Assembly (NCBI RefSeq): GCF_004010195.1
Contig: NC_057719.1
Span: 49,127,336 to 49,191,335 of the forward strand
Origin: Chiloscyllium plagiosum
Lineage: Eukaryota
Length of the DNA stretch: 64,000 nt
Reading direction: 5' to 3'
Below, one piece after another: positions 1-64,000 of this stretch (its first letter is position 1; each line of letters opens with the position of its first letter). A model generated the notes under the pieces. The model worked only from the letters and a program-made list of their open reading frames with translations. It was not told the origin of the DNA and did no database searches. A program made the position numbers and the translations under genes.

Positions 1-1092
1 GACTCAATACACAGTCTCCCACTATTGTCCTTGATCGGACCTACCCCCGTTCTCGTCATTCTCATGTTTCTCACATACACATAAAAGGCCTTGGGGTTAT
101 CCTTGATCCTACCCGCCAAAGATTTTTCATGCCCTCTCTTAGCTCTCCTAATCCCTTTCTTCAGCTCCCTTCTGGCTATCCTGTATCCCTCCAACGCTCT
201 GTCTGAACCTTGTTTCCTCAACCTTATGTAAGCCTCCTTCTTCCTCCTTACAAGACATTCAACCTCCCTCGTCAACCAAAATTCCCTCACACGACCATCT
301 CTTTCCTGCCTGACAGGTACATACATATCAAGGACATGTATCTGTTCCTTGAAAAAGTTCCACATTTCAACGACATCCTTCCCTGACAGCCTCTACTCCC
401 GATTTATGCTCCTCAGATCCTGTCTTGCAGCATCGTATTTACCCTTCCCCCAATTGTAAAACCTGCCCTGTTGCACACACCTATCTCTCTCCATAACCAA
501 GGTGAAAGTCACAGAATTGTGGTCACCATCACCAAAATGCTTACCCACTAACAAGCTCATCACTTGTCCCGGTTCGTTACCAAGTACCAAATTCAATATG
601 GCCTCCCCTCTGGTCGGAGAATCCACATACTGAGTTAGAAAAGCTTCCTAGACACACTGCACAAACCAATCTACTTGATCTAAAGAGCTTCCAATCAATA
701 TTTGTGAAGTTGAAATTGCCCATGACTACTACCCTGTGGCTTCTGCACCTTTCAAAATCTGTTTCCCAATCTGTTTCTCCACATCTCTGCTGCTATTGGG
801 GGGCCTATAGTAAACACCCAACAAGGTGACTGCTCCTTTCCAATTTCTGACTTCAGCCCATACTACCTCCAAAGGCAGATCCCCCTTGAACTGCCGTTCT
901 GCAGCCATTATACCATTTCTAATTAGCAACGCCATACCCCTCCTTTTTTACCACCCCCCCAATCTTACTGAAACATCTGTAACCAGGAAACTCCAACAAC
1001 CATTCCCTCTTCTATCCATGTTTCCATGATGGCCACAACATCGTAGTCCCAAGTACCGATCCACGCCTTAAGTTCACCCACCTTATTTCTGA
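1..1092 (-). mobile_element. CR1 LINE fragment (APE endonuclease and downstream region), degenerate
   Basis: Minus-strand peptides TLLGVYYRPPNS and SPTRGEAILNLVLGNEPGQV...FGDGDHNSVTF are CR1 endonuclease motifs. They match the copies at 19645 and 27360. Confidence 0.9.
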
Positions 1093-1094
1093 TA

Positions 1095-1468
1095 GAATTT
1101 TTCGTTGGTGTTCTTTTCTCCTGGACCAGAACAATTTTGCATGTGAGACAATCTATTTTAATGAATTGGCCTTTGCCAAGAGTATGTTTATGACATGTTA
1201 CGATATTTGAACAGTTGTTGTTTAGACGTTAAATAATTATTATTCTGTTAAGTTTCCCAATAGAGTTAAAGTTATACCAACTCTTCTTTCTTTTGTTATA
1301 TTTTAACTGGGTAGAAGAATAAAGTTTGTTTTGCTTAAATCAGAGTAGTGTGACCAATCAGATGACATCTGGATCATAGCACCTTACACTTGCTTTTAAA
1401 TAAGATAAAAGTCAGTGTCTAGGCTATCTTCCAGAGATATGTGAGGAGGGTTAGTCTGGTCCATAATA
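1095..1468. repeat. LTR-like repeat fragment
   Basis: The reverse complement of its end (tattatggaccagactaacccctc...cctagacactgac) resembles the start of the LTR-like unit at 52181 (actaggccagaccactc...cccagaccataac). Confidence 0.35.
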
Positions 1469-2609
1469 CTATCAAATTGTGTAGGCAGTGTGATTGTTGC
1501 TTCAGTCTAGCACTTCATTTTGAACTTTGCTGCCACTTGAAATAAATGAATTCTCTTCAATTTTGATAGCAGCGGAAACATTTCAGCCAAACCACTATAT
1601 TCACAGCTCTCCATCTCATTTACAGTATGAAATTTTTTTTATTCCTACTCAGCTGAGGAGATTCTGCTTTTTGTTTATATTCTGCCATGTGTTTATGGAG
1701 TCCACAAGGTTTTCAACTGCCTTTTCCCTGATCTTTTGTTGTTTAACCCCTTCTAGCTTTTAAATGAGATTGACATTAATTAATAATCTTCTACTCAGAA
1801 AAGAGAATTGTTGCTTGTGAAGTTTTTCTTGTATTTCGAGTCCCCTATGTTGGGGAGGTGCTTGCAGCACATAGAAAAAATTAACTGCAATGTCCCCTGG
1901 ATGACGTAGCTGACCCTCTGTAAGAGAAAAGTGGTGTATTGCCAACTGAGGCTCTCTTTCTGAAAATACCATAACATTTGCTTCCATATCTAACTTAAAA
2001 TTTGACAAAGACTTATTGACATAAATATCTGTATGTCAAAATATTTGGCCTAGGTCACTGATTTCCCCCAATAAAATTTTGGGCTTACTTACTATTGGAA
2101 ACTCTGCTTTACTTATCTGGTTTTTGTGCGTATATATTCAGTCTTTCAGGCTTTTCTGTGGCTGTGTCATACTTTGGCACATTTATTGAAAGAGATCTAC
2201 TTTCTTACATGATAAATATTTTGTTTTGAAAGTTGGACACTGTTCCTGTCTGTGAGACTTTCTTTTAATACACAGCATTGGCAAAGAGTTTAGTGTCCGG
2301 TATCTGTTCTACTGCTGAATTGGCTGACTTGATGTGTAGTTTGAGGTTTTGTACCTTAAGCAATGAAAAGATTCTACTAATCTTCTGAGTCAGGTTTTTT
2401 ATACTCTTATTAGGATTGATTTACGTTGCTCCTGAAATTCTGCTTCACTTACCATCTGAATGACTGTCTCTGGAGGTAGGACCTCTTTGAAAAGTAATAA
2501 ATCTGACAAAGGTTCATCAGTACTACCTACAACATTCTAGTCACTTATGAATTCTGATTATAAATCACTATAGTAAATATCCAAAATAGCTTGTATGAAC
2601 CATTAATTA

Positions 2610-2910
2610 GTGGCATGGTGGCACAGTGGTTAGCACTGCTGCCTCACAGCACCAGAGACCCGGGTTCAATTCCCACCTCAAGCGACTGATTGTGTGGAGT
2701 TTGCACATTCGCCCCGTGTCTGCGTGTGTTTCCTCTGGGTACTCCGGTTTCCTCCCACAGTCCAAAAATGTGCAGGTTAGGTGAATTGGCCCGTAGTGTT
2801 AGGTGAAGGGGTAAATGTAGGGGAATGGGTCTGGGTAGGTTGCTCTTTGGAGGGTCGGTGTGGACTCGTTGGGCTGAAGGGCCTGTTTCCACACTGTAAA
2901 TAAGTAATCA
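2610..2910 (+). mobile_element. HE1-type V-SINE
   Basis: tRNA-like head (tggcacagtggttagc...gggttcaattccc), V-domain (tgtggagtttgcacatt...gtttcctcccacag) and CR1-like tail (gaagggcctgtttccacactgt). Confidence 0.92.
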
Positions 2911-3653
2911 AACTCATACCATGGACTTAACCATGACTGCAAACTTGTGTTAAATCTTGCCTTTTCCTAACTTTTATTGGCTCTGAAGTCAAAATGATTA
3001 TCAAAAGCTTTCAATACCTCTTCATTTGTTTGATGTTTAAGTTATCACTTGGCAAGCCATAGTATCATCTGCTACGCTTCCAAAACTGTAAACTTCTTTG
3101 TTCAGTTTCGATTTTAATATCCAGTATAGAAGTTACTTTATACCTCAAGAAACGTTTCCTTCAGGATGTACAACTTTCTGTTTTATTTGATCTATCTCTG
3201 ATATTAAATACTCTTGGCAATAACAGAGGGCCAAAAGATAAATTTTGTGCATTCTGGGAGCAGAGACCAGGGCAAATTGCTAACCAAGTCACTTAAAGCA
3301 GATAAGCATTAGGCAACTTAAAGAAGTTTAAGCTTCTGGTCTAACACAGAAATGTTTTGCAAACAAGGAAAATACAGCAGACCCTTGCAGAGAATCCAAA
3401 GCAGGGAACATCTCCACTGCTGCCAGAAAGCATGGGGAACATGTAGCAAGGAAACCCTGTATTCTCACTGTGAAGCTGTGGGAAGACTCCAGTATCACAC
3501 TGAATTGTGGGAGAACTGCCATTACTGCAGATTAAAAATTTGTTAAAGAACATAAAATGCAGAAACAAATTAGGAAGCTGTGGCATCAGAAATAGTTTTG
3601 CTCGGGGTGTTTAATTTCAGAGATGGATTGCTTACTATTATGGTGACACCCAT

Positions 3654-3862
3654 GATTAGATTAGATTACATTACAGTGTGGAAACAGGCCTTTCGGCCCA
3701 ACAAGTCCACACCACCCCGCCGAAGCGCAACCCACCCATACCCCTACATTAACCCCTTACCTAACACTACGGGCAATTTAGCATGGCCAATTCACCTGAC
3801 CTGCACATCTTTGGACTGTGGGAGGAAACCGGAGCACCCGGAGGAAACCCACCCGGAGGAAA
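3654..3862 (-). mobile_element. HE1-type V-SINE, 5'-truncated
   Basis: Reverse complement of the V-domain end and tail, with a (aatct)n terminus. Confidence 0.9.
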
Positions 3863-5331
3863 CAACTAACATCTATCTTCCTGAAGTTGCCATCTTTTCT
3901 AGTCTGTTACCAACTCACCCAAGTATGATGGAGCCTGGTTAACTGTATTTGTTGGTCATTCATTGTATCATGTGGACATAATCATTGGCTTAATACAGTT
4001 GGACAGAAGGTCTGATGCTTTACCTGTAAATGCTGTGCTGCCAAATGTGGCCACCAGGAACTTGGACAGTAATCTCGATCAGATTTTTTAAAATAAAACT
4101 ATTTAAACTGAGATTAAAGTGATCAAAGTTTCCAAATTCAATATTTGATTTTAAAAAATTGACCACTTGCTTGGCCCTCCACGGTAAGAACTGTATTTTC
4201 CTTTCCTGATCTGATACATGAGGGTTGCAAATTTTTTTTAAAAATTATATCTCTGTTAGTCTGTATGACTGCATCATTTAAAGGTTTCCCATTCTGTGCA
4301 TGGAATTATTGGTTTTGTATCATGCGATCCTTGATAACTACTGTATTTGGCTCATCAGCTCAAATTGGATTTGGGACTGTTACCCAATATATGGACCCTA
4401 TATATGTCTCCATTGAAGCTGCAGATGTCTGTTGCTGAATATATAATCTGTCTCATGTGAAATGCTTTCTGAGGTGTTCTCTGAAATATTCCTCTCTAGT
4501 GGATATTACCAAAGGCTTCTGTGTGTTTCACTGATGTCAACAATCAGCAATACTCGATTCTCCTGAATTCTTAAATTATCACGTCTGAGTTGAAACATTT
4601 TAGAAATCATTCCTTTCACCATTGTCCATGTTATGTGGCTGGAGCCCACTATTCTGTGTAGGTTCCCTTAATTGCAAAGTGAATTAGTATGGATGAGCAC
4701 ATCACCATTCTGGTCTAACTAGAAGACTGCGATTGAGTAAACAATAGAGTTTATTGAGTTACTAGAAATGTTTACAGATTACATGACAATGAGCTACCTA
4801 ATTACAAAGAGTGTCAGGAGCACACTAGCCCAGGTATGTTTTCGACAAAGCTCCTTCTTTACTCTGACCAAACCCTCTTGATACCATCCCATTGTGTAGT
4901 GTTTATTGCATTCAATTACCTATTAACTTTTTTTAGTACTTTTCAGATCCACATCAACACTTACTGCTTAGTGCATTCAGTTTGCATATAGGAAGACCTT
5001 AGAGATGAAATAAATGACTAGAAAGTCCATTTTCAGTATTGTCAGCTGCAAGATCAAGTTGGTCAGAACACCAAAGAACTCTTCTGTTCTTATTCTTGGA
5101 GGCATGGCTCTTTTGGATCTACTTGAGATTATTGTCCCTGATTTGCAAAATTGAACCAAGCAAGTGTCACCATGATAGCTGGTCCATTAGAGATGTTGTT
5201 ATACCTAGGGACTTGAACCAGAGTTCCCTGACTCAGATGTCGGGACACTACGACTGCACCACAAGAGTTAGTGTTTCAGATACTATATGGTACTCAGATG
5301 AGATAACATATGAAACACTGTGTAGTTCACA

Positions 5332-5510
5332 AAGATGTGGAGGTGCTGGTGTTGGACTGGGATGGACAAAGTCAGAAGTCACATGAGCGTTCTCCTTCAC
5401 CAGGTTAAGTGACTTCATTTCACCTGATGGAGAGCCCCCTGAAAGCTTGTGATTTGAAACAAATCAGTTGGACTACAACTTGGTGTCATGTGACTTCAGG
5501 GCTTATTTCA
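5332..5510. mobile_element. PLE terminal-repeat remnant (GAAAGCT hammerhead family), decayed
   Basis: Shares gttggacta(c/t)aac and ccagtccaacac motifs with 35965-36300 and 51588-51760. It has a decayed core CTGATGG...GAAAGCTT at 5424-5448. Confidence 0.55.
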
Positions 5511-6774
5511 CATAGGAACAAGTGATCTGGGGGAGAGCAAGGTCAGTTAGCACATGAAGCAGCAGGAAGACGAAGCTACCATTAGCTATTAAGGTTAAAT
5601 CTGTATCTCCAAGTATTGTTCTTTCAGTCTAAAATGTCACTACAGGTGCTTTGGATATCCAGCAACAACTGCCTTCCATATTAACAATGACCACATTTGG
5701 GAGAGATTCCTAATTTAAGCCTCACAAAATTATACAAGTTAAAATCAGTCCCAATGTGGGAATTTCTGTTAATGAATAATTTGGCTTCTATTAATTAAGG
5801 ATGCCAGTGACAACAAGCCATTTGTGAGTGATTAAGGGACATAAAAGACCGCTTTACCTGTGTTGACTAGGATTTCCAGTTCATATGCAAGCTTTGCACA
5901 TCAGCTTGAAACAAAGCTGATGCATTAAGATGACTCACTGCAAAGGAGAATGGGGGAACAATGATGTATTCAATAAGAGAATCCCCAATCCCCCACCCAG
6001 ATTTGTCATTGCCACTGTTGCAGCTGTCGATCTTCTCATGGAACTATCAGGATCAGGCATCTGTGGCCCTTTTGAATTTTAAAAACGTCTGTGCTTTTTT
6101 AAGCGGATGCTTCTCTGTTGATGTTCCCTTTTTCCGTCCAACATGAATCAGCAGTTCCCATGTCAGTCTGCCGAGTGTCCAACAGTCTTTCATATACCCT
6201 CCATCCTTGGGAACCCATTAAATGACATGCTTTTTTCTGGCCATTTATTGGCTGATACTTTCAAAGTTAAGGTGTGCATGTCTGGGACACGTTGCATGGT
6301 TCAGGATGTGACTGGCCTCGATGTCAAGTTTCCAAACTCAGAACAGAAGTCCTTCACTAGGAGCGGACTCTTCTAGCAACTTTCTCCCTTCCTTCTGAGT
6401 GTGGCTCTTCAGACTCTCCTGGCCTGTCTGCAGAGAATTTTCTCCTAATGTTGACCAGCACTTCGCACGCTCCCAGCATTGCATCCAACATTCGGGATCC
6501 CTCTATCTTCTCTGATGTACAGTTTACCAGAAAGTCCAATGCAGCAATCCTCTTGTGCAGTTTCCCTTTAAGATAGGGTCTTCCTCTAAGTAGGGCAAGT
6601 TGACTCCAATACATGACCGGCAAACAACACTGTTGAGACTTTTCGCTGTATGCAGAGTTTGTTAGCAATGTAAAGAAATGGAGATCAGTGTAGGATCAAC
6701 ACCAGCTAGGACTACAATCATTCATTCAATTAATTTTGAATAATGTCTTTCTTTATCTAAACAAGGAACACACT

Positions 6775-7103
6775 GCATGGTGGCTCAGTAGTTAGCACTG
6801 CTGCTTCACAGCACCAGGGACCCGGGTTTGATTCCAGCCTCAGATGACTGTGTGGAGTTTGCACATTCTCCCCATGTCTGTGTGGGTTTCCTCTGGGTGA
6901 TCTGGTTTCCTCCCACAATTCAAAGATGTGCAGGTCAGGTCAATTGGCCATGCTAAATTGCCTATAATGTTCAGGGATGTATAGGTTAGGAGTAAATGTA
7001 GAGTAATAGGGTAGGGGAATGTGTTTGGGTGGGACACTCTTTGGAGGATCAGTGTGGACTTGTTGGGCTGAAGGGCTTGTTTCCACACTGTAGGGATTCT
7101 ATG
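6775..7103 (+). mobile_element. HE1-type V-SINE
   Basis: Head, V-domain and tail are present; it ends ttccacactgtagggattctatgat. Confidence 0.9.
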
Positions 7104-7458
7104 ATCAAGGCATAAAATTGTGACTTCTGCCCATTCCAGTGTGGGGCATTTGGGTATTCATACAAGCTCAGGTCAGAATTCAAATGACTGCTCAACAGCA
7201 TTTATTAATTGATTCGACATGATGGTCAGGTGAGGGAGTAGTGTGGCCTGTAATACATAGGTTCAACCTCCTAGCAAACCATTAACACGTGACAGTTGAG
7301 GCCACAGTTAAATGAAAGCTTACCTCAGAAATGGTTCACTATTGGAGCTACACTCCATCACATTTCTGACTTATGCCTTGAAGACATTGGAAAACCTTTG
7401 GGGAATCAAGAGATCAATCATTCGCTGCAGAAATACTCAAACTCTGAACAGCTCTTGT

Positions 7459-7770
7459 GGGCGGCACGGTGGCACAGTGGTTAGCACTGCTGCCTCACAG
7501 CACCAGAGACTCGGGTTCAATTCCCGCCTCAGGCGACTCTCTGTGTGGAGTTTGCACATTCTCCCCGTGTCTGCGTGGGTTTCCTCCGGGTACTCTGGTT
7601 TCCTCCCACAATCCAAAAATGTGCAGGTTAGGTGAATTGACCATGCTAAATTGCCCGTAGTGTTAGGTGAAGGGGTAAATGAAATGGGTCTGGGTCGGTT
7701 ACGCTTCGGTGGGTCGGTGTGGACTTGTTGGGCTGAAGGGCCTGTTTCTACACTGTAAGTAATCTAATCT
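7459..7770 (+). mobile_element. HE1-type V-SINE with probable 7-bp TSD (ctcttgt)
   Basis: Full head, V-domain and tail. ctcttgt occurs at 7452-7458 and 7769-7775. Confidence 0.93.
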
Positions 7771-9139
7771 CTTGTAGCCTCGATAATTGAGTGGCTGGTT
7801 CAGTCAGGCTTCTGGTCAATAGTGACCACCAGAATGTTATTTCATGATATCAAATTGAAACGTGCATTTTTCACATGTTCAATTAAGTACACATGGATAT
7901 AAAGTATGCTATCCTAATATGCCTGGGTAATCAAATGATAGCTAATTTTCTTTATCACATTTTTATACTTCATCAGAATTCCTAGGTTCATAAGATATTG
8001 TACATTTGGATACCTACTGAAATAATTACAAATTATACATTAATCAATGTGTACAGGACAGACAATTTAACCACAACATTTCAAATACAGACATGATAGT
8101 ATGAGCAGCAAAATTGCCAGTGTCAAGTGTATATTATTTCTGATGTTCATCTGCTCCAGATCTCATTACTCACCCAACCAGTAGGAATTAATGCTCCACT
8201 AAGAACTTCAGTGACCCAAAATGCACAATTTCAAATTACCAATTAATTCCTGAGTATACCATCCTTGAGTTTGGATACAGCTTTTCTCCTTAAATGAAAA
8301 TAAGAGCACTCATGTTTAGATGAATAAAACATAATAGTATATGTACAACACAATTTTTCATTCTGAACAATTACCTATACATATATATAATGTACATATG
8401 TTTTTCATTTTTATTTGAGATTTCTAACATAGGTTTAATATCCATCCTTCTCTAGCAATTTTCCAGCCTTGCACAGATGTGGCTTTGCAACACGTGCATT
8501 AGACATATTACAGAAACAAAATGCATGGTCATAGAGATGGAGCAAACTAAAGAGATTAATGCTGGCATATAGCAGCAAATACTTTCTCTCAAACATCAAG
8601 CATTTCATGAATAATATTGCATTTAAGAATATGTGTTATTTTGTTATAGGTACAAGTTCAATTTAAAATGATCATCTTAAAAAATATTATTTATGAAGAA
8701 ATTTCCATTTCTTCATTCACAGCACATACAAATGAACTGGAGGAAAAGTCACTTGCAAAAATTAAAATAATTGCAAAGGTCTGTCATTTGAGATAATGCT
8801 CTAATTTTAATATTGTTATTATTCATGTCTGTATTTGTTGCAGATTTATTCATAAACTGGGAAAAGGGTAAGAGTGCTCCCAATCTTGGTGTTTACATTA
8901 CAACATACATTTAGCACATCACACAGGAGGCTTTGAATCTATCAATGGAAGATTACAAAATCACTGAACACAACAGAACTGTAATGAAATCTTAGCTTTA
9001 TAACTTTTGTATATCTTAGTACTGGAGAAATAAAAACTGGATTCAACACAATAGTTTTCATTAAACATCATTAAGAACAGGTCTTTAAGAAAAAAATAGA
9101 GACTCATAGCAGTGAGTAACTCATCAGCTGATTCCCACA

Positions 9140-9836
9140 GTCTGTCGACAATACACCAGTCAGGGGTATGATGAAATAGGTTCCCCATGTCTCCAAGGCC
9201 AAAAGAAATTTTTATGAGACAGTCCATTCACTGCTTTAAATATTAATTCCCACCAACACCACCACAGAATAACTGCGGGGTGTGGCATCTTCAAGATACA
9301 CTGCAGCAATTCACAAAGCCTTCCTTGACAGCATCTACCAAGCTCTCTATTATTGAGAAGAACAAGCATACTAGTCCATGAAGGCAGAGTTGGGACTCTG
9401 CTATCATTCTTTCAATGCTTTTGGGTCAAAATCCTGGAGCTCCCTTCCTGATAGATATATGGGTACACCTTCACCACATTAGTTCTGAGAGAAGGGCAAA
9501 ATTCTTTAGTCAAAGTGTTGTGAATCTTTTGAATTCTCTGCCTCAGAAGATTGTGAAATCTCTATCTTTGAATAGATTTCAGGCCAGTTTAGACAGATGT
9601 TTGATCTGTCAGGGAATCAAGGGATATTGGGAATGGGTAGGAAACTGGAAATGAGACCCAAGGTCAGCCATTGTCATGGTGAATGGTGAAGAGGGATCAA
9701 CAGGCCATATGGCCTACTCATGTTCCAATTTCTTGTGATCGTATTCAAGAAGCAGGCTGAATACCTGGGCAGTTAGGGATGGGCAATAATTACTGACTTT
9801 GTCAGTGATATTCGCAAGCCAAGAATGAATAAAAAT
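9140..9836 (+). mobile_element. Old LINE 3' region (CR1/L2 group) with a CR1 3' fragment inside (~9480-9740)
   Basis: Its 3' end gggcagttagggatgggcaataa...gaatgaataaaaa matches the SINE tail at 46448-46513. The inner part has the CR1 end peptide FFSQSVVNLLNSLPQKIV. Confidence 0.65.
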
Positions 9837-12393
9837 GACAAGCAGAATTTGGAAAGAGTGTTAGCCATAGCAGGTTGATAAATGTCAATTGGGGAGTTTC
9901 ACATTTATGAGCTCACATTCAGATAATTCCAGGTTAATTTCCTTTATTGAACACAAATCTTAGTTGCTCCAATGGTTAAGTAAAGCACTGGGTAAAAAGG
10001 TACCAACTAGGAAAGCATTATCTTTGATCCCAGCCTTATGCTGCCTTTGCTGACATCAGTTGAATGTTATAATTAGTTTCAATACTTCTAGCATGCATTG
10101 GGGAAATGTCAAAGTTTACTGTCTTGGTCACTATTATAAGCTAACACATCCCCCTTTTCCTATTGCCCCTGTTTGTCACCTGGGGTAGAGGTAAGTGATA
10201 GGCATAAATGACAAGTAACAGACGCAAAGAAACAAATGTCCTAATGGGTAAGGGAGGAACTTGCTGATATTGTAAAATAGAGTTCAATTTATCCTATTAA
10301 TTATTGAGGATTGGCATGAAGTTTGTTTGCAGGTATTGAAAACTTAAGTCATCTTTAATTTTTAAGTTCTGACTACCTTGATTCCAAGCTTGTAGTATGC
10401 TTAATGTGATGTAACAGTGCTATAGTTAGAGAAACAGTCTGGACAAAAAACTTAAGATGCTATTGTAGTAAGGTTATATATTAAATTGATAAAGGTAAAG
10501 TTTTTGCAAAATTTGTAACGAACATGTGATCTGGTGGTGAAGAAACTAAGACGTTGACGTAGATGAGATTATTGTCTCATTAGTTGTGTCATTAAAAACT
10601 AGCTATAAGAGACGATCAAAAAACGTCATAAGGCTACCAAGAGACAACTGGCTAATTGCTGCACTTTAAGACAACAGGTCAGCCTATCTGACAACTGGCC
10701 AATCACTGAGCCTCAAGAAGGTGGATTTAACCTATTGGGTGGCAATCATGTGAGGAGCAAGAGCTGTTCCCTGTCAGACTAGTGAGCTAGTTAGCACAGG
10801 ACCATGTATATTGATCAACTGCTTGGAGACTGGAAGGAGAGAACTGTTAACTCCCTCAGTTTTGACTCTTGGACAAGCATAGACATCCATGCACACATAG
10901 ACACTGGATTACATTAGCTGGATCAAGACAAAGTAGACTGATCAGTTAATTAAGATTGGAAGGAGAGATCTGATTGCTCCCTTTATTCCAACTCTCATCC
11001 AAGTCCAGACAACCTTGCACACATGGACACAAGAGTATAGATTTCATTCTCAGTGCTGGATAAATATAATATGCGTAATCAATAACTTGGAATTTTGAAT
11101 TGTTGATCCTCAGAGTAAACCTCTGCATTAAAAGGGAGATAGTAACTTTCAAAATGCATTATTTTAGTAGACTAATAACTATCCAATAACCCATCTCTTT
11201 TGGGATTGCATATTTGCAGAAATCAAATGAGAATAGGATTGAACACAGCAAAGATGAGATATCATACTGGTTTTTAGGCTTGTACATTAAATATGTCTAT
11301 TTTGGCAAAGTATTAAAGAGGGATTTCAGTGCAAATCAATGCAGAGAGAGATAAAAAACAAAATATAAAATGTACAAAATCTTATCATCTACTTAGTAAA
11401 AAATATTTATTGTCATGATATGAAGTAGTTGACCAAAATCAATGAATATTGACTGATCAATAAAGATGTGCAGACAACTTACATTTATATAACACCGTTG
11501 CTGTAAGAAATTATTCCAGGGTCCATAATAGGTATGACATAAAAAAAATTGACATCTCATCATGTATGATAATAGGGCAGCTAATCAAAAGCATTAAGGA
11601 GCATTGTAAAGAAAGGAAGGAGAGCAGAAAGCTTTAGAGAGAGACTTCAGGAGCTTAAGACATTGACAGCGGAGGCCATGGACCCTGAAGGTAGAACAAT
11701 CTCACTTCCAAGTAACACTATTGCTGTCTGAACATTGTTGATTTTGGATCTTGCTATGATATCACTGTGGAGCAAATTGGGGAATCAAGCCCAAGAATCA
11801 CCTCACTTGGTATAGGGATAGCACCAGCCACCTCACCAACCACGCTAATCAACCGCTAATGGAGAAATGGAGACAGTAAAATGAACATGAATTAAATACT
11901 TAAGCTCCAGTTTTGTCGGTCTTTTACAGCACGTTAATGCCAATACATGAGAACAGTACACACAACTTACACATTATCTCATAGCTTATCCATTTTATTG
12001 ATTGGCTTACACCTAATATCATGGCAAGGCCCAAGAGTCATTACAGTGTGTGTTACTTGATGCCAACTGTTTACTTAATGCAAATTACTATAATTTAGAT
12101 TCAGATACATTTTCATTTTAACACGGTACTTAATAATTGTGAAGTACTGTGTAAAAATTACATCTACATGATAATAATTTTCACCAAGTAAAGTGTTGTC
12201 ACAGGAATTCAAATCCTGACCTATGATTCAATTATCAATGATGCGAATGCACGCCCCAGTGCCAATGAATCAACTGAAGAAAGTGAAGTTCAGAATATAA
12301 AAGACATTAGACACTCACCAATAATATTACCATAATGGCAAATACGAACTCTTATCCTTTAAAGAAATATTCGGAAGACAGGGGTATGGTGTC

Positions 12394-12784
12394 AGAGATG
12401 CAATATGACAGTGGCTATAATACTGGACTAGTTATCCAGAGATCTAGATTTGCAATCTGGAGACATGAGCTTAAGTCCCACCAACATAGCTGAGGAACTT
12501 AAATTCATTTAATCAAACTAAATTGGGAATTAAAAGTTGACATCACTAAGGTTGGTCGTAAAATTACAGAAAAAGAATAATTGTTCTTTAATAATATTCT
12601 TTAGTGAAGGAAATTTACTAGCCTTACCAGACCTGGTTACTAAAACCACTGCCATGTCAGTGACATTTAACTATCCTCCGAAATGGACTAACAAAGGCAC
12701 TCAGTTGTATTTTAAAGCTCAGCAAATCCTTTTTGAGGGAGTGATGATCAATAAATGGTGATGCTTACATCATATGAATGAATA
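12394..12784 (+). mobile_element. Deu-domain SINE (SacSINE1-like), old
   Basis: Degenerate tRNA-like head, central ttagtgaaggaaattt...ccttacc...gaaatgg...cactcagtt block, and a tgaatgaata tail. Similar to 46194-46513. Confidence 0.6.
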
Positions 12785-13274
12785 CTAAAAACCACTGAAT
12801 CTGTTGATGGCTACATAACACAAAGTTAAAATATATAATACGAACGATTCCTCAGCATTTGGAAATGCATAGTCTCAACCGTCATGACAAATAAGTCCAC
12901 AACTCTTTGCTCTCACTGATGGAGGCAACAGCAGTTGGGCAGGGGAGAGAGCTTTATGGAGATTGTCCATCTCAAAAGTACAGTTCTCCACCAAAACAAT
13001 CCTATAATAGCTGACTGATTTAGCAGGAAAAAATGAACTCCCATTCTAATTAATGTAGTTTCACAGGATCTAGCGGTGGTTAGTCAAATTAGGTACATTC
13101 CTGTCCACTGCCCTTGGACTACAAATCATGATGGATTTGGCACAGTTTAGGGACTGGTGTTCTTACTCAGAACCTGCCTATGTAGTTATGCAGACAATGA
13201 CCATTAGGCAGGATGTTCCAAATTAGCTCCACATTTTTCATTCTATTATTTTTGTTTAATTAGATGGAGGTATA

Positions 13275-13720
13275 GAATTATGGAGTGATACAGTTCAGAA
13301 GGACCTATTTGGCCCATCTTGACTGTGCAATTTCTTTGAGAGAACTATCAAATCAATTCCTGTCAATCTGTTCTTTTCCAATTATCCTCCAAATACAGAT
13401 TTTTCAAGCATGTATTCAATTTGTTTTGAAAGTAACAGTAATTCTGTTTCTGCCAATCTTTTAGGCAATGGATCTAATCATAATAATTCACTGCAAATAA
13501 TTCTTCTCACCTCTCTCCACAGTCGATTTGTCAATTATTTTAAATCCACCTTCTTCATTGCCATTTCTCTTGCTGGTGGAAACATATAATCCTCATCTAC
13601 CTCCAACAAAATATCTCAGTTTTGCAGATCCTCTGTTTAAATCTTTCCTTAACCTTCTCCGGCTTAAGAAATACAACCCCAGTTTTCTCCCCACATAACT
13701 GAACACTCTGGTAGTATCGA
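13275..13720 (-). mobile_element. Old CR1 LINE 3' fragment
   Basis: atagaatt...acagttcagaagg...ttggcccatc terminus and ccttaaccttctc...aagaaatacaaccccag, the reverse complement of a CR1 3' end. Confidence 0.5.
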
Positions 13721-15156
13721 CATCTTGACAATTTGATATCTCAGGTTGTACGGGAGTTGAATCTAATATAAACCATAGTCCCTTTCCATCAATCTAAATG
13801 CAGCACAGACTTCCACAAGCATATCATGTAATAGTGTACATCTCGTCATTTCACACAGGAAAAAAAAGCAAGATTCTTCTTTCTAGTAAAACCCTTTGAA
13901 CAAAATGCTTTAAAAATCAGAAAAAAAATCAAAGTAGCATCTTATGATTGACCTTGAAATGATGTTAACCCTAATAGTGTATAATATTACTGCTAAAACA
14001 AAAAAGAAGATCGATTTGCTGTGTCTCTTTTCTTAAGTATCTTTGAACGACAACATTAAGGGAAGAAAATGTGTAAAGAAATGAAGATTAAGTCTCAGTC
14101 ACAACAGGTCAATAAATTGCATCAGCCAAATTGGATTTTATTGGTAAGTACTCTCCAAAGCCTAGTAAAAATTATCTGAGAACATAATACTGCAGCTCAG
14201 TGGTTTCTTTTAAATCTACTCATCTATAATGGATCCAGACCTTTCATAATGCAATTATAATGCAATTAATTTTGTAGATACTTTACTAGTTGTGGCCTTT
14301 GACATTCTTCTTAACTTTTCAGGTACTTCTTCATTATAAATAGATTGCAAGGACTTTCTAACCAACCATTAGCTTGGTCCCCTTTATATAACTAATGCTG
14401 CAATCTTACTTCAAGGTAAAGACCAACCATCAACCAGCGAATCCAATTAGTCGGAAATTGTCTCAAATTGCACCCTTCTGTTGTGCATAACTGCTTAAAA
14501 ACCTAAAGCAATTCAAATCCTGAAGAAACAAAATAGATGAGAAAATTCTGCATACTAAAGAGAGTTCTGGGCATAAGCCAACTGTGCTATCAAGTGAAAG
14601 AATGAAAATGTCCCCATGTGAACAAATGCAATACTTTATTTCAAAATGTATGATATTTTATATTTTACTGGCCATACAATTAAATTTGCATGAAATTCCC
14701 CCTACTATACATTAACATGCTAGAAGCCTAGAGTTAAACAAAGAACTTTTAAGTAAATTTAAGAAATAAGATTTTAAACATTTATATGTTGAAATTCACT
14801 GGACCATATTAATTTGTTTGGTAAAGGTTATTTTTCAATAAATTCAAATTGTTTGACTGGAAAAGAACTTTTTTTATTACCAATGTCACATTATGTAAAA
14901 CTTGCAGTACAGAAACTGGCCATTCGGTTCAACTGGTTTCTACTGAACACAAGTCTCCTCCTAGTATTTTTTTATGTAACACTGTCAGCACAATCTTGAA
15001 TTCCTTTTTCTCCCCCCATCTGTTTATCCAGCTTTTCCTTAAACACATCTATTCTATATTTCACCTCGACTATTAGTTCTGGTAGTGAGTTCCACATTCT
15101 ATCTATTTTCATTTTTAGTAAAGATGATACTTTATTAGTAACTATACGATAATTAT

Positions 15157-15460
15157 GGAATCATAGAATCCCAACAGTGTGGGAGCAGACCATTTGACCC
15201 TCTGAGTCAACACTGAACGTCTGAAGAGCATTCCACCCAGACTAGCCCCATACTTTTTCCCAGTAACCTTGCATTTCCCATGGCTAATCCATCCAACCTG
15301 CACATCTTTGGACTGTGGGAGGGAACTGGAGCACCCACAGTAATCTCACGCAGACACGGAGAGAATGTGCAAACTCCATTTAGACAGTCACCCAAGACTG
15401 GAATCAAACCTGGTCTCTTGGTGCTGTGAGGCAGTAGTGCTAACCACTGAGCCGCATCGC
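15157..15460 (-). mobile_element. HE1-type V-SINE
   Basis: Reverse complement of head (gtgctaaccactgagcc), V-domain and tail (gaatcatagaatcc). Confidence 0.88.
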
Positions 15461-15749
15461 CATAAGTAGTTATGGACAAAAGTTTTGGTCTCCTCGCAAA
15501 TGATAACACGAGTCCTATGTCTACATAGCAAACCTTTTCATTACTTGAAAGACATTGTAGCTCAGCAAAGAATCCCAACCTGTTCAATCTGTCCTGGTAA
15601 GTATTAACTCTCAGCTCTGGTATCGTCTTGTAAGTAATGTTGCACCCTCTCCAGGGTATTCAAATCCTTTCTGTAATATGGAGACCAGCACTGCACACAG
15701 TATACCAACATTGATTTATCAATCTTCCATATAGGGTTAATATAAGTCA

Positions 15750-16495
15750 TCATCATAGAATCATAGAGCTCTACAGTGCAGAAAAAGACCCTTCAGCCCA
15801 TCACTCCCAAGCCGGTCAATAACAACCACCTAACTATTCTAATCCCATCTTCAAGCACTTGGCCCACAAGTGCCTTGGCATCACAAGTGCACAGCTAAAT
15901 GGTAAGAGGGTTTTTAACCTCTACTCATCTGAAATAACTGCACAGAGGCCAATATCCTATCACCTTTTAGTAACTTGTGGCCAGCCAACTCGCAGTCAGT
16001 CCTTGAAGTGAAGAGACTGAATCCCCTGTTTCTGTCAGCCAGGGCTCCTTGATTAGTCCAGGTTAACAAACCTAATCAAGGACCTCCTAGCCAATCAGAT
16101 TCATCTAGTTCCCGTCACTACAATACCATTATAGATGCATCCAGATTCCCTCTGGGTGAAAACAATTTTCCTCACATCCCCTCTAAATCTTTTGTCCCTT
16201 ACTTTAAATCTACGTCACCTGGTTACTGATTTCTCCCCATACCAATGGGAACAGTTTCTTCCTGTCTCCCCTGTCTATGACCCTCATAATTTTATACATG
16301 TCAATCATGTCCACCCCTCAGTGTCTTCTGCTCTAAGGAAAATAAGCTCAATCTCTCTTGATGACTAAAACTGCCTAGCCCAGGATACATCCTACTAAAT
16401 CTCCTCTGCACCCTCTCCAGTACAATCACATTCCTCATATCATGTGCATTCCAGAACTGCACACAATACTCTCGATGTGGCCTAACCAACATTTT
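15750..16495 (-). mobile_element. Old CR1 LINE 3' fragment (interrupted)
   Basis: Peptide LVRPHREYCVQFW...LERVQRRFSRMYPGL and a catagaatcatagag terminus. Confidence 0.8.
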
Positions 16496-17041
16496 GACTT
16501 TTCAACTTGAATAATTTTTAAAAAATCCAAAGTCTTTTCTTTGCCTTCTCAATGGCATTATTGACCTAGGCGACAGGTTTTGAAGAACTGTATTTGCACA
16601 TTCCTGTGCACCTCTTTTCTATTGAAAATCAGGTTCGCAAAAGGATTATGTGGCCTCTCCTCTTTCCCACTTGAATAGACAACAATTAACAATGAAGACA
16701 TGTATCTAGATTGTGCCTTTAATGTAATAAAACATTTCAATAAACTTTATAGGACCATGTAAATACAAAATTTGAACCCATGCCACCTATAGAGATCTCA
16801 AACAAAAATGCAATGAGGTTTTATTACAGTATTGGTATTGACATTTGTACATTATAATCACAGGCACTCTCATATCTGGGCTCAAACTAAGTAACTGGAT
16901 TTGCCAGCATGCCAGCCATGCTGCAAGAGAGCAGAGCTCAGTAAGATGGAGATTGGTTTTAACATTGACATCATGGGGATTCCTTAAAGGCATAAGGGAG
17001 GTGGAAAGATTTAAGAAGGGAATTCTAGAAAGTAGCACAAT

Positions 17042-17363
17042 GGGCGGCATGGTGGCACAGTGGTTAGCACTGCTGCCTCACAGCGCCAGAGACCCGGGTT
17101 CAAATCCTGCCTCGGGCAACTGTCTGTTCGGAGTTTGCACTTTCTCCCTGTGTCTACGTGGGTTTCCTCCGGGTGCTTCAGTTTCCTCCCACAGTCCAAA
17201 GATGTGCAGGTTAGGTGAATTGGCCATGCTAAACTGCCCATAGTGTAAGGTGCATTAGTCAGGGGTAAATGTAGGGGAATGGGTCTGGGTGGGTTACTCT
17301 TCAGAGGGTTGGTGTGGACTTGTTGGCCGAAGGGCCTATTTCCACACTCTAAGTAATCTAATC
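17042..17363 (+). mobile_element. HE1-type V-SINE
   Basis: Full head, V-domain and tail. Confidence 0.93.
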
Positions 17364-17557
17364 AATGAGTGCACTGCCCCCAGTATTAGCACAATTTAAA
17401 TTAGTGATGCTGAAAAGGCCAGAATTAGATGTGCACAGGTAATTTAAGTTGTGGGTTTGGAGGAGATGACAGAGAGAGAGAAGAACAAGCCACAGTGGAT
17501 TACATACACAAATATGAAAACATTAGTATCAAGGCTTTGTTTAACTGGGAGCCTTGT

Positions 17558-17861
17558 GGGCGGCACGGTGGCACAGTGGTTAGCACTGCTGCTTCGCAGC
17601 GCCAGAGACCCGGGTTCAATTCCCGCCTCAGGCGACTGACTGTGTGGAGTTTGCACATTCTCCCCGTGTCTGCGTGGGTTTCCTCCGGGTGCTCCGGTTT
17701 CCTCCCACAGGTCAGGTGAATTGGCCATGTTAAATTGTCCGTAGTGTTAGGTAAGGGGTAAATGTAGGGGTATGGGTGGGTTGCGCTTCGGCGGGTCGGT
17801 GTGGACTTGTTGGCCGAAGGGCCTGTTTCCACACTGTAAAGTAATCTAATCTAATCTAATC
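17558..17861 (+). mobile_element. HE1-type V-SINE, little diverged
   Basis: CpGs are retained, there is a (aatct)n tail, and a short internal deletion follows ctcccacag. Confidence 0.93.
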
Positions 17862-18210
17862 TTAATAGAACAGGCAGGATGGTAGGTGAATGGGACTTTG
17901 TATGAGTTAAGCACAGGAGGTAGAGATTGGATGACTTCAAAGTTTATGGAGGATAGAAAGTGGGAGGCCACATAAGAGAGTGTATTGGAATAATCAAGCC
18001 TAGTGTTAACAAAAGTATGGATGTGGGCTTCACAGCAAATGAGCTGAGATGGGGCAAAATCAGATGGTGTTACGGATATGGAAAGAGGATGTGTGATGGA
18101 AACTCATGTCAGATTTAATTATGACAAAATTGTAAAGACTTTGGCTCAGCCTCAGACAGGAGACATTTTCAGATAGACAGCAGGCAACACTGGATAAGAA
18201 ATTGAGATTT
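17862..18210 (-). mobile_element. Old L2-like LINE fragment (probably continuous with ~16680-17035)
   Basis: gtattggaataatcaagcctag...aaagtatggatg...gagatggggc resembles the antisense of an L2 RT C-terminal region. No intact ORF. Confidence 0.45.
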
Positions 18211-19644
18211 TTTTTGGCAGGGAGTGAAGATACTATCCCAACAAAGTGAAAACCCATGTCATGTGGGGGGAAAAGAGGTGATAGATCTGATTCTAGGTTG
18301 AATGTGTGTCATGATCATGCACTGAGCAACCCTAATACACAAGGTTCCATTGTATGATGGTAACTTCAGACCCTTTGCAATTTTTATGCAGTCAGACGGC
18401 TTTGGAAGGCACTGAAGGAGATGTGGTTCCCACCAATTCAGGGATATTACACACCAAGGGGATGCTTGTTTTGGAGTCAGGGTCATTTGGGTTTTGTTCT
18501 GAAAAGGCAAATGACTATTACTTTGACAAGCATTGCAAACATATTCAGATGCATTAGAGTTCTTTATCTAATGGATTGAAGTATGTTGAGTTCCAAATTT
18601 TAATATGTCATTTGTACCCTGCAGTTTTAACTTTACTTTGATTGATGGGCCATTCATCTGGTTAGTCTTTGAAGTAGTGGAAAAGGTGTTTGATTTCTTT
18701 TGATCAGTCATCTGATCAGCCTTTTAAGTATTGGAACAGATATTCATCAACTCTGGAGGTTTTGTTGACACAGTTGTGCAATGGAATTTTGTTATGAATG
18801 GCTAGCTGAGCTCCACATTAATGGATTGAGCACAATAGGGGCTAGTGATACAGCTGAAAAGGGAGAGAGTTTGTTTATTTTGACAATTTTATGACTACTT
18901 CAGATGATTATGTTTTAAGTGAAATTACTATGATTGAGTGTTTTATTGATAGCTTTGAGTTCAAAACTGAATTAAAAATGTTTAATAGATTTTTGAATGA
19001 CTGTTTGTTTTGACAGTTTCACAAGCTATTCTACTGTTATTACAAGGTTTCTTAAGTTGTCCATAGTAGATATCGGATGAGTGAGAATGAGAAAATTGGA
19101 ATGGGTAAGAAGGTAATGGAATAGATTTAGGGATGGATAGGATTGTGAAAGGGTAGAGGTATATAAATGGTGGTGGAATTTGAAGAATTAAATCACAATT
19201 TCAGGAAATTACCTAAATCATGACTCTTGTCTCTTAAAGAAAAATCCAGTTCAATGGCTTTGGTCTTGCCAGTAAGCTGAACAATTCTGTTCGTCATACA
19301 AGCAGAATGACAATTTAGAATCAGTGGAGTAGTTGAGAGAGACAATGGTGAAATAGTGCTGAGGACTTCAGTGCACAAGTGAAAACAAATGGGGTCTGAT
19401 GATGGTGCTGAGGGACAGCATGTAGATGGGAAATAGAAGGCAGCTAAGGGTAAATCATTGGAAAACACCAAAACTAATGGTGCAGGTCATAATCTAGCTG
19501 ACATTTGATCAATAAAAATGGAACTAGATAAGTTCAACTAGATGATGGTAGAAAGGGATGGAGGAGGATGGAGAACATAAAACATACTGTTGTCTGGAAA
19601 AAGATAGTTTACTACTGAAATAGGCTTCATTTGTAATTAACTAA

Positions 19645-21501
19645 CACAGCAGGGGGATGGGAACCTAAATTACAGTTCCAATGTACAGGAGGTTGAGAGT
19701 AGTGAGGTCAGAAATAAGGTTTCAAGGTCACAAGAGTGCACCGGCAAGCAGGAAGGTGGTTTGAAGTGTGTCTGCTTCAACGCCAGGAGCATCCAGAATG
19801 GGATGGGTGAACTTGCAGCATGGGTTGGTACCTGGGACTTCGATGTTGTGGCCATTTCAGAGACATGGATAGAGCAGGGACAGGAATGGTTGTTGGAGAT
19901 TCCATGATTTAGATGTTTCAGTAAGAACAGAGAAGATGGTAAAAGAAGGAGAGGTGTGGCATTGTTAGTCAAGGACAGTATTATGGTGGCAGAAAGGATG
20001 TTTGAGGACTCGTCTACTGAGGTAGTGCGGGCTGAGTTTAGAAACAGGAAAGGAGAGGTCACTTTGTTGGGTATTTTCTAGAGGCCTCCGAATGTAGAGG
20101 AAAGGATAGCAAAGTGATTCTGGATAGGAGCAAGAGTAACATGGTAGTTGAAATTTAACTGAACAAATATTGACTGGAAATACTATAGTTTGAATATGTT
20201 AGTGGGAATAGTTTTTGTTCAATGTGTGCAGGAGGGTTTCCTGCCGCAGTATGTAGACAGGCCAACAAGGGGTGAGGCCACATTGAATTTGGCACAAGGG
20301 AATGAACCCAGCCAGGTGTTAGATTTGGAGGTAGGTGAGTACTTTGGTCATAGTGACCACAATTTGGTTATGTTTACTTTAGTGATGGATAGGGATAGGT
20401 ATATACTGCAGGGCAAGTTATAGCTGGGGCAAAGGCAATTATGATGTGATTAGGCAAGATTTAGGATGCATAGGATGGGGAAGGAAACTGCAGGGGATGG
20501 ACAGAATTGAAATTTGGAGCATATTCAAGGAACAGCTAGTGCATGTCCTTGATAAGTATATACCTGTCAAGCAAGGTTGAGGAAGGGAGCTGGGGTTTAC
20601 TAAAGAAGTTGAATCTCATGTCAAGAGGAAGAAGAAGGCTTATGTCAGGATGAGACATGACGGCTCAGTTAGGGTGCTTGAGAGTTACAAGTTAGCCAGG
20701 AAGGACCTAAAGAGAGAGCTAAGAAGAGCCAGGAGGGGACATGAAAAGCCATCAGCAGACAGGACCAAGGAAAACCCTAAAGCTTTCTATAGGTATATCA
20801 TGAATAAAATAATGACTAGAGTAAGATTAGGGCCAATCAAAGAAAGTAGTGGGAAGTTGTGTGAGGAGTCCGAGGAGATAGGAAAAGCGCTAAATGAATA
20901 TTTTTCGTCAGTATTCACACTGGAAAAAGACAATGTTGTCAAGGAGAATACTGAGACTAGATGGGATTGAAGTTCACAAGGAAGAGGTGTTAGCCATTCT
21001 GGAAAGTGTGAAAATAAGTAAGTCCTCTGGGCCGTATGGGATTTATTCTAGGAGCCAGGGAGGAGATTGCAGAGCCTTTGGCTTTGATTTTTATGCCATC
21101 ATTATCTGCAGGAATAGTGCCAGAAGACTGAAGGATAGCAAATGTTGTCCCTTGTTCAAGAAGGGGAATAAAGACAACCCTGGTAATTATAGGCCAGTGA
21201 ACCTTACTTCAGTTGGGGGTAAACTGTTGGAAAAGGTTTTAAGAGATTGGATTTATAATCATCTAGAAAGGAATAAGTTGATTAGGAATAGTCAACACAG
21301 TTTTGTGAAGGGTAGATTATGTCTCATGAACCTTATTGAGTTCTTTGAGAAGGTGACCAGAGGGTGCATGAGGGTAAAGCTGTTGATGTTGTATAGGGAC
21401 TTCAGTAAGGTATTTGATAAGGTTCCCCATGGTAAGCTACTGCACAAAACATGGAGGCATGAGATTGAGGGTGATTTAGTGGTTTGGAATAGAAATTGGC
21501 T
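19645..21501 (+). mobile_element. CR1 LINE ORF2, 5' part (EN to RT), degenerate
   Basis: FNARSI, PTRGEATLNL, PLFKKGNKDNPGNYRPVNLTSV and DFSKVFDKVPHGKL motifs. Confidence 0.93.
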
Positions 21502-21637
21502 TTTGGATGTAGGTTGCTGAGCTTGAAGGTTCATTTCCAGACGTTTCATCACTCTACCACGTAACATCTTCAATAGCTGAAAATGTGTTGCTGGAAAAGC
21601 GCAGCAGGTCAGGCAGCATCCAAGGAGCAGGAGAATC

Positions 21638-21665
21638 GATGTTTCGGGCATGAGCCCTTCTTCAG
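21638..21665 (-). ncRNA. Minimal type I hammerhead ribozyme motif (copy 1 of tandem pair)
   Basis: The - strand reads CTGAAGA-A-GGGC-TCAT-GCCC-GAAAC-ATC. Confidence 0.7.
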
Positions 21666-21742
21666 GAATTTTTTTTTGGTGAGTGATGTCACTGGGGGCG
21701 GAAGTGGCTGCGGCGAGGCAGCATCCAAGGAGCAGGAGAATC

Positions 21743-21770
21743 GATGTTTCGGGCATGAGCCCTTCTTCAG
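21743..21770 (-). ncRNA. Minimal type I hammerhead ribozyme motif (copy 2 of tandem pair)
   Basis: Identical core 105 bp away, within a direct tandem duplication (~21612-21822). Confidence 0.7.
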
Positions 21771-23781
21771 GAATCTTTTTTTTGGTGAGTGATGTCACTG
21801 GGGGCGGAAGTGGCTGCGGCGACGGCAACCCAGGAGGCGGAGGTGGCTGTGGTGATGGCAGAAACGGTGTTGTTCCTGATAGCCATGCACCCCGCAGAGG
21901 CCGCAAATCTGCCGATCATGGAGGCGGTTGTCTGGGCGGCGATTGCGGAGGCTGCAAGGTCGGTGGGGCGGAAGTGATGTCATGGTTCGCGGTGGCGGCC
22001 GCTGCCACAGGCGCTGCAGCGGCCGCGTGGTTAATGGCGCCTGAGTGATTTCGGAGGCCGATGGAAGATTCTGGAACAGTTGAGGAACCCAGAGTGTGGG
22101 GGTAAGTACATGAAACTTTAATTTCCGATATGGCTAGGAAGAACTGTTTGTTTAGTGTATGGACTCTTCTGTGGATGAAGAACAGTAGAGGTCCTTTACA
22201 GGTCTGTGAGAGTGTTATCCTGAGCTGGTGTAGGGCTAATTGCAGGGAATGTAGGTGGCGGCGCATGGCTGCAAGCGTGGAGAAGAGGATCCGGAGGGAG
22301 GTCTGTTGCTGGAGGCTTAGGATTTGTTGTAGGTACTGGTTGTCTTGGTTGGGTCCAAATTCTGTTGGTCAGAACGTAGTCCGGAGTCCGTGCGGGGCCA
22401 GTCGGTTCCGTAGGCAGGTGCTGAGGAAGGAGATGTGGCTGTGGTAGCGAGTCTGTTTGAGAACGTGGCTGAAGAGCTTCTGGGCAGAGGAGATGAGCTG
22501 GGGTGTGCAGTGAGAGAGGGACTCGCTGAAATCCTTGTAGAGGGAGGAAGAGAGCTTCTTCAAGAAAGGCATCCTTGCAAGAGGATTCACAGTAGGTTAA
22601 AATCTTCTAGGAGAAAGCGAGGACTGCGGATGCTGGAGATCAGAGCTGAAAATGTGTTGCTGTGACCTGCTGTGCTTTTCCAGCATCACATTTTCAGCTC
22701 TGATCTCCAGCATCTGCAGTCCTCACTTTCTCATATAACATCTTCAGTAGGCCTCAGGTGAAGCACAGGTGAAAATTCCTGCTTTCTATTTATATGCTTG
22801 GGTTTCTTTGGGTTGGTGATGTCATTTCCTGTGGTTATGTTATTTCCTGTGGTGAAGCCACTTCCTGTTCCTTTTCTCAGGGGCTGGTAGATGGGGTCTA
22901 ACTCGATGTGTTTGTTGATAGAGTTCCGGTTGGAATGCCATGCTTCTAGGAATTCTAGTGCATGTCTTTATTTGGCTTGTCCTAGGATGGATGTGTTCGC
23001 ACAGTTGAAGTGGTGTCCTTCCTCATCCATATGTAAGGATACTAGTGAGTGACGTTTTGTGGCTAGTTGGTGTTCATGTACATCAAAAACACTAAGATAG
23101 ACGAGGATGAAATAATGGTCTCCTTTAATGTAACAGCCCTGTTTACATCAATCAACATTAACCTGGCCAAGGAAACTGACTGCACGATTAGAAGACCTAA
23201 AGACACATACACCAAACACCACTAACTTCATCAACAAGGACAGTATCATCAAGCTAGTGGACCTATGCCTTACCACACACTTCACCTTCAACAACAAAAC
23301 CGACAGACAAACTAATGGAACACCCATGGGATCTCCGATATCAGGGTTCTTAGCAGAGGCAGTAATGCAGAGATTTGAACAAACAGCTCTGCCAACCATC
23401 CAGCCCAAGCTCTGGGTCCGCTACGTTGATGATACCTTTGTCATCACTAAATGAAACAAATTAGAGGAAACCTTCAAGACAATCAATAATACCCTTACTG
23501 GCATAAAATTAACTAAAGAGGAGGAAAACAACAACAAACTGCCATTCTGAGATGTCACAGTAGAGCGAACAGCAAATGGGGAACTTCAAACCAGCGTCTT
23601 CAGGAAAACAACACATACGGATTAAATATTGAACTACAGAAGCAATCACCCCAACACCCACAAATGAAGTTGCATCAGAACATTATTTCAACGAGCCAAC
23701 ACACACTGCAGCATAGAGGAACTATACAAAGCAGAAGAAAATCACCTATACCGTGTATTCAAAAAGAATGGCTATTGAATA

Positions 23782-23933
23782 GGCGAATTGGCCATGCTAA
23801 ATTGCCCATAGTGTTAGGTGCAGGGGTAAATGTAGGGGAATGGGTCTGGGTGGGTTGCGCTTCGGCGGGTCGGTGTGGACTTGTTGGACCAAAGGGCCTG
23901 TAAGTAATCTAATCTAAAGTAAGTAATCTAAAG
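23782..23933 (+). mobile_element. HE1 SINE 3' fragment inserted in the PLE-A ORF
   Basis: ggcgaattggccatgctaaattgccc...gggcctgtaagtaatctaatct interrupts the PLE coding frame after the KKNGY codons. Confidence 0.88.
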
Positions 23934-24267
23934 TATCTAATGAACACAGTCTGCAGATTTCTCAGCGACAAACCCAAACAAACAGACAAAACACATCCAG
24001 AAACCCTAGCCACTCTCCCCTACATCAAAGACATACAGGAAATGACTGCCAGACTACTCAGACCCCTTGGCATCATGGTAGCCCACAAACCCACCAACAC
24101 ACTAAAACAGCAGGTAATGTACTTGAAAGACCCTATACAGACAACAAGCAAAACTAATGTCATTCACAAAATACCATGCAAGGACTGTAACAAACACTAC
24201 ATTGGACAAATGGCAGAAAACTAGCCACCAGGATAGATGATTAACAACTAGCCACAAAAAGACCTGA

Positions 24268-24767
24268 GGCAAAAGTGAGGACTGCAGATGCTGGAAACCA
24301 GAGTTTAGATCAGAGTGGTGCTGGAAAAGCACAGCAGGTCAGGCAGCATCCAAGGAGCAGGAAAATCGACATTTTGGGCAAAAGCCCTTCATCAGGAATA
24401 GAGGCAGGGAGCCTCCAGAGTGGAGAGATAAATGGGGGAGTGGGCTGGGGAGACGGTGGCAAAGAGTACAATAGGTGAATGGGGGTGGGGATGGAGGTGA
24501 TAGGTCAGATAGGAGAGTGGAGCGGATAGGTGGGATGGGAGGTTGGCCGGTAGGACAGGTCATGAGGACAGTGCCGAGCTGGAAGGTTGGAATTGGGGTA
24601 AAGTAGGGGGAGGGAAGTGAGGAAACTGGTGAAGTCCACGTTGATGCCCTGGGGTTGAAGTGTTTCGCCTGCCCTCTATTTCTGATGAAGGACTTTTGCC
24701 CGAAACGTCAATTTTCCTACTCCTCAGATGCTGCCTGACCTGCTGTGCTTTTACAGCACCACTCTGA
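24268..24767. mobile_element. Penelope-like element C, inverted terminal-repeat structure
   Basis: ~24309-24410 is the reverse complement of ~24668-24767. It is a variant of the PLE-B terminal repeat. Confidence 0.8.
24682..24709 (+). ncRNA. Minimal hammerhead ribozyme motif (core nucleotides intact)
   Basis: CTGATGA-A-GGAC-TTTT-GCCC-GAAAC-GTC, with one mismatch in stem II. A decayed antisense twin lies at 24368-24395. Confidence 0.75.
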
Positions 24768-24834
24768 ACCTTCAAGCTCTGTGAGCAAACCTACAACCAA
24801 AACCTCAAGCTACAAATTTTCTCAAAACTCGCTA

Positions 24835-25855
24835 AGAAATTGGCTAGCTGAAAGAAGACAGAGGGTGGTGGTTGATGGGAAATATTCATACCAAAGATCA
24901 GTTACTAATGGTGTACTGCCAGGTTCTGTTTTGGGGCCACTTCTGTTTGTCATTTTTATAAATGACCTAGATGAGGGTATAGAAGGAAGGGTTAGTAAAT
25001 TTGCGGATGACACTGACTTCAGTGGAGTTGTGGAAAGTGCTGAAGGATGTTGCAGGTTACAGCAGGACACAGATAAGCTGCAGAGCTGGGCTGAGAGGTG
25101 GCAAATGGAGTTTAATGTGGAAAAGTGTGAGGTGATTCACTTTAGAAGGAGTAACAGGAATGCAGAGTACTGGGCTAATGGTAAGATTCTTGGTAGTGTA
25201 GATGAGCAGAGAGATCATAGTGTCCACGTACATAGATCCCTGAAAGTTGCCATCCAGGTTGAAAGGGTCGTTAAGAAGGCATATGGTGTGTTAGCTTTTA
25301 TTGTAGACGGATTGAGGTTCGGAGCCATGAGGTCATGTTGCATCTGTACAAAAGTCTGGTGCGGCCGCACTTGGAGTATTGCCTACAGTTCTGGTCACCG
25401 CGTTATAGGAAGGATGTGGAAGCTTTGGAAAGGGTTCAGAGAAGATTTATTAGGATTTTGCCTGGTTTGGAGGGAAGGTCTTATGAGGAAAGGCTGACGG
25501 ACTTGAGGCTGCTTTTGTTAGGGAGAAGAAGTTTGAATTAATTGAGACATATAAGATAATCAGAGGACAGTGAGAGCATTTTTCCTCAGATGGTGTTGGC
25601 TAGCATGAGGGGAGACAGATATAGGACAGATGTCAGAGGTAGTTTCTTCACTCAGAGGATAATAGGGGCATGGAATGCACTGCCTGTAACAGCAGTAGAC
25701 TCACCAACCTTAAGGGCATTTAAATGGTCATTGGATAAACATCTGATGAAAATGGAATAGTGTTGGATAGATGGACTTTAGATTGGTTCCACAGGTCAGC
25801 ACAACATTGAGTGCCAATGGGCCTGTACTGCACTGTAATCTTCTATGTTGTATGT
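24835..25855 (+). mobile_element. CR1 LINE 3' part (continuation of the 19645 copy)
   Basis: [27 protein letters not shown] and LVRPHLEYCLQFWSP motifs; tail ...cttctatgttgtatgt. Confidence 0.93.
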
Positions 25856-26174
25856 AACTTTGATAAGCACTGTTCAGTACCAGGGCAAGGGCGAATACCT
25901 GGCTGGAGGGATTCCAACGTGAATTGCTGAAAGATCAATACAGATTTGAGAAACAACAATGAAGGACTATGAAGAGGAAAGGAAGGTTGGAAATATTTGC
26001 AAATGCGCATTCTCATGAGTTGATTTTTTTTTTAGGCAGGATAATGACAGCATTGAGAAAAAAAAAGAGGTGCAGTCCCTGAACAGAGATTTATTAATAG
26101 CATTAAATAAAAATCTAAAGTAAAATTCATTTGACATTTCCACAACTACTCTGCAAGATAGCAAATGTCTTCCT

Positions 26175-27360
26175 GCGCTGAATCTGTTTTTTGCCAAAGT
26201 GTGAGTTATGTTGGGACTTTTAGAGGGATACTCAACATAAGACCAAGCCGGATTCCTCACCATACCTCACCACGTTAACAATCTATCTGCCCCTATGTGT
26301 GTGTCTGACCTTTTTCTAGCTCCATCTTACCATGAGCTGTTTCTGGAACAACTCACCACTCATAGCAGGTAACTACCAAAAGCAGTGTACCTGCACCATC
26401 TATAAAAGGCTGCTGTGAACCTGAACAAGTGTTGGCAATTCAGCTTGCTCCTCACTGGTAGTGTAATGGCACAGCAGGCACTAGCCATGCTGCTCATGGC
26501 ACATAACTGGCAAGGCTGACACTCCCTCACACATACAACCTCATTTTCTCACCCCTGTCACGGTTTAACCAGCAGGCCATGCAGTCTACCTGTGCATAGC
26601 TACATCCCATCTGAATACCCCTCTGAGTCACCTCTACCTGTTCTCACTGTCCGTTGTAGCTCCATTGTCCATGACACAACTGAGCTCTCTCTATGATTCA
26701 CAAGGGGCGGGGGAACTTACTCCTCCCAATGTCCTCATCCTACTTCTCAGAACACTGCTCTTGCCCTCCATTTCCTTACCATATAGTACATTGGCTCATT
26801 GCCTGTTCCAATTGTACAGATTATATCATGCCAGAGTGACATGGCATACTCTGCCTAGAGTATACTGGAGGGCATCTCCAGAACGCTCTGAGCAGTATAG
26901 AGCCACATGTCCAGATGCCCACTGTCTGCTCCACCATGGCCCTGCTCAAAGCCTGAGTGCTGCCTTATCTGTGGTCCACATCAGACACCGGGCTTTCCAA
27001 TGGTACCATGAGGCAGGCTCACTGACGAGCCCATTTGTCCTCAATAACCAGCCTTGTGAGGCACTTGGACCCTGAAACATGAGGTACACAAGAGCATTCG
27101 AGGCTGAAGCATTCAGGGCAACTCCAGGGTAGTAGGCACACACCTCCAGAATGTGGTAACAGTGATCACAGATTCATCTGAACACTAATCAAATGGAACC
27201 CATTCCTGTTGGCATTGTGATACAGCTCTCTCAGTGCCATACGTGTGCAGTCAGTTGGAACCCGTACCTGGGGGATGCCACCGATGTTTCCGAATCCTAC
27301 TTCCCAGCGGCTAAACCCAAGATACAACATGTGCAGTATCTCCCACCCAGCACCACCCTC
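26175..27360 (-). mobile_element. PIF/Harbinger DNA transposon remnant (DDE transposase pseudogene)
   Basis: - strand peptides GIPQVRVPTDCTRMAL...NRNGFHLISVQ, CAYYPG, QGWLL and RSGDALQY align by eye with Harbinger/HARBI1 motifs (GFPxVxGAIDCTH, NRKGFHSxNVQ, ARYPGS, GWLLGD, RSGGALQY). Confidence 0.75.
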
Positions 27361-30300
27361 CTCCAAACAGAAGAAATGGACTCTAAAGGTAATTTTTTTC
27401 TTTTTTTCTTTTATAGATTTAAGTGCATTGTTTGGTATTAGTTAGTGGAATAAAAGCTAAGGCTTACAATGGCAGGGGTCCTCAGACCTGTGGCATGTGC
27501 ATCTTGCTTGATGTGTTCAGCCCTAATCTGTAGGCTACATCACCAGCCACATCCCTGACTCTTGCTCTTGCAAGAAGTGTGTCGCTGCAGCTGTTGTTTG
27601 ACCACATGACAGCTCTGGAGCTGCGGATGGACTCACTGTGGAGCATCCACGATGCTGAGGAGGTTGTGGACAGCACGTTTGGTGAATTGGTCACACCGCA
27701 GGTTAGAATTACTGAGGGAGACAGTGAAGGGTGACCAAACGGCAGAACAAGAATAGGAAGGCAGTGCAGGTGTGTCCTGCAGTCATCTCCCTCCAAAACA
27801 GATATACCATATTGGATATTGTTGGGGAAGATGGCTCACCAGGGGAGGGCAGCAGTTGTCAAGATCATGGCCCTGTGGCGAGCACTGCTGTTCAGAAGGG
27901 CGGGAAAAAGACACGTAGGGCCATACTCATAGGGGATTCTTCTGTAAGGGGAGTAGACAGGCAGTTCTGTGGTTGAAAATGAGACTCCTGGATGTTATGT
28001 TGCCTCCCAGGTGCTCGGGTCAGGGATGTCACCAATTAGCTGCAGAGCATTCTGAAAGGGGAGGGTGAACAGCCAGTTGTTGTGGTACATATAGGCACCA
28101 ATAAAAAATGACGAGGTCCCAAAAGCAGAATTCAGGGAGCTAGGAGAGAAGTTAAAGAGGAGGACCTCAAAGGTAGTGATCTCGGGATTGCTACCAGTGC
28201 CACGTGCTCGCCAGGGTAGAAATGAAAGAATAGGCAGGATGAACATATGGTTTGAGGGATGGCGTAGGAGGGAGGGGTTCAGATTTGTGACATTGGGACC
28301 AGTTCTAGGGAAGATGGGACTATTACAAATTGGATGGTCTACACCTGAACTAGACTGGAACTAATGTCCTTTGGGGAGGTTTTGCTACTGCTGTTGGGGA
28401 GGGTTTAAACTAATGTGGCAGGGGACTGAGAACCAGAAGAGAAGACTAATAGACAAAGTGAGGTGGAAATGAGAGACTGTAAGGATAATGAAGTTAGCAT
28501 TACCAAGGGGGAGAGTAGGCAGAGAACAGATGAATGCAAAGGAATTGGTGGTCTGAAGTACATATACTTTAATGCAAGGAGCATTGTGGGTAAGGCAGAT
28601 GAACTTAGGGCTTGGATTGATGCCTGGGAGTATGACATTATTGCAATCACAAGAGACTTGGTTGAAAGAAGGACATGATTGGCAACTAAATGTTCCAGGG
28701 TATATTTGCTTCAGACAGGACGGGGAGGAAGGTAAAAGGGGGGGAGGAGTTGCATTGCTGGTCAGGGATGATATCACGGCTGTGCTAAAGGAGGACACTA
28801 GGGAGGGCTTGAGCAGTGAGGATAGAGCTGAGAAATAAGAAGGGTGCAGTTACATTGTTGGGGGCTGTACTACAGGCCTCCCAACAGTGAGCGTGAGGTA
28901 GAAGAACAAATAGGTAAACAGATTATGGAAAGATGTAGAGGCAACATGGTGGTGGTGAAGGGGGATTTTAATTTTTCCAACATTGACTGGGATACACCTA
29001 GAATCAGAGGTCTGGATGGGGCAGATTTTGTAAGGAAGTAGTATGTCATTAGTGCAACTAAGAAAGGGACCATATTGGACCTGGTGTTAGGGAATGAGCC
29101 AGGCCAGGTGGTAGAAGTTGCAGTGGGGGATTTCTTTGGGAATAGTGACCAGAACTCTGTAAGTTTTAGAATAGTCATAGACAAAGATGAGAGTGGTCCT
29201 AAGGGAAGAATACTAACCTGGGCCAAGGCCAATTATATCAAAATTCGGCAGGAGCTGGGAAATGTGGTTTGGGGCAGCTATTTGAAAGGAAGTCAACAAT
29301 TGATATGTGGGAGGCTTTCAAAGATAGTTTGAAGATAGTGCAGTATGGGCATGTCCCTTTGAAAACAAGGGACAGGAAAGGCAAGATACGTGAACCGTGG
29401 ATGACAGGAGAAATTGTGCGACTAGCCAAGAGTAAAAGGGAAGCATACATAAGGTCCAGGCAGCTAAGAACAGAACAGGCTTTGGATGACTATCAGGAGA
29501 GTAGGATCAATCTTACACAAGGAATCAAGTGGGCTAAAAGGGGTCACGAAATAACTTTAGCAAGCAGAATTAAGGAGAATCTCAAGGCCTTTTATTCATA
29601 CATAAGAAGCAAGAGGGCAACTAGAGAAAGCGTTGGTTCACTAAAGGATAAGGAAGGAAGGTTGTGTGTCGAACCTGAGGAAATGGGGAGATTCTCAATG
29701 ATTACTTTGCATCAGTGTTCACTGAGGAGAGGGACATGATGAATCTTGAGATTAGAGATAGAAGTTTGTTTACTCTGGATCACGTTGACATAAGGAGGGA
29801 GGATGTGTTGGGTAGGCTGAAGGATATTAAGGTGGACAAATCCCCAGGACCGGATGGGATCTATCCCAGGTTGCTGAGGGAGGCGAGAGAGGAAATAGCT
29901 GGGGCCCTGACAGATATCTTTGTAGCATCCTTAAACATAGGTGAAATGCTGGGGGACTGGAGAGTTGCTAATGTTGTCCCCCTGTACAAGAAGGGTAGTA
30001 GGGATATTCCAGGTAACTACAGACCAATGAGCTGGATGTCAGTGGTGGAAAAGTTGCTGGAGAAGGAACTGAGGGATAGAATCTATTTATATTTGGAAGA
30101 GAATGGGCTTATCAGTGATAGGTGACATGGTTTTGTGCGGGGAGATTGTGCTGTACCAACTTAATAGGGTTCTTTGAGGAAGTGACCAAGTTGATAGATG
30201 AAAGAAGGGCTGTAGATGTCATATACATGGACTTTAGTAAGGCATTTGATAAGGTTCCCCTTGGTAAACTAAAGTAGAAAGTGGAGTCACATGGTGTGCA

Positions 30301-31510
30301 AGGTGTTCTAGCTAGGTGGATAAAGAACTGGTTGAGCAATGGGAGACAGAGAGTAGTGGGTTAAAGGGAGTTTCTCAAAATGGAGAAAGGCTACCAGTGG
30401 TGTTCCACAGGGAGGAGAAAGTGAGGTCTGCAGATGCTGGAGATCAGAGCTGAAAATGTGTTGCTGGAAAAGCGCAGCAGGTCAGGCAGCATCCAGGGAA
30501 CAGGAGAATCGACATTTCGGGCATAAGCCCTTCTTCAGGAATCAGTGCTGGGGCCACTGTTGTTTGTGATATACATAAATGGTGTGGAAGAGGGCATTGG
30601 TAATCTGATCAATAAGTTTGCAGATGACATGAAAATTGGTGGAGTAGCAGAAAGAATAGGGGACTGTCAAAGAATACAGAAGAATATAGATAGACTGGAG
30701 AGTTGGGCAGAGAAGTGACAGATGGAGTTCAATCCAGGCAAATGTGAGGTGGTACATTTTGGAAGGTCTAATTCTACAGCGAACTATCCTATAAATGGAA
30801 GAGCCTTGGGAAAAGTTGATGATCAAAGAGATCTAGGTGTTCAGGTCCATTGTACCCTCAAGGTGGCTGCATAGGTGGATAGAATGGTCAAGAAGGTATA
30901 TGGTATGCTTGCCTTCATCGGATGGGATATTGAGTATAAGAGCTGGCAGGTCATGCTAAAATTGTACAAGACTTTGGTTCGGCCACATTTAGAATACTGT
31001 GTACAGTTCTGTTCGTCACATTACCAAAAGGATGTGGACGTTTGGAGAGGGTGCAGAGAAGGTTTACGAGGATGTTGCCTGGGATGAAAAGAGGTTGAGT
31101 AGGTTAGGATTGTTTTCATTTGAACAAAGGAGATTGAGGGGGGACCTGATTGAGATCTACAAAATCATGAAGGGTATAGACAGGGTGGTTGGGATAAGCT
31201 TTTTCCCAGGGTGAGGGATTCAGTCACGAGAGGTCACGCATTCAAGATGAGAGGAGAAAAGTTTAAGGGGGATACACGCAGCAAGTACTTCACACAGAGG
31301 GTGGTAGGTGCCTGGAATGCATTGCCAGCAGAGGTAGTGGAGGCAGGCACGGTAGATTCATTTAAGGTGCATCTGGACAGATGCATGAGTAGGTGGGGAG
31401 AAGAGGGATACAGATCCTTAGGAATTGGGCCATAGGTTTAGACAGTGGATTTGGATCGGCACAGGCTTGGAGGGCCAAAGGGGCTGTTCATGGGCTGTAA
31501 ATTTGTTCTA
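27360..31510 (+). mobile_element. Near full-length CR1 LINE: ORF1 (Zn finger/coiled coil + SGNH esterase) and ORF2 (APE-RT), both disrupted
   Basis: ORF1 from the ATG at 27469: CASC...CKKC, AILIGDSSVRG, CLPGARVRDV. ORF2: YFNARSIVGK, YYRPPNS, GDFNF, KSPGPDGIYPRLL, LVRPHLEYCVQF. Many stops and frameshifts. Confidence 0.93.
30413..30541 (-). mobile_element. PLE-B terminal-repeat fragment inserted in CR1 RT, with hammerhead motif at 30511-30538
   Basis: It interrupts the CR1 PQG-SVLG codons. The - strand reads CTGAAGA-A-GGGC-TTAT-GCCC-GAAATGTC. Confidence 0.85.
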
Positions 31511-31976
31511 TCCTTACAGACTGAACAATGCAAGTATGGCTTCCACCGCACCCAGCAAGTGGATCAGCTAAGTGTCTAGATGGTCACGAGGGGTTAGCAA
31601 GTGTCAGATCTTGGATCGTGCCCTGAGATGCTATTTACTGCTGTGCAACATGGCGGCTCTTTGCAGCCAGCCAGCAATGAGAGGAATTCTCCAGATAGTT
31701 GCTCTGATTTTCAATGTGAGATTTCATGATGTTGAGCTTGTTCAGTGTGTTTGGAGGTGTGTTTCAGCATTCACAAGGCATTTAACAAAATGTATTTCTC
31801 TTTAATTGGCAACTTACCACTGCCCAGCAAGAAACTGTCTTTGCTGCATAAAAATTACATACAAGGTACAATGGAATGCTCCCACCAGTGAGATAGGTCT
31901 TGTCAGACTTCTCATCCAATTTTAGAACACATCTTGCAACATTCCATGCTACTCAGGCATCTATTAGATTTACCCC
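31511..31976. mobile_element. Probable remaining arm of the Harbinger element split by CR1
   Basis: It ends agatttacccc, a rough inverted match to gcgctgaatct at 26175. Confidence 0.4.
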
Positions 31977-33018
31977 ATATATTTTGTCAATGTCTACCTC
32001 TGTATTGACTATCCCATCAAATTTTATGTGAGCTACAAATTTTGAAACTGTACTTCCAACAGTCAATTGTAAATCATTTATGTAAATGGTAAAGAACAGC
32101 ACTGCTAGCAAATTTCTCGTTAAAATGTTTTTATTGTGAGCAACCAGTTCATTCAGTTTACATGCTGTTTAAATCATTTTGTACAGATGCTTATATCCTT
32201 TATTTATCAGGGAACAAATCCTGGTAAGTAGCTTCCAAGTTGCTGTATGACCATGAATCTACACAGCTTAGCAGGACTGCGGGTCCTGGCAGTGCCAAGC
32301 TGAGGAACTCCCCACTCTCCATCTTCTATACTGTCTCCAACTTGTTATACTTTCTGCTACTGGTCTCGTGGCTCAAATGTTTTAGACATGGATCGACAAT
32401 GTAATATTTTTCAAAATCAAAAAAAAAAATCCACATCTACTGCATTACCTTACCATCTACTGCACTTCCTGTTACTTTTTCAAAAATTTCAAAATTTGCC
32501 AAGTACTACCTCGCATTTTGAAACCTGTGCTGACAACTCTGTTGTATTTTGTGTTTCTTGAACTTCATTTATGATATTTTTGAGTGACAATTGCATTTCT
32601 TTCTGATCACTGACATTAAGCTGACTGGCCTTTAGGTCCTCAAACCGTTCTGTCACCTCTTAAATCATGGAATCACAATAATAGCTTCTTTACTCATGGC
32701 TCTTTTACTTGTGAACTTTAATCACTGTTTATTATACAAACACAGCTAATCTGAAATCACGCAAAATAATGAAGAGACACTGAAATACAATGATGTAGCA
32801 ACAATACATATGTTTAAACAAAAGTAACAAACATCAGATTACATAAGAACAAAGACATAATTTTGGGATAGCACAAACCCCATTGGATCACGCTATCTGG
32901 TTGCAAGAATTACACTTAAAGTCATTCATGCGCTGACAGGATTTATACCCACTCTTGTGAATGTTTTTTTAAAGCAGGCAGCAAAGGCTGAAGCACAGTG
33001 AATTGAAGACTAATGCAC

Positions 33019-33106
33019 AGAAACAAAACCAGAAAATGTCAGAAAATCTCAGCAGGTCTGTGGAGGAAACATTTCAGGTCCAGAGACCCTTCTTCAGAAC
33101 TGGTTC
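33019..33106 (-). mobile_element. Old PLE terminal-repeat fragment with hammerhead-like motif (33068-33097)
   Basis: The - strand reads CTGAAGA-A-GGGTC-TCTG-GACCT-GAAATGTT, preceded on + by a cagcaggtc motif shared with PLE-B/C. Confidence 0.65.
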
Positions 33107-34871
33107 CAGCACCATTTTGGTAAAGCTATGCAACCCTTCTGATTCAGCCAAAATTCAGACTGCGCTGTTATGTCTCTAATTGCTAAAAGTCTTTTTTAAA
33201 AATGACAGCAAGTCTGTGTCTCCCAAAACTCATCTTTGTCCTCCTCCTATTCCCAATCTACATGCTGCACATTTCAATAACAACTACTGGTTTTACCAAT
33301 GTGAATCAGCCAATTGAGAACAGAAAATGTATTCTATCCAAAGTCCACACAAGACTTGAGCTTTCAGAAATGCTCATCCAAAATAACTTACTGTTTTGCT
33401 CTGCTATGCACCGTCCCCTCCATTGATTTATCAATGTGGTAGCACCTTCAGGCAATCTCTGCACTATCATACACTTTTATTAAAATCCTCCACCTTACCA
33501 TCTCTCACATAATTCTTTTTCCAACCCTTGCTTGACAACTGATTCTTATTGTAAAGGTGCCTGCAGGGGTGTGTTTTACTATATCAAAGGTGACATATAA
33601 GTAGCAAGTAATTATTCTTGATGTTACTGACTGGAGGAATAGAATGTTGGTCAGATAACCAGTTCAGCAACAGGATATGTAAACTTTGTGAATGGAAGAG
33701 CCAGACCCTGTCAGTGAAGAAAACCTTAAATGCCTCAGATGATCGGCATTTGGCAACAGAAGCAGTTCAATAAAACAATAGGTATATAATGAACCTAAAG
33801 TACAAGCACTGAGTGCAAATGAGCAAACATGGCAATTACCAGAGCATTTATTCAGGGAGTTTTGCAGAAAAGCAATGACACTGTCATTTCAGTATATAGC
33901 AGCTATGAAATTAGTAACGCTTGGCTGTATTAGCAGAGAGATAGAACACAAATCAGAGATGATGTTGCTATTGTAAAAGGTATGATTAAATATCATCTGG
34001 ACTATTCCTTACTGAGTCACCTGCCATACTTTATGTTGACAAGAATACTGGGCAACAATATTCATAGAGTGAAATTTGTGGAGGTTTATTTTTCTTAATT
34101 TATTTTCATTTTAGTTAATTCATAGAATATGTTGTCAAGCAAGGATTAGAAGAATTGTATGAGAAATGGTAAGATGGAGGATTTTAATATAAGAATACGA
34201 TAGTACAGAGAATGCCTGAATTTGCTACATTGATGGAATTGTTGGAAGGGATAGCAAACAGCAGAACAAAACAGGAAACTACCTGAGGTGAGTATTTCTG
34301 ATACTTCTAGTCTTGTGTGGACTTTGATTAGAAGAAGATCAATGTGAAAGTGGGGGATTGCAGCATGTTACAGTGCTATGTCAGTGTCAGAAATGGTGCA
34401 TGTGCCTGCAGCATACAAAACACACACAGAACCTGTGCATGGAGAGCATGGTGATGTGTGAATAGGAAAGGGGAAGCATACTTAGTGGGGTTAAAATGAA
34501 CTTTAGTCAGTCAGGAGGTATCACCAGAGTCCCAGTCCAAAGCCTGAGCCATTTCTAGGGCAGGGTTTGGCCATGGGCAGTCAAGTAGCTTTTCCAATGT
34601 AAGTCCAAGAATTGGTTTTATTTCAGTCCAGGCATTGGGCTATGTCAATCCTGAAAATCATCAGTTTGGCCCTTACTAGTCAGAGTTGTTCTGCAAATTC
34701 AATCCACTGGCTTGACCATAGTTGGTTGGGATTATCCTGCAAATTCTATCTAGGGGATAAGTCACAATCAGTCAAGGGAGAGAGGTTCTTACATAATGTG
34801 GAGAGGAACTGTTTAAGCCCCAGTCATGTCATCATTGAGACTGTGGGCAGCTCAAGTCTGGGGACAGGCCT

Positions 34872-35097
34872 AAAACAAAAACAGAGAATGCTGGAGAAAC
34901 ACAGCAGGTGAGGCAGCTTTTGTGGAGAGAGAGAGAGAGAGTGAGAAACAGAATTAACATTTTGAGTCCAGTATTTAAAATACTGAACTCCAAACATTAT
35001 TTCTGTTTCTCTCTCCACTGATGCTGCCTGATCTGTTGAGTTGTGCCAGCAATGTCTGTGTTGGTTTCAGATTTCCAGCCTCTGCTGTATTTTGCTG
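34872..35097. repeat. Old palindromic PLE-derived element
   Basis: Imperfect inverted repeat centred at ~34977 (cagtatttaaaatactg). The arms contain tgctggagaaacacagcagg / gatgctgcctgatctg. Confidence 0.6.
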
Positions 35098-35636
35098 CAC
35101 TCGCCTGATTGCATTCACAAGCTGAAGGAATAGTCATAGGCATAGAGGATAATGGAAGAGTCGGCTGAGATCTGGTAGGATAGGGAATTGGATGGTCTTG
35201 AAGGAGAGTTGAAGCAAACCATGTCCATTTTGGCCTTCATATGGGGAGTGTGTAGGGCCCACAAGGGCATCAGCACTTCAATAATGATAGGTGCCCAGGG
35301 ATAAAATGGGTACATTGAAGTCAACATAAAAGGGGCTCAACCAAAACTTGGGGAAGGTCATTGGGAAACATGGATCATGATTTTGTTGGGAAGGTGAAAA
35401 TTGGGATAAAATCTGTGGGTCACTGTGGCCAATCTGCAACTCACTGCAGTGAATGCAAATTCTAAAGCTCACTGAATTGCTCTGGACATCAACTGCTCAA
35501 TAAGCTTTCAATATCCACAATGCAATACCTAAAATGGGAGGACAAGTAAAAATTGTTTTGAAAGATGAGGGGTTGTGTGTTGAAATGTGAGGCCACAAAA
35601 AAGTGCTATTCAACTGATTACACGATGCTATCTATC

Positions 35637-35745
35637 TAGAATCAGAGAATCCCTACAGTGTTGAAAGAGGTCATTCAGCCCATCAAGTCTGCACCAACCC
35701 TGTGAAGAGCATCCCATTCAGACCCAGCTCCCCCACCCACACCCT
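35637..35745 (-). mobile_element. HE1-like SINE/CR1 3' tail fragment
   Basis: tagaatcagagaatccctacagtg...cagcccatc...agacccag. Confidence 0.6.
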
Positions 35746-35964
35746 CGCCCCCTCTATGGCAGGGAGGACTTGATTCAAGAACTTCTGGCCCAGTGATATG
35801 GATATTGCCTTTGCACCACAATACTCATTTTTAAACTTAACTGGCATGTCAATCTCTGATCTACCAATGTTGACCTGATTTGCTAAAGTTTGATGTGAAA
35901 GCACTGTGTGGCCTGATTGGTGTGTTGTGATCTCTCATCAACAAGAGACAATGGAGCAAGGCAC

Positions 35965-36300
35965 AGTCACAAAATCCCTCACCTTCCAACACCAGATTAT
36001 AGTCCAACAGATTTATTTGGAAACACTAGCTTCCGAAAGCTGGTGCTTCCAAATACGGGGCAGCCTTGATTATCCTAACGATATGGGCAGGAAGTATTTT
36101 GTTTGGTTAATCAAATGTTGGGATAACACAGTTTACCCAAGCATCGGAACCTGAGACCTTGTTCAGATAATTTGAAATTCGAATAATTGGTGTTCTGATA
36201 ACCGAGGTTGCACCTGTTGGATAACCTGTTGGACTATAACCTGAGTGTATGAGATTGTTAAACTTTGCCCACTCCAGTCCAACAATGGCTCCTCCACATC
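35965..36300. mobile_element. Palindromic PLE-derived element (GAAAGCT family)
   Basis: Arms accagattatagtccaacag / ctgttggactataacctg, with centre ctagcttccgaaagctgg. Confidence 0.65.
36056..36216. mobile_element. Tc1/mariner (pogo/Tigger-like) MITE
   Basis: Imperfect ~24-bp TIRs (cggggcagccttgattatcctaac versus the reverse complement of gttctgataaccgaggttgcacctg). It follows a TA of the host repeat. Confidence 0.6.
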
Positions 36301-36809
36301 AAGCATAAAGACAGCAGCTGCCCTTCACCTCTTTACTCGTAGATCACTTTGAACAATGACCATGGACATCCATGGCATTACATGGTCCTCAGCCCGTAAT
36401 CACATCCTGGAGATCACTGATGTTTTCTTCGTATGTTCTCATCTATTCAACTTGCTCCCCTCCACTTGGATAGACAATGAGCTGAGAAGTACATAATTAC
36501 CACTGTCAGCTTTGGCAAATATGATGCCAACTAAGCTTCTCACTAGTGCACTTTAACTTCAAAATAGAAACTCCTGGCCACAATTTCAGATATCAGGTCC
36601 CAGGAATCAAAGTTACACAGACAGGTTAAACAAGTAGACTTTGGAGTAGAATTCTGAATTGATCTACTAACAATTTTGATAATTAGGAAGTGTATGACAA
36701 CATTGATGAATTAAAATTATGCATGTGTTCAATAACTGGAAGGTATTATGTAAAGATTAGAAAGTAATAAAAATGAGTCAAGCTGAGTAAACTGGGATCA
36801 AGGATTAAA

Positions 36810-36985
36810 AGATAACATTGCTGTAGTCTTGCCATAGGGCTGCTTCCTCATTAGAGGGTAGTGGTGGCTTAACCTGAGGGTCATCATGCCTCAGGCAAAG
36901 GGAGAGGTTGAGAAGGACAGGATTGAACCCATACTTTTGGTATCATCCTGCATTGCAAACTAGCCATCCAAACTAACTGACCCCC
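36810..36985 (-). mobile_element. Old tRNA-derived SINE fragment
   Basis: ggattgaaccc is the antisense of a B-box and is followed by decayed tRNA-like sequence. Confidence 0.35.
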
Positions 36986-39900
36986 TATTAAGGATTACAA
37001 TGAGAATGTGGACATCTGGAATTGAGAATGAACTAAAAATGACTTGAAGAAGCAAATTACTTTTTCCTGCCCTTATCATCGTGTTAATCTCTGTTCTACT
37101 TATTTCCCAAGGAAAAGAGAATGAAAACAAGCGTACAGAATAAATTTCCTCACATCATGTGGAACTCACCTGTGGAAAGTGGAAATAAGTTTGAGAAGTC
37201 ACTAGTTTGTAAAGCACAATCAAATGATATTTAATTGTACCTGAACATAGCTCTGCCAATAATTTGTAATCAACTGCAAGTCCATGTTTATTCATTACCT
37301 TCCACCCTCACACAACAAATATAACTCTTCAGACAAGCAAAATGTATGAAATAAAAACATCCAAATTATTTTATTAAGACTGCCATTTAATCCGCCAATC
37401 CATCTCTGTGAGGAAAAGACATTTGATGTAACATCACACTTTCTTCAAGGGTCTCAGGGTAGCCTTTCTACCTTCTTCACAAAATTTCAAATCATTTTTG
37501 AGCCTTTGAGTCTTATTTTGCTGAGTTTGCGTGGATGAGTCAGCTGCTGCTCTACCATGGCCTTGTTGCCTCAATTAACTTTTGTGCCCAAGATTCAAAG
37601 CTTTGCACAGATTCTGCCCTCTCCTTCTGAACGCTCTGATCCCTCAGTTTAAAGCTGTTGCCTTCTTTCCTTGTATCGATTGCATCAACTATCAATTCCA
37701 GACTTTGGTGGCATTGTTGCTGAATAGAGAAGGCACTGAGGAGCACGGTTGCCAGTTTTGAGCTTTCTTTCAACAATCACTTCACAGATGATGAAAGCAG
37801 GATTACTGGCTCAGCATGAGACTCCTAGAAACTGTGGTGGCAGGAATACCTTTGTTCATCGTTCTAAACAGCTAATTTACGTCTGCTTAGATTGCTCCAT
37901 AGATCAGTAAGTGAAAGTTCACGTTAATCAAGTACCAGTTCCTCCCAGAATATGCACATCCCAAAGGGGGATCAAAAAAGAATAAATTATCTGAGGTGAG
38001 AAGTTGGGCAAATCATGATTAAAATAACCCCCAGATAATCAGAAATATTTGTAGAAAGTAATAATGAAGAACCAGTCCCAGTAGGGATGTAGTTTTAAGT
38101 TATAATATCAGTAAATAAAAACAATGAATGATATATAAACCTCAACACGGGTGGAAAAATGCATATTAAAATCTTACTACATCACAGGTTTGAAATAATT
38201 ATTTTTAACTCTTTCTTCTGAAATGCAAATCTTCATATATTGCTTCATATTTCCTTCCAGCTTTGCCTATAAGCAGCACAGAAATTAATTGAGCCTATTG
38301 CTATAGGCAGTTCTGATTCTACCATTGCACTCCCAGTGAAATCTTAATGCTGTTAGTATGTTAATGTATTGAATGTTTCCTGCTTTTATAGACCTGTCGT
38401 AAAACTGCATTTCTTCAAACACCAAGATACCATGTCACAGAATTTCAAATATCTTTCTTCACTGCTCCACTCCACAGCTACTCTTTTCATGTAATAAAAA
38501 ACCCTCACAAAACTTTATTGTCACAGGCAGACTCTAAATTGCAGAGCATTTGTCTTGGGATTACACATTTCTACTTGCATCTTCTGCGACCAGCCGGTAA
38601 TTTCAGAAAAATTTTAAATGAACCTTGAATAAACACGTTACCTACAGTCAAATAAGTATAGCACCAGGGATGGTAGGGATTCCACAGCAATTTTCTGCTA
38701 TTCAATTGATGGCACATCATAGGATATAACTGAAATCTATATTAGTTAAAGGCCTACATGTAATTGATAGTAACAGGCCAGAGTTTCCTGAATTCCTCAG
38801 TTAATCTTCTTAGTTAGTGATTCTTCTTTTTCCTTCCAATTGCCTCTTCTCCTCTCTTGAGAGTCTTGGCTACACACAAAAAGAGCTTGGTGTTCCCTAG
38901 TCCCTTACTCGAGTGGCCATTATGCACAACTGTCAATAGCAACTGTTGCAAAGCTTTACATTAGGACCAATCCAGTTTTTGGCATTGTCATATATGTACA
39001 CTTACATCAGGCATTTAAGCTATCCAGAGAAGAATCCTGGCTAATTTTCCCTCCTTAACCAAAGGCAGCTGTAGCTCCTTTACCACTCTCCCAGCCATGT
39101 ACAATAACATGTGCATGTTTTGGATAATATAGCTCAGCTACTCACTGAGTAATTTGCTGAGAAAATTAGTCTTATTGACTGATGCTATCCATTTTATGTA
39201 GAAATCTTAGGATAAGAATTTATTCTGCCATTCGATTAATGTATAATTAAGTGCATGGCTTTATGGTAACTGGGAAAGTCAAATTTTATTGTTAGATGGA
39301 ATTTATTTTGTTTTAGAATTCTTTAAACCTGCATTTTAGGGCTAGTATTTCATACTTCTATCCGTTTTTCATGAACATGACAAAATTGTGTCCCTTGAAC
39401 ATGGATGATCCGCTGAGAAACTGGCTTTTCCTCTAACCAGATTCCAATGTTATTAACACATAGCAAATATAAACTCTCAAGGATTTGTTCAGAGTGGATA
39501 CACCATACGGTTTAGTGGAATGTCTAAACCTGGCATTTTAAACAGTTTACAAATAAAAACCAACAGGAAGATGAGGTCATTTGCTCCTCAGGATATTAAT
39601 ATGAAATTTTAACAAAATCAAGGGAATTTACTTTGTCTTTAACCTATTGGATACATCCCACTATTACAAAGAAGTTAAACTGATCGATACATGTAGTGTT
39701 TCTTCTGAAGTTGATTTGGAAATAAATTACTTTATCACAAGCATTTCTTGTGTGAAACCTGAAATTCTTTATACATTTCCAACGGACCATTCAATTTAAT
39801 ACACTCCAGTTTTTTTACACTGTACCAGCAAGAGCCACAACGTCTAGTATTCCTTTGATTTAAGTACTGGTAGTGCCATTATTAGCAAAGCTCAAAAGAA

Positions 39901-42171
39901 GCAGAAAACTGGCATGGTTAATTCAGACTAATTAGTATGGGGGGAGCTGAGCCTTGTACTTCAGAGGTTCCCATGCCCTTGCATGCCTTTACCTGATTGC
40001 CTTGTCCAGAAGCAAACCCAGGAGGCACTTCCAATTATATCATAACCTCTCAAAACACCAAGCCACTCAAGGCTAATTTTATCCTATTAAACATACTGAA
40101 GGATTCAGGGAAAAATATCCCTTCGTGCACCAATTAGCAGTTGCTTCAGTGAACATCTCTACAATCCTTTATGTTACAGTACTCTTCACTTGTCCTTTCC
40201 TTTTTATGCCACAGAGTTAGATTAAATACAACATTGACTGCCTTTTTGACAACCTGCCTATTTGAGTTTTCACTTAACTCTCTTGCCAGATAATTCCCTA
40301 TTTTGCTCGTTACCCCCACCCCCAGAGCATGCAAATTAAGAAAAAAAAGTTGGAAAACTGCAGCAGTTTCACACAATTACTCCCTTTTGGGGATGTCAGC
40401 ATGTCATTGTCTGTCACACAATTGGTTTTATGCAAATGAGTTGACATCTAAACAAGAAGCCCCTATCTCTGTTTGGGCCAATTTTCTTAATGATTTTGCA
40501 AAGCTTAATCTGTTAGCGTAAATGTTTAGTTCCATTAGCAGTTAAAGACTGAGAGTCCACAACTCATTCGACTGAGAGTAAACAAAGATTTTACGGGAGA
40601 GCAGAGGAACAATGGCTAAGCTGCTGAAACAATTTTGTCATCAAATGCTGAGAGTTTACATGCTGATTATTTTCCACCCACTACCACTTTAATTCTGTTC
40701 AAGATAACGACCCCCCAATGTCACATTAAGACTAGTTTATTTGTTTTCCCACCTCTCTGACCAGTCCTAATAGTAACACTGGTGTAAACTCCTCTCAGTG
40801 AAATGAACTGCAGCAATTGATATTCAGTTTTTTTTCAACCATTTTAAATGTTTTATAAAATCCTATAAGACAGTAGTTACATTTATAGAGGTCCCACATA
40901 AGAATTTCAGTAAATCTTGTTTTCCCCTTAAGGCTTTCCTCAAGAGCACTTCTATTAGATTGAAAAATGATAATTGACTTGTTTAATTAAAATGATATAA
41001 CAAATCCTTTGTTGGTAACAGCTAATTTTTTGCACCTCAATAACAGTCACAAGGGACATTGCTTTATAACTCCAACTCAGATCACTAATCTTTTATTTTC
41101 TCTTCAATGGCATTCATATGCTTCAAATATGATTTATATCTCGTAAAACCAAGCATGCTCAGTTTAAATTGCTTTGTTTAGTTTTGAACTAATTTTTCAC
41201 ACTTGAATAATTTTGATAACTTCTTAATCTCCTTGCAATTATTATTTTTATATTTACATTATAGCTAATCAGTCGAGCAAGCAACAATTGACTGAGTGTG
41301 TTAACATATCCAGGTTTGGTCTGTATAGCATAATAATGAATTGTTTCAGTAATCTTTCAAGCTTTCAAATCATGCAAATATTTTCAGTAACTTTCCAACA
41401 CAATATTATCTCAGAAGAAATGAAAAATGCACATACATATAGCAGCTCCTGCACTGATACTGCACTCTTTTTATTACATAAGAATAACAAGGCAGAAATA
41501 CAGGGAGAAGCATCAATATTTGCTTTGTCTTATATTTGGCAAGTGTTGTGAGATCAGCTTGAGGAACTAATTCAAGTTAATTTGTCTATGACTGACTCCT
41601 GTTGCTGGTGCAAACAAGCTTTGTAAACTATAACTCAGTGCTTTTTACCCCCACATTCATCTGGAAGAGAATCTCGTTGCAAACTGGAACTTGTATTTCA
41701 GCAGTGATAACAATTGTAATCATTTCCTGTGTGAGGTAACAATTCACTTAATTATATTTGGCTTGTGTTTATTTAAAATCAACAGTCTTATAGAAAAGCT
41801 TACTTCAAGGTGTTTTTATTTCAGATTTTGATGCGGCATTTTGCAAACACCTAGCTAAGGTAAAATAGTTGATCTGTTTAAATAACATTTGTTGATGTTT
41901 TCTTCTTGTGTTATTAGTTTTAAAATACAGAACAGAGACTTGAGCTTTGATGTCCTCTTGGTAACTCTGTTTAATTGTTGAGATAGAATTACTATCAGTG
42001 AAGAAAGAAAATAGTTCCATTATGCAAGGTTTGTTAAAATTTGTTTTAAAAATTGCTTAGAAAGAGCCTACTTAATATTTTAGAGTTTCAAGGCCCAATT
42101 ACCCAAGCTAAAGTCAAATTAACTCAGAAAGATCTTTACTCTTTTGTGAGACACTTCTTTCAAAACAAAAG

Positions 42172-42420
42172 AGGTGGCATGGTGGTGCAGTGGCTAGCAC
42201 TGCTGCCTCACAGTACCAGGCTCCCAGGTTCAATTCCAGCCTTGGGTGACTGTCTGTGTAGAGTTTGTACATCGTCTGCGTGGATTTCCTCCCACAGTCC
42301 AAAGATGTGCAGGTCAGATGAATTGCCCATAGTGTTGGGTGCATTAGTCAGAGGGGGGTGGGTTACTCTTTGGAGCGTCGGTTTGGGCTGAAGGGCCTGT
42401 TTCCACACTGTAGGGAATCT
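42172..42420 (+). mobile_element. HE1-type V-SINE with internal deletions
   Basis: Head, partial V-domain and tail. Confidence 0.88.
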
Positions 42421-43559
42421 AAAAAAAGCTATTGCATTGGTATTTTGGCAAACTGACTATATTGTATGCTGCTCCCCAAAATAAAGCATTTATCAGAAAA
42501 TCCAGTAACAATTATTATAATTTGAAAAGTAAAGCATGACTAGTCATCATGTTCAGACAAATCAAGCTCTCATATTTGTTGATGCCCTGTAGCATGGAGA
42601 AGGATAAGAAATAATTTAGAAGCTGGATTTATTAAAGCAACATAGAACTGTTAAAGTAAATTGTTAACATACAGAGAAAAAAACAATAACTGAAGTTGTA
42701 TATTCATGAAAGCAACATTTTAGTTGTTACTTTTAAAATAGTGCGCAAAGTACAAACCTCTAATTTTATAAAGCAAACAACTTGCAAAGGCATTACAGAG
42801 ATATACTGATCCACTCGAAAGATGCACTGTTAATCATACAATATACTCATGAAAGTCAGGGATTGCAGCTACATCCATGAATACCTCCACAATGCACAAG
42901 TTTGGATTGATTTTCAGGCTCTTACATGATAAATGAGCTTTGCCTTGAGGAACCAGAGGGTACTAATGTTAGTGCATCCACACCCTAGCAACTTTAGGAC
43001 ACGAGGGAAGAAAAGTAGCAGAAAGCTACATGAATCAAAAATGATGGATTTTATTTTGCTGGTCTCAAGGTTGAATCAGAGAAACAGAGGGGTGGCTGAT
43101 CAAGGATGAGTCCAGGACCTAGTCTTGTCACCTGAAAGGTTTCACAGGAATGGGCAGGAAAGCAAATCAGCTGATAATGTACAGAGTTAAAGCTCCAATT
43201 AGGGACAATTTCAATTACCCACGATCATTTCATTGGTGTAATCACCTTATCCCTGTCTGAACTTTCTACTTGGAAAAATAGAGCTTTCCAAGATGAGAAC
43301 TGATACTTTGGGATGAATACTATGTTCAAGCAAAGTGTTTTGTTAAATGTGATTTTTGCCACCCAGCCTGCATAGTTCACTGTGACTTCTCTCACACAAT
43401 GTTCCACTTATCAGCTCATTAATTTTGCATCTGGGCTGTACAGTGTCTGTCTTGTGTAACTAAGAGGCAGCAGACAGAGAAGTGTGCACCATTGCTGGAA
43501 TCTTCTGTCATTCACACTGTCGTTCATCATGTTTAAATTCCAGCTACACATCAGTTCAG

Positions 43560-45300
43560 ATGCTGCCATCCAGTCATTGTCTTTTACACTGCAGTCCTGC
43601 ACTGTTATCCCCAAGAAAATGGTCCAGAAATGCTAGTGGTGGAGAGGAAGGTAGTACCAGCAAAGGAGGTCAGGCTATCAGACCCAGTCAGTCTGGACCC
43701 AGATAGTAGCCTAGCTCAGCGCAGTGTCTTGGGTGAAACTCACTACACAGCACTACAGGAAGCAAGTTAATGATCTCTTGTGCACCGTAACCATTTTCTC
43801 TCTCCTACCTCATACTCACAGTGCCATCACTCACTCTAATTCTCACGCTAACCACTTCACGCTTTGCATGAGGTTCATGGAGTACAACTCTCATGGTTGT
43901 ACTCATCATGTCCGCTTAGAGATTCTCATCTATCTCATCCTCTAAAACCACTAACTCTTCCTGCCTTCTGCAGATCCTACTCCATCACTGGGGGCACTTC
44001 CAAACTCTTCTCCTCATTCCTCACTACTAACTGTTCTTCCTTGCACTTCCATCAGACTCAATCCCTCTCTTTGTCTCAATGCAGCAGAAAAGGATCCACA
44101 ACTGCCAAGAGGGCGAGGGGAGGTGGGGAAATGGCGGAAATATGGCTCCTCATGCCACATGAGGGAAAAGTCTTGGATTTGGTTGAAGAAGAACATGCCT
44201 GCCTACAAGGGGGATGGTGTTAGGACCTCATCTATCCTAATCGGAAACATGAGTCGCAAGTGGACATTTAGACACTGATGTGTTGTACAGAGTGAATTAG
44301 TTGTTGGTTTTAACAGCTTGTAGGAAAAAATGGAACAATGTGGTTTTCACCTATTTGATACACATGGCCTTGTAACTTTTGACAATCTGCATTTGACAGT
44401 GCTGGCATCAGGTGTCTTTGAGTTAAAATCTATCTAGCAACAGCTTTTATTACTGTCACAAACTGTCACAGGACTGAGAGAAGGACTTCATCCTCCGAAC
44501 AATGTCAGCCAAGACAGGTCTCTCTCTTTCTTCCGCTCCTGTGAGTGGAAGAAAAGACCCTAAGACCCTGAAAGGAAGAATTTCTAACTCAGGCAAAAAA
44601 TACCAGCTTTCACTTGCGTGTTCCACCAGCTCAGAGACTTTCAGCAACATGGGACTCTAACCAGATTAGATTTGGGAGTACAATCTGGTGAGAACTGACA
44701 CATCTCTGCAGCTGGTCAAAGAAGAAGCTCCTAATTCTCTAGACACTCAAAGGACTACCAGACACCATGCACCTGCTCAGGGCCAGGCAGCAGGCAATCA
44801 AATGGACTTGACCATTAATGGCTTCTTCAAAATGCACAGACTGGCATAGGGATAGCAGGGAGGCATATCTGAGGCAGTTTGCACAAATAATATCAAGAGT
44901 CCATCAGAATTCAAGACCTTGCTAGCTTCAACATGAATGTTTCTGGCTGTCTCCATGCAGAATTTGGACACTGCTATGCAGTCCCAGGTCCAGCATACTG
45001 AGTATCTGCACAGACCTGCACGCTATTGCTGTAACCAATGGGGCTTAGTATCAAAAGCAAGGAAAATGTGGAGCACAAAGGATCTACAGCTCACCCTTTC
45101 TCTCACCGGAATAGGGATGTAGCAGAAAGCACCCCTAGAGAGGAAGAGTCATACACAGAATCTCCAAATACTTCCTCTCAAAATGCTCCAGAGATAGTGG
45201 GCTACTCCACCGCCAACCTGCCAGTGGTGTCAAAACCTGTGCAAGTCCAAACCAAGGATGGTGAGCCTAACATCTCCCTCCACAACAACCACTTTGACAT
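43560..45300 (+). mobile_element. Harbinger Myb/SANT-like accessory gene remnant
   Basis: ~43694-43780 reads WTQIVA*LSAVSWVKLTTQHYRKQVNDL, resembling the trihelix motif WxxIAxxVxxxxxxxRTxxQCRKKxNDL. The extent is uncertain. Confidence 0.45.
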
Positions 45301-46193
45301 AAAGGGAGAAAAATTAAGAAAATATCTTACTGAGGGCACATAAGTGTCACAGATAACACAGCATTATAAATTATTGCATACTTTTGAAAATATATATGCA
45401 TTTTCACTCTTAAACTGGCTACTCTGGTATCTTTGTTGCTGTTAGAGCTGGTGAAGTCACACGAAATGAGCAGCCCTCTTCAGATACCCCATGGATGACA
45501 CAAGTTATAATGGCCAAACATTGCTCATCTCTCACTAGTAACAGACTCCTGGACAGCAGACAGCATAAAATGTTGAATTATGGCATTGATAACTGCAGCC
45601 AAGGCATTGCACTTTACTGCAGACAACACTGAGGCTACCTAATCTTAGTGCCATGTTTGTTAGTGCACTTTTACATTGATTGCTGGTTTTTCCCTAATGG
45701 TCAATAAAGCATGGTATGTATAGATATTTGAAAGTGGAATCACCCAAAGACATCAAGCATGTAATCAGATGGAATACAAAATATTTATTCAGCAACAGGA
45801 AAGGTCCAGGGATGCAAAAATAACTCAGTACACAGATTTTTTTGCATTAAACACGGACTGTTTGCTGTTTTCATTGCTCCCAAGTGTGGGCACAGCATGT
45901 CAAATTGATACTGAGATCCATCTCCAGGCAACAGCTATGGGTTTGAAAACCATGAAGCCATTAGTGCATTAAGCTAATGAAAGGAGCTGCATAACGATTC
46001 CAGGCCTAAGGTCATGGTAGGATATGGCCATCCAAGTGTTGGCTTCCCACATGCACATTGCTGAATTAGTTCCTTCATCCTGATAATAAAATGGTAGACC
46101 CTCAGACAATGACTAAAATTGCACTACTTAGTAAAATGAGGCATAAGGGGTCATAATTTTTTTTGCAAAATGTAAAGTGAAGGAAGAATACGA

Positions 46194-46513
46194 GGGAGGC
46201 AATGGCCCAGTGATATTACCACTGGATTGTTAATCAAGAGACCCAGGTACTGTTCAAATCCTGCCATGGCAGATGGTGGAATTCAGAATTAAGAATCTAA
46301 TGATGACCATGAAACCATTGTTGACTGTCAGGAAAAACCCACTGAATTCACTAATGTCCTTCAGGAAGAGACACTTCCATCCTTACCTGGTCTCATTAGC
46401 ATGTGACTCCAGAAACACAGTTATGTGGTTGACACTTAATTGCTGACTGGGCAATCAGGAATGGGTAATAAACACTGAACCAGTGAGCAATGCTCTCATC
46501 CTGTGAATGAATA
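46194..46513 (+). mobile_element. Deu-domain SINE (SacSINE1-like)
   Basis: tRNA-like head (tggcccagtg...gttcaaatcc), Deu-like core (cactaatgtccttcagg...ccttacctggtct...atgtgactccag...atgtggttgac) and a LINE-like tail ending tgaatgaataa. Confidence 0.75.
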
Positions 46514-46937
46514 ACACATTATTATAAATTATTATAATGTCTTTAAATCAAGTCATGAGATGTTCTTTCAAACTGAGAAAACCTATGCTCACTTTGTGTC
46601 CCAGACCTGTTCAAGGAATGCCTAATTAACACAGTCAGAGCATATAGATTCATTCACAAAGGAACAGGTTTAATTCTGGTGGCGTGACTTTATAGTTGAT
46701 TTCTTCATCTGAATCTGGAGTAAGCTGATGTTGGACAGATTAAGACTCAGACAGAAAGTAAAGCAGAGAGACTCAGCATCAGTCTATTTCAAAGGATTTG
46801 GAAGAAGTTATCTTAAATAGGGTGTTGCAATCTCTTACCCATAAATTTCACAAATTTCCTGCACTAATTTATTTTGGATTCAATCAATGAAACAATATTT
46901 TATAAGGAATCTTCATAACTCAGTTATTCTATTTACA

Positions 46938-48578
46938 GTCATAGAGTCATAGAGATGTACAGTACGGAAACAGACCTTTCAGTCCAACTCATCCATGCCG
47001 ATTAGATATCTTAACCAAATCTAGTCCAATGTGACAGCACTTGGCCCATATCCTACTAAACCTTTCCTGCTCATGTACATATCCAGATGCCTTTTCAATG
47101 CTGTAATTGTATCAGCCTCCACCACTTCTTCTGACAGCTCATTCCATACATGCACCACCTTCTGCGTGAAAACATTGCCCCTTAGGTCCTTTTATATCTT
47201 TCCCCTCCCACCCTAAACCCATGCCCTCTAGTTCTGGACACTCTCACCCCAGGGAAAAGACTTTCTCTACTTATCCTATCCATGACCCTCATGATTTTAT
47301 AAACCTCTATAAGGACACCCCTCAGCCTCCGACACTCCAGGGAAAACAGCCCCAGCCTATTCAGCCTCTCCCTATAGCTCAAATCCTTCAACCCTTGCAA
47401 CATCCTTATAAATCTTTTCTGTATCCTTTCAAGTTTCACAACATCCTTTTGATAGCAAGGAGACCAGAATTGCATACAATATTCCAACAGTGGCCTAACC
47501 AATGTCTTATACAGCCGCAACATGACCTCCCAAATCCAATACTCAGTGTTCAGACCAATCAAGGAAAACATAACAAACGCCTTCTTCACTCTCCTATCCA
47601 CCTGCGGCTCTACTTTCAATGAGCTATAAACCTGCAATCCAAGGTTTCTTTGTTCAGCAACACTCCCTAGGACCTTACCATTAAGTGTTTAAGTCCTACT
47701 CTGATTTGCTTTTCCAAAATGCAGCACCTCACATTTGTCTAAGTTAACTCCCATCTGCCACTCCTCAGCCCATTGGCCCATCTGATCAAGATCCCATTGT
47801 ACTCTGAGGTAACCTTCTTCGCTGTCCACTACACCACCAATTGTGGTGTCCATATTACAGAGGAGTGGGTGCTGGATGTCTTGAAATGCATAAAAGTCGA
47901 TAAATCCTCAGAACCTGATCAGGTGTACCCTAGAACTCTGTGGGAAGCTAGGGAAGTAATTGCTGGGCCACAGGTATCATTTGTATCATTAATAGCCACA
48001 GGTGAGGTGCCAGAAGACTGGAAGTTGGCTAACATGGTGCCACTATTTAAGAAGGGTGGTAAGGAAAAGCCAGGGAACTATCGACCAGTGAGCCTGACAT
48101 CGGTAATGGACAGGTTGTTGGAGGGAATCCAGAGGGACAGGATTTACATGTATTTGGAAAGGCAAGGACTGATTAGGGATAGTCAGCATGGCTTTTTCTG
48201 TGGGAAATCATGTCTTACTAACTTGATTGAGTTTTTTGAAGACGTAACAAAGAGGATTGATGAGGGCAGAGCGGTGGACGTGCTCTATGTGGACTTCAGT
48301 AAAGCCTTTGACAAAGTTCCCCATGGGAGACTGGTTAGCAAGGTTAGATCACATGGAATACAGGGAGAACTAACCATTTGGATACAGAACTGGCTGAAAG
48401 GTAGGAGACAGAGGGTGATGGTGGAGGGTTGCCTTTCAGACTGGAGACCTGCGACCAGTGGAGTGCCACAAGGATCGGTGCTGGGTCCACTACTTTTCGT
48501 CACTTACATAAATGATTTTGATGTGAACTTGGAGGTATAGTTAGTAAGTTTGCAGATGACACCAAAATTGGAAGTGTA
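46938..48578 (-). mobile_element. CR1 LINE, 5'-truncated with 5' inversion
   Basis: 46938-47850 is the 3' end on - (LVRPLLEYCMQFWSP; ctctatgac tail). 47847-48578 is the upstream RT segment on + ([30 protein letters not shown]). Confidence 0.9.
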
Positions 48579-49074
48579 TTTGTTTAAAATAAAATCAAAT
48601 GAACTATTTGCAAAATATATTCGTTTTTTCCTTATGCAAATACCTTTATTCAAATATTTAATCATTGAAAATAAATTATTTCAATTAAACATAGATTAAT
48701 TATTCAGAATTAATTGATAACATTCAGAACATTTGTCATCTAACTTCCTATTTCTATTTTCATTACTTTAACCAGTGGAGATTAAAGTTGGTTTTCCATG
48801 AATGAAAAGCAGTTATAAAACAAAAGTACTTAATAATGCAACAGCAGAATCATCCAATTATGATTTTCTAATTATTGTTTTTTATTGAAGAAACAATGTG
48901 TTAATTTCCTCTATTCCAAAAGATTTTATGTTAAGAGATATTTCATAGCAATTCTACTACATTCTATCAAAAGCAGCTCTGGTCTTCATTACTGTCCTAG
49001 AAGTGTTAACCATTTTATTTAAGTTTGGTTGATATCATTTGTGAAATAATGGATGGAAAGGGGTACATATTAAC

Positions 49075-49334
49075 AAGCTCAGAATTCGCCATTCAGCTCT
49101 CTCTGCCATTTAAAAAGGCCATGGCTGACCTGAGTGTATACTCAAATCAACATTTTGACCCATTTTGATGACCTTTCACTCCATTGATTATCAAGAATCT
49201 ATCCACCTCTGCCTTTAATATATTCTAAGCCTATCATCTTTATAGGAAGAGAATTCCTAACTCTCTGAGAGAAGAAATTTTACTTCATTTTGGTTTCCAG
49301 TGGGTGACACCTGATTTTTAAATAGTGACCCCTT
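49075..49334 (-). mobile_element. Old CR1 3' fragment, cut by the gap
   Basis: gccattcagc...catggctgacct...atccacctctgcctt...gagagaagaaattt is the antisense of a CR1 end. Confidence 0.6.
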
Positions 49335-49834
49335 NNNNNNNNNNNNNNNNNNNNNNNNNNNNNNNNNNNNNNNNNNNNNNNNNNNNNNNNNNNNNNNNNN
49401 NNNNNNNNNNNNNNNNNNNNNNNNNNNNNNNNNNNNNNNNNNNNNNNNNNNNNNNNNNNNNNNNNNNNNNNNNNNNNNNNNNNNNNNNNNNNNNNNNNNN
49501 NNNNNNNNNNNNNNNNNNNNNNNNNNNNNNNNNNNNNNNNNNNNNNNNNNNNNNNNNNNNNNNNNNNNNNNNNNNNNNNNNNNNNNNNNNNNNNNNNNNN
49601 NNNNNNNNNNNNNNNNNNNNNNNNNNNNNNNNNNNNNNNNNNNNNNNNNNNNNNNNNNNNNNNNNNNNNNNNNNNNNNNNNNNNNNNNNNNNNNNNNNNN
49701 NNNNNNNNNNNNNNNNNNNNNNNNNNNNNNNNNNNNNNNNNNNNNNNNNNNNNNNNNNNNNNNNNNNNNNNNNNNNNNNNNNNNNNNNNNNNNNNNNNNN
49801 NNNNNNNNNNNNNNNNNNNNNNNNNNNNNNNNNN
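49335..49834. other. Assembly gap (500 N)
   Basis: A run of exactly 500 N. The round size suggests a scaffolding placeholder of unknown true length. Confidence 0.99.
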
Positions 49835-49879
49835 CAAGTTGTGGTAATAATGACTGATTTTGCGATAGTTTAACTGAAA

Positions 49880-50500
49880 CAAATTGTAGCTCCCCTGAAG
49901 CCATCTTTTGGATACGCAGTTTAACAGTGCAGGCAGTGTAGTCCTATAGAGGTTGTGCTTGGGTGTCATCAGAATAGATTTAGAAGGTGACTGAATAGCC
50001 TTGGATATCCTTGCTAAGAATTGACATTTTAATGAGAGGAGTGGATTAAGGATAGAAACTTGAGGAATTCCAGAGGCAACTGTGTGGATAGGGCAATGAG
50101 TTGGTAAATAGTATTGATTAAAGAGTGGAAAACCCCACTGAGCAAGATATAAGATATAGAGAGAATGGTCGAGATGACGACAAGCACTGACACAAAGCTT
50201 AAGGAGGGAAGATGTTTCATTTCATAATTGTAGAAGAGACCACTTTTGATTTTAGTAATCTGAATTCTGATGGAGAAATTATGACACAGACGATCAAGGA
50301 GAAAATAGGGGAGTTATCTAGCAGATAGGGAGATTTGGCTGCAGTTTGGTGAATTGTAAAGAATGAGTTGCACTGATGGAGAGACAGGTGTATGGTGTAG
50401 TTATAGTGGCGAACTGCCACTGTTGTCATTTAGTTGAGGTAGATTGTGGTTAATTTAGCCAGGCAGCATTGTTGAGGGATGTAGCACTGTTTTGCCACTC
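49880..50500 (-). mobile_element. Old L2-like LINE fragment
   Basis: Purine-rich, antisense-like decayed sequence (gagatttggctgcagtttggtgaatt...gatggagagacagg). No ORF support. Confidence 0.35.
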
Positions 50501-50633
50501 ATGAGCCAACCTGCAGTCAGGTTGTTTCATTTATCCACAACCAGACTGAGAAAATGTGGAAGAAGCAGTGATTCTTAATGTGGCGGTATAACACTGGTAT
50601 TTAACATTAGGTGAATGTACTTTTATGCAATAG

Positions 50634-50781
50634 GCTTTTGGAAGAATTTGTGAATCACATTGAGGAGCTGAAGATGTTGGATGAACGCATTCAAAGGAGA
50701 GTGGAAAAATTGGAGCAACAATGCCAGAAGGAAGCCAAGGAGTTTGCCAGGAAGGTTCAAGAATTACAGAAAAGCAACCAG
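50634..50781 (+). CDS. EXOC5: Exocyst complex component 5 (SEC10), internal coding exon, probably exon 3
   Basis: ttttatgcaatag|G...CAG|gttagt; 148 nt. Encodes (R)LLEEFVNHIEELKMLDERIQRRVEKLEQQCQKEAKEFARKVQELQKSNQ, close to the vertebrate EXOC5 N-terminal region as I recall it (RLLEEFVNHIQELQIMDERIQRKVEKLEQQCQKEAKEFAKKVQELQKSNQ). Confidence 0.96.
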
Positions 50782-50957
50782 GTTAGTGGAGTATCATGGG
50801 GATTTTCAGATTGAAAATGCTGTATTTTAAAGTACGGTGCGTTTACACCAACCAGATTGAAAGTGATTTAATTTTTAAATTTATACTTTTCATTTAAAAA
50901 AATCACTGCATGTGTACCTGAAGTAGAATAAATAAAGCTGATTATTTGTTGAATATA

Positions 50958-51314
50958 CGAGGAGAAAGTGAGGACTACAGATGCTGGAGATCAGAGCTGA
51001 AAATGTGTTGCTGGAAAAGTGCAGCAGGTCAGGCAGCATCCAAGGAACAGGAGAATCGACGTTTTGGGCATAAGCCTTTCTTCAGGAATGAGGAAAGTGT
51101 GTCCAGCAGGCTAAGATAAAAGGTAGGGAGGAGGGAATTGGGGGAGGGGCGTTGGAAATGCGATAGGTTCCAATGCCCCTCCCCCAAGTCCCTTCTCCCT
51201 ACCTTTTATCTTAGCCTGCTGGACACACTTTCCTCATTCCTGAAGAAGGGCTTATGCCCGAAACATCGATTCTCCTGTTCCTTGGATGCTGCCTGACCTG
51301 CACTTTTCCAGCAG
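50958..51314. mobile_element. Palindromic PLE-B terminal-repeat element with 15-bp TSD TATTTGTTGAATATA
   Basis: TSD at 50943-50957 and 51315-51329. Inverted arms at 51009-51157 and 51168-51313. Hammerhead motifs at 51058-51085 (-) and 51240-51267 (+). Confidence 0.9.
51240..51267 (+). ncRNA. Minimal hammerhead ribozyme motif
   Basis: CTGAAGA-A-GGGC-TTAT-GCCC-GAAAC-ATC. Confidence 0.68.
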
Positions 51315-51587
51315 TATTTGTTGAATATAGCAAGCATTGGCATGAACTGTGCAATTGCAATTCTTTGTTTTCAGTTTTAAATTATTTTTGCTTATTGAAC
51401 TCGTGTAGCACAGTAATTGTAAGCAATACAGTCTTTAATGTAACACCTTCATTTGTTATAGTCATGATTTATAAGACTTAAATCTAGTGGTCTGTCATAG
51501 AGAAAGTGATTGCCATAATGCATTTCTGCCTACAGTTTCAACATCACACCCATCAATCCAAACAGTATATCTAGTTTCTGATTTAAA

Positions 51588-51765
51588 GTTAAAAATCACA
51601 CAACGCCAGATTATAGCCCAACAGGTTTATTTGGAAGTACTAGCTTTCAGATCACTGCTCCTATCACCTGAAATAGTGCTTCCAAATAAACCTGTTAGAC
51701 TATAACCTGGTGTTGTGATTTTTAACTTTATCCACCCCAGTCCAACACTGACACTCTATATCATG
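51588..51765. mobile_element. Palindromic PLE-derived element (GAAAGCT family)
   Basis: Arms gttaaaaatcacacaac...aggtttatttggaag / cttccaaataaacctg...gtgatttttaac. A decayed core (GGAGCAGTGATCTGAAAGCTA) lies on the - strand. Confidence 0.7.
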
Positions 51766-51892
51766 ACTAATATCTGATGCCACTGCTGTCAAAGTGATGG
51801 TAATAAAAATGTAGGATGCAATAATCAGCAAACTATTCAATAGCTTGGATGATTCTTGTAAATGGTTAAAGTGTTCCTTGATTTCTTACACT

Positions 51893-52978
51893 GGATGCTG
51901 GCATTGCTAGCCAGGCTAGTATTTATGTCCTGAGGAAGGTGATAGAGAGCTGCCTACTTGAACTACTGCAGTCCACGTGGTCTAACGACATCCATTGTGC
52001 TGTTAGAAAGGGTGCTCAAGGACTTTGACCCAATGACAATGAAGAAATGGCACAAGAGAGTTCCAATTCAGGATGATGTGTGGTTTGGAAGGGAACTTGC
52101 AGTTGGTTGTGTTCCCATGTCCTGGGTAGAGGTCATGGGTTTGGAAAGTGCTTTTGGAGGAGCCTTGGTGTATTTTGTAGACTAGGCCAGACCACTCAAA
52201 ACATTCTCAAGCAGGCTGCCCAGACCATAACTTTGCAATTTGTTTCAATAAGTGTACAGTGAAAATTACCTGGAGTAAATTAGCTAGGTTGACTACCAGG
52301 TTTTAAAACAGACAAAAATTTATTCACAAAATTATACAATGAAACACAAAGAACCCCCACAGAACTCAGTCTATCCAAACTGAATATACACCACAGTCCC
52401 AATAAGCAACCCCCCTTAAAAAGTAAAAATGGAACAAATGCTTACAGGTTGAAGTTAGAAGGGCTGAAGGAGAGAGAGAGAAAGAGTCTGTTTCCATACA
52501 GCTGAACACCTCAGTAGTTCTGGACTGAACTGCTCAGCTGGAGAGCTGACACCTCCCCTTTCATTATATAGGTTTCTTCTAAAACATGACCACTTTGGCC
52601 TGAAGTCTCATCTGTTTATATATAAACAGAAAGGCCCCTCAATACTCTTTAGTTTCTGTACCAAGCTAGTCACCTCGGAGCCGGGAGAGTTTTTTACCTC
52701 TGAAAAAATAATCAAGGACACAGTATCCTTGAGAAAAGGAACAGCTTTTAGAAAAAAGGGACCAGCTTTGTGACAGTACAAACTGTTGTCAGTATCTGTT
52801 GGTGTTGGAGGGTGTGAATTTTGAAGAGTGTGAACGGTGTGCTAATTGAGTAAATGGCTTTGGCCTGGATGGTTTTGAGGTTTTAGATTATTGTTGGAAC
52901 TGCACACATCCAGGCAGGTGGAGGGCGTTTCACCACACTTGATTTTGACAGACATTGGGGAATCAAGCTGAGTTATTT
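51893..52978 (-). mobile_element. Old LINE 3' region (same family as 9140-9836), interrupted by an LTR-like unit
   Basis: Antisense match to the 9230-9430 sequence (ttggaaagtgct...gccttggtg; tgttggtgttggagggtgtgaa). Confidence 0.6.
52181..52775. mobile_element. Solo-LTR-like insertion
   Basis: A ~600-bp non-coding block that interrupts the LINE and ends ...tgtgaca. No clear TSD. Confidence 0.5.
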
Positions 52979-53190
52979 GCCTTTTGGCTCGGAATATGTG
53001 TAGTTTCTGAGGACCAGAGGAAGAGTTTCTGCTCGAGCGCTGCAGGTTCGACACAGCGGACGTGTGCTAGCGGGGGAGAAACCACGTGGATCGTGTTGCG
53101 AGGCGTCGGACCTGCTGGAGACCATCACTGGATCGTGATTGGACGTAGAAGGATCGTTTGGTTGTGCTGACCTGCTCTTGGTGGATCTTT

Positions 53191-54604
53191 ATGCTGGCTT
53201 CCGCCTAATGCCAATTCAGGTACCAGCCAACCGCTCGCAGCCCAGGCCAGGGCATTCTCAACACAGTCAGGGTGACTGTGAAGAAGGTGGAGGAGCACAC
53301 ACCGGTAGATCGGACGGTGTTCGTGAAGAAGATTTTGCTGGAGTGCTGCGGGTTCGAAGCAGCTGACGTGTACTGCCTGCAAGATTTCCCTGCGGCAGGC
53401 TATTTCGACGTGACCTTCAGGAGCGTGAAGAATTGCGAGCAGCTCCTGAAGGTCTTCAAGGAGAAGGAAGGGGAACCTCTGTTCTCCATCTTGTCGGCGG
53501 TCCCGTTGTGTGTGCTTCCTGCGCAAAGGAGTCGGATTGTAACAATCAAGATGTACAACCCTCATGTCCCAGCAGCAGATTTCCTGACCTTCTTGAGAAG
53601 ATACGTCCAGGTCGAGGGAGAGAGTACCGATGTGGTCGATCCTTTCGGGATCTAGACCAGCAAATGACAGGTCAGGGTAACCCTGAGGATCGATGCCAAT
53701 GGGAACATCCTCAACCCACCCTCCAGCTTTGCCATCGGAGGAAGCAGAGGTTACCTGACATACGCAGGGCAGCCAAAAGTGTGCCGAACCTGCGGGAGGT
53801 CAGGACACATGGCGGCGGATTGTAAGGTGACCGTCTGCCAAAACTGCAAGCAGGAAGGCCACCCGACAAAGGAATGTAAGGAGGCCAAGAACTGTAATCT
53901 GTGCAGAGAGGCGGGCCACATGTACAAGGCCTGCCTAAGACGAGGGGCCGCCACCTACGCACAGATGGCCGGAGGTGGCAACACGGCAGGCTGTAGCGGA
54001 GCAGACGGCAGACAGCGGGGAGATGCAGCAGCCGATCCAAGCGCCTTCAAGACAGACGGAGAAAATGGAAGAGCAGGGATCAAAGGAGGCAGAGGATTGG
54101 ATTACTGTCAAAAGCAGGAAGAGGAAACCTCCCAAAGCCACCCAGCGAAGGGGGAAGCGACACCTACACGACGAGGATACAGGCAGCTCTTCCGACGGTG
54201 AGGACGGGCGCAAGGAGGATTGTCACCAGAGGAAGAGATAGAGCGCCGCGGGGAAAAAGGAGGGCAGCACCGCCCAAGCAGGAAAAGACGATCCCTCTGA
54301 GGGGGTGGGTAAAGGCCTCCCCGCACCCGGTGAGAACCAAGAGGTACCCACCGGCCCACAGCGCCAGGTAACTGGGAGCAGCGGTCCTGTGACAGCCCCG
54401 CTGTCAGATGGAGAACTGGACTATGCAGACCCTTGGCCCTACCCGAAGGCACCAGAGTGGGGAAATGGCTCCAGCATGGAGCTGGACAGCTACCTCAGCC
54501 CTGGGAGGATCCAGCAGTTTGCTGTCACCACGGGGATGCACACAACTACCCCAGAGGGGCAAGACCAGCAGCAAATGGACAGTGTTAACCTCGTAAACTG
54601 TTAA
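53191..54604 (+). pseudogene. Tx1 ORF1 (gag-like, 3x CCHC zinc knuckle; ZCCHC3-like), disrupted
   Basis: DVYCLQDFPAAGYFDVTF, CRTCGRSGHMAADC, CQNCKQEGHPTKEC and CNLCREAGHMYKAC. In-frame stops (e.g. 53653) and frameshifts. The start is approximate. Confidence 0.85.
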
Positions 54605-54605
54605 A

Positions 54606-57600
54606 ATGGGGTTAAAAATTGCCAGCATCAATGTGCGTAGCATCAAATCAGCTACGCGATGTGTTTCTATGATGGCCTTCCTGGCCAACGTTAAAGCCGA
54701 CGTCCTGTTTCTGCAGGAGTGTGGGATACCGCACCTCAGCAGCTACAGGAGATGGTCGAGCTTGTGGGCCCATGGGCCGTCAGTTCGATCGGGGGGCAAC
54801 GATAGCCGCGCCTCCGGCCTGTGTATCCTGTTGTGAGGAGGCAACTTCACCATCTCCGAGGTTAAGGAGGTGGTGGGCGGTCGCCTCCTCGTCGCCGACG
54901 TCATGTACAGGAATGCTCCCCTGAGACTGATTAATGTGTACGCCCCAGTGGGTAAGAGTGAACGGTTGGCCGTTCTGCAGCAGCTTCCACTGTTGCTGGC
55001 TACGTCCAGGCCGGTCATTCTGGCCGGAGACTTCAACTGTATCATTGATGCAGATGGACGATCCGGCGGGGGAGACAGTAAACTGGACGCCACGTCCAGA
55101 GCCCTGATGGACATGGTAAAAGATGCCAAGCTGCACGACGTCTTCAGCACCCCTCCAGATGGAGCGCAGCGTAGATACACCTGGTCACGGGCAGACGGGT
55201 CTATCTGCTCAAGGATAGATTACCTGTTTGTGTCCCGAACGCTCTCGGTCAGATCGACCGACGTCAAGCCAGTGTTCTTCTCTGACCACTGCCTCCTGCT
55301 GGCCAACTGTCACCTACAGGACTAGCAGCGGGCTGGTAAGGGAACGTGGAAGCTGAACACAAAGCTGTTGACCCCGGGAAACATTGAGGAGCTCAAGAGG
55401 GACTACGCAGGTTGGAGAACCGTGAAGCCCCTCTTTGAGTCCCCAGCGGACTGGTGGGAAACAGTAAAAGGGAACATCAAGAGGTTCTTCATCCTCAAAG
55501 GTGTTCAGGAGGCGAGAGAGAGGTGGGGAAAACTGTCCCAGCTCCAGGAAAGTATGCAGAACCTGCTTCTGCTGCAGACGATGGGGGTGTATGTTACGGA
55601 GGACCTCAAGGAGGTGAAGGGCCAGCAAGCCTCGGTCTTTGCCTCGGAGGCCTCCAAGATAATCTTCCGGTCCAGGGTCCGCTCGGTGGAGACGTGCACA
55701 CGTTTCTTCTTCCAGAAGATGCACAAAGAGAGCTCCATGCTCAGCAGCCTGAAGGAAGAAGATGGCTCGATAACGTCATCTCAGGCTGACATCATGAGGA
55801 TCAGCAAATCCTTCTATGCCAATCTGTATGACGCAAAGCCGACTGACAGCGCGGCCTCCCAGTCGATTAGGTCCTCTATCACGGAGGTCTTAGACGACAG
55901 AACATGCGAGAGGCTGGACCAGCCGCTATCTCTGGACGAGCTGACCAAGGCGCTTGAGTCCTTCGAAAAGAATAAAACTCCCGGAAGCGACGGCTTACCG
56001 GTCGAGCTCTTTTCCGCTCTGTGGGACTTGATTGGCCAGGACCTGCTGGAGGTGTATGTCAGTATGCTTTGGGCAGGTACCATGAGTGAATCCATGAGGA
56101 AAGGCATCATCACCCTCATCTACAAGCGGAAGGGGGAGAGGGAGGAACTCAAAAATTGGAGACCAATCTCACTATTGAATGCGGATTACAAAATTCTGTC
56201 AAAGGTAATCGCCAACCGGGTCAGTTCTGCTCTGGGGTCGGTGATTCACCCTGACCAAACCTGTGCTGTGCCGGGCAGGAAGATCGCTGAGAGTCTCGCA
56301 CTCCTCAGGGATACGATCGCCTACGTACAGGACAAGGGGCTGGACACCTGCCAGATCAGCCTGGACCAGGAGAAAGCCTGAAACAGGATATCACACAGGT
56401 ATATGAGAGATGTTCTCTCCAAAATGGGCTTTGTGGAGGGAATCTGCAATTGGATCAGACTGCTCTTCACCAACATTCAGTGCAGTCTCAATCAATGGGT
56501 GGGAAACAGACAGCTTCCCAGTCAGATCTGGAATCAGGCAGGGCTGCCCTCTCTCTCCTGCCTTGTTTGTGTGCTGCATAGAGCCATTTGCTGAGTCCAT
56601 CAGGAAGGATGCGAGCCTGAGAGGGGTGACTATTCCTGGCAGCGAGGGCCTGCAGATTAAGACCTCCCTGTACATGGATGACGTCGTCGTTTTCTGCTCT
56701 GATCCGCTGTCCGTGCGCAGACTCATGTGCATATGTGACCAGTTTGAACGGGCCTCGGGGGCCAAGGTAAACCGAATCAAGACCGAGGCCATGCTCTTCG
56801 GGAACTGGGCCGACAATCCTCAATCCCCTTCACCATCAAGACCGACCACCTGAAGGTGCTGGGTATTTGGTTCGGGTGGGCTGGGGTGTGCGCCAAGTCT
56901 TGGGAGGAGCGTATCAGCAAAGTGAGGCAGAAATTGGACAGATGGAAGCTACGGTTGCTCTCCATTGCGAGAAAAAAACCTGGTCATCAGATGTGAGGCA
57001 CTGTCATTGCTATTATATGTGGCACAGGTCTGGCCTATTCCCAGAACCTGTGCCGCTGCAGTCACCCGGGCCATCTTCCAGTTTATATGGAGGTCAAAGA
57101 TGGACTGGGTCCGAAGGGACTCGCTGTACGAAGATCTGGGCAACGGGGGAAAAAATACACCCAATGCCACCCTCACCCTGATGGCCACCATTATGTGTGG
57201 CTGCATCAAGCTGTGCGTGGATCCCCGGTACGCAAACACCAAGTGTCACTACATACTGAGGTTCTACCTGTCCCCGGTGCTGCGAAGGATGGGCCTGGCC
57301 TCGCTGCCGCGGAACGCTCCGAATAGTTGGACCGTTCCGTATCACCTGGCCTTCGTGGAGAAATTTATCAAGAAAAACACCTTTCGACCACAAGTCCATC
57401 AGGAAGTGGTCAGCACCTAGTGTCCTTGAGACCCTTCTGGAAAAGGAGAGGGCGGATCCTATCGAACGGTTCCCTGAGCAGACTGTCAAAGCCATTTGGC
57501 AGAATGCCTCATCACCAGAACTTTCCAACAAGCACCAAGACATGGCTTGGCTGGTGGTGAAAAGGGCTCTGCCTGTGAGATCCTTTATGCACCTCCGGAC

Positions 57601-58003
57601 TCTCAGCCGCACCGCACGCTGCCCTCAAAGCGGCTGCGGGGGGGACGAGACTGTCACACACCTCCTTCTGGAATGTGCCTACGCAGAGGAAGTCTGGAGA
57701 GGAATGCAGTGGTGTTTGTCGAGGTTCGTCCCGAGCAGCGCCGTGACGCGGGACTCCATGCTCTATGGTCTGTTCCCCGGGACGCACACCGAGACGAACA
57801 TCAACTGTGCCTGGAGGATCATCAACTCGGTGAAGGACGCTCTCTGGGGGGTCTGAAACCTGTTGATCTTCCAGCTGAAGGAGTTGACCCCAACTGAGTG
57901 TTGCAGAGCGGCACATTCCAAGGTCCAGGACTACGTGCTGAGGGACACGCTGAAGCTTGGGGCAGCTGCCGCCAAGGCGCGGTGGGGAAAGACCACTGTG
58001 TAA
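54606..58003 (+). pseudogene. Tx1 ORF2 (APE endonuclease, RT, C-terminal Zn motif), disrupted
   Basis: SINVRSI, FLQEC, INVYAP, AGDFNC, SRIDY, SDH; KTPGSDGLP, NWRPISLLNADYK, GIRQGCPLSP, YMDD; CPQSGCGGDETVTHLLLEC. Confidence 0.92.
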
Positions 58004-58789
58004 CATCTGCCTGCCTAAAGAAGAACAGGGGGCCCGTGCAGTCATTTGGGCTCTGCTGACGCCTCAGGTAAAAATGTAATCGTACAGATCTGTAAATAGG
58101 AATGATTACTCTGTTTTCGATATGCAAACAAATGGAATATTTACATATGTATGGCATGTCCAGTTGTACAGATCAATAAAGTATTTTATGAATAAAGTAT
58201 ATTTTTGAAATAAAAAAAAGGAGATAGTTATATATTAACTGCCAAGGAAAAGCTATTAAGGTACAGTGCCAGCGATAAGCAGTAATCAGTTAGAAGTGGA
58301 AGATAAGTTTATATTTTCATTACTGGGGTTAAACTGAACAATATTAAAATCTAGATGGTAAGTGACGCCCCTCTAACTTATTGTTCAAATAATGTCATTT
58401 GACGTGACAGGAAGATGTTGGGATTGTAACCTCATTTGAGATCAAATAATGTCATCTGCACTATTTTTGATGGTTGAACAAGTCAATTCTACGAAGATGA
58501 ATTCTGCCACAGGTACCACAGAGAAATTGATCCTTGCCAGTGATATGTGATGATCTCTGACAATTTTTTTGCTGAACTTACATCTACTTTGAAACTTCTG
58601 AATGCACATGTTAAACTGCTGGTGAATTGCTGCTTGTAACTTACATCAACATATTAGGAATTGTCTGGTGAGGACATGCTGTGCCTTTGTCTTGGTTTTC
58701 ACTCTTTCTAAGCTGAGGAGTTTCCCATCCAATCATGTCTGGAAGTACATTCCTTTTATGTTGGCAGGGAAAATTAAGTTTAGAAGAAC

Positions 58790-60303
58790 AGAGGAAGCTA
58801 GAGAAGTGATTGTTGGACCCCTTGCTGAGATATTTGTATCATTGATAGTCATAGGTGAGGTGCCGGAAGACTGGAGGTTGGCAAACGTGGTGCCACTGTT
58901 TAAAAAGGGTGGTAAGAACAAGCCAGGGAACTATAGACCGGTGAGCCTGACCTTGGTGGTGGGCAAGTTGTTGGAGGGAATCCTGAGAGGCAGGATGTAC
59001 ATGTATTTGGGAAGGCAAGGACTGGTTAGGGATAGGGTTAGGGATAGTCAACATGACTTTGTGTGTGGGATATCATGTCTCACAAACTTGATTGAGTTTT
59101 TTGAGGAAGTAACAAAGAAGATTGATAAGGGCAGAGCAGTAGATGTGATCTATTTGGACTTCAGTAAGGCGTTCGACAAGGTTCTCCATGGGAGACTGAT
59201 TAGCAAGGTTAGATCTCATGGAATACAGGTAGAACTAGCCATTTGGATATAGAACTGGCTCAAAGGTAGAAGACAGAGGGTGGTGGTGGAAGGTTGTTTT
59301 TCAGACTGGAGGCCTGTGACCAGTGGAGTGCCACAAGGATCGGTGCTGGGTCCTCTACTTTTTGTTATTTACATAAATTATTTGGATGCGAGCATAAGAG
59401 GTACATAGTAAGTTTGCAGATGACACCAAAATTGGAGGTATAGTGGACAGCGAAGGAGGTTATCTCAGATCGTAGCAGGATCTTGATCAGATTGGCCAAT
59501 AGGCTGAGAAGTGGCAGATGGTGTTTAATTCAGATAAATAAGAGGTGCTGCATTTTGGGAAAGCAAATCTTAGCAGGACTTATACACTTAATGGTAAGGT
59601 CCTAGGGAGTGTTGCTGAACAAAGAGGCCTTGGAGTGCAGGTTCATAACTCCTTAAGTTGCAGGTAGTTAGGATAGTGAAGAAGGCATTTGGTATGCTTC
59701 CCTTTATTGGTCAGAGTATTGAGTACAGGAGTTGGGAGGTCATGTTGCCGCTGTACAGGACATTGGTTAGGCCACCATTGGAATATTGCGGGCAATTCTG
59801 GTCTCCTCCTTATCGGAAAGATGTTGTGAAACTTGAAAGGGTTCAGAAAAGATTTACAAGGATGTTGCCAGGGTTGGAGGATTTGAGCTATAGGGAGAGG
59901 CTGAACAGGCTGGGGCTGCTTTCTTTGGAGCGTTGGAGGCTGAGAGGTGAATTTATAGAGGTTTACAAAATTATGAGGCGCATGGATAGGGTAAATGGGG
60001 TTGGGGAGTCCAGAACTAGAGGGCATAGATTTAGGGTGAGAGGGGAAAGATATAAAAGAGACCTAAGGGGCAATTTTTTCAGAGGGTGGTACGTGTATGG
60101 AACGAGCTGCCGGAGGAAATGGTGGAGTCTGGTACAAGTGCAACATTTAAGAGGTATTTGGATGGGTATATGAATACGAAGGGTTTGGAGGAATATGGAC
60201 CGGGTGCTGGCAGGTGGGACTAGTTTGGGTTAGGATATCTGGTCGGCATGGACAGGTTGGACTGAAGGGTCTGTTTCCATGCTGTCCATCTCTATGACTC
60301 TAT
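58790..60303 (+). mobile_element. CR1 LINE, 5'-truncated
   Basis: PLFKKGGKNKPGNYRPVSLT, DFSKAFDKV and LVRPPLEYCGQFWSP motifs; tail ctctatgactctat. Confidence 0.93.
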
Positions 60304-60799
60304 ATGCTTCTAAGAGATCGACAAAAGTAACCTAGAGTAGTAATTTGGTGTTCTTCACAATCTTGAAGCTGATTTAAAGGTGAGATGTCTATTGTTGATC
60401 TGCCTACTCTGAAGCCACATTGTGGTGGTGTGTTCTGGATCACTCAGTGAGTGATTGTGTCAATAATATGGACTTGGTTGCGTGCATGTCTTAACCTGGA
60501 GCTTTAGATAATGTTGCTGGAGACTAACTATCTTGCCATCATATGGCTGACCAGGAATATCACTCCCTCCTTATTTCCTCAATGTGCTGGAAGGATTTGC
60601 GACTAATCGTTCTGAGTGACAGCATTATGAGCCTATCTCTCACCAAATAGATTAATTGTGGAGATAGAAAACATGAAGAGTTAGAGGCGTGGTCTTTGCT
60701 TCTCAGTTTTAATGTTGGGATGGTTGTTCTGCATTTGGCCAGACTGCTTGTTTCAGATTTTTCTCTCTGCTACCATTTTGTAAGAAGTATCCGATTCAC

Positions 60800-61290
60800 T
60801 TGGGGAAAAAATATCTGATTTATGATTTCAAAATCACAGTTTAAAGGAAATGTCACTGGAAAGGTAATGGTTTTCTTTCTTGTTTTAATTTGAGTTTTGA
60901 ATGCAGACACCAGGTAGCTTCTGGGTTGGGAGAAGATCTGCACACTTCTTCTCTCTCTCTCTCTCACACTGTCTGTTTCCATCTCAAAGTAGCGCAGCCA
61001 CCTGGGAAACAATCTCAAAATTTTTGAAAAGCAAAGGTCTCTAGGTCAATCTTGTTGCCTACAAGAGCTGCATCAGTACATATCCTTGGAGTGATCGTCT
61101 GCAGTCTGAATTTCAATTCCTGCTTGTTCAAACACCTTGTTTACATTGTCTGCCATGGCTGTTTGGTTTTGTGCTTTCAAAAGTGCAGCTATTCTTTCAA
61201 AGACTGATTTTTTTTTTGTTTTGAAAGTGTTTTCTCATTTCAGTCCACAGTTTTTAAAAACACAAAAATAAAAAGACCCAGTCCTTAGAT
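60800..61290. repeat. Possible LTR-like repeat
   Basis: (ct)n tract followed by ctgtctgtttccat, and an end (aaaagacccagtc) loosely like the 52181-52775 unit. Confidence 0.25.
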
Positions 61291-61907
61291 TATTATATGG
61301 ATATACCAATTATTATTATAGCTCACTGCAGAATTTTTTTGTTTTAGAATGATGTAAAAGCAAGAGTTTTGTGAAAATGAGCATATTAGTTGAAGTTCAA
61401 CACGCTTTGCAAGGAGCGTATTGACAGAGTTGTGACATTGGCTTTTATACAGGTGAAAGATCTACAATTTGAGTTTGGTGTTCATAGTTTATTCAGTCTT
61501 CATCTTTGTAGCAGGGAGTTTGAACCCATCATGTCTGTGCTGGCACTTTGTTGAGCTATCCAAATTATATGCCTGTTCTCTCTACCTTTCCCTTTAATGA
61601 ATTGAATAGTCTCTGCTTCAACTACTCCCTGCTGCAAAGCAACTCATGCTCCAGTAACTCTATGCTCATAAATTTGTGGTAATCTCTCCTCAATATTTTA
61701 ATGACATTTTTAATTGATTCCTTCCTACTGACTCATCAACCAGAGGAAATCATCTTTGCCTGAGGACTTTATGAAAAAGTTTTAAGAAAAGCTGCCTTAA
61801 ACTTCTAAACTTCTTTACACAAGTGGAATTGTTCTTGTATCTTCTCACGGCAAATTTCTTGAAACCATTCTGGTGAACCTGTACTCTTAATTGTGTGGCC
61901 TGTCCTG

Positions 61908-64000
61908 AGGGAAGGTGATGTCCTTGTAGTTTTATTGCTTGACTATCAATCCAGGAACTCCACTAAAGTTCTGGGGACCTGGGTTTGAATCCCACCATGG
62001 TAGGTAGTGGAATTTGAATTCATTAAGAACATCTGGAATTAAGAATCTACTGATGACCATTAAACCATTGTTTATTGTAGGAAAACTCAATCTGGCTCAT
62101 TAATGTCCTTCAGGGAAGGAAGCCTGCCATCTTTGTCCGGCCTGGCCTACATGTGACTCCAAACCCACAGCCATGTGGTTGACTCTCAGCTGCCCTCTGA
62201 AATGGCCTAGCAAGCCACTCAGTTTTATCAGTCGCTGCAAAGTCTCAACAAAGAAATAAAATCGGATGTATTACCTGGCACCAGAAAAGGCAATAGTAAA
62301 AATAGACCTATCAACTATGCACAGTTTTCCTTACTAACATATAGGGATTAGTGCTAAAATTGGGAGAGCTGTCTCACAGACTAGTCAAGCAAACGCCTGA
62401 TATACCTTACAAATGATATCCCAAGATTTGTCCTGTCCTGCTGGCAGAACAACCTAGCAGGGTGGCGACACAGTATACTGTTGGGAGGGAGTTGCCCTGG
62501 GAATCCTCAACATTGACTCTGGGTCCTATGAAGTCTCATGGCTTTAGATTAAACATAGGCAAGAAAACCTCTTGCTGATTACCACATACCATCCCCCCTC
62601 AGCTAATGAACCAGTTTTGCACCATCTTGAACAACACTTAGAGGAAATACTGCGAGTGGCAAGAGTGCAAATATACTCTCGGCGGGGGATTTCACTGTCC
62701 ACCACCAAGATAGCGTCCGCATCAGTGCTACTTATTGAGTTGGTTGGGTGCTAACTGCAAGACAGGTTGTGTGGGAGGTGGTGAGGGAACCAACAAGAGC
62801 AGAAAAACATACTTGACTTCATCATTACCAATCTGCCAGCTGCAGGTGCATCTGTCCATGACAATATTGGTAAGAGTAACCACCACACAGCCCTTTATGG
62901 AGACAAAGTCTTGATTTCACATTGAGAATGCCCTCCAACATGTTGTGTGGCACTATCACTATGCTAAATGGGACTGACTTCGAACAACCAAACAACTCTA
63001 AACATCCTGAGACACTGTGGGCCATCAGCAGCAGTGGAATTATGCTCCAGTACAATCTGAAATCTCATGGCCTGGAGTATCCAATACTGAACCATTACCA
63101 TCAAGCCAGGGGATCAACCATGGTTCAATGGAGAGTGCAGGAGGGTATGCCAGATGCAGCCCCCACATACTAAAAATGAGGTGTCAACCTGGTGCAGCCT
63201 CAAAACATGCCAAACATCATAAGCAGCAAGTGATAGATCTAAGCTCTGCAGTCCTACCACATCCAGTCATGAATGGTGGTGGACAGTTGAACAACTCATC
63301 GGGATATGAGGCAATGTGAGTATCCTCATTTTCAAAGATGGAACAGCATGCAAAAAGTAAGGCTGAAGCGTTTGCAGCAACATTCACCTAGAGGAGGCAA
63401 GTGGATGATCCATTCAGATTCCTCCAGTCATCCCGAGCATTACAGAAACCAGTCGTCTTCAATTTACCTCACTCCACTTGATATCAAGAAACAGTTGAAA
63501 GCAGTGATACTGCAAAGGCTATGGGCCCTGACAACATTCCGGCATTTGAAACGCAGCAGAACATGCCACTCACTTAAAATATTTGCATCTGTCTGACAAT
63601 GTGCAAAATTGCCCCAAGTATGTCCTGTAAATACAAAGCAGGACAAATCTAACCAGGCCAGTCACTGCTCCATCAGTCTACTCTGAGACATCAGTAAAGT
63701 GATGGAAGATGCTGTCAAGTAGCACCTGCTTAATAATAACTCAGTTTGTAATGCCCAGTTTGAGTTCTGCCAGGACCATTCAGCTGCTGACCTCATTATA
63801 GCCTTATTTCAACGTGGACAAAACAGCTGAATTCCAGAGATGAGCTGAGTGTGTCAGACCTTGACATGAAGGCTGCATTCAACAGGGTGCGGCATCAAGG
63901 AGCTCTATCAAAATTGGAATCAATGGGAATCAGGGCAAACTCTCCAATGTTTGTAGTCATACCTGGCACATGGGAAGATGGCACGTGTTGGAGGCCAGTA
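61908..64000 (+). mobile_element. Old CR1/L2-group LINE with a Deu-SINE-like 5' head; APE-RT ORF decayed, runs off the window
   Basis: 61908-62224 matches the SINE at 46194. From ~62325 it reads GLVLKLGELSHRLVKQTPD, LLITTYHPPS, KAMGPDNIP and LDMKAAFNRVRHQGALSKL. Confidence 0.8.

What the first reader, a model, noticed from the sequence alone, without database searches (positions are those of the whole stretch)
52979..53009. U2 snRNA-like leader on the Tx1 element, outside any U2 gene
Seen: the element begins GCCTTTTGGCTCGGAATATGTGTAGTTTCTG. Against vertebrate U2 nt 12-42 as I recall them (GCCTTTTGGCTAAGATCAAGTGTAGTATCTG) this is 25/31 with no gaps and includes the branch-point-recognition GTGTAGT. 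Known: Keno-type Tx1 elements target U2 genes near this position, and snRNA-headed SINEU elements are thought to be mobilised by Tx1. The 3' flank here (gagatagttata...) is not U2. Inference: this may be a Keno-related lineage that fixed its former target as a 5' leader and now inserts elsewhere.
Basis: partly seen in the sequence, partly recalled or inferred. Interest (0 to 1): 0.7.

Follow-up and report, generated by a model that had tools for sequence, protein, structure and literature searches.

The report
Shark retrotransposon with inherited U2 head
A dead copy of a shark jumping gene begins with a worn piece of the U2 splicing RNA, probably left over from ancestors that inserted into U2 genes; similar U2-headed elements are already described in crocodilians, so this is a new example of a known kind.

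Summary
The match is real: 52979-53009 equals U2 nt 12-42 at 25 of 31 letters. It is the best U2 hit in the window (1 of 400 shuffles as good window-wide, 0 of 5000 locally). It heads a broken, full-length Tx1 LINE (52979-58219) of a shark-like genome. In DNA runs of three organisms the leader is part of a multicopy element. Long contigs start at it, other copies carry U2 nt 1-11 in front, and an apparent empty site runs to 52981 without it. So the family head is U2 nt 1-42 and this copy is slightly 5'-truncated, joined through a 3-base microhomology. ORF2 groups with elements that sit in U2 genes (AU test p 0.083). Those elements have heads of the same build: exact U2 to nt 21-26, then drifted U2-like sequence (12 of 14). 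Best reading: the head is an inherited Keno-type 5' junction. Template switching, the published explanation for crocodilian U2-headed Tx1-11_Crp, is not excluded. The scan noted another copy in this genome before (e1-7789567). New member of a known kind.

The parts
52979..53009 (+). U2-derived leader (U2 nt 12-42, 25 of 31); exact to U2 nt 22, diverged at U2 nt 23, 24, 27, 28, 30 and 38
   Evidence: part of the multicopy element
52979..52981 (+). 3-base microhomology shared by the leader and the pre-insertion flank
   Evidence: X10 record 9 follows the window to 52981 and then leaves it
52981..53021 (+). Predicted hairpin formed by the leader and the next 12 element bases; weak support
   Evidence: -14.7 kcal/mol, z -1.18, 25 of 200 shuffles as good; controls 0.036, 0.047, 0.10
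53010..53230 (+). Rest of the CpG-rich 5' UTR (CpG observed/expected 0.88 over 52979-53230 against about 0.2 in the flanks); internal promoter inferred, not shown
53231..54604 (+). ORF1, broken: two ZCCHC3-type RNA-binding domains (53260-53484, 53545-53763) and CCHC knuckles (from 53779); this copy lacks 21-23 bases at 53230-53232 that hold the start codon in other copies
   Evidence: tables 4 and 7
53368..53379 (+). Best match to the U2 target motif (U2 nt 31-42, 9 of 12) within 53010-53400; three joints in organism C put a new element 5' end next to this site
   Evidence: rank 1 of 379 positions; tables 5 and 5c
54606..58003 (+). ORF2, broken by stops and frameshifts: apurinic-type endonuclease, reverse transcriptase, C-terminal zinc-binding domain
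58004..58219 (+). 3' UTR with AATAAA signals and an 8-base poly(A) end (58212-58219); the last 20 bases resemble the ends of U2-inserted relatives L043 and L063
52780..52981 (.). 5' flank: an old multicopy repeat, not a U2 gene or U2 promoter; found without the element in organism C
   Evidence: depth peak 52885-52926, loose ends at 52923, X10 record 9
58220..58250 (.). 3' flank: not U2 nt 39 onward; no target-site duplication found

Best explanation
The leader is the inherited 5' junction of a Keno-type ancestor. Step 1 (shown for relatives): Keno-type elements insert so that U2 nt 39 onward follows their poly(A) tail, while the U2 promoter region and the start of U2 lie in front of them. Step 2 (inferred): they are transcribed from the U2 promoter, so the RNA begins at U2 nt 1, and full-length reverse transcription copies that U2 stretch. 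Step 3 (inferred): the copied end anneals to U2 nt 1-21/26 of each new target. That part stays identical to U2, while the stretch beyond it is handed on by the element and drifts. Step 4 (shown for this family): the head, U2 nt 1-42 with fixed changes after nt 22, is now a family character, and copies carry it to sites that are not U2 genes. Step 5 (shown for this copy): it lost the first 11-14 bases, joined an old repeat through a 3-base microhomology, left no target-site duplication and has since decayed. How copies outside U2 genes are transcribed is open; an internal CpG-rich promoter or source copies still in U2 genes are the two candidates.
For: Leader shared by other copies: summed contig depth goes from 0, 0 and 40 (bin 52948-52968) to about 4,800, 4,500 and 43,000 (bin 52969-52989) in the three DNA runs. 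Four long pieces run from 52977-52981 into the UTR (X1 record 1; X6 records 25-27). Two X10 contigs carry U2 nt 1-11 and 7-11 before 52979. Diverged letters are the family's own: run X1 lists no C>A place at all and both of its T>C places lie outside the leader, so 52990 and 52995 are not U2-like in 8% or more of its depth (tables 1 and 3). Kinship: ORF2 falls in a clade with three U2-inserted elements (L043, L060, L063; 99/96), with a fourth (L064) next outside (98/98) (same nesting in the 122-row tree). ORF1 has the same domain set as L043 and L060. Same head build: of 14 heads of U2-inserted elements, 12 are exact to nt 21-26 and then drift, with 65 of the next 140 letters still matching U2. 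The shark head is exact to nt 22, and three of the 14 share its change at nt 23. Its end (nt 42) lies 4 bases past the Keno nick at 38/39 (PMC4640811; PMC6136364). A hint of residual target taste: 3 of 4 listed joints that restart the element's 5' end leave ORF1 at 53362, 53364 and 53375, beside the best U2-like site of that stretch. Precedent for the mechanism: off-target Drosophila R1A copies keep upstream 28S sequence (PMC2718515, passages).
Against: The AU test does not reject a tree with the four U2-inserted elements together and the shark element outside (p 0.083). The targets of its closest relatives (P0005, P0006, 45% identical) are unknown. An end at nt 42 is not diagnostic: L036 is a U2 nt 1-42 copy followed by non-U2 DNA, and 57 of 58 characterised human U2 copies are 3'-truncated (PMC4476161). 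Only 2 of the 14 Keno heads reach nt 39 or beyond. Crocodilian relatives carry U1 heads as well as U2 heads, which a U2 target cannot explain (PMC4494074). Depth in the leader bins includes some true U2 (X1 loose end at 53009) and is no copy number. The 14 heads are not independent (several come from one assembly or close families). No 3' flank of another shark copy and no transcript start was seen.
Confidence: 0.6

Rival explanations
1. Template switch: a Keno-related family that had already left U2 genes picked up a 3'-truncated U2 RNA during reverse transcription, and that chimera became the master copy. This is the route proposed in print for SINEU heads.
For: PMC4494074 reports recurrent 5' addition of U1 and U2 pieces and U1- or U2-headed Tx1-Mar families that cluster with Keno. 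3'-truncated U2 copies are the rule in the human genome (57 of 58). L036 stops at nt 42 with non-U2 DNA behind it. Two X6 contigs follow U2 to nt 45 and go on with other sequence (table 7).
Against: U2 chimeras with repeats are rare in the human set (1 of 58). It needs a Keno relative to capture by accident the same RNA and nearly the same stretch that its kin hold as target. The exact-then-drifted pattern matches 12 of 14 real Keno junctions.
Confidence: 0.25
2. The family is still an ordinary U2-specific Keno whose source copies sit in U2 genes; this copy is a stray off-target insertion, and the head is just the 5' end of a U2-promoter transcript.
For: Head starts at U2 nt 1 in other copies. 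It would solve the promoter problem. Joints beside a U2-like site suggest that the endonuclease kept some of its taste. Off-target copies with target leaders are known for R1A.
Against: The head variants seen with a readable 5' neighbour follow the element's own ORF1 (two X10 contigs), and this copy follows an old repeat. None was seen behind a U2 promoter, but upstream letters were mostly not shown. An earlier unchecked note reports another non-U2 copy in this genome (e1-7789567).
Confidence: 0.12
3. The match is chance, or the element landed in a decayed U2 pseudogene, so that the 31 bases belong to the flank.
For: Rfam does not call it; the first three bases do belong to the flank as well; window-wide significance is only 1 of 400 before allowing for the other small RNAs one might have compared.
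Against: The apparent empty site in organism C stops matching at 52981; depth rises a hundredfold or more at the leader; other copies extend it by U2 nt 1-11.
Confidence: 0.03

Closest known systems
Tx1-11_Crp and other Tx1-Mar families of crocodilians (Kojima 2015, PMC4494074)
   Same: Tx1-clade LINE that clusters with Keno, carries a U2-derived 5' end as a family trait and inserts outside U2 genes.
   Different: Host is shark-like. No Mariner target was seen here. The paper reads SINEU heads as template-switch products, whereas the comparison here favours a kept target junction. Sequences of the crocodilian heads (Fig. 1B, supplements) could not be seen, so no direct comparison was made.
Keno (U2-specific Tx1 LINEs; PMC4640811, PMC6136364, PMC4494074), represented here by U2-inserted loci L037, L040-L071
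   Same: ORF1 and ORF2 architecture, tree position, look of the tail end, and a 5' end made of exact U2 followed by drifted U2-like sequence.
   Different: This copy has no U2 promoter in front and no U2 nt 39 onward behind; ORF2 identity to the nearest U2-inserted loci is only 37-38% over the endonuclease and first half of RT.
SINEU-1/-2/-3 (PMC4494074)
   Same: snRNA-derived head on a retroposon moved by Tx1 machinery.
   Different: SINEUs are short and non-coding; this is a 5.2-kb two-ORF element.
Melanogaster-type R1A elements (PMC2718515)
   Same: Works alike: upstream target sequence rides on the transcript, anneals at on-target insertions with loss of a few target bases, and shows up as a leader on off-target copies.
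   Different: Different clade and target (28S rRNA gene).

Membership tests
Tx1 clade non-LTR retrotransposon | ORF1 with RNA-binding domains and CCHC knuckles; ORF2 with apurinic-type endonuclease, RT and C-terminal zinc domain; poly(A) end | tested here: met
Tx1 clade non-LTR retrotransposon | RT clusters with named Tx1 members | tested here: inconclusive
   Clusters with U2-inserted APE elements that fit the published Keno definition; no named Repbase Tx1 sequence was available. The family name of P0046 (BAC82605.1) comes from no call.
Keno | 3' flank is U2 from nt 39 onward | tested here: not met
   Not met for this copy; 3' flanks of other copies were not examined
Keno | 5' flank is a U2 gene start with its promoter | tested here: not met
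   Upstream DNA is an old repeat present without the element in organism C; real U2-inserted loci keep the upstream region of intact U2 genes
Keno | ORF2 within or next to the U2-targeting lineage | tested here: inconclusive
   Nested in the best tree, 99/96 and 98/98; exclusion not rejected, p-AU 0.083
U2-headed Tx1 (Tx1-11_Crp type) | U2-derived 5' end shared by copies of the family | tested here: met
   tables 2, 5c and 8, three DNA runs of three organisms
U2-headed Tx1 (Tx1-11_Crp type) | Copies lie outside U2 genes | tested here: met
   This copy and two X10 contigs; share of all copies not measured
Tx1-Mar | Preference for Mariner-N4_AMi or related transposons | not testable with these tools
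   No genome held and no repeat library
SINEU | Short (under about 500 bp), non-coding | tested here: not met
   5.2 kb with two ORFs
U2 snRNA gene or pseudogene | Rfam RF00004 match; sequence beyond nt 42 | tested here: not met

The most novel reading that the evidence does not exclude
The head is not a passive relic but a selected 5' module. After leaving U2 genes the family kept about 50 bases that are better shared across copies and species than the UTR behind them. They refold the U2 start into a hairpin, with the branch-point-pairing bases in the loop, and no longer match the endonuclease target. The endonuclease still favours U2-like sites, including one in its own ORF1. Keno target junctions, not template switching, would then be the source of U2 heads on Tx1 LINEs and of U2-headed SINEs, and these sharks show the intermediate stage.
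Probability: 0.15. Interest if true: 0.62.

Novelty: new member of a known kind. Interest (0 to 1): 0.36.

Why it matters
It gives a second vertebrate lineage with a U2-headed, Keno-related LINE. It also offers a testable alternative to the published template-switch account of snRNA heads: that a site-specific element keeps the front of its old target gene when it loses specificity. With a shark assembly the question can be settled by counting flanks. It also bears on how elements that borrow a host promoter survive outside their target. The copy itself is dead and has no evident function.

Tried and rejected
Rfam found no U2 in 44000-64000 or 52930-53200. The window holds no second copy of the element. 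No target-site duplication: the longest shared words between the flanks are 6 bases and not at the junctions. The 5' flank's resemblance to U2 nt 26-42 scores 8, reached by 123 of 2115 tiles, so it was set aside. The hairpin is not significant by shuffling (25 of 200) and only marginal in targeted controls (0.036, 0.047, 0.10). A fold-back of the U2 start is not general among Keno heads (1 of 4 folded shows it clearly). The search for related loci with the ORF2 alignment in genome contigs gave 9 pattern matches and no relative. Of 6 loci, two (L038, L039) had no Tx1 protein match and were dropped. Pfam found nothing in the three minus-strand frames of the 5' flank; that it is an old LINE is my recollection of similar shark repeats, and only its multicopy nature is shown. 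No RNA holder was listed. The one run guessed to be RNA (X16) barely covers the leader, which is no evidence on expression. No paper on a shark U2-headed Tx1 turned up. Kojima and Fujiwara 2004 and Repbase entries were not seen, and the supplements of PMC4494074 could not be read; they may already list such a family or show the crocodilian head ends.

Full report
The sequence. The 31 letters lie at 52979-53009. To avoid relying on a recalled U2, I fetched U2 genes with a pattern search (35 loci in genome contigs, 1 in viral contigs). Rfam called U2 in 20 of the 20 loci I submitted out of these 36. Against L001 the window matches U2 nt 12-42 at 25 of 31, exact to nt 22. It is the best ungapped U2 match in the window (19 against 14 for the next). 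Shuffled U2 reached that score in 1 of 400 trials window-wide and 0 of 5000 in 52900-53200. Rfam does not detect it.

The element. The leader opens a GC- and CpG-rich stretch that ends in an 8-base poly(A) at 58219. ORF1 has two ZCCHC3-type RNA-binding domains and CCHC knuckles. ORF2 (54606-58003) has an apurinic-type endonuclease, RT and a zinc-binding domain. Both are broken by stops and frameshifts. The named proteins with the highest identity are partial matches from Heterodontus (up to 76%) and Scyliorhinus (64%), so the host is probably a shark; this is inference. No target-site duplication was found, and the 3' flank is not U2.

Is the leader part of the family? No genome was held, so I laid contigs of four runs from four organisms on 52780-53400 at 80% likeness. 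In the three DNA runs summed depth is 0, 0 and 40 in the bin before the leader, about 4,800, 4,500 and 43,000 in the bin where it starts, and stays in the thousands. Depth here is no copy number and includes some real U2 (an X1 loose end at 53009 goes on as U2). Among the 32 pieces listed, four run from 52977-52981 into the UTR (X1 record 1, X6 records 25-27); one of them has 270 other letters in front. Two X10 contigs carry U2 nt 1-11 and nt 7-11 directly before 52979, so the family head is U2 nt 1-42. One X10 contig (record 9, depth 40) follows the window from 52780 to 52981 with 10 differences and then leaves it for 442 letters. I read it as the empty site in a relative, which makes 52979-52981 a microhomology and excludes an insertion into a U2 pseudogene. 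The diverged letters seem to be the family's own. X1 has no C>A place at 8% or more and both of its T>C places are outside the leader. No leader position is among the 40 rows shown of 119; the 79 hidden rows may include minority U2-like letters in X6 and X10. The fourth run (X16, guessed RNA) barely covers the leader and says nothing on expression.

Comparators. The Keno 3' flank starts at U2 nt 39 (PMC4640811 section 6 and supplement passages; PMC6136364 passages). A search for poly(A) joined to that motif gave 6 loci in genome contigs (two dropped as chance) and 29 in metagenomes, evidently host DNA. Fourteen of these 35 loci include the 5' end of the inserted element (one internal pattern hit in L057 was left out). 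Where checked (four heads in L040-L042), the DNA in front matches the upstream region of an intact U2 gene. The heads are exact U2 to nt 21, 22 or 26 in 12 of 14, to nt 39 and 51 in the other two. After the first mismatch, 65 of the next 140 letters still match U2. These heads are partly related to one another. Three share the shark head's change at nt 23. So a head of exact U2 followed by drifted U2-like sequence is the normal 5' end of elements inside U2 genes.

Tree. I used the endonuclease and first half of RT (P0002, one frame, X at stops). A FastTree run on 122 rows (14 U2-inserted loci with long matches, 107 of 120 homologues, the query) and an IQ-TREE run on 43 rows chosen from them agree. 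The shark element pairs with P0005 and P0006 (100/99), inside a clade with U2-inserted L043, L060 and L063 (99/96), with U2-inserted L064 next outside (98/98). Forcing those four together without the shark element costs 29 log units but is not rejected (p-AU 0.083). The model was LG+G4 without mixture, and the targets of the unlabelled rows are unknown. Keno-related is well supported; descent from within the U2-targeting set is likely but not proven.

Residual targeting. Within 53010-53400 the best match to U2 nt 31-42 is 53368-53379 (9 of 12; rank 1 of 379). Of the four joints in table 5c that return to the element's 5' part, three (X10) leave ORF1 at 53362, 53364 and 53375, which correspond to about U2 nt 25-38; the fourth (X6) leaves at 53392. 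This fits Keno geometry, but it rests on three contigs of one organism, and I noticed it after the fact.

Structure. 52981-53021 folds into one hairpin that accommodates all six non-U2 letters, but 25 of 200 shuffles fold as well and targeted controls give 0.036, 0.047 and 0.10. Depth is about three to thirteen times higher over the first 50 bases than over the UTR just behind, which hints at conservation but has other causes too.

Mechanism. Most likely (0.6) the ancestor sat in U2 genes and was transcribed from the U2 promoter. Its RNA began with U2 sequence, the first 21-26 bases were renewed by annealing at each on-target insertion, and the rest drifted. The shark family now carries this head to other sites. 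The flanks and heads are shown; transcription from the U2 promoter and the annealing step are inferred, by analogy with R1A (PMC2718515 passages). The main rival (0.25) is template switching. In its favour, crocodilian relatives also carry U1 heads, L036 is a U2 nt 1-42 copy followed by non-U2 DNA, and 57 of 58 human U2 copies are 3'-truncated (PMC4476161 section 5; tailless retrocopies, PMC2912911 passages). A third reading (0.12) is a still U2-specific family with strays.

What is known. I read parts 1-4 of 5 of PMC4494074 (figures and supplements not seen). It describes crocodilian Tx1-Mar families that cluster with Keno and insert elsewhere, of which Tx1-11_Crp has a U2 head and three others a U1 head. 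Searches showed no shark case; Kojima and Fujiwara 2004 and Repbase were not available. Earlier unchecked notes of this scan report another copy in the same genome with a 42-base U2 head outside a U2 gene (e1-7789567) and a U2-headed chimera (e1-8025441). I had reached my reading before seeing them, and they are not counted as support.

Verdict. Real, family-wide, and a new member of a known kind. The comparison with true U2-inserted elements adds an argument that such heads are kept target junctions. Interest 0.36.

Noticed in passing
window 52176-52775: A 600-base stretch bounded by TG and CA interrupts the old repeat upstream of the element; it looks like a solo LTR, with no clean target-site duplication.
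   Followed up: no
window 51065-51259: Long fold-back repeat that draws many below-threshold microRNA hits in Rfam; its arms recur at 21575-21842, 22601-22732, 24266-24767 and 30412-30545, so it is probably made of a small repeat family.
   Followed up: no
window 2612-2903, 6775-7101, 7454-7770, 15205-15453, 17041-17363, 17553-17852, 42173-42422: At least seven copies of a 300-base SINE-like family, 67-88% alike.
   Followed up: no
window 46941-48578, 58793-60303, 29879-31393, 24853-25515, 21053-21439: Fragments of another LINE family; RT matches seen at 29799-30158, 47854-48519 and 58803-59399.
   Followed up: no
window (about 49-50 kb): The window holds 500 N, apparently an assembly gap about 3 kb upstream of the element.
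   Followed up: no
window 57998-58009: A 10 of 12 match to U2 nt 31-42 spans the ORF2 stop codon; by my estimate about 0.2 such matches are expected by chance in the element.
   Followed up: partly
L064 (head at 88, junction at 5142 in element orientation): U2-inserted element whose head is exact to U2 nt 51, implying a duplication of about 13 target bases, unlike the deletions in most relatives.
   Followed up: partly
L040:487-566, L041:12732-12791, L042:12472-12531: Three Keno heads from one assembly share a GGCGAAGC motif shortly behind the U2 part; in L042 it pairs back onto the U2 start in the predicted fold.
   Followed up: partly
L006-L008, L011, L012, L015, L016, L020, L021, L028, L029, L032-L034, L040-L042: Contigs filed under a bacterial MAG hold tandem animal U2 genes with several different Keno-type insertions; this is host DNA contamination of GTDB genomes.
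   Followed up: partly
L036:290-342 (minus strand): An IMG/VR record holds a U2 nt 1-42 copy followed by non-U2 DNA, probably a truncated retrocopy in eukaryotic DNA.
   Followed up: partly
X6 loose end at window 53009: Two contigs follow U2 to nt 45 and then go on with unrelated sequence: another U2-headed element or truncated U2 copies in organism B.
   Followed up: no
P0012 cluster and P0015 cluster: Related ORF2 proteins occur as neighbouring locus tags in Coilia grayii and Gastrophryne carolinensis, as expected of insertions in a tandem gene array; their flanks were not seen.
   Followed up: no
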